From contig JAYWIR010000075.1 of the NCBI GenBank assembly GCA_036172245.1, positions 186,001 through 250,000 on the forward strand: 64,000 bases of DNA, given 5' to 3'. Shown here piece after piece: positions 1 through 64,000 of the stretch. Numbering within the stretch: the stretch's first letter is position 1; every line of letters starts with the position of its first letter. A model generated the notes under the pieces. The model saw only the letters and a program-made list of their open reading frames with translations, did no database searches and was not told the DNA's origin. This DNA is from Raillietiella orientalis (lineage: Eukaryota). A program made the translations under genes and the position numbers.

Positions 1-3000
1 ATAGCGGAGGGTTACCCAAGTAAAGAATCATCAACTGCTGACTCCTTTTCCGTTTCTTGGCCCCGTAAAACTACGCAGTGGACCTTCGCTTACAGAATAA
101 TCACACTACCCTCCTGCTTACATAAGCTTTAACGTTTGCGACAGATGATTCTTACCTCTTTCGTTCCACCTTTCATTTCGAAATCCAAAAGATTTCGAAG
201 TGTTGTTCCTTGAACTAATACCCTTCTTTTAGCTAAAATCAAGTTGTCTCCCTTATGAAACGGGGATAAAAGAACCACTAGAATATCTGGATTGTTGGTT
301 AAGACTGCCCTGGACAGACTTTTCCCCCACAGGAGATGATAGTGAAAATGTCATTTCTAACACTCCTCCCAAGTGATCGCGTCGGTTCGCTAACCGAACA
401 AAATGAAACCAAATGATTCTGCCTGTTGAAAAAGCGCTGAATGGCTTCCAGAAATCGTGCTGATAATTCCACAAAATGCGTTTGGAGCCTGGCCGTTTGC
501 AAAGGTGGAAAATGGTCGCGAAATCACTCGCTGATCCTTAGATCGCAAGTGAGAGAACAAACAAAGTACTGTGGGAAAGAGAGCAGCACTGTCATCAGCC
601 AGTCGCCATGGCAGAATGCTAACTGACAGAACGGATATGAAAAAGCACAACGCTCTCCATTCCAGACTGAGTGATTTCAATGAAATTCCCCGTAATCTGA
701 GTTTCACATACAGATGTGACCACAGTGCCGTTTCCTTATCGGTCAGCGACAGGTGTTCATGACAAACATCTCCTCCAGGTTATAAGAATAATTTGTGAAC
801 TTTCGAAGATGAAAACGGTTGGGCTTAAAAAATCACTAGACAAGTGCAGTTGTTTAAGGAGGTCAATACCTGCATCCTATCGTTAACATGGGTGCGAAAC
901 CACGTATCATATAAAGACAGATACATGATTACTTAAATATATACACGAAACGGCTTCTGTTGCTGGAAATTCTACTATGCCAGCTTTAACAAACTGAGAC
1001 AATGTGAGGAATTTGGCTAGTTAGATGAGTTTATTTCCACTTTTTTTTCTACTGTGAAATTCTATCAATAACATCCGTGGAAAAGGATTGTTTTCCTGGC
1101 AGTTCTCTGAGATCGTGGAGCATCATGGTCACCTTATGTGGTCTTCTTTACATGGTGCTGTAGTAGTAGTGACAGGAATCGTCTTCTGTAGTAGGAATAT
1201 AATTGTGATACCTATAGATGGATAACTAATCTTGAACATCTACTAACTCGATAAAGGCGATAAAACCTCACGGAGTTTCATTTGATCAACGTACAAGTTC
1301 AGAAAGCTGATTGTGTACTTTCTGCATACGAAATACGGTAATGTCGGGAAACTGGCTCATCGATGGTTATACTGATGACGATGCAATGAAGGACGTTGAA
1401 CCATTTTAGCAATTCACTTTATGACTGTCTTAACTGTTTAAAGCAATCGTTGTCAGTATTAATAAATTTAAATCTGAGAAAACGCCTGCATGTTGAAAGT
1501 ATCATGTAAAGTTTTTGAACTGTGCATGCAAATATTATTTCTAAATAGTGATTACTATTTAGGTTGTAAGAATCTTTGTCGAACAATGTTATCACAGAAC
1601 TGAATTCGGAATATCACAATTGAACACTCTCAGTGTATAAAAGAATGTGTTACATGAAGCACAACCAAATCATCCATGCTGCAAAATTTGCCTGGCGACT
1701 TACTTTACTACTTTGGATTACTTTGTATTCTGACTTCTGATTCTCATCCCGTTTTTGTAACTCCTAACAGTATAAGCATATATATATATATATGCAAAAA
1801 ATTATATGAAAATATCAAACAATCATCAGATCCTAAGGTATTGTTGTTATAAATGAAAATGCCATCAATAGTGACTATGGTTTACGGCTGAAATTCATAT
1901 TCATGATCAGCAACCTTGTGTTTGAGAGTCTACTCATTGTGCTGCTCTCAATTTAACTATTTCAAATACTATGATATACTATCTAACAGCTGAAATATAC
2001 TTTAAATAACTATGGTTGTGTAAATCATGAATACGAAAAACAAAACATAAAATAGTCCAATCTGAAGATAAACAAATAATAGATGCAGTATACTGCGTTC
2101 CTCTTAATACAATGGGAATGCTACGATAATTTAAGACACCCTTGCCCCTGGACTACCTAAATTATGTTATGTTAATTTAAAAAGAACTCTCATTGTAATC
2201 TTTTTCAAATAGCGTTTGAAGCTCAAAAAATTTGGACGCTTAAATGTTTACCCTATGTCAGTGACTAATCCTCTATCGGTTATCAATGGTTATCCACTAG
2301 GAGAATTCCAAATTTAATTTTTTTTTCCTACTGTCCTATACGTAAATACGTAGTTTTTAAGAAAATAAAATATATTTTCTGATTATCCATCTTCTCTTTG
2401 ATGTTTTACTTCATTCCTGTTATTCATTACTCATTCACCTATATACCTCACCGAAATGAAGATTGATGTCTGAAGCTAAAATATGAATACATAAAAGAAC
2501 TTCAAATTAAAACTGGGATAAGTATTACTCGAATTTAATTATTTATTTTTTCTCAGTTTTAAACGCTATCGGGAATTGCTAAATACAGGGAGATTTTATG
2601 GAAAAAATATTTGCAAACATAAGATTTGTCCAGCTTTTGAATGGGAACTTTATCAAAGTGAAAATTCAGTATAGCTTAAAGGTTTTTTCAAAAGATTTTG
2701 AAGAAATCAAAGATTTTTTGAGTTTAAATTCTCTTCTTTCCATTTTTGAAAAGCATCATCAACGTTCAGTTAGAATTCTGTGAAAAAGGTGTAAACTTGT
2801 CTCTTAGCAGGACGCAGTTGTATTGTTTTTTATTTTCTTAATATTTTTTTACAAGATCACTCATAAATGTTTGATTTTTTCCCCAAAAATATCTATGTAT
2901 GCTACATTTTTAGGATCATTTATTCCTTCACTTTATATCTTGGATTTTGAAAATAATTTAGATTATTTTAGTTTTCTTATGTATATCGTAAGAATCTGAT

Positions 3001-5119
3001 ACATATCTACATACTTTCGTTTGTCATAATGGAACACTCTCTCAGAGGTGTTTTTTCACAACAGGAAATAGAACAGTAGAAATATTCAAGTTTCCACTAA
3101 CGAATTATCCCCCAAAACTCTGTTGCAACAAAAGCAGCTGTTGTGCGTGCCTGCTGTGTAATGGCAACAAAATGCTTTGCAGCACACAAAAACACAAGAA
3201 CCAACTCACTGCAGTTAGGTAGATGAGATTCGAAGAAGCATTCCATGAATAGCTCTCGTTTATGAAGAATGATCACCTGTGGGAATCTAAGTTTTTGTGA
3301 CAGAAAAAAATCAAGCGACTGATTTAATATTGAGCTATATTGGACTGAAATCATACGAAAAATTTAAAATATCCGCATGCATATTTAAAAAATAATAATA
3401 CTAAAAGCCAGTACAGTTGAGGAAAAGATTCGCCGTGAAAAATTCTGGCCTCAAAGTATTGAGTGATACTTGTAAAGTAATTATCAAAGAGTTGGAATAA
3501 TACTGCTCACTGTTCAAATGGATGACATTTTGATGAAAATCTATTTTCCCTAAGGAATAAAGGTTGCATGAAAAGATTACTGAACATCTTAATGATCAAA
3601 GGCAAAAATACAAACATCCACTTTGTTAATTTCAAGATTGATTAATTAATCGCGACAGAATTACTAATAGAAATAACAGCATAACCATTGAAGAGTGGGC
3701 GAGTCGAGCATCCATAGTTTTAATGGTCATGTTCTCATCTATCTCTCTAATCAGGACATTTAAACCTACCTACCATCAATCATTTACATGAGTTCATTAT
3801 TCTGATTACTGAGATTTTGATTCTGATTACTTTTCTCGGAATGCTTAATTGAGACTTCCAGAAAACTTGGGAATTTAACTTCAATTTCTTGAGTTAATTA
3901 TCTCTAATTACTTGCCAAAATCGGAAAAGATTCCTATCATTTTGTCAATTCAACCCTTATTGCCTCTGATCAAGTTTAGACAGAACTATTATTATATCTC
4001 AATATTTGCATGAACTTTCAATATGAATATATTTTCAGTACAATGATTTATCCAAAGTGTTGTAAATTTCATGAAATTTTAACACTGAGTAAAATAAAAC
4101 ACTTATTAGTATATAATAATCCAGTTCACGAGCCATCATTTATGTTCATTTGAAGATATGAATTTCACCATGATGAATCAACTAAATGAAGTCCAATTCC
4201 TTGAACGCTATGTCAATGTAGGTTTACTGTGTTTAATGTATTTATCAGTTAAGAATTAATACCTCTCTAAAATATATATCTTACATTCTACATAGTGGTT
4301 TCTTTCTACTTTATAAATTACATCATTTATCTAATTCATTTACATTACCTATGATAAAATATCTTTCTCATTTCTTTGTAGCCATAAGGAGCAAATCCTT
4401 GTGACTACAAAGCTGGGTTACCTTTTGGGGGTGTATTATTATTAATATGGATTCAGCAAGTCAAAATGTTTCCAATATTTGCATAAATTGATTTCGGAAT
4501 AGTGTACAAATGAGAGTTCATTGTAATTTATTGATGTTTTAAATAATCTGTCTTTATTGCCCTCCAAAATTTGGCTTATTTTTTTATTATAGTTCGATAC
4601 AACTAAAAACTGCATTTACTTCGTTGGATTTTTAAGGTTCTTGCATTCATCAATGAAGCAATGAGAAAAACATTTTTATTTTTGTGTTGATTTCATTAAT
4701 TCAGCTTTGTACATTAGAAAAACAAATGTATGGTTTCTAAGCTTTTTTTTCCTTTCTTACATGAAACTTGTAATTTGATAACTCTCATAGGAACACTGAA
4801 CTTAGCTACACTATTCGTTGGTCCCTTCTGATGTTTACATGTGCATTCAAGCGTGTCGTTTCCTGGAATAAGTTACTAGAGATTATCCCGGCTAGTAGAT
4901 TAACTACAAAGACAAAAAAATATATGAATATTAATACATCAATAAATCAGTGCTATGATGATATTTTTGATTGGTATAAATATGTACATTGATGTAAATG
5001 GAGCATAATAAAATGTCATTTCAAATTTACGTCTCAAGTGTTTAATTTTTGTGTGTGAATATTACCTATCATATACCCGTAATTTGAAATCTTGCGTTTT
5101 AGTAAAAGTTGAGATTAAT

Positions 5120-11181
<6,062 letters not shown>

Positions 11182-13352
11182 TGTAGTTTGTTAGCACCCC
11201 AAATGTTCCAAGAAAATGTTTCATATGTTGTGATTACATAAAAACTTTCTAAAAGAATAAATCTGATTTATTTTTGACAATTCTTGTACTTTCATTGTTT
11301 TTTTTTTTGTTAAAGCATGTGGCAAAGTTTTACAACCAAAATGCAATTGTGAAATTTTACCAGTGATTGACAATGATGCTTTATTGATAAAATTCTTGCA
11401 CTTGTTATTTAATCAAATGATTTGTTTGTACAAGACTGCCTTGTGATGGTGGAAATTTTTGTGTATTTGGTATGCAAACTTTAGCATGTAACTCAGATGC
11501 TGCTGGGAAGTGAGATTTTCATTACTTTATGACAGAACAGTGATTTTTGGAAGTCCCACATGTTGGTTAAAGATATCGTTTGCACGATAATTTCCGTAAA
11601 AAGGAAGTATGCATCGCGCAAAAACGCGACAGCTGCATAAGTTGGTGACTTTTGAGAGTTATTGATTAGCAGTGAGGCAAAATATCTGAACGTTGCGTTT
11701 TCATTTCATAGTATATTTGAGTGTGAATGAATGATTGTGTAGCAACAAATATAAATGGCTGACGATTACTGATGAGACTGCTTAAAAAATTTTAAAATAG
11801 GAAATCTTGTACAGAACCAGCGGCTGCTTCAAAGGCTTCAAATGTGGTTTCAGAAGTCTTCATATAAGCAATAAACAAAATAAATTGAAGGAAGTAAAGC
11901 ATTCATTAGTTGCATTTTGAATATTAAATGGTATGTGGTTGGTCCCATCTCCGAAGAAACAATTAAGCTTTGTTAGTGCGGTTAGGTGGTTCTAGTGGTT
12001 CAATCCTCCAAGAAGATTTGGTGTTATACATTCTAAACGAAAAGAAAGCGAAAGAAGTCCAACGAAAAGAAACACCACCATCAGCTGCGGGCATGCGCAG
12101 ATCAATCTTCCAGGCTTTGCGCCAGACGGTTCGCTTTCCGAATAAACAAGATAAATAAGTCCTTCGTTTTATGGGTTCTGCTTCACCATTTACTTTATCG
12201 TGGGCGAAAATTCTATGCGCGGCTAGGTTGGAAGCATAACCTAGGGCATCGGTGGTTAAAGGGACATGTCAACTGATGTTACTGACTGCATTTCAATGTC
12301 GCTTCGGGTGACACAACCAGCGAAAAATCGGTCAGTTTTTTTGTTTGAAAAGGCGTCCAGATGAAACCAAGTCTAGTTTAAGAAAAGTAGAAACCAAGAT
12401 ATAAAGAGAGATATTTTCACGACTATGTGCTTTTGGAAAAAAGAGTAGATGACCGACGTTTGAAGAGCTCTTGGAACGTTAAAGAGAATCGCACGTGCTG
12501 TATGAACGGATTTTTTTTTTTTTTTTCTTCCAGAAATTACGACATTCTTGAATACGGAATGCTTATTTGTAAATGTACACAGGTTTGATCACTTCACCTA
12601 CGTAGTCAGCTTACAGTCTTTTGAAATTCATAGAAGTGGATTTGGTTTGCCAAATTCAGCTTGCAAAGTATTTCATGCAACCCTCAGTGATTTTGCCTTT
12701 TGCACTTAGTTCTAGCATCGCTTAAGTTTAGCATCTTCCTCTTACTTCACTTTTAAAGCCACGATCTATTATCAATTCTTTCACACATGGTTCTGTAGCT
12801 TATTGCACATCTTGAAGAGCTTGTCCGATGCTGCAATTGAGACTTCAGGGAATAGCGTACGGTCTCTTGGAATCATTTGTGAAAATCATTCTAAATGGTA
12901 AAAAAAAAAAATGCACTGTTTTTAAGAAATTGTTATTCAGTAAATACGTTTAAATCTCTTTGGCTTTCATTACAGTTGCCGTTTGCTTTTCTGTCTCAGT
13001 ACTTAGATCTCATCGAGATTGACTTTGTGTTCAATCCAATCAGATGAACGTGTTCCACAATTTGTACTTATTATCAAGAATGCAAGACCAAAGATCTGAA
13101 GGTTTATTTTAAGTAGCATGCATTTCAGGAATTTTCTATTTCAGTATTTTTTTTCTGACATGAAGAAGTACCTTGTATCCATCTCGAAGGTCCTTTTTTT
13201 TTTTTTTTGCAAAACTCGTGCCAACAGGAAGACAAAGACATATTCCTGTGTGACGCAGACAGCCGTAGGTTCAGACTTGCGGATGTGAAATGGGACATGT
13301 TGACAGAGAAAATGCCGAACACATGCCAATAACACATCTAACTACGTGGAAC

Positions 13353-16300
13353 ATGTGTGCGTTGCTTAAGATACACGTTTGTGTGTTCGTTGCTCTATTC
13401 AGCAGCTGTGCTACGCAAAATCAGGACCTAGGCCATATCGGTACTCTACAGTTTTACGAGACTTTCTTTGCAGCAAACAGATCGAATGAGAGGTTAAACG
13501 GAAGAGCCAACCGGAACTTCAGTGGAAATGCTTTGTCTTCTAATGCACACAGAAGATTGCAGCATCGCTTTCTGTTGAGAAACCAAACAGCTGCCAGGAG
13601 GCTTCGGAATCCAAATAAACAGGAGGATGCCATCCGACTTGTGGGAGGACTCGATCAATCTGAAGGTATTTTCTGTATGCTGGAATGTTCTCGAGAGATC
13701 ACCGATCACTCGTGCATTTCCTGAGAGTCAATACCGAATTCGAACGGCGAATCAGTTGCGCGGCCGGAACGACAAGAGGTCGGAGAATGCCGTCTGCAGT
13801 CAAGAGAGTCCGAGAGACCACCTTTTGGATGAGTAGAAATTCCGAAATGCGGCGTGTGGAAACCGAGATCTGGAAGTGCGACCATCGAGGTCTGCGAAGA
13901 GATCTCGTGGGCCCGGTTCGAGCAGAAACGTCAATGGGATTCCTGCGAGCATATAGCACAGAACATTCACAGGCTAGGCCGAAACCGACAAAGTCCCCCC
14001 CCCCCTCCACGGTAGACAGTTTTCGGCTTGGGGCAAAAGCGAATGGTTCATCGGGTCGATGTAATGTATCGTTCCCCATGAGCTCCAACAAGTCTTTTTT
14101 GGTTTTCCTCCTGGAGAAACCAGAGGGACCGGGAGGGACAGAATTCTCGTTTCTGGCTGTTCTGAAATGTGTGCACCTCTTCAGCAGAGATGCGTCCGTT
14201 TTTCTCACCGGAAAGAGCCTGGAACAACTCTTTTCCTGGATGCTTCCAGAGTCTCGCTTGACCCGCAGACTTTTTTTGTTTCCTTCGATGCCCTTCTTTC
14301 CTCGTCGGTTTCTCCCGGAAACGGTGCCGTCGGTGTCGACTCGTATTGTCACGCGTTTTCCGGAAGTAAGGGAGATGGAAGAAGCTCATTCTTTCCGATT
14401 TTTAGAGAGATAGGCGAGGCGGGGGAAAGGGGCGTGGCTTCGAAAATCGGCCATGAGCTCTCAGCCAGCTGGAGCAGTGGGCAGCCAACGAGTCCAGGAA
14501 CGACCCACTGACAATCACTTCTGCATCTCGCATCGGAGTTTTTCCCTTTCGTTCCCAATTGCTGCATCATCTGCTTTGTCTCGTTCTTGAAGCGGCACGC
14601 CCGCGCATAATCGTTGTTCCAGGGAGGACTTCTGGTGAGACGTTGGGAAGGGAAGGGGTAAGGTGGACAGGAAAGAGGTGCCGATCGGCGTTGGTCTCCA
14701 GTCAGGGGATGCTGGGTAGGAGTTGGATGCGGATGCACGAAGGAGGAATGAGCCTGTCTGAGTGACTCTGCCAGATGCCGAGAAGCAAGCGAGCCTTGTG
14801 ATAAACTGATTCACCTTGAGATCAGTGCTTGCCTAGTGACCCTACCCGTGTCATTGGAGCCGGTAGCGACTGCCGACGGAGGAATCGAGGTCCGCCGATG
14901 GAAGCGGATTCACCGAGGTCAGGAGAGTAAAGACGGGAACAGCTGCAACGATCAGCAACAAAATCAAAATGGCTCGAAGGCGCATTTCTCCAGGAAACGG
15001 GAAGATTGATGAACGAGGAATTGGAAAGGGAAAGAGGAGGAAGGGTCGGTGCTCTACAAGGGAGAGAAGCAGAGGAGTGCCTGCGCGGCACGCGACGTCC
15101 ACTTCATGCTAGAGGTCTACAGAGGCGAGAGACCGAGTCTTGTCTGTCCGATGCTAAGGGGAAAAGGAGGGATGGCTGGGTGGAGAGGCTGAAGAAGAGG
15201 CAGACTCACCACTTTCCTTCTGTCGGAGGAGTCCGGGGTTTTCCGTGACTTGTAGGAAGGAGGAAAGAGAGGAAGGGGATGCCCGTGCCTGCGTTGCGGC
15301 AGCAGCGTATCACAGGAAACGGAAGATGCGCAGACGGTGAAAGTTGGGGGTGCGTTTCCTTTGAGGAAAGGTTCTCCTCCCTTTCTGCTCCTCCGGTGAC
15401 TGCAGGATGGATCCAACCTCTCATTGGAGCTCACGGAATAGGAAGATGGGCACGACGAGATCGTGCACCACGAGTTTTTGCTGTGCGGCGGGCGGGCGAC
15501 CGAGCTAGGACCATCGGGCGGGGATTCCTCCCCAAGCATCTTCGGCACCCTCGTTTCCCCGGAAGCTGGTGCTTAAGGCTCCGAAAAATGACCATCCTAG
15601 AGTGGGGGATCCCTAGAGAGAGAGCAGGAAGAGAGGACGTCTCCAGGCCTCTTGGGTCCACGAGTACCCTCCCCTGTCGCTTTCGAGTCCGAACCCGCTC
15701 TGAGACCTGCGGCCGATCAGGCAGCCATGCTGGTAGTCAAGGGTACACCGCTGGAGACTGTCGCGGAGGCAGAAAGCTCCTTCCACCGGAAGAGGAGGAG
15801 GGTGATTCACGAATTTCTTTTCTGATAGGGAGTGGCCGTCTTTGGGGCAGTCCCTCTGCAATATTTGCATATTGTGGTTGCAGGTCGAAGATGAGAGAAC
15901 GACGTGTCCAGGGTGCGTCGCCTCTCTTCCCCCGTTTGTGCGGTGCTGCGTCCATTCGGTGTGGGGGGTTCCAGTCCACCTCTTCTCTTTCCTCTATCCT
16001 CGCATACTCCCACCCCGTCACCCTTCCTGATGATTACGAAAATTCATGGTTGGATGCGAATTCTTCCCTATATGTGCTTGGGTGGAGGAGGCAGGAAGAA
16101 TGGCGCGGGAGTGCCTTCTGGAGGGTGCTTCTGAAACTGTCTCCTGCCCCACCCTTGAGCTCAGAGTGAAACAGGAACCCGAAGATAGAAATTGGTGAGA
16201 TGAGCAGCAGCGGCGAGGGATGTCTCCGCGCGCCAGCATGAATCCAACGGACCAACGCGAGCGGGAAGAGGGATGGAAGGAGAAAAGAGGACGGGGGAAG

Positions 16301-19300
16301 GACGAGTGAGTTAAGACCAAAAGAAGTGGAGGGAATAGGAAAGACAGGAAACGAAATGACGAAAGGATTTATTGGGAGGGCATTTAGCGCGCGGAAGGGG
16401 GAGGTTGGGAAGAAGGATGGGGACTACTCCAGGAAAGGGGCCCGCAGCGGAGGCCACGTGGTGGCAGCCTCCGCACGCGGTACAGAGCGTCAAGGGTTCG
16501 AATCTCGCTCGGGAAAGCATAGGCGCCAGAAGAATGGGCGTGTCGTGGGTTCGAGTTCCTCCCGCAAGATAACACTGGTTGGTCTGTCTTCGGGCGCGGC
16601 ACTGGTGAAAGCTGAAAAACCGGATGCCCCCGATGAGTGGCTGGGATTGGAAGTTGATCTTCCGTGGCCCTTCCAGGAATCAAGGAGTCCCGTTGTTTTT
16701 GAGGTCCCCCCCCCCTCAGTGGTGCAGATGGAGTCGTCCCCTTCTGAGGAAGGACCTCTTCCATTTCGTACCATGGAGCTCCAATAAGCGGGCTGCTCCC
16801 TTCGGGGAGCGTCCTTCACAGAAAATTCGGAAGCGTCCTTTCGGGGTTCCCTTCAGAGGAGAAGGAAACCAGGAGAGGTTCCCTTGCGGGGGATCCCTCC
16901 GAAGAGAATAAGGAAGCGGATTCCTTCGGGGATCCCTTTGGTGACAACGAGGGTGGAGGGTCCCCTCCGGGGTGCCCTCCCAGGCATGGAGAGAACGGAC
17001 TCCTTCCTCCGGAGTCCTTCCTGGATTCATGGAGTGGTCCCTTCCCGGGCTACCCCCTTTCTTGAAGAGTCACCCGCACCCGCACTCTCGGGTGACGAGG
17101 ACAGCGTTGAAGAGCTGCGTGAGCCGCCAGGCGCGCGACGGTCCTTGAGGTACTGAGCGAACCAAAAAAAAGAAAAAAAAAAAAGCTCGAAAGAAAGGGA
17201 ATAGCACTGCTCAAGGGAGTCTCTTCCTGGATTCGACAGGAGCACTTGCGCGTGGCAGCCATCATGCTTACTCGGTGTCTTCCTTGTAGGGAACGTGGAG
17301 GTGCTGCATCTAGGCAAGTGGGGGATGGTCTGCGACGACGAGTGGGACTTTCGGGAAGGAGACGTCGTCTGCCGCCAGCTGGGCTTTTCAAAAGCGGAGG
17401 GGATCACAGTCAGCTCGCACTTCGGGCGAGGGGCAGGTAACACGGGAGCTTCAGGAGCTTTATCCAGGCTCCAATCCTTCCATGGACCCAATGCGCTCCT
17501 CTTCTTACAGAGAAAGTCTGGATGGACGATGTCTACTGCCTCGGGGACGAGGAAGCTCTGCGTGCCTGTCGTTTTGCCGGCTGGGGACTACACGACTGCT
17601 CGCGCGACGAGGCCGCGGGAGTAAGATGCAGTCGCAGTCTCCCTGGGAAGCTCCCGAAAGAAGAGATCCTTCCCCCGCAGGTCCTGCGCGCTCGGATACA
17701 GGTACAGCTGGCTTTTCACCACGGGAGGAAGGGGCTACGAACGCGGCTGCGGAAGCTGCCTCTGCGAGAAGCGTGCGCGAGAACAGGAGACCCTCCTTTT
17801 TCTTTCCTCATTTCCATTCCCATGGACCGCTGGGGAGGACGCGAAGAGACAAAGAGTGGAGGAGGAACCATTAGCCTAACGTGGCGCCGTGGCACCTCAG
17901 TCCGGGGCGTGCAGGTGCACCTCGGACAGACAACCTTCAGTTCATTCCCTCCAATGTTTCCTTCCTCGTCCCTCCAAAGGGACGAGTTTTCTCCGCAAAG
18001 CACGGAGGAAGTGTCTTCTCCACAGTGATCTCACCCTCTAAGGGGGAGTCCTGCCGTTCGAGGGCGAGGAATGCCTACCGAGAGACACTCACGTTTCAGG
18101 TGGGGAGGGGAAGAGAAAACCAGGGACAGTCGACCCTCTTCCCGCAGGTCATTCCTTCCCGCCTTTCCTGGAAATTTATGGAGTCCGCGCAGCGACTTCA
18201 CCTATTATTCCTTTACGGGAGTCGGGGCGAGCTCTCTGGAGGAAGGACGGGAAGGAGGGAGGTTAAGGAGGGAGTTGCAGTCGGAGATGAAGATTCCTTC
18301 CCCCCTCTTCCTCACTTCGCAGTGACCTTGACCTTTCCCGAAGAGTTTTTTTCCTCCTGCTGGAATCTAAAGACCACGTCCTCTAGGTCAGGTCCGTCGA
18401 AGGGGCAAGCTCCGGTGAACCGAAGCCGGCTCCTTTGACGGGCTCTTCGCGAAAGAGGAACCGCCCTCATCCCATGTCCAGAAACAGAGAGGGAAATAGC
18501 CGCGGTGACTGAATCCCGCGCTGGGATGGGCTGTTTCTTTTCGTAAGTCGGGATGAGGTGATGCCGAGATGCAGCATGGAAGGAGCGCTCAGGGAGAGGG
18601 GGTACTCGGAAAGCGCTCACTCCGGGAAGGACCGGGACCCATCCACGATCTCACGTCTGTCTCTCCTAATGTCATCTCGGAGAATGCTGAGGGCTCGATG
18701 GGTCCCGGATCGGCCAGAGCACCTCATCTGTAAGGACACGAAGGGGAGGAAGGAAAGTGTCGTCCATCCTCGTGGTTTCTCGGTGGGAGAGGCAAGGAAA
18801 AAATAAGGGAAGTGGGCCCCCGAAGAATCATGTTGGTGGCGCTACCACTTCTCGTCGCGTAGTTCCCTACTCGAAAGGCGATCCGGAGAAGAAAGAAAGG
18901 GCCAGATCGGGAAACCTTCCGGCAGGAACAGCCATGAGTCTTCGGAGACCACGGCAGTTCTCTGTGCGCTCCCATGAAGAGGCTCTGTAGGGATGCTCCG
19001 CACGATCCATCCGGTCTGTCCTGGAGTGTTCGCATCCTTGGGAGTGAGAGGAGGGAAGATCAGCGGAAGATGACTGGGGAGACCTCCCTCACTCGCGGCA
19101 GAGAAGACAACAGAAGCCTGTGTGAGAGCTGGTCCGAGGAACCGAAGCTTCGTGGGGCGCGCTCCTCAGGGCTGGGGGCGAGGGAAGAAGGAATCTTCAG
19201 GAATGGGTGCGGGAAGGATCAGCTGGAAGCAGGAGCTGCGATAGAGAAGGGATGTGCGCGTTCTTCACTCGTTCCTTCCTTTCGATGTGGTATGAGAGCG

Positions 19301-20921
19301 GGAAGGAGGAGGAAGATTAGGAGCAGGGAGGGAGAGGAGGAGATGGGAGAAGATTTCAAGAAGACCCGGATGCTCTCCAGAAGATAGCCCCTTTTTTCCC
19401 TACGGGATCATCTTACCTTCTCCCTCCCTTGCCTACTTCTCGGAAGAAAGCTGACATACAGAATCAGCATCCGTGATGCCCTATCTCTGAGCCCCCTGCA
19501 TTCAGGAGAGACGCTTCCGAGAGCCGGAGTTTGCTCCCGGCTCCCTCGAAAAGGATTCGGATTCCCGGGAGGCCGAAGTGATAAGGGATACGGGAGGACT
19601 CCTGCTGGTGTTCCGTGACTGTGGTCCTCGCGGGGGCTACTCCCATCCATCTTGCGTCCCTCTGAGGAAAGGCGTTGCGCCCCTCACCTGTCCTTCTTGT
19701 CCCAACCACCATCCCCACCGCTTTTCTCTTCCTTTTCTTTTTTCCACGTGCTGCTTCGCGATGCCAGGACCTGGCGAGTGACTTCGATGTCCGCCTCCGG
19801 GGAGGAAGGATCCCACTGGAAGGGAGGGTCGAGGTGCTGCTAGGAGAGGCCGGTGAGTTCCTGCCTGTACCGCTCCCTGAGGTGAAGGCTGTTTCTCGGC
19901 TTGTTCCCAGGATGGGGAGTCATCTGTGGGGACGGTTGGGATGTGTTCGCCGCCCAGGCAGTGTGCAAGCACCTGAAACTGGGGTATGCGCTGGCGGCTT
20001 TCCAGGCCGATGTGTTCGGAGGAGGGACTCTGCCCATGCTACTCAGCAACGTCTCGTGCTCCGAAGAGGAGCCATTTGGCGAGTGCTATTCGGAACTCTT
20101 CGGGAAGACGGGCTGTCCAGGGGAGGAAGGGAACATCGCCGGCGTGGCCTGTGCGGAAGGTAAGGGGCGTCCTCCTCCCTTCCCTTTTCCCTCCTCATGC
20201 TTCCTGGACCGGGCGCAGATCTACCGGACCTCATGATTGACCACCACGAGCTTACGAGAACTCTGCACCTGGAGGACAGGCAGCTCTTTTTCCTGCAGTG
20301 CGCCATGGAGGAGAACTGCCTTGCGCCTTCCGCCTTCGAGTTGCGGAAGAAGAACTCTTTCGGCTGGCACCTGGAGGTGCGGAGGCTGCTCCGCTTCACA
20401 GCAAAGATCGTGAACGTTGGCACCGCGGACTTCCTGCCTTTCCTCGCGAAGGAGAGCTGGCAGTGGCACCAGTGCCACCTGTCCGTATTCCCCCCCTTTT
20501 TTCTGAAGACCGAGGACCAGCGTCTCTCTCCTCTTTCACCTCCAGCCATTACCACAGCATGGAGTTGTTTGCCCGCTTCGACGTGCTCAACCTTGAAGGA
20601 AAGAGGGTGGCTGAGGGACACAAGGCTTCCTTCTGCCTGGAAGACAACCAGTGCCTGAACGGGACTCGACCCAAGTACGCGTGCGCCAACTACGGGGACC
20701 AGGGCATCTCACCAGGTTGCGTGGACACTTATGCCTGGAACATCGACTGCCAGTGGATCGACCTCACGGACGTTCCTGCGGGCACGTACGTCATCAAGAT
20801 CTCCATCAATCCAGAGTTCAAGATAGCCGAGATGGACTACAGAAACAACGCGGCCATGTGCACCCTTATTTATACACAGACACACGCCTACGTATCCAAC
20901 TGTAGCCTCACGAGACCGTGA
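13353..20921 (+). CDS. Lysyl oxidase-like protein with signal peptide, two SRCR domains and catalytic LOX domain; 7 exons, 540 aa
   Basis: Exons 13353-13665, 17290-17436, 17511-17701, 19768-19852, 19911-20159, 20219-20480, 20546-20921 join in frame (1623 nt). SRCR1 IRLVGG..EGNVEVLHLGKWGMVCDDEW; SRCR2 VRLRGG..EGRVEV..WGVICGDGW; copper motif WQWHQCHLHYHSM across the last intron; LTQ cofactor Lys (GHKASFCLED) and Tyr (DTYAWNIDCQWID). AATAAA at 21033. Confidence 0.93.
16443..17200 (+). mobile_element. SINE-like dispersed repeat with tRNA-like head (in LOXL intron 1)
   Basis: A-box-like GGCCACGTGGT near 16452, B-box GGTTCGAATC 16495-16504, second B-box-like GGTTCGAGTTCC 16548-16559, hairpin-rich body, A-rich stretch 17164-17184. 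16469-17171 is the near-identical reverse complement of 38284-38986. Confidence 0.65.
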
Positions 20922-23900
20922 GACCTAATGCCGCAGAGCATACGCCCAGACACTGGTGCACGCTCTCGGCCAGGTGGCTGTCAGTGGAAACGCGTGCGCC
21001 AGTTTCAGAGATGAGCTGATCTTCTTACAAGGAATAAATAAATGGAAGGAGAGAGAGAGAAAAAAAAGAGAGAACATGAGAAAAAGATGGATGAGAGCTA
21101 GATCCTCTCTGTCCCTCAAGGCAGAGACGCGAAAACCTGTTTTTGACCGTCTTGAATACACAACATCCAAATGGAAAGAGGCACGACAATCTTATGAGAG
21201 CTCTGCGATCCTTGTAAAGAGAAAAAGCTGAACGAAAGAGTTACCCGCGAGAGGTTTTGTTGATCAACTTTGAAGGCAGCAAGTCCATGCGTGCTTAGAC
21301 ACCACGCTGGCAGCCTCGGTTGTCAGGAAGAAAACGCTGGGAGCTCAGGATAGCTTAAGTACTCTCTTCAGCAGCCATCTAAACGCATCTTTGGAGCGAA
21401 GGAGAGGGTTAAGGGAACTTCTAGGCGCTCAGCTGACTCTTCTCTGTCTACCACGGGACTGGACCTTGCCGCACGATCGTGCACTCATGAAGTTGTCGAG
21501 ATGATGACTCCTTAACCTCTTCCCGATGAGGTCAGAGTCTGCGTCTGCCTATGCTTCCATCTCGTCAGTCTTTCTTGCTGCTTCGCGGAAGCGGCTCCAG
21601 AAGGGGAAAAACAATACTCAGCTACCTTTCGTCAGTGAGGACAGGGAGGGGAGGGAAGAGTCACAGCTAGATGGAAGAAGGTATAGGTCACTCTACGCAT
21701 CCTGAAGAGTCCTGGAGCATCTCTCCGACTCCACCAAAGGTGGTCTTTCAGGCTAGGAAGGTCTCTGCCAGGGGCTTCAGGCATGTCTGCTAGTCCCAAC
21801 GTGTGGTGGAGGCGCTGCAGACTCGAATCTCTAGGAGCTCATTGCACGTTGGCGCCTATAGTTCTCAGCAAAAGCTGTCGAGGAGCTCTTGTATGAAGCC
21901 GAATCAAAGACCTTCCTGAATGGATGGACGATGACGATTAAGAAGGGTGAAATCAGCTAACCATCCAGATCGTGGAGATGCAGACCCAACCCCTACTCTA
22001 CTGTATTGACAGGAACTAAGCCAGCCCATCACTTTCACCTTTTGAAGAGATCCTTTTGTGGTAGGGAGGACCAGGTCCTTCGTACAAGGAGCTTTTGACA
22101 TCATTCATCTCCACAGTCCCGAGAGAGATCCGGAGGAAAAATCATGTCATTCTAGGAAACGAAAGGAGCCTCTTCAGAGTTGGGAGTAGATCTAGCAGGA
22201 CCTATGAGGAGCAAGTTCACTGGGCACACCTTTATTTTGGCCCAAGGTCTCCTTCCGAGGATAATTCCCTGCGTTCGGCATCCTTAACTAGATCTCTAGG
22301 TGACTAGTCCGCAAGAGAGCATATACAGAACACAGAAAGACTGGTGAGAACTATCCCTACAATGAATAGGAAAACCTTCCCACAGCTCTTGTTTGAGAGA
22401 TCTGAAGGGAAAGGCAAAGCTTGGACACCAGGAGTCCTGCATTGGTGCCTGGGATATCACTCGGCAATACCTCAGCGCATAGAGAATGCCCATGGCAACA
22501 GTGCAACTTCAACTATGAGAGAGGCTGGAGAGCTGGAGAGGCTTTCAGGTTAAACTAGGAAATCTGTACCTCTTATCGACACCTTATCACTGCAGGAAGG
22601 TGTGGAGGAAGATCATCAGGTCTCTTTAACAATAAAAACTTGTGTTGTTCAGTGTTTTAAAACCAGATGCATTTGACATACCTAGAAATCTCCTCTTTCT
22701 GGTCTTCAAGCTTCTCCCAACCTTCCGAAGTCTTCAAAGAGTCTAACTGGCCTCTGACATAAGTCTATGGGAAACCAGTCTGTTCCTCTGTTCCGTGGTT
22801 GCTCCTCTTTGACGGACAGTCTATGTCCGGTGGAGACTGCTTCTTTCGAGAATGAATCATCGTCCCACACTGCCTTTGTTATTTTGCTGCTATCATTGTA
22901 GTTGAAAGGACGCGAGGCGCTTTTGAAGATCAGGTCGAGCTATCCGCAAGCTTCAGAATGTTTAACAGTCAAACATCAAGTGAATTAAATCTCAAATGAA
23001 ACCAATGAAACTAATATGCAATATCAATTAAGATCATTGATCTTTGAAGCCCATAATCCCATCGTGTAGCCGAGCGGGGAGTCAGCTGTAAAATTAGGAT
23101 GGGGAGGAGGGAAGTGGGGGATAACAGGCACAGAAGAATTTCTTGAGTTCTTTAACTCGCGTGCGTTGCCGTTAGTAAAAAAATTTCCACGAATAATCTT
23201 GATTAAGCTCTTTCCGAAACGACAAGAGAACTCGCATGTTTCGTGGTTTGCTTGATTCGTGGTTCTTCTGAGTTGAAAAAACGACTATTCAAAGGGAAGA
23301 TTTCTTTTCATTGATGGCTTTACATAAAAGGCTGGATATCAGTTCAAAGAGCTTTTGGAGCTGTGTCAAATTTTAATGAATGAGAAAACATAAAGCAAAC
23401 ATGCCTAGGCGGCAATATAATATGCCTATTTGTTAATGACATACTTGTTTCTAGTGTTCCTCTTTATCTGGATTGGTTGTTTCATCCTTAAAGAGGAGTT
23501 CAGAAGCAAAGTATTCTTTAAGCTTCCTTTTATCATGTTACTATTATTTCTTCCATTTCATCTGTGAATTAGGATTGGAAATTTCTGGGAAGATGATTTC
23601 TTGATGCTGCACGGAAAAACTTTAAAAGCTCTTTCCCACTAATTTTGTTTTCAACTACAATAATGGACAGCGTTTTATCTCCGGTTCTTTTCTATACCTA
23701 GTGCTGGAAGATATTTAAGTATTCCGTTGAAGAGCACGAACCTCCATATCAACAGGAAAGTTTTTCAGAAAACTTGGCCTTTTATATTGGTGATTAAAAG
23801 CATGAAAAATCTCTCAATCACTACGTTCATATCCCCTAGTCAAATTCTTTCAAAATTCTTAAAATCTTAAAATTTGGTTCAAGGTTGAGGTTTATCACTC

Positions 23901-25184
23901 TAGCTTTATAATCGTGGGAGGTTTGTGGAGGATAGTTGGAATCTTACAGCTTTGATGATGCAATATGCAGTCCTCTCTGCAAGCCGATGTATATTAAAAA
24001 TGAATGACTCAGATCTCTGGAGTACCAATTTAACTTTCTTGCTTGCAAATCCTAGAATGCCAGGAGCACTGTTGCCCACGAAACCTGAATCACAGTTTCA
24101 ATTAAGTACGTTCACGCTTCCTTCCCATGTTCTTCTGCAACGACACCTTTAATTAGTTTAAAAAGATATCGAAGGTGCTTTTCAAAACTTCCTTCATTCA
24201 ATAGTACAGTGTGAGGTAATTATCGTTCCTTTTTACCTCTCAACAATTTCAATTTCAGAGTTCTGAAGATTTGTGCTTGTTCTGGAGATAGGATGGATAT
24301 CCTATTAGAAAGCAAATCTCCAAAATGATATTTGATTTCGAATTATTTGTTGAGATAAAAACATTAGAAAAACAAAAATCGCTTTCCTGAACTATTTTTC
24401 TCTCTATGGTGGGTTTCGTTTAGTTCTTTATGTTTGTCCGAATTCTTTCAGTTTGCTGGTAAGCTGTTTTGTGAAAAAAAAGCATTCATCAGATGTAAAT
24501 TACAAATGAAAGCGAATAGCCGTTAAATGCCTCATGGGATGGGATGTTTCACTTAGGAATCATTTTTTTCACATCAGCATTTTTTAAAACTATAATCATT
24601 TTTTCGCATTTTCAGTCGTTCCAATTTTATGGTAGACAAAGAATTTATATGTTTACTTGAGATAATATTTACAATATTTTATCAACTGAGTTTCCTTGAG
24701 CTGAATAAGATATATGCAGAATTGCAAATATTAATGTGCAATAAAATACAATTCATACAATAAAATACAATTCATAACATTCGGTACTTGGTTGCACTGG
24801 AAAGACGCACGAGGTCTGTATGAGATGTGGTATGTGCCGAACTTTGTGAACACTAGGCTTGGTTGTTTGTTTTGCTGCGTTGAGTTTTGTATTCATTTTT
24901 GATTTCATATGCGGATAAGTAGTGCCATTCCGATGGAACAAAAACAGGATTTTGTTTGCCAGTGTATATTAATCTCACGTGCCGTATCGTATGTCTTGGA
25001 GCCCAGTGCCGATATGAAAACTATGTTCGCGTGTATTTCACCACAGAAATTGATTCTATAATACCCAGGAACCTCCTGGAAAATGTGTGAAATGCCTAAT
25101 TGTTTTCAGTTTAGAAATTCAGATTTTCATGTGGTGTTTAATGTATTGTGAATTCCAGTGTGTTAGTAATAAGTCCAGGTTGTC

Positions 25185-26110
25185 ATGTTGGTTGGTATAG
25201 GAAGAATTTTTCGTGGATTTTCCACATCATTGGTAAAGCATAGTAATCATTTCAATATCTGCAAATCACAAACTGTAAACGTTCAAACAACATTTAAGAA
25301 CATGAATAATGGATCACTATTTACACACCGAATGGTACCATTGTATTGTTCGAGTTCTGCTGTTCACTCAAAAGGTAATGTGAATTACTATTTGATAAAA
25401 TTTTATTGTCTATACAGCGGATAAGGAATTAGTCGAATTTTTAACGGGTGAAATCAAGGCAGAGAAACAAAATCGAAGTGAAACAAAACAAATCAACACA
25501 ATTGAGGGATTTGAGATTCATACTAAGGAGTCAGAGGTCACTCTAACTCGCGTGTTTAATGATGAACAGTAAGTGATAACAGGAGAAATTTCAGCATAAT
25601 TTTGTGTAGCATAAGCATCTTTTTGAATGTGAATGATGCTGTTGATACAGATCCTGAATCTGAAATTCAAGCAGAAGAGGATAAACCTGAAATTGCTGAA
25701 ATGAAATGCAGACCCAATTTTGAGGTTAATGTACGCAGAGGCAATCAAGTGTTGTTGTTTCAATGCTCTTTTACCACGGATGTTGTCAGTGCTGAGTCAG
25801 GTCATGGTGAATACAATGATATTTTCATGATTGATGAAGTATGTCTGCATAATGGAGAACAAGAAGATTACTCTTACACAGTGTCAGGAAATATTCTAGA
25901 TGGAGTAAGTGGAGAAACAAGTATGCAAAACAGGCATGCTTAATGATATTGATCTTATTTTAGTATTTATATGATTTACTCATGAATTATTTGGAGACAC
26001 GAGGGGTATCAAATCAATTTGCTGAGGTGCTAATTAACTTCTGCACATCATATGAACATCAGCTTTACATAAATTTCTTAGAACAAGTCCGTAAATTTGT
26101 CAGCAATTAG
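25185..26110 (+). CDS. C1QBP: C1QBP/p32 (MAM33 family) mitochondrial matrix acidic protein; 4 exons, 260 aa
   Basis: Exons 25185-25374, 25418-25568, 25610-25904, 25964-26110 (783 nt). Basic presequence-like N-terminus, then VHSKADKELVEFLTGEIKAEK, RPNFEVNVRRG, and LDGYLYDLLMNYLETRGVSNQFAEVLINFCTSYEHQLYINFLEQVRKFV, matching the C1QBP helices. Confidence 0.93.
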
Positions 26111-26160
26111 CAATTTTATGAGTAAAAAAAAATTGAGAATTCCATGTTTCCTATTTATTT

Positions 26161-26814
26161 TTATCCAATCATGGAACGTTTTCGTCCTCGCAAACGTACT
26201 TCATCTAATTTGGCCTTGATTTCTGTTGCTTGAGAATTATTGTGACTATATTCATTAAGTACATCAGTCCAAAATTGCTGCAGGGCAGGATGATCACTCA
26301 ACAGAGATTTTTCCAGAACATAGAGGTCCACACCTTTGTCTTCTGAACTTGTCCCGGAAAAGCTCAATCCAAAATCAATGAGTACCACAGATGCACATGA
26401 TGGTTCAAGTAACATGTTTGATGGTGTCAAATCTCCATGAATGATGTGGTGCATGTGTATCAGGCGAAGTGCCTGACCAATTTTAGTTGCTAAAGCTTGC
26501 AAGCCTTGATAATTGAAAGATGATTCCAAATATTCTTTTACAGTGATATGGTTCTCGAAATCTTGCATTATGATTCTTTTATGAGTAAGGTCAATCATAT
26601 ACAATGCTGGAACACATATGCCTAATTTATGACACCTTGCCAATGCACGTGCCTCAGCTTTTAAGCGTTCTTTATTAAGCTGATCATCCAAGATTTGGTT
26701 TCTGTAACTTTTTTTGAATCTTTCTTTGATTATTACTGCTTTAGCCAGGAATTTCCCTCTATACAACTTTGCTTCAGCTCCTTGTTTAATAAGTTTGTAT
26801 TCTATATCACTCAT
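26161..26814 (-). CDS. TP53RK: TP53RK/PRPK/Bud32 atypical kinase, KEOPS complex subunit; intronless, 217 aa
   Basis: LIKQGAEA, IIKERFKKSYR, HGDLTPSNMLL, LIDFGLS, EDKGVDLYVLEK and C-terminal EVRLRGRKRSMIG; minus-strand AATAAA at 26154-26159. Confidence 0.97.
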   Translation of the reverse strand: MSDIEYKLIKQGAEAKLYRGKFLAKAVIIKERFKKSYRNQILDDQLNKERLKAEARALARCHKLGICVPALYMIDLTHKRIIMQDFENHITVKEYLESSFNYQGLQALATKIGQALRLIHMHHIIHGDLTPSNMLLEPSCASVVLIDFGLSFSGTSSEDKGVDLYVLEKSLLSDHPALQQFWTDVLNEYSHNNSQATEIKAKLDEVRLRGRKRSMIG

Positions 26815-27073
26815 TTTTCTGGCAGCAAAACATTTTTCTCCAACTCAGCAACATTAATGTTTTTTTGTTTTAAGGCTTTCTACCAAAAATAATCAGTACA
26901 ATGAAACTTAAATGCTACCCTGACATTACCTTGACACATTCTTGATAAACCTTAAAGAGTGAGCTGCAGTCATCACTGTCCACTCCTTTCAGAAATTTTT
27001 CTGTAAACCAGACATTAAAGCATGATTCGTATTTTTGTTTAAGTTCAGTACATTCTTCAGAAATACTTTGCAT
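26811..27073 (-). CDS. TRIAP1: TRIAP1/Mdm35 twin-CX9C mitochondrial intermembrane-space protein; 2 exons, 70 aa
   Basis: Exon 27073-26930, GT-AG intron 26929-26880, exon 26879-26811 give [70 protein letters not shown], with two CX9C motifs and the family signature CFN.WF.EKFLKG. Not in the ORF track. Confidence 0.93.
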
Positions 27074-30000
27074 CTAGTAAAAAATGTTTGAAATTATTAT
27101 ATATGACTTTGAAACAGAAACCACATGTAGATACACCCTAGCTTACATACACTGGTTTGCAGAATAATTTCTACCGCATGCTACATATGACAAAACTATC
27201 ATAAAATGAAACTGTTTGATTAAGTCTTCCCTGTCTTCAGATGCTGCAATTCTCTCTTATTTAGCTACTGGAGTTCTCAGTGTTGGTAAAATCCGAAATC
27301 TGCTCATTATTTATTTCTTGACATTATTGCAAGGAATCGACTTATTTACGGATAAAATAACACCTTGCAAAGGCAAAAACACTAACAACTTAAAGAACAA
27401 ACACCGTAAAACCTGGATACTTCACGCACAGGAATTAGCGCCTGTAATTTCAAAGCAATCGTGGACCAATTTAAATGAAATTGACTATCAATTCAAGTAC
27501 CCAGTTTGTTACTTTTTTAATACAAGATTATGCGCATTTAATTATAAACTGTGCTATTTGATGTAATTCACTGGTGCTGGGGTTTCTGCAACCATAAAAT
27601 AATGCTGAAAACACTTCCATTATTTATTACTTTCTTTTATGAACCACAATTTTATTTGGAATTCTTTAAATAGTCTGTCAATTTCAAGGGCTGTTTAACA
27701 CTGCTTACATTCAAAATACAACCAACTCATATGAACATGAAATTAACACTTTTAAATAGTTAGCAACAAGAGTTCCGTTTCACACGTGCCTTTCGCGAAA
27801 CCATCAGGATTCCTACTTCTCAATGCTCTCCTATCCCGACGGCTTTTGGATAGAGTTATTTATTATTTAGTGAAAAGAATAGCAGCAAGTAAATGAAAGC
27901 AAGCAGAATTGGTTAGCAGTAAAAACAAAAGATGAACAATGAAAATAACTGGTAATAAAGTAATTTCATACCATGATGCAAATTCAAAGGGATTTAGATC
28001 AAATACTGGCACAATATTTCTGGTGGAAGTTGGAAAATTTTACGAAAAAGAGGACGATTCTTAAAATGCTTTTTTTCTCTCTGAGAAAAACTGCAGAATA
28101 AATTCTCGAGTATGTACATCTGAATGAGTTTCTATTTGGGGTATTTTCCCCCTCCAGCAATCTTCTATAGGTCCCTTATTTTTCAAAAATAAAAGTAAAA
28201 AAATACTGCCCAAATTAGTTTTAGAGAGATTGTTTTTGAAAGAATCTGTCTAAGTTAAGTAATCCCTTTAAAGTTTCCATCAAAAAATCCATTCTAATAA
28301 GACTAAAAGCAAAATTTCTTGGTACACTGCAGAAGATGAAATTATTCTAAATAAAAAGGATAGAAAGGTTCTATATAAAAAAGAAGCAGGTGTTCGAATC
28401 GATTTAAGAATTTTACATTGAACTCATCAGTATGATTTCCCTTATTCAGGTGAAATTCAGATTTCTGAAACCCAAGTATTCTTTAGAATTGGAATGTGGT
28501 CAAAGAATTTTATTCGTTATTTCTAGTTAAAGAGATTTACAGTGCTACTGCAAATCATGCAAGACATTAAAAATGCATACTTCTCACAAAACTGTATCGG
28601 AAAGACAGCGATTCGATTTGTAGCAAGCATCATATTTTCATATTTTTCCTTTTATTTTGATATAGTTGTATTGAAGATTAAATTATTCAATTGTCTTCAC
28701 GATATCATATAATATTGGGTTTCAAAATTACTATGATCTTAATATATCTTTAAATCCAGACAAATATGAAGGCCTTTATTGTTTTTAGTTGGGTATGTTT
28801 GTAGAGAGCACCTAAATACTGGAAGGTCATCTATCATAGTTGACATACGAGAACATGTGAAAATGAGATAAAAGGGAATCAACAAATGAACTCATAATCA
28901 CAAAACAAAGGTACAATGAAATAATATATCACATATTTAATGAACTATGTCTTCAAATATACGAATAATGAGTCATGCATGTGATAGAAGTTGACGTTAC
29001 AATACGACAGCAATGGATTAGGGTCAGAGACGCATACTGAACATGATTTGTAAGAAAGGTGCTGCTTTGAATACATCTGAGAATAATTCTTGGCTTTCAT
29101 CTACCTTTTCTTGATTAATAAACCAATTGAAAAAGGGACATTTCTCTCGAGTGAATGCATATTGTATGAGAGCCTAATATCTGAGGCCATGAGAATCACT
29201 TGCAAATGTTTCGAAAATATAATAGCAAACACAATGTAACAAAAGCAAATGAAGAATTTCCTATACTAGTGTCTGCTCTAGAGGCCTTTGCTATCACTGA
29301 TTATGAAGAGCAATGGTAACTTCAGTGAAATTCTATTTTAGAAACTTTGATGAATAGTAGCAATATATTAAAAGTTAATTAATGTTTGAAAGATCAAAAA
29401 AATAAAAGGATTTTAATCAGGATGGGTCAAATAATGAAATTTCGTTTCTCATCATTATAAGTAAGAATGTGTTTACAGGTAATAAGTAAGTGAGTCTTAT
29501 TAATTACTATCGTATTTTAAGTTCTGAGTGACATATGGATCTACATAAAGAAAACATATGATACTTGTTATTTAACAATCCTCATTTTTAGAGAGTAAAA
29601 AAGGAAATGTGAAATTATCTTTATAGCAAAATCGATGAGTACATGCTTTAGAAAGCTCTTTTGTTTGAGAACGACAGGGAATTCATTTTGAGCTTTAAAA
29701 TGTCCAGGAGTAAAAAAAAAAAAAAACAATCAACCCAAAGGTTTTTTATTTATAAGTAATTCAAAATTAAATAAAATTCCATGTACCTTTAGAATCAGCT
29801 AATGAGCAAGTAATTCTTTAGTAATAAATTATGATGCAAGACTTTTTGATGACTTTTAGTAGCTATAATAAATTATCTCAATTTACAGATAGGCGGTTGT
29901 GCTGTGCTGCCTGAAGCTACTGCTTATTCTAAGGCTCCAGCCTGCTTATTCTAAGGCGCGGAAGCTGTAGTTCCTGTTTTTTCCAAAATTTAAGCCTTCC

Positions 30001-31110
30001 TGATCTGGCAAACTCAGAAATAAATGATCGAGGAGGTACTAAGGCATGAAGATTGAAAATGATTTCAGCCTTTCGTTAAAATTCTTAAAAAAGGAAGAGC
30101 GAAATTATTTTTAAATTTTAAGAAAATCTAAGGAAAATGCCTGAAAAATCCGATAATTCATCGATTTCTCATAATATTGCGTGGCAACTTCATTCTTCAG
30201 AGTTACTTGTGGAGCCTGGAAAATATTCCTACGCTTTAAACAAGGGCGTGGTTTTTTATTCCCAAGAAATCAGTGAAAGTGCATCTATTCTCAAATATTG
30301 CAATTCGCATTTTGAATCCCTTAAAGGTTTTTTTTTTTTTATTGTGATCCCATGCACCATGGCAGTATGGGTCACATAAGGTAAACAGATTTTTTTTTTT
30401 GTATTTCAAAACATCAGATCGGCATAAAGATTAATAAACATTAGATCAACAAATTTGTGTATCCAGTGCGGTTCTATTTTAACGATTCCGAAAGTCTACT
30501 TACCGAATGATCTGATCGATCTAGTGGTTGAGTTTTCTGGTGACATCTAACTATGCAATCAAATTCCTCAGGATTATGTTCAGTTTAGAAGATGGCTGTT
30601 GTTCAAAGCTTCATTTCAAGTGATCACTGAAAGTTTGTCAGGGTGCCTTTGGAAGGGAAGAAACTTCAGTCAGATGCTTTTCTACTGCCATATGATGAAT
30701 GTTCCACAAAGAATGAAGATTCACCACAAAGAAATTTGAGAACAGTTCTTAGGAAAAACAAACAAACAAATAAAATTCTAAGGGTGGGCTGTCCCGCAGC
30801 CCAAGTTTTGATGGAAAACGACGTGCTTCATGTGACGCAGTTGATGTTTTGCTAGGTCCATGCACGAGTTGTAGCGAGCTCTGCGGTACATATTGCAGCA
30901 CTGATGCTGGTTGCATCCAGGTTTTTCCAACGATTTCTCGGACAACAGCTGAGCGAGCTAGCGGTTACTTTCCTATTGCTGTCATCTCCAGACCAGGCTG
31001 CTGTTTTTAACATCTAATGTTTCCTGGGCATGCAGTTTTACAGGGCCACACTCAGCCTTCTGTTTTCGTGGTTCCCTCTAGATTAATTTGCTTTTGTTAG
31101 TATTTTGTTA

Positions 31111-31752
31111 GGATTTTCTGTTTTCGTTGCTTTCCTTCCATCTTTTTTTTCTTTCGGATTTTTTTTTTTTTTGGTTCTCAAGCAGTACTGAAGAACCGTT
31201 CGCCTCCTTAGAAGGGGCTTCACGAAGGTCTTTAACACTGTCTGCACCACCCGAGGGTGCGCGTGGCTCTTCAAGAGTTAAGGGGTAACTCCTAAGGGAC
31301 AACCCTGTAAATCCAGGAAGACCTGTAAATCCAGGAATCCAGGGAGGAAGGAGTCCTCTCCTCTCTTGAAAGGGAACCATCACTTAATTATTCTATCCAA
31401 AGGAACCCCCAGAGGGTACGCTTCTCTGAACTCTGGAGAGGTGGCGACACACCTTCTCCAAGGAGAGTCCCCCCAGAATGGAGGGTACGCTCCTTTGCAC
31501 AACCGGAGGGGAACTTTCACTTGATTCCTAGAAGGACAAGGAGGGTCGACTCCCATTGTCCGGGCCACTCAGCGGGGGCATCCGGTTCGAACCGTTACTA
31601 GTGCCGCACTCAGATGAATGTAAGCCGGCGTCATCTTGCGGGAGGAACTCCAGCCCAAATGGCTCACCCCCATCTCTCGGCGTCGATTCTTGCCGAGTAT
31701 TCGACCCGATGGTGCCACACGAGGAGATCGTTAATCACGTGGCCTCCGATAT
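31111..31752 (-). mobile_element. Diverged copy of the tRNA-headed SINE-like repeat
   Basis: Shares TTTTCTGT.TTCG.TGCTTTCCTT, the T-run + GGTTC, TCTTGCGGGAGGAACTC and the terminal CACGTGGCCTCCG with the other copies. Confidence 0.6.
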
Positions 31753-31784
31753 CGAGTTAGGGGTAGCCTTGGAGGGAGCACCCA

Positions 31785-32203
31785 ATGAATCCGAGAAGGC
31801 TTCGGAGGAAGGAGTCCATTCCCCTTACGCTTGGGAGGGAACCTCTTCCTTATTCTCTCCGAAGGAGTCCCCCGAGGGGGGTCACTCCTCGTTTCCTCTC
31901 CGGAGAGAATTCGAAAAGGATCCATTCCTTGCTTCCTGATCCACTGAAGAGAACCCTGAAGGGATGCTTCCAGATTTTCTCTGAAAGAAGTGAGCAGTGG
32001 GCTTCTTCACACTCTGGAGAGGTATCAATTCACCAACCTCATGGTATGAGATGGAAGGGATCTTCCCAGAGGGGGAAAGATGACCACATTTTCACAATCG
32101 GAGGGAGACTCTGAAAAGAAACGACTCCTTGATTCTTGGAAGGACTCTTGGAAGATCAACTTCTAATCCCGGCCAGTCATCGGGGGCGCCCACCGTTACA
32201 GCA
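31785..32203 (-). mobile_element. Partial copy (body) of the same SINE-like repeat
   Basis: Collinear with 38425-38845: ATGAATCC..GGAGGAAGGAGTCC, TTCCTTATTCTCT, GACTCCTTGATTC.TGGAAGG, GGAAGATCAACTTC.AATCCC, TCATCGGGGGC. Confidence 0.6.
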
Positions 32204-32204
32204 G

Positions 32205-35200
32205 AACACCCAACATCCGGAAGCTGGCAGAATTCAAAGCGGGAGCCGAAAGGCAAGAGTGGCAATCCAGGTCGGCCAGCTTGCTGGACGACGAGGGCCG
32301 AAAGCACTAGGTTCCCGCTCACGTAAGAGGCATAGTCCGCAAGTTCTCCTCCCTGTACGCGTGATTACCTCCCGAGCGAGATTTCGCAAGATTCCTGCTT
32401 CCCGAAGGTGCTCTAGCGATCGGGGAGGAGCTCAGAAGTCTCGACAAGCCTTTCACAATGGGCGAAATAATCACCGCTGTCGGCAAGGTCAAGAGACGCG
32501 CAAGGCTTCAGACGAGGAAGGCCTGTCTGAGGAGTTTTTCCAGTGCTTCGCGGCAGAGCCGACTCCCCTGGTACAACCACTGGCCCTGCTGATACGCGAA
32601 ACAGGCGACGTTCCCGCATCGTTTCGCTCAGCAAGGGTACGGCTTCTTCCCAAAGGAGGAGACCTAAGGAGCATAAACAAATGGAAGCCGATTACCGTGG
32701 TAAACGCGGACGCCAAGTTGCTAGCGAAACTGTGGGCCGGGCGGCTATGGCGGGTGGCGGAAAGCTTCCTTAGCCCGGAGCAGTCGTATGCTGTTACCGG
32801 GCAAAGCATGAATGCCAACCTGCTCTGCAGGTTGCGCGAACCAGGTGCTCTGGGCTAGCACCTGGTTCGCGCTCCAACAGGGAAGGGAGATGATGGACAA
32901 CCAGGATTCCAGAGCGTCCGTCGGCCAGGGGCGGGAAGGTCAGGCGGGAGTGGGAGCCCTTGCAGTCGTAGTCGACCTGCGCAAGGTACCTTGCTCACGG
33001 GCAGTATCGCCGCCGCTGAACGAAAGGGAGGCGCGATTATTGCACAAGGTATTCGATTTTCACCCGGAATTCCCCGGGTCGTTTATTAAAAAAAATGAAC
33101 TTTATAGGAAAAATGTCAGTGGCTGCAGCAATGCTGCAGCCAAGCACGAAGAACCACGGAGCCTCCCGGGTCACCGGTTCGCAGACCGGTGCGGTCCACC
33201 ATGGCAGCAGGGGAAGGGGGAAAAGACAACTAAACAAACAGAAAAAAAGAGTGGGAGGGTACGGGAAGGGATCACTGTTGCTGCTGGGGCCGCATCATCC
33301 TTCTCAGGATGCCGGCAAGCTCTTGTTGCATTTCAGGATCCAGTTGGGACCATCGCGACGCCCTCCTCAGGAATTGGGAGGCGCACTGGATGGCCTCCTT
33401 ATCGCGTGGTCCTCCCGTAGCCGTGCTCCATGCAGCGACGATCCCGCGAAGGCAGCACAAGGCCGCTATCGAGGCCGCTGGCCGGAGGGCATTGGCAACG
33501 AAGAGGGCTTTTAAAGCATCCCTGGGGTTGCCGCAGGGGATTCCGATGGCCACGGCAAAGCGGAACCAAGGGGCCGAAGGGCAACACAATCCACAAGCAG
33601 GTGGGGGAGGGACTCCCGTTCCCCACACCTAACACAATTGGGATCCGCCGCTCCCCAGGTCCAATGATGTCAGCGGGCATTGCAGGGGAGTCCCCAATGC
33701 TGCAACAGTAGAGCCGACTCCTGCCATTTTAAGGGGAGGGTGGAAGTGTTCATGAGCACCGGGGGCCACTTCAGATGTTCAATCGGAACATCAAGCAGCG
33801 CTCCCCAGCGCAGAAGTCCATGGGGAGGCGTACTCGGGGTGGCAGCGTCTGTCAACTGGCCCGTCTTCCACTCTCCCTGCTTCTTCTCCTTCCCGGAGAT
33901 TTTTATGCTAACCTCCCACTTCGCCGCAACTTCGCTGTCCTGATGTTCCACTAGGGAGGCCAGCGCAGCAGCGAGGGGGGTTCTTCCTGACCACGCTCGC
34001 TTCTTCGGATCCTCCAGGATCTCTCGGAGCGTGCAACTTCTGTAGCACCCAAACAGGAACCTTCGTTCCTGTTGGGCGCGTTGCATGCCGCACTGTGCCC
34101 ACGTGCGAACGGTTTCCTGCATCCAGGCACTAGCGTTCGCGGGGCGACAGGTGATCCATCCACAAGGTATTCGACTGCGCCGACCAGGGGCTCCTTCTGG
34201 AACTGCTGGAACGCTTGGACTTCCAGGCCGCATTGTCGGCCTATCTGTGCTCCAGCTGGTGCCGCGCACTCATCAGTATCTCTTTAAGGGGTGCATGGAA
34301 TGCCGGTGCTACGCGGCATACGGCAGGGCAATAGCCTGAGTACCCTGTTCTTTAGCATCTATTTCGAATTGGTGCTGAGAGCATACAGGGAGACTCTGGC
34401 TCTCCACTCGAGCGTATGTCCAGGCACACCTGCCATCTCGGCATACGCGGACGATTTTCAGCTGTTGCTCTCCATCTCTACCCCGGCATGCGCACTCGAT
34501 GGTTTCTTCGAGCTGCTCGGTCATGGGACGGGACCGGTGGTGAACAAAGCGAAGTCGTCCTTTGTTCCCGTTGGTGCGTTGTGGGCAGGGCGGCCGGACT
34601 GGATCCGCCTGGGGATCCCCACAGGATGGTACTTAAAGTACCTGGACGTTCCGTTGGGGGACCTCTGCTCCTCAGAAGCTTGGTCCAGCCGTCTTCAGAA
34701 AGCACTGCAAGCGCTCGGCCCGTTCCAAAGAGGCAGGTTTTACCTGCGGAAACGGGCCGCTGTGTGGAACATGTTTGTGGCCCCTCTCCTCTGCCCCTTG
34801 CTTTTTTTTGCCACTGCCATGCAGCATTAGAAAACGGACAAAGAACCTCCTCCGGATCATCCTCTGGGACAAAAGGAGGCCCCGAGTCCACCTAAAGGAC
34901 TTGTGCGTTCCGCGTCTGGACGGCAGTCTCAGCCTCCTGACGCTGGAGCGCGTGGAAATACAGCTGCGGTGGCATACCCTAGCCATCGCGGCGAAGATGT
35001 GGAGCACCCCTTGGTGCGTTCCGGTCCGACTCCTCGCCAGACGTGTGTCCGGGACTGAAGGACTCGCGTCTTTTCTTCTGTGCCCCGGACGGAAAATAAG
35101 ATGTGGCCTTCTCCTGGGACGCATGGCCACCCTGGTAAAGGAGAACGGGTGGATGGCTTGCAGCCCCGCCAACTCCAGCGCATGGCTGGAAGAAACAATT

Positions 35201-36240
35201 GGCACGTGGGCGAAGTTAAACCAGCCTAGTGGAGAATCCTGGAACCGCCTGCGTTCCGGCATCTACACCCGCTGCATACTGCGGAATATGATCGAGTGTC
35301 CGTGGGCGGAGACGACCCCACTGACCACGGCGCTGCCCTTCCTGAGGAGGGCGCTCGGCAGCAGCCGAACGCCGAGGTTGCAAGTCTCCTGCCGGATAGC
35401 GTGCAGGAAGCAGATGATGAGGGGCTGGACCACGAGGAAACTGGCTGATGCCGCGACCCCAAGCGTTCTCCCGTGAGGAATCCAGAGATGGGGCGAGCTG
35501 CTGGGCATCCCGCTGGATGACCTAAAGTGGCCCCCGTTATTCAGAAACTCATCCACCCTCCCCCTCAAGTGGCAGGAAACGGCGCTGATGTTGTTGCACT
35601 GGGGTCTTCCCTGCAACGCACGCCGCCACCACTGGACGTTGGGGAACGTGGGACAGAACTGTGCAGTGTGCGGGGAGAAGGAATCCCTCCCCCACCTGTT
35701 AGGGGACTGCGCTGCCCTCCGGCCCTTGTGGGAACGTTTTGGTACGACCCTCCGTATGCTGGTCGGCAATACCCCCAGAGAATTTGTGAGACTCCTCTTC
35801 ATGCGAGACGCCCTGCCATCAGCCTCAACCCTGACAGCGCTCTGCTGCCTCCGAAGGATTGTGGCTGCGTGGAGCGCAGCCAACAGAGGAAGCAGCGATA
35901 GGGACGCCATCGTACATGCGGGTCGCTACCTGCGAATCGCGATCGGCTGGTCCCATCTGGTAGATATGACGAGGGACCTCGAGGGCATCCTGGAAAGGAT
36001 GGTCTCTTCCTCCAGCGGACTGTGATCCCTTCCCGGTCCCCCAAATAGTTTCTTTTTTTTTGGTTGTTTCATTTATTTTTCTTTCTGCTTTACCGCCTAT
36101 CCCCCTCCGCTGCCGAGGAGAGTCAAGCCGGTCTGCGAACCGGCTTCCTGGCAGGTCTCATGAACTGTTGGCCGTAGCGGGACCTAGTACCGCAGATGTA
36201 CAGTGTTTATTAACAAACGCCTTGGCGTGACCGGGTGAGA
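32205..36240 (+). mobile_element. 5'-truncated, degenerate L1/Tx1-like non-LTR retrotransposon (ORF2 RT plus C-terminal Cys/His region and 3' UTR), interrupted by a nested insertion
   Basis: Ordered RT motifs with frameshifts/stops: LLDDEG...KFSSLY, PFTMGEIITAV, GLSEEFF, LLPKGGDLRSINKWKPITVVNADAKLLAK..RL, SPEQ, VDL.KVFD (split at 32978/34161), RGIRQGNSLSTLFF, AYADD, VNKAKS, KYLDVPL, LCVPRLDGSL, CAVCGEKESLPHLLGDC; stop at 36025. Confidence 0.88.
33057..34160 (-). mobile_element. 1.1-kb 5'-truncated copy of a related L1/Tx1-like element, inserted antisense
   Basis: Translates to WITCRPANASAWMQETVRTWAQ...LPLKWQESALLLQHWGLPCNAR...ALCCLRGIVAAWS, homologous to about 35150-36025; AATAAA (33082-33087 on minus) and a short A tail; flanked by CACAAGGTATTCGA at 33043-33056 and 34161-34174. 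Confidence 0.9.
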
Positions 36241-36950
36241 ACATACCCATGTCCACAGATGCCGGCGAGCATTGCACGGGAGACCCCAGTGCAGCAGCAT
36301 CAATGCCGACTCCTGCCACTTTAAAGAGAGGGTACTGGTATTCATGAGCACCGGGGATCACTTTTAGGTCTTTCAGGTCCGACATGAGTATGTGTGAACC
36401 CAAACTGTGCAAGGTGAGAGAGCGGGAATCTTTCCTACATGTCCTGGTTGACTGTTACCTCCGGACCCTTTGGGGACGCTTTGCCAAGACCCTTGGGACT
36501 CCCCGCGGCAACGCCAGAGACGTTTGAAACGCCTCTTCCTGACTTTGCTACCCATGCGGCAGGATCGTGACTGCATGGAGTAACGCTAGAGGAGGCCTGA
36601 ACGACAAGGACGTCATTTATTTTGCTGTCCTCTTCATGAGGACAGCGTCAAGATGGCTCCATATGGGAGTCTTGACACAGGAACTTGCCAACATCCACAT
36701 AAGGGTGCAGAGGACACCTTCCAGCACACAGGGATCCCTTCCTGAACCACCCTATTTTTTGACTGCATTTTTTTAGTTTTATTTTTGTCTTTTTGCCTCC
36801 TTTTCCTATGCTGCCGAGGCGAACCCCGCTGGCCTACGTACTAGTTCCCGGCAGGTTCCTTCTCGTAGTTATAAGCAACGTGGCAGGATCAAACGTCCTG
36901 CCACAGACATGTATGTTAATTTTTATAAATAAAGACCCCGGAGTGACCTT
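36241..36950 (+). mobile_element. Third, short 3' fragment of the L1/Tx1-like family with an inverted 5' segment
   Basis: 36241-36380 is minus-oriented (LKWQESALMLLHWGLPCNARRHLW); from 36381 the element continues on plus (NPNCA..ERESFLHVL.DC..RRIVTAWS) through the 3' UTR and AATAAA at 36928. Confidence 0.82.
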
Positions 36951-36952
36951 GC

Positions 36953-37120
36953 GTCAACCAGTGCCAAACCCGCATAAACCAACCAGTGTCATCCTGCTAA
37001 AGAGACTCGTAAACCTACAACGGACCCATTTCTCGGGTGTCCGTCCTTCCCCGGATAGGATTCGAACCCACCATGCTCGGTGTCACGCGCGGATAACGCA
37101 GCCACATGGCCGCCAACGCT
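36953..37120 (-). mobile_element. Head segment of the tRNA-headed SINE-like repeat
   Basis: Minus strand reads GGCGGCCATGTGG...GGTTCGAATCC...GCAGGATGACACTGGTTGGT...GGCACTGGT, collinear with about 16450-16610. Confidence 0.6.
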
Positions 37121-38247
37121 CACTCTGGATTCAATTTCGGCATGCTCTTTCATTCAGGCTCTGATCAGACTTTGGAGACCGGGGCTGCAGAGTACCAGAA
37201 AATGAAAGGCGATCATATGGGAGAATAATATGGAGGTTTCAGAGTGCCTAAGAATTCAGGTACATGAGGATAAAAAATTTTCCACCAGCGCTGCGGCGCT
37301 GCTGGTTCCCGGAATGCTGCAGCTCAAGTTTTGAGGATGCTCTGCCTCGCCGAGCGACTGGAAGACACCGCAGAAAAGGCGTTCAGACTTTTGTTCCAAT
37401 GAATCGGAAGCAACAACAGGACCGGAAATCAGATTAGAGGAGGGCAACACTAGCACCGAGAAAAGAGGGCATTGGAAGCGGAGATGGGGTTCTGCAGATG
37501 GTCCGGATCGACCCACACCTGTCAGCCACGCGAAACGCCACCCATTCGGGGAACCTGTCTGCCGACGGGAGGCGCGCTCAGGGAAAAGGTGGGCGGAGTT
37601 GAGAGTGCGCCTCCAGCGCGAGGTACGCGAGCATCTGTCGAGAGCTGCAGAGACCGAGACCCTCGCCCGAATCCCTCGCAGAAGACCTTCAACCTGGGAA
37701 AAGAGGAACATGCAGAAGTTGGGACAATACAGGGTACTCGGAGGACACCCGCGGCGCTTCCTTCTTCCCCCGTCCGTGTTTCCGATTGGTTGTGGCTCTC
37801 GAAGGGCTCCAAGGAGACGCGATTCCACCAGGGTAGTGGCGATGCAGATGGGAGGTTCTCCAGATGTGGTCTCCACCTGCTGGCAACTCCTCCATCTGGG
37901 CGATATGCCCCTGAAGGACTAGCATCCTGCGGAGGTGCATCCGGATGCAGCCACCGCTTTCGGCACCTGGAAGAGTGTTGTACCTTCCATCTTGTATCCC
38001 GAAGGGTCTCTCCCATGGCAACCGTGTAGGTCGCACGTCTCCTATATGAAGAGGGACGACCACTTAACCCAGAGGAACCAAGAAAACCTCAGCGAACGGG
38101 GACGGGGAAGGAGAGATTCTAAGACCTTGGAGGAAGCTCTCCGCCGGAGGAACCAAGGACTCCGTAGGTTTTCGAGGAGTTTCCTCCTCTTTCGGGAACG
38201 GAGGAGGCCGCAGGCTCGTTCCGAGGAACCAAGGTCTTTGAGTTTTT

Positions 38248-38986
38248 TGTTTTCTGTCTTCGCTGCTTTCCTTTCTTCCAGCTTTTTTTTTGGTTCGCTC
38301 AGTACCTCAAGGACCGTCGCGCGCCTGGCGGCTCACGCAGCTCTTCAACGCTGTCCTCGTCACCCGAGAGTGCGGGTGCGGGTGACTCTTCAAGAAAGGG
38401 GGTAGCCCGGGAAGGGACCACTCCATGAATCCAGGAAGGACTCCGGAGGAAGGAGTCCGTTCTCTCCATGCCTGGGAGGGCACCCCGGAGGGGACCCTCC
38501 ACCCTCGTTGTCACCAAAGGGATCCCCGAAGGAATCCGCTTCCTTATTCTCTTCGGAGGGATCCCCCGCAAGGGAACCTCTCCTGGTTTCCTTCTCCTCT
38601 GAAGGGAACCCCGAAAGGACGCTTCCGAATTTTCTGTGAAGGACGCTCCCCGAAGGGAGCAGCCCGCTTATTGGAGCTCCATGGTACGAAATGGAAGAGG
38701 TCCTTCCTCAGAAGGGGACGACTCCATCTGCACCACTGAGGGGGGGGGGACCTCAAAAACAACGGGACTCCTTGATTCCTGGAAGGGCCACGGAAGATCA
38801 ACTTCCAATCCCAGCCACTCATCGGGGGCATCCGGTTTTTCAGCTTTCACCAGTGCCGCGCCCGAAGACAGACCAACCAGTGTTATCTTGCGGGAGGAAC
38901 TCGAACCCACGACACGCCCATTCTTCTGGCGCCTATGCTTCCCCGAGCGAGATTCGAACCCTTGACGCTCTGTACCGCGTGCGGAG
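38248..38986 (-). mobile_element. SINE-like repeat copy lacking the A-box end
   Basis: 38284-38986 is the reverse complement of 16469-17171 with only one substitution seen by eye (near 38941); the ORF track gives matching peptides for both loci. Confidence 0.8.
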
Positions 38987-41900
38987 ACCATAGGCGCACG
39001 GCTTCCAATGCAGTCAGCAGAAGCGGAGCACTTCGGAGGAAACCATCACCATCCTCGCCTCGAGCAGTAACTTTTTTCCGTTGGAGTCGACTCTCCTTCT
39101 CTCCTCCCGTACCCCTGCCCACCTCCAGCTTCTGACCACAGGAAGATAAGTCTCCCGTTTCCTTTGAGAAGACGACGCACTGAGCTCCCGCGTGATACGG
39201 ATGAGAGCCCGAGGGATGCTAAAAGCCGCTTCCCGTTGTTTGTTCCTTGCGAACTACGAAGTCTCGGGAGGGCGGGAGCATTCGTTTTTCTAAGGAGGTG
39301 GCAGCGACATCTGCGGCCCGTAGCGTCTTGTTGGATCTTCGCGCAGACTCCGATTCGAAGGGAGTCTGCCTAACGACCGCTTCTCCTGCTGCGGATCGGA
39401 TGCCGGCCTTGCGCGCGATTACTCGAAGCTCCAAGACTTCACCTCCACCAGCAGGAACGGCTGCAGGTTGCGTTTACGGGGTACCGAGCCCTCGCTCTCC
39501 CTCTCTCTCCCGCAGCATGGATCAAAGCCTTTCACGTGAGTGTGCACGGCTGCTCGCGTAGCTGGGGTTGGGAACCAGGGAAAGGGGAGAGGAGGGAGTG
39601 GGGGTTGTATTGCTCTGCAGGAAAGAACGGGGAGGGAGGACACCTTCGTTTCCAAGGCGACACGCACTCTCGGGCGAGTGGCTGGCAGCGCGCGTCCATG
39701 CGAGTCGAAGGGCGATCGCGCAGTGCGGCGGCACTCCCAAGGCGGGGGTAGGGGTGGAGTGGGGTGAGGGACGTGGCGTTCCCAGTTTGCTTCGGGATCG
39801 GCCAAGCAGATGGACCGCCGGTTCGCCCGTCTCCCCAGCCGAAAGGAGGGGAAGGCAAGCCCGAAAAAGGCGCCGTCCTACGACGAAGGTCAAGAAGAAC
39901 TCCCACACGGTGCACGCACTCACACTTACTAAGGCGGGACTGGAGGGTGTGGGAGGACAGTTCAGGGTCCCTGCCAGGCAGTGATGTGGGCGTCGTACTA
40001 CGTGCGAGCACCATCTCCCCCCTTCCGTTCCAGAGCACCAGTGCCCACCCTCCCACGTGGAAAACGCAGAGTGTCTCTGCCTTCCTTTTTCCTCCTTTTG
40101 CTCTCTCCTCTTCCCCTCTCCAGACGGTGGGAACGATGAATCCTCCCTCATGTTGCTGCCAGTGCCGTCTCCGCTGGAAACGAGCCACCTCGGAGAGAGC
40201 TGCTGCCTCCTCTCAGCAAGAGTATTTTTGGACCGAGGGCTGGCGAACTTCTCCGAGCTCTCCGCACAGCCCGCCGTCATCTCTGTGGGAGCTAGTGAGC
40301 TCTCCTCCCGTGCAGACAGCCCCCCGCCTCCCTCCATTCCTTACTGTTTCTTCGGGCCTTTGGGAGGGCCCGGGTTGTTCAGCAGAGGCATCTGCGAGCT
40401 CGGGAGAGCTTCCGGCCGTCCGCAGGCGCCGCCGTCACAGTCGAAGCCGCGTGGGCGGCCCTCCCGCGCGGTCACGTGGGGTCTCGGACCACTTCGCGTG
40501 CGCGAGCAGTCCGCTGGTGACGTCATTGCGGCGAGCCGTGATTCCCCGTCTGCAGAGCGCCCGCGCCATTCCGTGCGTGCATCGCTGGCGGGTCCGCCAG
40601 CGATTCCAGCTGCGCCCCTCTCCCCCTCAGCACATGCCCCTTCCTCGCCCTTCGAGTGGTATCCCTGGAGACGCATCCTCCGGCCCCACGAAGGAACGCT
40701 CCTGCTGGGACCAGGTACCGTTCGATCCTGCCTTGCTCTTTCTTCCTTCTCTCCTCCTCCTTCCCGTTCTTTCGAAGATTTGCCATTTTCTTTCCCGCGG
40801 TCTCTCTCTCCCCGGAGAGACAGCACCTTCCGTTTCCGAGGAAACCGCGGAACAAGTCTCACTTCCTCTCCTCCGTTGTCCTTTCGTTTCCCTTTTTTTT
40901 TTCCAGATCGATGGGCGCGGCAGTCGGATGCCGCTTCCTCGCGTTCCTGGAGGAACCCTCTCCTTCCAGGTGGTAGCGGCGAAGCGTGCGCCTCCCGCAG
41001 GGTGTTCCCCCCCCATCCCCGAGGAAGGCTTCTCCGGTCACGCGGAAGATTGGCTCAGAGGTCAGCCGGAGCCTCGGGGGAGGAAGGGAGGGAGGCTGAG
41101 GAGGAGGAGGAGGAGAGGGAGTGTCGCGGTTGCGCTCGGACGCGCGGGAATGCGGCGGCTTCATTGCCTCGGTTGAGGGCAGGAAAAAGACAGGGAGGAA
41201 AGAGAGGGAAGGAGTGCGTGGGGGTTGGGGGAGGAGAGCCCCTCCTCCACTCCAGGTAGCCGTGGACGCGTCACGCTGGCGGTTTCTCAGTGCGTCCTTC
41301 CGACGTGGAACCGCCACGGGCGAAGTGCTCGCAGCGCCTCCAGAATGATCCAGCCGGAGTCACCGTCCTTTGTTCTGGCCGAGGCTTTTCTCCCCCTCTT
41401 TCTCATGCAGGGCCTCTCCGTTCCCTTCCTCCTACACTTTTCCGTCCTGCCCTCTGCAAGCAGAGTCGCACCTCGTAGGAGCGGGAGGCAGTCGTCGGTG
41501 CGTGGTCCCTCTTGCGTGTGAGGGGAACGCGGTCGTAGAGCTCCCCAAGCGCTTCGTGGTGAGAGTGCAGCCTCCTCCCGCGAGTTCGCAGGAAAAGCGA
41601 GGAACGAGAGATGGCGTGAGCCGGGACAGCCCTCTCGGTTTCCGTGGGTCTCCGTCTCCCGAGAGAGTTTCCCTGCCCCGAAGAAGCGCCTGCGCTGCTA
41701 CCCGCAGGAGGCTGGAAGACGAGGGAAAGAGGCAGCATCCCGTCCCGGGAGAGCAGGACAAAAGGGTGGTGGTGGACCTGCACTCGGCGCAGCTCCCTCA
41801 GGGCGTTTCTGGGGATGCCGCTCTCAGTACCCGAAAGACGGGGGAGCTCGGTTCCCCCTCTCCTCCTCCTTCCCACCTGTCAGGGCGCCCGAAAGGGGGC

Positions 41901-42903
41901 GGGCTCTCCCGGGGATGAGACCAGAGATTCCTACAAGGCGCTCGTGGATCGTCTTTCGGGTGGCCGGCGCCACGCGGGCGGTCGAGTGGGTCGCCATGAC
42001 TGCCGCGGAGCGCGCGCGTGTTCTTTCCCCCACCGGCACCAGCGCTGGGTGGGCGAACAGCTGCCCTCATGCTGTCGTTCCTTGCGCATCCTTAGATTGC
42101 TGCATCCTCTGGGGGGTCTTTCCCGTAGGGGGTCAACATCACCCCACGGGATCGCGCGGTTACCCGGCCTCTCAGTCCTGCCCTATGCGCGTGCTGCCCT
42201 TGGCGGCTGCTCATCTTTCCTCTTTTCTTCGCCCTCATCTTTCTTGCCGAGGAGGGACACCGGCTGAACGTTTCCGGATTCCGGGTGAATGGGAACCGGT
42301 GGGCTGCGCGCTGTTGTCATGGAAACTGGAGCGCCGGAAGCCCGCTTTTCATCCGTCGGGAGGTGACTGACGGTCAGCTTGGATTCTGAAGCTCTGGAGG
42401 GAGATGCTGCCTTCCGAGGATGCATTCCGCCTTTCTGATTGACGAAGAGGTGCTACTGCACTGTTCCTCAGAACCCTCTTCAAGCTGGGAAGCTCTTTCG
42501 CAACCTAAGGTGCACGAGGGAGGGAGCACGCCGAACGCTTCCTGCTTCTGCCTCTTTCCTTCTTCTCCCTTGTCCTGTCTCGCTTGGGCGGCCACTCGCG
42601 CTCCTCCACATCGGTGAACCGCACCTTCTTTGCACTTCCACGTTTCGCACGTACCGGAACCCGTTCGATCGTATCGTTGTTCACCGTTCCTTCACCTGAA
42701 TGAGAGTCTCCCTTGGAAACCGTTGCCACGGACCTGTCTCCGGAAAAGAATAGAAATAAAATAAAACAAAAGAGTTCGAGAAAAGTGACGTTTTTGACCA
42801 CTTAGCTCATTTCTCCTTCGGATCAGTTTTCAGCGGCTGCAGTGTCTGCTGAGGTTTCCATCTCTCAGAGGGAAGAGATCGAACGCAAAGGGAAAGAAGA
42901 ACC

Positions 42904-45900
42904 ATGTCTCTTAAGGTGCAGATCCTAAGCGCCGAGAACCTCAACAACATCCAGAAGTTCGGGACCATCGATCCGTATGTCGTGCTTCATCTCCAAGGTA
43001 GGTGCGAGTAGGTGCAATCCTCCGGGCGATGAAGCGGAGTTTCAGGAAACAAGCTCAGGTCTACGGTAAAGAATAATTCCTTAAATCCCAAATGGGACGA
43101 AACACTCACTTTTACTTTCGACGGGAAAAGCTTCGATCCGGCCTCAAAGTTGGAAATTCACGTCAAGGACTACGACAAGATAGGAAGGAACAGGTGTGTT
43201 CTTCTCCTCCTCACCCTTGCCTTTTTTACCGACGATACTCCGGAGGGAATCGAATCCTGGCTCCTTGCTCCCTCTCCCCCAGAGTTCTGGGAGCTGCGTG
43301 CATCTCCCTGCTGAACGTAGTGCACACTGCAAAGCCAGTGGAGTACACTCTGCAGCTCCTCGATTCCCACTCCCGCCCTACGACCGGGTCCATCAAGCTG
43401 AATCTCCATTACACGTCTCCGTCCGTGGCACCGCAAGTCCAGCAGAAGGCAGGGACCGGAGGTAAGCGGATGATCACAGCCTGACTGGTGCGGCGCCTGT
43501 GTTCGGTCGTCAGAAGCTACCCTTCCTTTTCCTCGCACTTGTCATCTGAGCTGAGGGTCGCCGCGGCAACCCAAAGCATGAATCGGGGGCTCCCGAAAGC
43601 GAAACTGGCCAGTAGACTCCGTTCCTAAGCGGCAGTGGAAGGTCACGGATGTGTGCTGCAGATCACCGAAGAAACACGCCTGCACGTGTGCACGCGAAAA
43701 GGGGGAAGGGAGCCACGAGAGGCTCCCACGCGGCGCACGCCGGCGCGCAACCGTCCATCGTCAGAACTCCCTCGGTCAGCAGCGCGTGAACCGCTCGTGC
43801 GCTTGCGGACGGCACGCGAAAAGACGAGGCGGCCTCTCGCCGGTCTCTGTGTGCGGGCACACAGGAACGGCTCCACGGAGCGAAGGCCACGTGCACTCTC
43901 GTTTAGGCAGCCGTCTGTGCCTGCCGGCAGTCGTCGTTCTCTCTGTGTTGCATCATTCTTAAGATTGCTGGTGGTTCATCGATGGATGCGTTTCCCGTGT
44001 CGTCTCGGTGTTTCGGTTCTCGCAAGGTGTCTCCTCTCCGTGTTTGGTTTCTGGTCCTTCCTTTCCTCTCTCCTCTCTCTTTTCCCCGTGACTTGCTTCA
44101 AACTCTCAACCCACTCGCTCCTCGTCACTTCCTGTAATTTGCTATCACCGCGACCTTGCTCGTCAAATCCATCGAAAAGTTTGGAAGTGCGTCCATGCAT
44201 GCAGGGAGCAGAACGAATGATGCGTTCATCTCGTTAGGAGATATTTTGCTGCTCGAACTCCCATCCCCATGCCAGAATCACCCCACGGTTTCCAGTCTCG
44301 TTGCGTAGGACTCATCGCATGGGGCTTTTCCATCGTGTTGTACAGGCAGCAGTGGCTCAGTGGCGCCCACACGTACACACACACAGACACCACACAGGCA
44401 GAAGCTGCTGCATCACTGTTTTGCTGGCCCGCATCCACCATAAGCGATTCACTGCGAGCGATTTGCTCCAATGATGCATCACAATACGGCCGTTTTCCTT
44501 TGTTTCTCCAGGAGCTACGTCTCGTTTCCTCCCGCGCGCTCGGTCCCGCGACCGGTCGGGCTCCTCGGAGTCGGTAGACGCCTTGGCGCGACCAAAGAGC
44601 CTGAATATTCCCTACTGGAGATGCAATTAGAATTGGAAAACAAGAGGCGTGTGCCGCTCGGCCCTGTGCCATTATCTGCGTCTGATGACGGATGCCTCGT
44701 GTCTTGTCATCTTGCGCAGGGATGCTATCCGGAACCCGGAGACTGCTGCTGCTACATCAGCAGCTGCCTTTGACCACAGCGTGTAATTGGAACGTTTCAT
44801 TCCTCCAAGGCAGCCGTGCATGAGACGAGGGGCGCTTCGAGAGCGCGTGTTGGCTTGACCTTATCACAAGCGACGTCCCCGTTTCAAGATTCACTTAGGA
44901 GCCTTCATTTCGGTCCAGTTTTCTTGCGAAAGGCTTGGAGTTTCTCCCATCAACAAGATCGCAATCTATGCGGATATGATAAAAAAAAGGCAGCCTTTTC
45001 TTTTCTTTAACGCGATACGTGGGCAGAATCGTAAACGAAGGTGCAAACACTTGCCGACCGAGGGACGAGGAAACCAGCAGCCGCCAGATCAGTGTCTAGC
45101 TTCCGTGAAGATAGAAAAGCGCTTGCTCGATCAAAAAAAAAAGAACCTACACGGAAGTACATAGGGCGCGAAGCTGTGATTCGCCCACCCGTGGTAAGAC
45201 TTCCGAGAGACAAGGGTCTGAAAATGGCTCATCATTCTTCAGCGGAGTGATGTGGCGAAAAACACCCACGCAAAAAAGGCTCGAGATGAGCATCCTCATG
45301 TACCAAAGATCATCTGTAAGCCGTAGCACCTCACAGCCTAGTTGCTATTATTAGTACATGCAATTGGAAAAGAGATTAGGAACCATGGAGAACTAGAGAA
45401 ACTACGAAAAATTCTTCCCTGTTTAAGTTTTAGGATTCAAAACGACGGTAGATCAAATTTTCGCTGGTCCCTTCTCGCTGGTCCCTTGGGATTGTGGGCG
45501 CTGCAACCGTTTCCACACATCAAAGGAGTTCTCTGCAATGTGATGGAAGCAAACAAAGTTACCCTTGCTTCTCCAGGCGCGCTGTCCCTTTTCGAAGGCG
45601 CGAGTCTCCCTGAAAGCATTGGTGGAGTCCCTGAGAGGAAAGAAGAGCTGGACGAGCTCGTTTCGACTTCTTTATGGCCGCGATCTCTCTTGTCCGCCAG
45701 GGAGATGTCTGTGCGAATGCGTGAGAAAAGCTTCCTCTTGCGGATGGAGCTATTCCTGGGAAAGTATGCCTCGGTTCCCAGAAATGCAGTTGGTCTTCGC
45801 GATGCGGTCCTCCTATCGTCTGCAATAGGTTCCTGGCGTTTCGTAACGCGTGTGCCCGTCGTTCAGGGAGGAAAGTTTAGGTGACGGGTTGTATGCAGTC

Positions 45901-48900
45901 CGAACGAATTCGCTTGAGTTCGTCGCAGAGATGGAGTCGATTGAGAATGAGACCATGAACGGCTCAGAAACAGAGTCGTGGTGGGGGCCAGGTCTGTTTG
46001 GACCAGATGTGCTCTCTTGAAAAGATTGGGTGTGCCGCGCGTCCTATGCAAAACGAGGAGGAGGAGGCGCGTTTCGCAACGGGCTGGTGAAGGCTCTGTC
46101 TCTGACTTCCTGTCTTGCTCGGCTCGACGCCTCAGAAAACAGAAATTCAAAACCGAAGAAGAAATGAAAAAATGTCGGGGGAGCACGGTGGCTGTCTGAT
46201 CTTTGGCACCTGCAGCAAGTGCCTAAGAGCAAGCGATGCAAGGAGAGGATCTCCGGCGTGTTGTTCTGTGAACAACACGTGCTTTCAAGAGAGCATTCTC
46301 TCATCGACAGATTTCCTGGGATGCTTCAGAGGAGGAACACTGTTCCTAGTCTTTTCTCTGCTGCTCTGGACCGATCTCATGATGAGCTTTATGGAAGGCA
46401 CCATTTCTGTTTTCGTGGGAATGTTCGCTAATCATGAAAACACCAACTATGCCCTAGGGCGGCTGTTGATGCAAGTCGTTGAAGTGCAGCATATTAAGTG
46501 ATGTTTCGTAGATTTTACCCATGGATAATTTTTATAGGTAAAGATAAGTTTTATAGGTGCAGATAGGTTTCCTAGATAAGTTTTACAGGCAATAACGGAA
46601 AGCGAAAAATTTGTTGCATACTCGAAAGATTTCGGCTGATTTTCGAGACGCAAGTATTGGTACTGTTGGAGACTCAGCGATCGAAGTCCCGAGTCCGTAG
46701 CTTCAGGAATGCATCCCCGTTACATACTTCTAATTGGAGTCAGAACCCTGCAGGCGAGAGCCGGAAATCCCAGAATGACGTGTAAGCAGTGTGCAAGAGA
46801 AGCACTCAGATGGGTCTCGTCTTAGTGGGATCCTTAAGCCACAAAATCAGAAGGGAAATGAGGAATCGAGTGGTAAGTAAAGGGTCGAGTTACGCTGTCC
46901 AGCATTGCACCAACTGTGCCAAGGACGGCACATTGAGGAGGGAGGAAGAAGAACGTCGAAAAACTCCCTCCAGCAAACAACACAAATACCCACTAACGCA
47001 TAACATGGACCCCTTAAGCGACGCCCAAAAGACTCGACTTTGAAAGATGGTGGTGCATCAAAACTTGCGGTGGTCGCCTGCCTTCTCTCTACGCAGTCAC
47101 CGGGAACCGCAGCGCAAAATGGAAGAGCGGACGACTTTCCGTTGAATGGTTTAGACGCATGCGCCTGACCTTTGGGGCGAGTCGGTCTCGCATTCCATAA
47201 TTTCGCGCTTTACCCACCTGAAACGCAAGCCTAGGAAGTGGAACGCGCAAGATATGCATCGAACTCTTTTATCTCTTCAAAATTCAGATGAATCTCCGAG
47301 AGGAACAAAGTGCCTCTGATCGGAAAAGGGAGGGAGAGAAATCCGAATTTTCTTCGTCCGAGTATCTCAACTTATTTTTTTTTCTCTCACTCTCTCTCTT
47401 TTCTCTCTCGCATCTTATTGTGAAATGAGACAGGAGAGAGTTTCCTTTAGGCCGGACTACTTCTTTCAAGCGGTTTCTGGTTAACGAGAGATCGAGATAA
47501 ACGCCACGTGATAAATACTTCCCCGAAAGGAGTGATGATTTTTTTTTTAGTTGGTTAGTTGTTTTGAATCGCTTCCCCCACTCCCCTACCCCCAGCGGAT
47601 TATGGATTATCAACATCGATTTGAGGAATGTGGGGGGGAATGAGAACTTCTCTGTCCTTCTTTTCCCCCACCTCTCTTCCTTCCTTTATCCTTCGTTTAT
47701 GCTTTCGACCACATGGTCAGGAACGAACCTTTGTGAGCTCTTAGGGCCAAAGATTTCTCCCAAGGAACTCAAGGAGCGGAGAGCTGGAGACTATCCGGAG
47801 AGGAGGCGAAATGGGTGCCTAGGCGGAGGGCGGAATCGGGTCAATCCGTCCCTTTTGTCGAAATGTGAAACAGGGGGTCTTTTCGCTCTTATTCGCTCGC
47901 GGAACGCAAAGCGTCTGTTCAAAGAACTCCAGTGAACTCTAAGGGGAGGATCCGCGATCTCCGAACGCATCTTTCTGCTTGCCAGGCTCCCCTTTCTTCG
48001 GAACTCAGATGTCTGCCTGGGCTCCGCTCGTCCATCTACCGCATGCTGAAGAACAGACAAGCTACAGGAACTGGACACAGGGACAAGCTACTGGAACGAC
48101 AGACTGATCCAGGAACTTGGAGGCTCCGAGAGGATAAATCCGTGCGAAGAGACGGAATTCCGAGGACTGCATCCGATCATCCAAGATTTGAAACTCGTAT
48201 CCCCCCTGATGTTTCCAAGACGTCACGGAGTTCTTAGCACTCCACCTGGTCTCTGAGGGAACGAGTCGAAACCACACTTGGACGCGAAAGCATAGTGTGA
48301 CCGAAGCCACGAGAATGTGGGAGTGACTTAGCCGTTTCACATGTTTTCACTTTCTCGTGAGGTTGCCAGCCAACGCTTTCTCTGCTTGCAAACTTCTTTC
48401 GAGACGAAACTGCACAGAACCCATTGCTACGGCAGCGGAGCGGGTGAATAGGGCATCGGGTGCGTTTGCCATCTGCGATCGGCGAAGCCCCACGGCAAAT
48501 TACGATGGGATTTAACTGACCGAGGAAATTTGGGAAGGAAAGGGTGATGGATAGAATCCCGGAGGGATCTGAAATTTCCTGCGATGGATATCCCGCGCCT
48601 CGCTTGGAGACTCGATCGGGAGAGCCCAGCCCTTTCGAATGCATTCAGTCAGTTGCCCAAGAAGTAAATAAGAGCAAAGAATAAAAATCAAAGCACCCAC
48701 CCTCGTGTGACTTCCACGCCACCCGAGGGTGGGTTATTTTTCAAGAGAAAGGGTGCCCCGGGAGGGGTCCACCCTATGAATCCAGGAAGAACTCGGAGTC
48801 CGTTGCTCTCACATTTTGGGAGGGATCCTCGGAGATGGAGATCACCTCCACCCTGGTTGTCTCCGAGAGGGTATTCTCTCTGGAGGACCCCCGGGAGGTC

Positions 48901-51900
48901 CGCTCCATTTTTTCTTCTTTGAAGAAAACCCGGAAAGGATTCACTCCTCGAATCTCTTCTCCGGAGGGATCCCCCTCAAGAGATCCGCTCCTGTTTACTC
49001 CTCTGAAGAGAACCCAGAAGGGACGCCTCCGAAATTCAGAAGGGTACTGCTCTCCCAGAAGGAAGCGGCTCGCTTCCCTGAACTCTGGAGAGGTGGTGGC
49101 GACACACCTACTCCATCAGCACGATTTGGAGGGTCCCCCAGGAATGGGGGTCCACTCCTTCATAACCGGAGGGGAGCTCCCACTCCATGATTCCTGGAAG
49201 GACCCGGAGGTCGACTCCTATTTGTCCTGGCCCTCAAAGGGAACATCCAGTTTCAACAGCTACCATTGTCGCATCCGGATGAATGGAGGCCAATCAGTGT
49301 CATCTTGCAGGAGGAACTCGAACCCACGACGCTCTGCTCCATTCAGTTCGGAGTATTCGACCCCGCGACGCTTGGTGCCACGCGCGAAGACCACCGTAAC
49401 CACACGGCCTCCGACGTGGGCTGGCAGTTGCTGAGTGGGTTTGGTGTGAAGTGTGTATGCTTCTCTCCCCGTAGAAAGTGCATAGCAGAGGTGCAGAAGA
49501 GTACAATGACTCCTAAGTTCGGAAGTGGAAAGGCGATGAAGAAGGCTGGTAAAGCTCAGAAAACATCGCGAAAGGAGACAAGAAGAAAAAGCGGAAGAGG
49601 AAGGAAAGTTTCGCGATCTACATCTACAAAGTGTTGAAGCAGTTACACCCGGACACGGGCATTTCGAACAAGGTCTTGTCGATCATGAACAGCTTCGTGA
49701 ACAATTTCGAGCTCATCGCTGCAGAGGCGTCCCGCCTGTCGCACTACAAGTGCACCATCATCACCAGCCGAGAGGTGCAGACGGCGGTTGCGCCTGTTGC
49801 TGCCTGGGGAACTGGCCAAGCACGCCGTCTCGGAAGACACGAAAGCAGTGACCAAGTGCACGAGCTCGAAATGAGCATCGTGCAGTTGCTGTCGCCTGCG
49901 GCCCACCTTGTCCTACCAAAACCAACAGTTTTTGGAATAGTGTATGGTGGTACTCATCTAGTCAGCTTGCAGCGGTTTGCCCCCCCTCACTCCCATGGTA
50001 AATGAACCCGTGAAATAACTACCAATTCCCCAGCCTCCTTGGTGACCAAATTCAGAGGGGACCCCTATCTGGAAACAGGGTCTTCTGGCCTTTGCATCAC
50101 TTTGGCCTAGGTTGGAAAAAGACTGGATGCTCTCTGTAGAGTTGGGATGAGACGTGCCTTCAGACGACCGAGGATCGTGATTCGCGCTCGTGGGCATCCA
50201 TCTGCCGTCCTTCCCTCTCTTTTCCTGAGCTCAATGCGAGCAGTTGCAATGGAAATACGCGCTCTTGTATCTGTACCCTCGAGAGTGCAGTTTTCACAGA
50301 ATGCGTTCCCGATGGGATGCTCTTGGGATGCAGTTTGTTCCAAGCTTCGAAGCACACCATGGTTTCCGGCTTCCTGCGTTCCTGAAATTTCCTCAGTTGC
50401 TCTGCCTAAGGAGTGAGCACCTCATCTGGACAGAGTCATTTCTTGTAACACGGTGTCTCTCTTCCTCCCTCCCCCCTTTCCCCCTTCCATTATGCGAGGG
50501 AGAGGAATCGAATACGGAGCGGAGTCTCGACCTTCCAGCTGTGGTATCTTGGAGGTTCCTTTCTTCCCCAAAACCACACCTGAAAGTCGAGCTCCCGCCT
50601 TTCGAATCCCTCCCCATTTCTCGTCTCGTGAACTTCCTTTTCTCGCAAAAAGGTGATCCCAGAACTGACGCTCAGATACGATGGAAAAAAGCTTGGCGCT
50701 TTCTTCCATCGTATCTGGGTGCAAGAAGCTTCCGGGATCGGCTGTCTTTTGATAAGAGGGTACGCGTACGCTTGACATCCGTCATATTCAAAGAATCATT
50801 ACTGTTGTCGCAACAAACCTTGTCGGAGGTGCCTTTCCCGAGATGTTGCCCAGGTGACTCAGCTCGCGAAGTGGCTCTGTCGTCGCGGTGGAACTACGGG
50901 AGTGCCGAAGATGCCCTTCGTCAGCAGAAGATGAACACAGAAGTGAACTTCCAAGTGAGGGTGAGGGTGGTGGAAGCTCGGCAGCTTGTTGGCCTCGGGA
51001 TCCATCCTGTGGTTCGAGTGAAATTGCTCACCGAAACCCACCAGACGAGAATTCACAGCAGCACCAATAACCCCTGGTTCGATGAGATGTTCTTCTTTCA
51101 AGGAAGGAAGAAAGTTGAGGACCTCCTGGAGAACTGCATGACTTTCGAGGTGAGGTGACCTACGAGCGGGTGGTGGACTCACCTGCCTCTCAGGTGTGCA
51201 ACTCTCGCCTACTTCGAAGCGATCCGGTCATCGGCTCCTTTAACGTAAGTGTTGAGGGAGAGAGCAAGCTTCCCTTAGGCGGCGTCCCTTAGCTCTCCCT
51301 GTCACTATGCTACGGAACTCCCATCTTGAATAAGTGGCTCATCCTATCCCGCACGGAGAGCTCCCTTTCCATGATAGCAGGTCAGAGCTACGTTGTGGAA
51401 GCTCCGATCAACCTTTCTCATCAGGCTATCTGAAAGTATCGCTAGCGGTTCTGGGTCCTGGAGACAAGTGTCCCTCCATGGAAGTTTCTACGTCTGCTGG
51501 CGATGACGTTGAAACCAACTTGCTGTGGCCTACTGGAGTTTCATTGCAGCCCGCATACTTCTCCTTAAGCCTGTACAAAGTTTGTGACTTGCCCAGGAGT
51601 AAGGAAAGGTCGTTCTTCCAGTCAGACCCTCCGGTTCTGTTGCATTTCAGTGGACCCTGGTGTCGCAGCCAAACTGAAAAGACTATTTGGGTACGGGGAG
51701 TCCAAGAAAGAACAAGTCGATCCGTATTTAGTAGCGTCCTTTGCTGGACAGTCAGTGACATCCAAGGTCGTCTACATGGACGAGAATCCGACATTCAACC
51801 AAAACCTCAACCTCCACTTTCTTTTTCCTTCCGTATGCAATCAGATCCGACTGGTGCTCATGGATTGGTAGGAGACCGCATGGAAGGGTCGCGTTTACCT

Positions 51901-54900
51901 GCTTACTTCGGTTGCTTAGGGATCGCGCAACGGAGGACGATGTCATAGCAACGGCGTTTCTGGAATTGCCTTCGATTTCATCCTCCGGGAACGACGGTGG
52001 GTAGTGCTTTTCCTCCTCCTGCTTTCTTTTCGGACGAACCTCGAGAACTTCCATTAACTTTTCAGGGTTCCTCCCGACGTTCGGCCCCTGTTTCGTCAAT
52101 TTTTACGGGACTCTAAGGGAGTTCAGCCCGTTCGGAAGAGCGTACGACAAAGAGCTGAATTCGGGGCTAAAGGAAGGCTGTTCCTACAGGGGTCGCGCTT
52201 TTGTCGCATTGAATACTCATGTGGGCACCTACCCAAACCTACCATCAGCTGCCATCGACAACGACAGTGTGCTTCGAGTCGATGTAAGGGCCTTCGCACA
52301 AGTGGCAGCAGACCGCCCCCTTCCTTAGAGGTTCTGCAGGAAGCGAAAATACTTCCTGTATGCCACTTTCCTCGAAGCGACCATGGTGAGCATTGTAGAA
52401 AGCGCAGTGGAATTCGAGGTCAGCATGGGCAACTTCGGCAACAAGTTCGAGGGAGGGGAGCTGCCCAGCCCTAGCTCCACCCAGCCGGCTAACGCTGTCT
52501 TCGACGGGTGCTGGTATGTCACGCGGACGTGCTTCCGTCTTTCCTTTTCCCTTGATCGTCCACTAGCTACTACTTTCTCCCGTGGAAAGAAGTGAAGCCA
52601 TGCGTCGTGGTGACATGCCAGTGGGAAGACGTTGGGTTCCGCTTGGAGGCTCTGAATTTCTTGCTGCATCTGCTTATGCTCCTGGAGGATTGCATCGCGC
52701 AATTGAACGCCTTCGAGAAAGGATCTGGAACAGAGGCCCAGCAACAGAAAGCTCTGGTCACCCTGGCACAGGAGTTCAGGTCGGTGCAAGCTTTGAGTGG
52801 GGTCCCTGGAACGAGCCGTAGCAAGTCGTTGCCGGACATTCCTCCCTTGGGATTGAGCACAAGCAACGAGTTGGATCACCTTCTGCATGCTTCCCGAAAG
52901 AAGGAGCTGGCAGGCATGGAGGAGAAGCTGAAAGAATGGATCGGGAAGACTCCTAGCTTGGTCGAAATCCAGGAGTCACTGGAGTCGATGCGCAGAAAGC
53001 TGCGGACTCTCGCAATTGAGGTGGGATGGCTTGCTGGCATTGCAGTGCTGAAGGAGAAGGGTCCAGCCGCAAGACAGCTATCCCGATGTCATCATATGGA
53101 TGATGAGCAATAACCAGAGGAAGGCTTACTGTCGCATCCCAGCTCATCAGCTATTGTATTCGAAGGAGCCCGTGTTTCGAGGGAGGTTGTGTGGAAGGGT
53201 TCAGACCTTGTCCATGAAGTACCCTGGTAAGTGTCGTCTCTGCTCACCGGGTGGGGACGTGCGAGGGTAAGGCGCACCATTTGTTTTTCTCCTGGTTTTG
53301 TGTCTGATTGTCGTTCTCTAATATGAAGACAGGCAATACAGCAACAGGATCCCTTGTCTGTTGCGCATGAAGCTATGGTTAGGTCTGGAGAGGCAGAGAC
53401 ATCTCTACATCAGCTCTAATCAGGACGCCGACCTGTCCATCTTCGCGGAGACCTTCGAGAACCAAGTAGGTCTATTGGCGGACATTTACGGGAATCCTAG
53501 GCGGTCAGGTGTCCGTCATGGGAAGCTGGACTCAGAAAGGCCCCACTATGACACGTCCTCCGTTTTCTGACGCCGAAGGCCTCTCTGCGCTGCCAAAGGA
53601 AGGCTTCGAAGCTCCAGAAGGGTGGAGATTCTCCGGGGAATGGTTTGTGGATCCGGAGCCGAGGTAACGGTGTTCCAGCTGAGCACGGGCGATGACCGGG
53701 GGATGTCGTGATTCCAGTGCGCAGTTCGACGTGGACGCCGGCCATCAGTCTTTCCTTGTGGATGTCTTCGAGAACAATTCCCGTATCCCTGGTGGTTTCT
53801 GGATGGCTTCCAGCACCAACTGGTCCGACATTCGTGGAGATCCCGCCATCCCTCGAGACTCCACGGAATGCCCTGAGGGATGGAGATGGAAGGACGCTTG
53901 GACCGTGGATCTGAGAAGAGCGGTGGACGACGAAGGTTGGGAGTATACTGTGGAGGCTACAATCGGAGGCTGGACTCCCGTGGAGAAAGTGTATCATTTG
54001 TGTCGCCGTCGGCGCTGGATCAGACTCCGGTGCCTCGAGGAGGATCGAAGAGTCACCAGCCGCCTAGAGACTGCCTCGACGGACGGGTGGCAGTACTCCA
54101 CATTCTTCAGCACCCGATTCCACTCTCGCCCCAAGGCCGTCGACTTCGTTCGCCAGCGCCGTTGGCATCGAAAGCTTGTACCTCGTTCCAGGGAGGAGCA
54201 TGACCTCCCCATTCTCCGAATCACTCTCTCAGGTAGATAGCGTGCGCGCTTGTCCGTGCCATGTCCCTTTCCTCTTTCGTTTCTCCTCGGACAGACGACG
54301 AAGAGCCAAAATTCAAATCTCCGCGGATGTTCTTTTCTTACAACGAGTTTGCCGTCTTCCAGCTCCGCGCTTACGTCTACCAAGCCAGAAGCCTCCTCTC
54401 CGGAGACAAGACTGGGTTCAGCGGTACGTCTCTTCAGGGGCAGTAGTGGGCTCCATCTCACGTCCTGGTGGGACTACTTCCAGATCCTTACGCTTGCATC
54501 AGCTTCCAGAACCAGTCTCTGAAGACCCAGATCATCCAGAAGACACTGTCCCCCAGTTGGGACGAGTGTCTCGTCTTCGACAACATCACCATCTACGGCA
54601 GCCGCCAGATGACGGTGGAGGATCCGCCCGCGGTCTACATCGAACTCTACGACCACGATCATTACGTAGGGACGGGGCAATTGCTTTCCCAGGGGAGACC
54701 TTCCTTTTCTCGCATCTCGCAGGGAGAACCAGAGTACCTGGGTCACTGCCAAGGAACTCCATCAATCAGACTGAGTCCCTATGACGGAGATCCACCAAAG
54801 CTGATGTGGCATCCAATCTTTATGGGCGGCATGCCCGCGGGAGAGTTGCTGTGCTCCTTCGAGCTCTTCGAGCTGTCCGACCAGGAGCTTCCTCCTCTGC

Positions 54901-57900
54901 CACCTCGCGCTCTCAGCGGAAACTACCTGATCCCTTCCAGCATTCGTCCGGTGCTGCGACGGACAGCCGTCGAGATTTTGTGCTGGGGACTCCGGGACAT
55001 GGCCAGCTTCGAGATGACGGCCGTTAGCTGCCCGTCTGTCGAGTTCGAGATAAACGGAAGCGTCGTCGTGTCAGAGGTCATAGAGAATCTCCGGGAGCAT
55101 CCTAACTTCCAGAATCCCTTCCTGTTCCTGGACGTGGTGAGAGAGATTTCCTCTTTCCGCTCCCCTCCTCTTTCTCTCTTTTTCCTGCCATTCATCCAGC
55201 CTTCCTTCTTTCCGGATACCGTCATCCCCAGATGCTGCCGGAGGAGGGAGAGTACATGCCCCCTCTGAACGTGAAAGTGCACGACCACCGTGCCTTTGGG
55301 AGCCGCCCACTCGTCGCGCACTGCGTCATAAACGACCTGTCGAAGTACCGGAAAAAGGAAAAAGGAGATCAGGAGGAAGCGACGAAGCATCTCTCAGAAA
55401 GCAGCAGCTGCAGAAACAACGACGGGGACTGCGTGAAGATCCGCATAGGAAACCAGGTGTGTGTGTCGGAGCTGGGGATTTTGCTCTCGAGACTGAGGAG
55501 TGGGATTCGTTTCTGACTCCACACCTTCCCTCTCTTCAGGAGGACTGCTTTGGTGAGGCTAGAAAGCCCCTCCTCCTTTCGAAGGACCTCCGGGGGCCGC
55601 CGGCGACGATGGAACTGCGAGACCTCGCCGTTCCTAAGGGAGGCGAGAAGGTGATCCCTGTTCTCCTCCCTCCTCCTCCTCTTTCCCTCCACTTTCTTAG
55701 TTTGTCCTCCTCCTGCCGAGGCGCCTCGGAGGTGCTCACGATGGACTCGTAGATCTCTGCTGAGGGAGAACTGGACTGGTGGTCCAAGTTCTACGCGTCC
55801 GTCGGCGAGCTGGAGAAGGCAGGTGACTACCTGACCGAAGGACACGACACGCTGATCGTGTACGAAAGCGAGCTGGAAGATGTGCCTCCCTTCAACGGAT
55901 TCTCAGATCTCCTGAACACCTGGATCCTCCTGCGAGGCAGCAAGTCCGCCTGCCATGGTGGTGATGAGCGGAAGGCAGGGGAGCTGAAGGTTCGCCTACC
56001 CGCTGTCCCTTTCCCTCCTTCTTTCCCACTCCTCTGCTCCTTTCTCTTAGAACCCTTTCGTCTCCGATCACCTTCTTCTTCCCTCTCGACACTCTCCTTC
56101 CCACCGCTCCCTTTTCCTTCCTTCCTGTCCTTTTCCTTTCATCCCCGTGCTCATACCCACTCTCTCCTCCTTGGGCGGAAATGGACCAATCAGGCTGAAG
56201 ACTCTTTTTCCAGGGAACGTTCCGGTGCTATCCTCTGCCCAGCGACCCTTCCTGTCCTCTCCCGGAGCCTCAGTTGAGCTGTGTACCCCACGGCGCCGTC
56301 GAGGAGGTCCTGCTCAGGGTGTACGTCATCCGGGGAATGGAGTTGACTCCGAGGGACCGAGGCAACAAAGCCGACCCGTACGTCGTGGTCCGAGTAGGCA
56401 AGAAGGTTCAGAGCTCCAGGGACCAGTACCGCTCCGGGACTCTCAACCCTTTGTTCGGCAAGTACGGAAACTGAGTCCCGCGCGTCCTCCTCCGCTCCGA
56501 GCGCCGACCCAATGCCCATGATATAGAAGTCTGGGTCGGCGGCCGAGGCTGGATTAAAGTCCCTGGAAAAGCAGCAGCAGCACCATCCCCATGACCGCCA
56601 GTGGATGCAGCCAGCGGTCTCTCCTTCCGCCTCTCTTTGCAGCGTCTTCGAGCTCACCGCGCGCCTTCCCCTGGAAAAGGACCTGCGGGTGTCCGTATAT
56701 GACCGCGACCTGGTGGGACGGGATGACCTCATCGGAGAGACCACCATAAACGTGGAGAATCGCGTGCTGACCCGCTTTCGTGCCACCTGCGGCTTGCCCA
56801 AGAGGTTCCACGCCAGCGGCCTGAACTCGTGGCGCGACTGCGAGGCGCCGCAAGCGATCCTCACCAAGGCATGCGAGGCCTTCAACCTCCCTCGCCCCGA
56901 GTGGCTGTCGGACACCCACCTGCGGATCGGGTCCTCCAGTTACGTCCTGGAGGACCTTGGTGAGCATCTCTTCCTGGGGTAGAAGGGGACGAAAACCTGG
57001 CCTCTCCCCCAGAGGAGGAGGGAGGAGAACCAGAGTACATGAAGGAGCGGTTGGCATTACGCGTGCTGCGCCAGCTCGGCATGGTTCCCGAGCACGTGGA
57101 GACCCGGACGCTAATCGATCCAGCTCTCCCGGACATGACCCAAGGGAGGCTGCAAATGTGGCTGGATGCCTTCCCGCTGAGCTGGGGATCACCTCCTGGC
57201 CCATGCGTGGATGTGTCCCCTCGCCAGGCAGTCCCCTACGTGCTGCGCTGCGTGGTGCGCCGCTGCAGGGACGTGCCGCTCCAAGAGAGCAACGTCTTCG
57301 GACAGCGCATGAGCGACGTCTACGTGAGAGGGATGCTGGAAGCAGAGGAGCGCGAGCAGCGAACCGACGTCCACTACCGCTGCGTGGACGGGGAAGCGCT
57401 GTTCAACTGGCGCCTCGTCTTCCCCTTCCGCTTCCTGCCCGCGGAGCAGGTCGCGGTGGTGGTCCCTAGGCTGCGCTCATGGCGGCTGCCCCTCGCCGGG
57501 GGAGGCAGCGGCGAGGAGCGGCGGGTGCCTCCGAGGCTGCACCTCCAGCTGTGGGACAGCGACCTCATCTCCCGAGACGACCCCCTAGGTGAACTCACTC
57601 TTGACCTCGTTTGGATGCCTCGGCCGGCGAAGAGCTTCCGCGAGTGCTCCCTGGAGATGATGGACGACGCCCCCTCCGCCGAACGGATGAACCTGTTCCG
57701 GCAGGGACGCGTCCACGGGTGGTGGCCGTTCTCCTACGTTTCCGGAGACGCGGAGCGGGTCCTGACCGTGAGTACAGGAGCTCTCGGCCCGTACCCACTC
57801 CCCCACCCCTTTGCTCCGTCTTCTGTGCGTAGGGAAAGGTGGAGCTGGAGCTGGAAGTCCTCACAGAGAAGGAGGCGACCGATCGTCCTGCGGGCGTGGG

Positions 57901-58249
57901 GCGTGGCGAACCCAACAAAAACCCTGAGTTGGTAGAGCCCAGGTGAGTCCGAGGGGGGAGGAAAGGGAACTCCGCTCACTCGACTCTCTTCTCTCTCTCC
58001 CGAACAGGCGCCCCGAGCTGTCTTTCGCCTGGTTTACTTCGCCCCTGAAGGCTTTCCGGTACATCCTCTGGAGGCGCTACAAGTGGACAATCATCACGTT
58101 CGCCGTCGTACTCCTGCTGCTGCTCTTCGCGGTCATCTTCTTCTACTCCTTCCCGGTGAGTTTCCCCAGACGCGCAAGTCTACGCTCCCCATTCTCCCCC
58201 TCCCTACTTGCAGGTGGCCGTCGCCAACTGGTTGGTTCGCTCGGACTGA
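42904..58249 (+). CDS. Type-I (DysF-containing) ferlin, dysferlin/myoferlin-like; about 27 exons, roughly 1950-2000 aa
   Basis: C2A in exons 42904-42997, 43046-43193, 43283-43461 ([31 protein letters not shown]). After a long intron (about 43462-50853): C2B ([13 protein letters not shown]), FerI ([22 protein letters not shown]), C2[16 protein letters not shown], nested DysF ([20 protein letters not shown]), further C2 domains ([34 protein letters not shown]), DWWSKFYAS, and a C-terminal TM ([28 protein letters not shown]); last exon 58214-58249. Internal boundaries approximate. Confidence 0.93.
45230..46440 (-). mobile_element. Highly decayed non-LTR retrotransposon remnant (in ferlin intron 3)
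   Basis: Minus-strand fragments in the expected order: [12 protein letters not shown] (about 45590, cf. K..SAPG.DG), PKG..DQRKF (about 45480), GCTTAC-A-GATGATCTT resembling AY.DDL (about 45315). Motifs are short and degenerate. Confidence 0.3.
48776..49420 (-). mobile_element. Diverged copy of the tRNA-headed SINE-like repeat (in ferlin intron 3)
   Basis: ATGAATCCAGGAAG, TCCCTGAACTCTGGAGAGGTGG, ATTCCTGGAAGG, CAGTGTCATCTTGCAGGAGGAACTCGAACCCACGAC and terminal CAC.GGCCTCCG shared with the other copies. Confidence 0.65.
49506..49874 (+). pseudogene. H2B: Histone H2B pseudogene
   Basis: [19 protein letters not shown] / [72 protein letters not shown] / [27 protein letters not shown]; two frameshifts (about 49563 and 49790), codon deletions and substitutions at conserved residues. 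Confidence 0.92.
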
Positions 58250-61200
58250 CCGACCGCCGCCGCCTCCTCCACTCTCTTCCCTCCCTCCCTCCCTCCCTCC
58301 CTTCAGCTTCCGGCCGTGAAGAGGGGCGGAGGGGAGATGGAGACAAAGCCGGAGCACGGGATACCTGTCGCTCCCGGAGTCGGCAATTACGGGAGAGGAG
58401 ACCACGCGCGCGCCCGCGCGAGCGAGCGCGCACGCAGTCTCCTCCGGTTCCGGAAGCTTCCCGGCGGCCTTTTTCCCCGGGGGATCGCCGGCCACGCGTC
58501 AGCCCCTTGCGAGCCGCTAATGAAGCGTAATGGGGTGCGTCCCGTCGCGAAGACGTCAGCTGCTCAGCTTGGAGACGCGCCCCCTGCATCCTACAGGTGC
58601 GCATCTTCCCGTTGGCAGAACGGAGGGAGCGTGTGCGCGGGGGCGGCGAAATTGCTCCTGTTCTCCCTCCGCCCTCGATTCTCCCGCCTTCGGGCCCGTA
58701 ATTTGCCGGAATCCTTTCCGGGAGCGGATCGGGACAGACAATAAAAAGACTCTTGGCGAAGTCCACGCAGCTGAGGGCGTCCAGGTGAAGCCCCTAGACT
58801 GGGAGGATGGGTGCGGTGGGGAGCAACCACCTCCCTTCCAGCTCGACGTCCACCTCCATCCCCACACACACCCCTTTTTTTCCCCCAGGACCTCTGTGGA
58901 ATCCTCTCGTCTTTCCGGAGGAGAAGTGCTGCGAGGCGTCTACCTGACCCCCCCGCGGGAATCCCGGAGCCTGACTCCTCCGGCGGTCGCTCGGCAGCAG
59001 TCCAAGGGATGGATCTCTCCATCCACCCTGGTCCCAAAGGGCGTGCACTGCCCTTCTCTCATGCCGCCGCCACCCCACCTGGGCGCATCCTGCGACTTCG
59101 CTCATCCTAACCAGGACGAACAGGAGGATGCTTTCCGGAAGATCCACTGGGTCGGCTCAATTTGACCTGTCAAGCGACCTCGGAACGGCGGCAGAGGGGG
59201 AGCGTCTCAAGCGACATCGGGGGACTGGATTTCTGGGATGCACTCGGGGGGTCAGGCAGCCCGTGGAGCCCGCAAGGTCCCCAGCAGCCGTACGTCCTTG
59301 CCAAGCGCCACCGTGGGATTCCCAGAAAACGGCGTGGCTATGGTCCCCAGCAAAGACAAACGCAATTCCCTGTTTCCACCTTTTCTTCCTTTTCCTTGCG
59401 CCTTTTCAGGCAGCTTTCGGTCGTGATCCTGGATTTCAGACTGAAGCTATTCCGGGACCGAAGGCAGTAGTCATCGGGTTCGGGTTTCACCCAGGTGCGG
59501 GCTCCCTTTCTCTTCCCGCTTCCCTCCTGCGGAACCTCTTGTGGCTGCAATCTTCTGGGAAGAAGGACTCTGGGAGGACTCAGGTTGTTCCAAGCACGGG
59601 CAGGAATAGCCTCTATGAGTTGTCTGTCGCCTGGTTCTCCCGTGGTGCTGAGGCTCAGCATCCAAGAGGAACGGAACGCCGGTTCCTTCATTCGGGTGTT
59701 ATTCCCGAAGAGATCTGGCGTTTCGGACGCGCATTTCCCGCCAGCGTGTCCCTCCCCCTCCCCTCCTCAACGGCGTGCGTTCCTTGGAAGCTCTCGCATC
59801 CGTCCCTTGCTCTTATAGAGTCTGAGTGTCCCATCAGCACTTATAAAAGAACTCGCGATCTGCAATTCCGGAACGAGAAATTCCGTGCTTCAAGGCGAAC
59901 TTGCGGGCGATCCCCGAACTTCGATCGTGTCCTTCCACTCTCCACTATGGAAGAGTACGCTCTCCTTCCCTAGTGGTTCTGGGATCCCCAGCTTCCAAGA
60001 GGGGACGGTGAGGACGCCTCGCAGCAGCCCGCTCGGGGAGAGAGAGGACCGCACGCCAAGACCGTCAGCAGATGCATCCCACGCCTGCTGGACCCAACTC
60101 CCGCGACTCCGAGCTCGTCGGAATGACCGATGATCTGCGGGGTCGATTCGAGCTGGTCTGTGATCTCGGAACGGCTGCAGGGAAGGGGCGCTTCGAGCGA
60201 CGTCACGGGGTTGCTGGGCCGACAGGCAAGGTCTGGGTGCTTTGCTTGCTCCCTCTGGCTTTCGGATCCGCTTCCATTCTCCCGTTTATTGGTTCCAGTG
60301 GGAATGCTCGCGGCGGAAACATGCAGGACGGTCCACTGTTTCCCCCTTTTCCTTCCTTTCCCGGCCGGCAGGAACCATGCTGTCTTCTCCCCGAACGATC
60401 CTCTTCAAGCATCGGCTGCCAGAGGCACTGGTTCAGAATGCAAGCTCAGGCACTTTCCTTGGGCACACTCTGGGGACCCCAGGAAGCACCACACTATTTA
60501 TATCTGCAGCTCGCTGTGCCTAGCACAAGAACGAGCGTGGGAACAGAATTTGTTGGTTGGGAAAACGGGGAATGCGGCTCGAGTTCCTGCTTATCGAAGG
60601 ACTCGCGTTGGGTCATCGCGTGGGTCTGATCCTTCTTAGGAGACCTTGATGCGATCTTCTTGAGGAGACGAGTCCTTCCGGAAGTCAACCGGAATCATCT
60701 GTGCAGAATCGACTTCTTGAGAGAACCTTCTTCTCCTTGAGATGCGGTCCGCGCTTATCCCGCGCTTTGCAGCTCTGCAAGATGCGACGTGTGGCTAACC
60801 TGCTCCCTGGACAGTGATCGCCGGAAACGGACAACAGGAAGGCCACTCCCATGGACACTTCCGTCAGAGGGCCTCCGCGCTGCTGCACAGGGACTTCAGG
60901 CAAACGGAGTGGGAGGGGGCCCAGCGAATTCTACAAAGTCTCGAACTGTAAGGAAGATGTCAGTTCATCCCGAATTTTCCGTGAGACGCCCTGTGCGCAA
61001 AAGCCAAAATTCGCGCAAATCCCCCCCCCCTTCCTCCCCTTCCAAAAAAAAATAAAGATGAAGAATGAATTGACAAACTCATGCAACGAAGTGAAATTTT
61101 CGCTAGTGGTCACAAAGTCACAGCCGCTCTACGGAGAACCTTTCCAGTGATAGAATGCTAGCAAAGCGGCGCGGGTCGGTCCTCGCGCTCATTTCGAACC

Positions 61201-62399
61201 AACCACCCTCCTTCCTCCTCCCGGGGCAAACTAAATGGCAAAGCGCAAGACATCAAGCCCTTCCCTTCGAAGTACCCCAAGTGTGGACAATAATCAGATG
61301 GCTGTGCTCTCGTTTACGTACGAGGGTTTCGGGTCAACAGGTGCCGCTTTTCCGTTGGGCGACCTGGAACGCAGTTAGGAATAATTGCATTTGTTAGAGG
61401 AAAATTTCGTTTTCAACCGCCTGTTGTTTCTAAGGCAACGAGATCTGCGAGGCGCACCTCTGATAAGAGTTCGAGAAGGAACACAATGAAAGCAAAACGC
61501 TTGCTCTAAATCAGCGGATAATCCAGAAATGACCAGAGCGAGGACAGAGAGAAATTCACCCGTGGATGCGACGGAGGAAAACCTCACTCCGTGTCAATGT
61601 GGCCGTGCTGTGTAGTGGAAGACGCTCGTGGGCCAACTTGCTCTTCGCGGAGACGGATGCTATTGATTCGACAGAAAGAAAAAAGCCTCACTTCTATCTA
61701 ATTTATATATTCCACTTTACTTCCTCCTTCTACTGAATGGGTGACATCCGATCCACGGGGAGCAATTGGTCCACGAGCGTCTGCCACCACGCAGCACGGC
61801 AACATTGCAGTAACGAACGGCAAGAAAGCAGAGAAAGCATGCTTCCCAAGAAAGGGAGGTTGAATAGTTGGCGTTCGAAAGCTCTAAATGAGACAAAAGT
61901 TTGTTTCTTGGTCTCTCACACGATACCTCATCAACCAGGCAGAATTCCAAGTGTTAAAAGATATGGGAAACCAAGATTGTTCGGTGCATCGTAGGGAGAT
62001 GAATTTAGTACTTGGGCACACAAGAAAAGCTTCAGTCATATCAAAATCAAATTTCAACTGAAAGAAAGACTGCTGAAAGAACAACCTGCTGTGAGTTTTG
62101 GGGTTCCTGCATCTCGCTCCGAGTCTGCGGAGATCACTGGTAGCTCCGTAACCACCGAAAATTCGTTGGACCAATCCTGACGATTTACTAGCATCAAGTG
62201 ATCGAACCTTTTGTGCCGACTGTTGAGATGAGAATTCTCTGAAGATCTGCAGCTGGCTCCAGTTTTGCGAATGGCATTTCACATTTGCTTTGATCTGGAT
62301 GCTTGAAGTTTTCTATCCTGCACGAGCTAGGACGGCTGGTTGAGGTGGGCACCGGGAATCCTCTACCGGTCGCTTGCGACGAGAGGTGCTCGTCCTGGA

Positions 62400-63450
62400 G
62401 AAGAACACCTCACCTCAGTTCCGTTGCTCTTCCCAATGAGCCCTGACTTTAGTTTCCCCCAATGGCTAATCTCTGCTTCTTGTGACATCTTCAGCAACAT
62501 CCATATAAATGCCAACCTCCGCTGGTAGCCCTCCTCAACATGAATACACTAGCAGTCCGGGACAGCTATCAAGACTCGTATAGATCTGCTCCATACAGAC
62601 TCTGTAATCATTTGTGATTTCAAGGACTGTGCTCTAAGAACCAGGTACGGACGCTGGAAAGCTGCACTCAATACCTTAGGTATTCCGGATAGTGAAAAGT
62701 TTTCCATCGTTGAAAATGGCTTTAGTAATGACACTAATCAGTAATAATAATCAGTGAGAAATTTGATGCTTATGGAATGATATCAGGAAGAAGAAGCAGA
62801 AGGATGTCCAGACTTTGAATGCATTTTTGGGTGGCTTTTAAGAACGCTGTTTTCCAGGGGTTCCCTCTAGCGTTTCCCTCAAACGACTGACCTTTCTCTC
62901 ATTTCGAGAATAACTAAAAGGATCGCAAGGAACGCTACCAGACCATCATCCATTCTCCTGGTCCTTCCTTCATTCGATGAAGACTTCATTTTTTACAGAA
63001 ATTTGCTGCCCCAAAATGTGCAGATCCAATTTTCTAATCAAAGGCTGATCCATTCTGTGGAGAGTCTGCATAAGCGGCTCGAAACAGTCATTGTCTCTAG
63101 GAGAAAAGAATCCAAGTCCTCTGCATCAATCGATCATAATTGAAGGCGTTCTCAAGCTGCCACAACGAAATACGGTGGTCGTTGGAGAGGGATCCCCACT
63201 AACGTCTTTCTAAGAGCAGCTGTCACAAGGGCGCGCTTGACACTTCGCCCGGCTTTGGTTGCCCCCAGCCTTCCTTCTGCAGTGAGCGCGACGCTTAAAT
63301 AAGGAGCACACGTTGCCGCAGCTGTCTTTTCTTCTGGATCCCCAGAAAATGCTCTTAGAATGAACCGTGGATTGCTGGTAGTGAAACTCCTTCGAAAGGA
63401 CGATGAGAAGCAAAAATAAATCCGAACAAGTTCCAGGGATACCGCTCGAA
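62400..63450 (-). mobile_element. Possible very old LINE RT remnant
   Basis: Minus-strand scraps such as GIPKVLSAAFQRPY (cf. GIP..L...I..LY) and VAEDV downstream of it; many stops, weak evidence. Confidence 0.2.
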
Positions 63451-64000
63451 GCTCTCGTTCCAAACTGCATACAAAGATGGAGTGCATACAGAAGAGCTTG
63501 GAAGATTCAAGGTGAACAGACTGCCCCCTCTGGATGCGACTAGTGCCCGATCACTCACCCGAAAGTAGCAGAAGAAGTGTGGGAGTTTCTCTGGGTGTCT
63601 TTCTTTGGATCTCTTTCCTCTTTGGGAATAAATCTTTAGCAAAGCATCGTCTCGAGCTGAGAATCGTATCAGAAACAAACACGAAGAAACGCGAAATCCA
63701 AGGAGAGCGGTTGAGTGATTGAGGGTGAGTCCTTTACAAAAAGAAAACCTGCATCACGCTTAGCAGCGACCGACTCCACGAGGAGCAAAGCTTAAAACTG
63801 CCACCAGCAGTGAGAAATGTGGCGAGAGAAAACAAGATTGCTCCCGTATCTTCATCCAAATGACTGTTTGTTCTTCGTCGATGATGAGTTGCACAGCAAG
63901 AAACACCGAGACGAGCTTCCTGAGATTTCAGACTTACCAGTTCCTTATCGGTCATTTCATCCTGCTTGGTTCAATTCTTTGATGTCCTTTTCTGGATAAA

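Follow-up and report, generated by a model that had tools for sequence, protein, structure and literature searches.

Overlapping TRIAP1 and TP53RK genes that most likely form a single compact transcription unit

The TRIAP1 and TP53RK ORFs found on the minus strand of the window (the whole 64-kb stretch of DNA that was analysed) are genuine genes and no chance pair of frames, and together they most likely constitute a single compact transcription unit. The reading that we prefer, while holding it somewhat short of probable, is that TP53RK would be made by restart on a dicistronic mRNA; from the anatomy of the locus we infer both the common mRNA and the restart. The dicistronic unit is favoured because the two ORFs are separated by no spacer, the second ORF is intronless, an AATAAA lies 2 nt past its stop codon, and the layout has precedents in the fly. 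The gene pair is composed as follows.

26930..27073, minus strand: TRIAP1/Mdm35 exon 1, read directly (ATG 27073-27071, 48 codons, both CX9C motifs, match to Pfam UPF0203).
26880..26929, minus strand: TRIAP1 intron of 50 nt, phase 0 (GTAATG...TTTTTGGTAG; GT donor at 26929, AG at 26881-26880).
26811..26879, minus strand: coding part of TRIAP1 exon 2 (22 codons plus TGA 26813-26811, ending CCA GAA AAA TGA).
26811..26814, minus strand: ATGA stop/start overlap of 4 nt, at the end of the A5 run 26818-26814 (direct reading, coordinates).
26161..26814, minus strand: intronless CDS of TP53RK/Bud32/PRPK, uninterrupted from ATG 26814-26812 (217 codons plus TAA 26163-26161).
26154..26159, minus strand: AATAAA, the likely shared terminal poly(A) signal, 2 nt past the TP53RK stop.

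TRIAP1 consists of two exons with 70 codons and specifies a 70-aa product. From ATG to stop the unit covers only 263 nt, including the 50-nt intron, which leaves for any promoter of TP53RK only TRIAP1 itself or the DNA upstream of it. The length of the intron is in line with those of an Ago3 gene in the window (~47-67 nt, counted from sequences and coordinates). Exon 1 on its own matches Pfam UPF0203 (PF05254) with E = 1.2e-18 and 67.5 bits, the curated cut-off of this family being 27 bits, and direct reading of the translated protein shows the twin CX9C motif (C8-x9-C18 and C36-x9-C46). Exon 1 shares 72% identity with the TRIAP1 proteins of the Lepidoptera Danaus and Plutella. The spliced product aligns over its full length, through ...KNVLLPEK, with five annotated insect TRIAP1 proteins; it is without the last ~11 residues of these five, a tail that differs among them. 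The TRIAP1 AUG stands in a weak context, with T at -3. In Drosophila, mitochondria are reported to be normal in the dTRIAP1/2 knock-out (PMC11649117).

The downstream ORF matches the Pfam families Pkinase, Kdo and RIO1. Its best 120 matches (E 5e-59 to 6e-54, identity 45-52%, coverage 97-100%) bear, wherever a functional name is listed, exclusively the names TP53RK, PRPK or Tcs5, and identity is ~50% whether the protein is compared with frogs, cockroach or hemichordate; the ESM Atlas gave a generic family assignment only. An alignment of 17 sequences shows that it keeps the Gly-rich KQGAEA loop, the catalytic Lys K30, the HGD motif (HGDLTPSN), DFG and the C-terminal basic RGRKR tail. The sole exception among the invariant motifs is Pro131 in the catalytic loop (HGDLTPSN), where the other aligned sequences have Thr (16/16). 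The initiator Met precedes the KQGAEA loop by 9 residues, compared with 6-22 residues in the 16 aligned homologues, and by this alignment it is placed where the homologues begin. Homology thus backs both frames and both ends, in agreement with the gene identities put forward in the original prediction.

The 4-nt overlap between the TRIAP1 stop and the TP53RK start, claimed in the same prediction, was found again when the minus strand was read directly and the CDSs were rebuilt from coordinates: the TG of ATG 26814-26812 and of TGA 26813-26811 is common to both codons. There is no exon junction 3' of the TRIAP1 stop. In the predicted spliced mRNA the AUG of TP53RK is at position 210, in the context AAAA-AUG-A, within A-rich surroundings (AAAAAUGA) for which no stable structure is predicted.

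We propose that one promoter or leader upstream of 27073 on the minus strand would serve both genes, which would share the terminal poly(A) signal at 26159-26154, and that the product would be a spliced dicistronic mRNA of ~0.9 kb. Ribosomes would read the 70-codon TRIAP1 ORF and terminate at UGA; some of the post-termination 40S subunits would re-acquire initiator tRNA at the overlapping AUG, in the unstructured A-rich context, and the restarted ribosomes would make TP53RK, a KEOPS kinase/ATPase, in low abundance. The arrangement probably arose in this lineage by intron loss or retroposition of TP53RK beside TRIAP1, with the variable TRIAP1 tail clipped.

Leaky scanning, suggested earlier as another route to TP53RK, does not hold up. 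Between the TRIAP1 and TP53RK starts there are 7 out-of-frame AUGs, opening mini-ORFs of 2-17 codons. When synonymous codons were resampled with local usage, 5.6 +/- 1.3 internal AUGs were expected and none of the trials (0/5000) was devoid of AUGs; the intervening AUGs are therefore not depleted. Despite the weak context of the TRIAP1 AUG, leaky scanning is unlikely.

Stop-restart at the TP53RK AUG is possible on the sequence, and the viral-type helper signals that were sought were not found. Motif 1 of the TURBS is UGGGA, which is complementary to helix 26 of the 18S rRNA. TGGGA does not occur in the 213-nt TRIAP1 CDS, and none of five windows around the junction has an unusually stable RNA fold (z -0.84 to +1.01 against dinucleotide shuffles). 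Poyry et al. (in 2004 and 2007) are said to have found restart after a 70-codon ORF to be generally inefficient without a helper element. It also speaks against restart that TP53RK has an essential housekeeping function, for which a low-yield process might not supply enough protein. The stricter proposal, that TP53RK would come solely from the dicistronic mRNA by restart after the full 70-codon ORF in the absence of a TURBS-like tether, we consider doubtful. If true, an essential gene would be expressed, in a natural cellular setting, by efficient termination-reinitiation after a long ORF, and KEOPS subunit dosage would be tied to the translation of a mitochondrial chaperone.

A further route into TP53RK, a programmed -1 frameshift at the A-run, was considered and rejected: A GAA AAA is not a canonical X XXY YYZ heptamer, and the runs on which ribosome sliding is reported are far longer than five A's.

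The earlier claim that one mRNA serves both proteins fits the anatomy of the locus, but a route with separate mRNAs is a serious rival to it, through an acceptor-like site and internal hexamers. The sequence elements concerned are listed below.

26819..26832, minus strand: splice-acceptor-like tgttttgctgccAG, ending 4 nt before the TP53RK ATG; an exon from 26818 would carry AAAA before ATG.
27074..27086, minus strand: splice-acceptor-like cattttttactAG, directly abutting the TRIAP1 ATG.
27145..27150, minus strand: candidate donor GTATGT, which, paired with the acceptor at 27074, would define a putative 77-nt intron.
26785..26790, minus strand: ATTAAA in TP53RK, a possible early poly(A) signal, starting 21 nt past the TRIAP1 stop; at chance frequency.
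26671..26676, minus strand: AATAAA in TP53RK, a possible early poly(A) signal, starting 135 nt past the TRIAP1 stop; at chance frequency.

According to this quite possible alternative, the two genes would share a promoter and give separate mature mRNAs. A non-coding leader exon or, if the organism has one, a spliced leader would be joined to the acceptor at 27074 or 26819, or transcription would start inside TRIAP1; normal cap-dependent scanning would then reach TP53RK on its own monocistronic mRNA, free of upstream AUGs, while TRIAP1 mRNAs would end at a hexamer in TP53RK or extend through TP53RK as 3' sequence that is left untranslated. What gives separate processing of a TP53RK mRNA this weight is an acceptor-like site 4 nt before the TP53RK ATG. 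With 8/12 pyrimidines and YAG ahead of AAAA-ATG, tgttttgctgccAG ties with the top-scoring one among 6 real acceptors of the window, and only 16/257 coding-exon AGs score as high; the score is crude (pyrimidines at -14 to -3, plus YAG), and these AGs still amount to 6%. The second motif, cattttttactAG, is a hint that a non-coding leader exon lies upstream or that this is a site of trans-splicing; GTATGT stands 77 nt further upstream. The leader exon, the SL gene and the promoter are all putative, however, and Rfam has no match in the 64-kb window.

The candidate acceptor at 26819 precedes the stop codon of TRIAP1 by 6 nt. Trans-splicing there would cut TRIAP1 before its stop, so the pair would not be resolved like a classical operon. 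Splicing of TRIAP1 exon 1 to the same acceptor was also considered and discarded: it reads ...AAA AAT GAG TGA, which gives a truncated TRIAP1 and no fusion.

The hexamers within TP53RK bear on two points of the original prediction. An AATAAA indeed follows TP53RK, but it is not the one obvious signal, since ATTAAA and a further AATAAA are found within the gene; likewise, the absence of a spacer holds, but these same two hexamers, by which TRIAP1 could have its own 3' end, weaken the argument that a poly(A) site would find no room. Against this, they occur at chance frequency, by a rough estimate, not a computed one, of ~1 hexamer of each kind per 654 nt at 34% G+C. Experience in the fly is also in favour of separate mRNAs: in FlyBase, only 45/159 loci have nothing but dicistronic forms for both genes, and some monocistronic forms are generated by alternative splicing events that break up one coding region (PMC4528330). 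SL trans-splicing has been reported in copepods and amphipods, without operons, and is reported to be absent from insects (PMC7986045); the variant with a spliced leader would suit a crustacean of copepod or amphipod type.

Two other explanations concern the DNA itself, and even taken together they are improbable. The first, by itself very improbable, is that the ATGA overlap stems from misassembly of the A5 run 26818-26814. Long-read assemblies often get the length of a homopolymer wrong, and a single base would alter the junction: six A's would read CCA GAA AAA ATG AGT..., an in-frame TRIAP1-TP53RK fusion of 286 residues, and four A's would give an 8-nt overlap. However, a Pfam scan of 15 long sequences and a BLAST comparison of the full set with TP53RK revealed no TRIAP1-kinase fusion among the best 150 of 519 TRIAP1 representatives, and PF05254 occurs in none of the 120 listed TP53RK homologues. 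The placement of the TP53RK Met at the point where homologues start also argues against an error, and a fusion of an intermembrane-space protein to a cytosolic/nuclear KEOPS subunit would be functionally implausible. In addition, frames are open and introns canonical and short at the four Ago3 junction regions inspected in the window.

The second, of equally slight likelihood, sees in this TP53RK a retrocopy that is young, silent or redundant, an intron-bearing working gene being located elsewhere. Its lack of introns, compared with 3 introns in the Prpk of Apis cerana (249 aa; PMC12735054), and the Pro in HGDLTPSN in place of the Thr of the 16 other aligned sequences are compatible with such an origin. 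Yet 217 codons stay open in DNA of 34% G+C; the other invariant motifs, including the catalytic Asp, DFG and the RGRKR tail, are intact; neither a flanking target-site duplication nor a poly(A) remnant is found at TP53RK; and its ~50% identity to orthologues is not what a recent copy of any database sequence would show.

Around the TRIAP1-TP53RK locus the DNA is rich in AT and densely packed. A MAM33/C1QBP-type gene on the plus strand converges with it, its stop at 26110 being only 50 nt from the TP53RK stop. The Ago3-type Piwi gene, with its introns of ~47-67 nt, occupies about 8.4-11.2 kb of the window and shares 56% identity with Panulirus (lobster), 50% with Daphnia and 48% with Chrysoperla (lacewing). 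Together with the matches of TRIAP1 and TP53RK, these identities place the source among the Pancrustacea and show no close annotated relative. Elsewhere, G+C-rich blocks (55-64%) harbour a lysyl-oxidase-like gene, decayed remnants of non-LTR reverse transcriptases and a C2-domain gene. Genes for the KEOPS partners Kae1/OSGEP and Cgi121/TPRKB were not found in the 64-kb window.

The original prediction further held that joint expression would link mitochondrial lipid transport to the t6A modification of tRNA. Such a functional link is not implied by co-transcription: in the fly, ~82% of the polycistronic loci contain genes that are not similar, and few of these are functionally related (PMC4528330).

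TRIAP1-TP53RK probably adds one more member to a kind already described from arthropods, the overlapping pairs of dicistronic type. The arrangement itself looks lineage-specific, since the pair is not in the fly list and Prpk of Apis cerana has 3 introns. The fly homologues of TRIAP1 are CG30108 and CG30109 (PMC11649117), and neither these nor Prpk/CG10673/Tcs5 occur in 11 supplement files of the fly list (PMC4528330). The pairing was found nowhere in the literature searched (subscription journals were outside its scope). At none of 80 Bud32/TP53RK loci on metagenome contigs (kept of 597 confirmed) did TRIAP1 give a match below E = 2.6, which says little, as most of these 80 loci, judged by their identities and matched ranges, look archaeal or seem to belong to unrelated eukaryotes.

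If the unit is dicistronic, it would offer a compact natural substrate for studying how animal ribosomes resume initiation behind a complete ORF when no tether of viral type is at hand, with two well-known proteins that are easy to assay. Gene predictors that allow one CDS per mRNA will drop TRIAP1 or TP53RK in this lineage, and the dropped gene model would make an essential t6A gene, or else the PRELI chaperone, falsely appear to be lost.

Among known systems, the SL operons of nematodes and tunicates also have two same-strand genes without a spacer and an acceptor-like site before the downstream ATG. In contrast to those, the candidate acceptor at 26819 is upstream of the TRIAP1 stop, so that trans-splicing would destroy the upstream mRNA, and a classical SL operon is therefore ruled out.

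The stop/start overlap itself is shared with the calicivirus TURBS systems, the influenza B M1/BM2 UAAUG, the victorivirus AUGA and the UAAUG of Bombyx SART1, an insect retrotransposon with a bicistronic RNA and stop/start-coupled translation (PMC10275272, PMC3035654). There, the downstream protein is made by ribosomes that have just terminated, as would be the case for TP53RK. The viral and retrotransposon systems, however, rely on a motif upstream that binds 18S rRNA or on an RNA structure of defined form, while the TRIAP1 CDS has no TGGGA and the junction no unusually stable fold.

In Mocs2/CG42503 (MOCS2A/2B), one cellular mRNA of an animal codes for two proteins (PMC4528330), as is predicted for TRIAP1-TP53RK. 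The Mocs2/CG42503 products are subunits of one enzyme and their arrangement is widely conserved, whereas TRIAP1 and TP53RK have unrelated functions.

Drosophila commonly has dicistronic genes, of which FlyBase gives 159 pairs; File S1, drawn from FlyBase, has 28 rows, that is 14 pairs, with overlapping cistrons, and the stop-start distance at loci with polycistronic transcripts only ranges from -34 to +319 nt (PMC4528330). The 4-nt overlap of TRIAP1 and TP53RK agrees with the short or negative stop-start distance that serves as a criterion for fly dicistronic genes. An overlap of the same 4 nt is present in two fly pairs, CG33649/DNApol-gamma35 and moi/Tgs1, both flagged "all di/polycistronic" (PMC4528330). 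CG33649/DNApol-gamma35 resembles the pair described here in that unrelated genes are joined, and differs in the proteins encoded. The moi-Tgs1 locus (CG31241) of Drosophila melanogaster comprises other genes, for a telomere-capping protein and a cap hypermethylase, and its transcript was established by experiment, while that of TRIAP1-TP53RK is deduced from DNA sequence. Its layout is nevertheless the same: it is an arthropod locus with a small first ORF that has one small intron and a second ORF for an essential RNA-modifying enzyme, the two being joined by a 4-nt stop/start overlap, and its two products act independently (PMC4528330, PMC7289441).

The predicted spliced mRNA carries out-of-frame AUGs between the TRIAP1 AUG and the TP53RK AUG, the last two of which open mini-ORFs close to the junction of the two genes:

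26809-26854, minus strand: mini-ORFs opened by the out-of-frame AUGs at 26854 and 26833

Both mini-ORFs end at a common stop, TGA 26809-26807, located 5 nt inside TP53RK. The 9-mer AGAAAAATG is present twice on the minus strand with a spacing of 19 nt (26839-26831 and 26820-26812), and owing to this repeat the context of the decoy AUG is identical to that of the TP53RK AUG. The catalytic loop of the TP53RK product reads HGDLTPSN and has Pro at residue 131 (26422-26424, minus strand), a position occupied by Thr in each of the 16 other Bud32/TP53RK sequences of the alignment.

TP53RK is convergent with a gene on the plus strand, the introns of which are about 20-70 nt long:

25185-26110, plus strand: MAM33/C1QBP-type mitochondrial glycoprotein gene, four exons

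The two stops are only 50 nt apart, therefore the 3' UTRs of these genes necessarily overlap or are extremely short. An Argonaute gene with introns of only about 47-67 nt has Ago3 of a lobster (56%), of Daphnia (50%) and of a lacewing (48%) as its nearest named relatives:

8459-11178, plus strand: Argonaute gene of the Piwi clade, encoding PAZ and Piwi domains

Blocks of 52-64% G+C (window 14000-22000 and 32000-62000) lie within DNA of 30-34% G+C and include:

17441-18028 (SRCR domain) and 20241-20921 (Lysyl_oxidase, 4.6e-60): lysyl-oxidase-like gene
50229-51158, 54447-55268, 56964-57935: C2-domain exons

Decayed transposon sequence was also found:

32133-36025, plus strand: non-LTR retrotransposon remnants

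Here a reverse-transcriptase-like sequence was recognized in one frame by eye only, with no Pfam match, and the zf-RVT match at 35477-36025 is weak (E = 4e-4).

Among database TRIAP1 representatives, P0177 and P0245 combine UPF0203 with a second domain, one (309 residues) with Med10 and the other (157 residues) with RRM. These are probably merged models of adjacent genes in other organisms, illustrating how often TRIAP1 lies very near unrelated genes.
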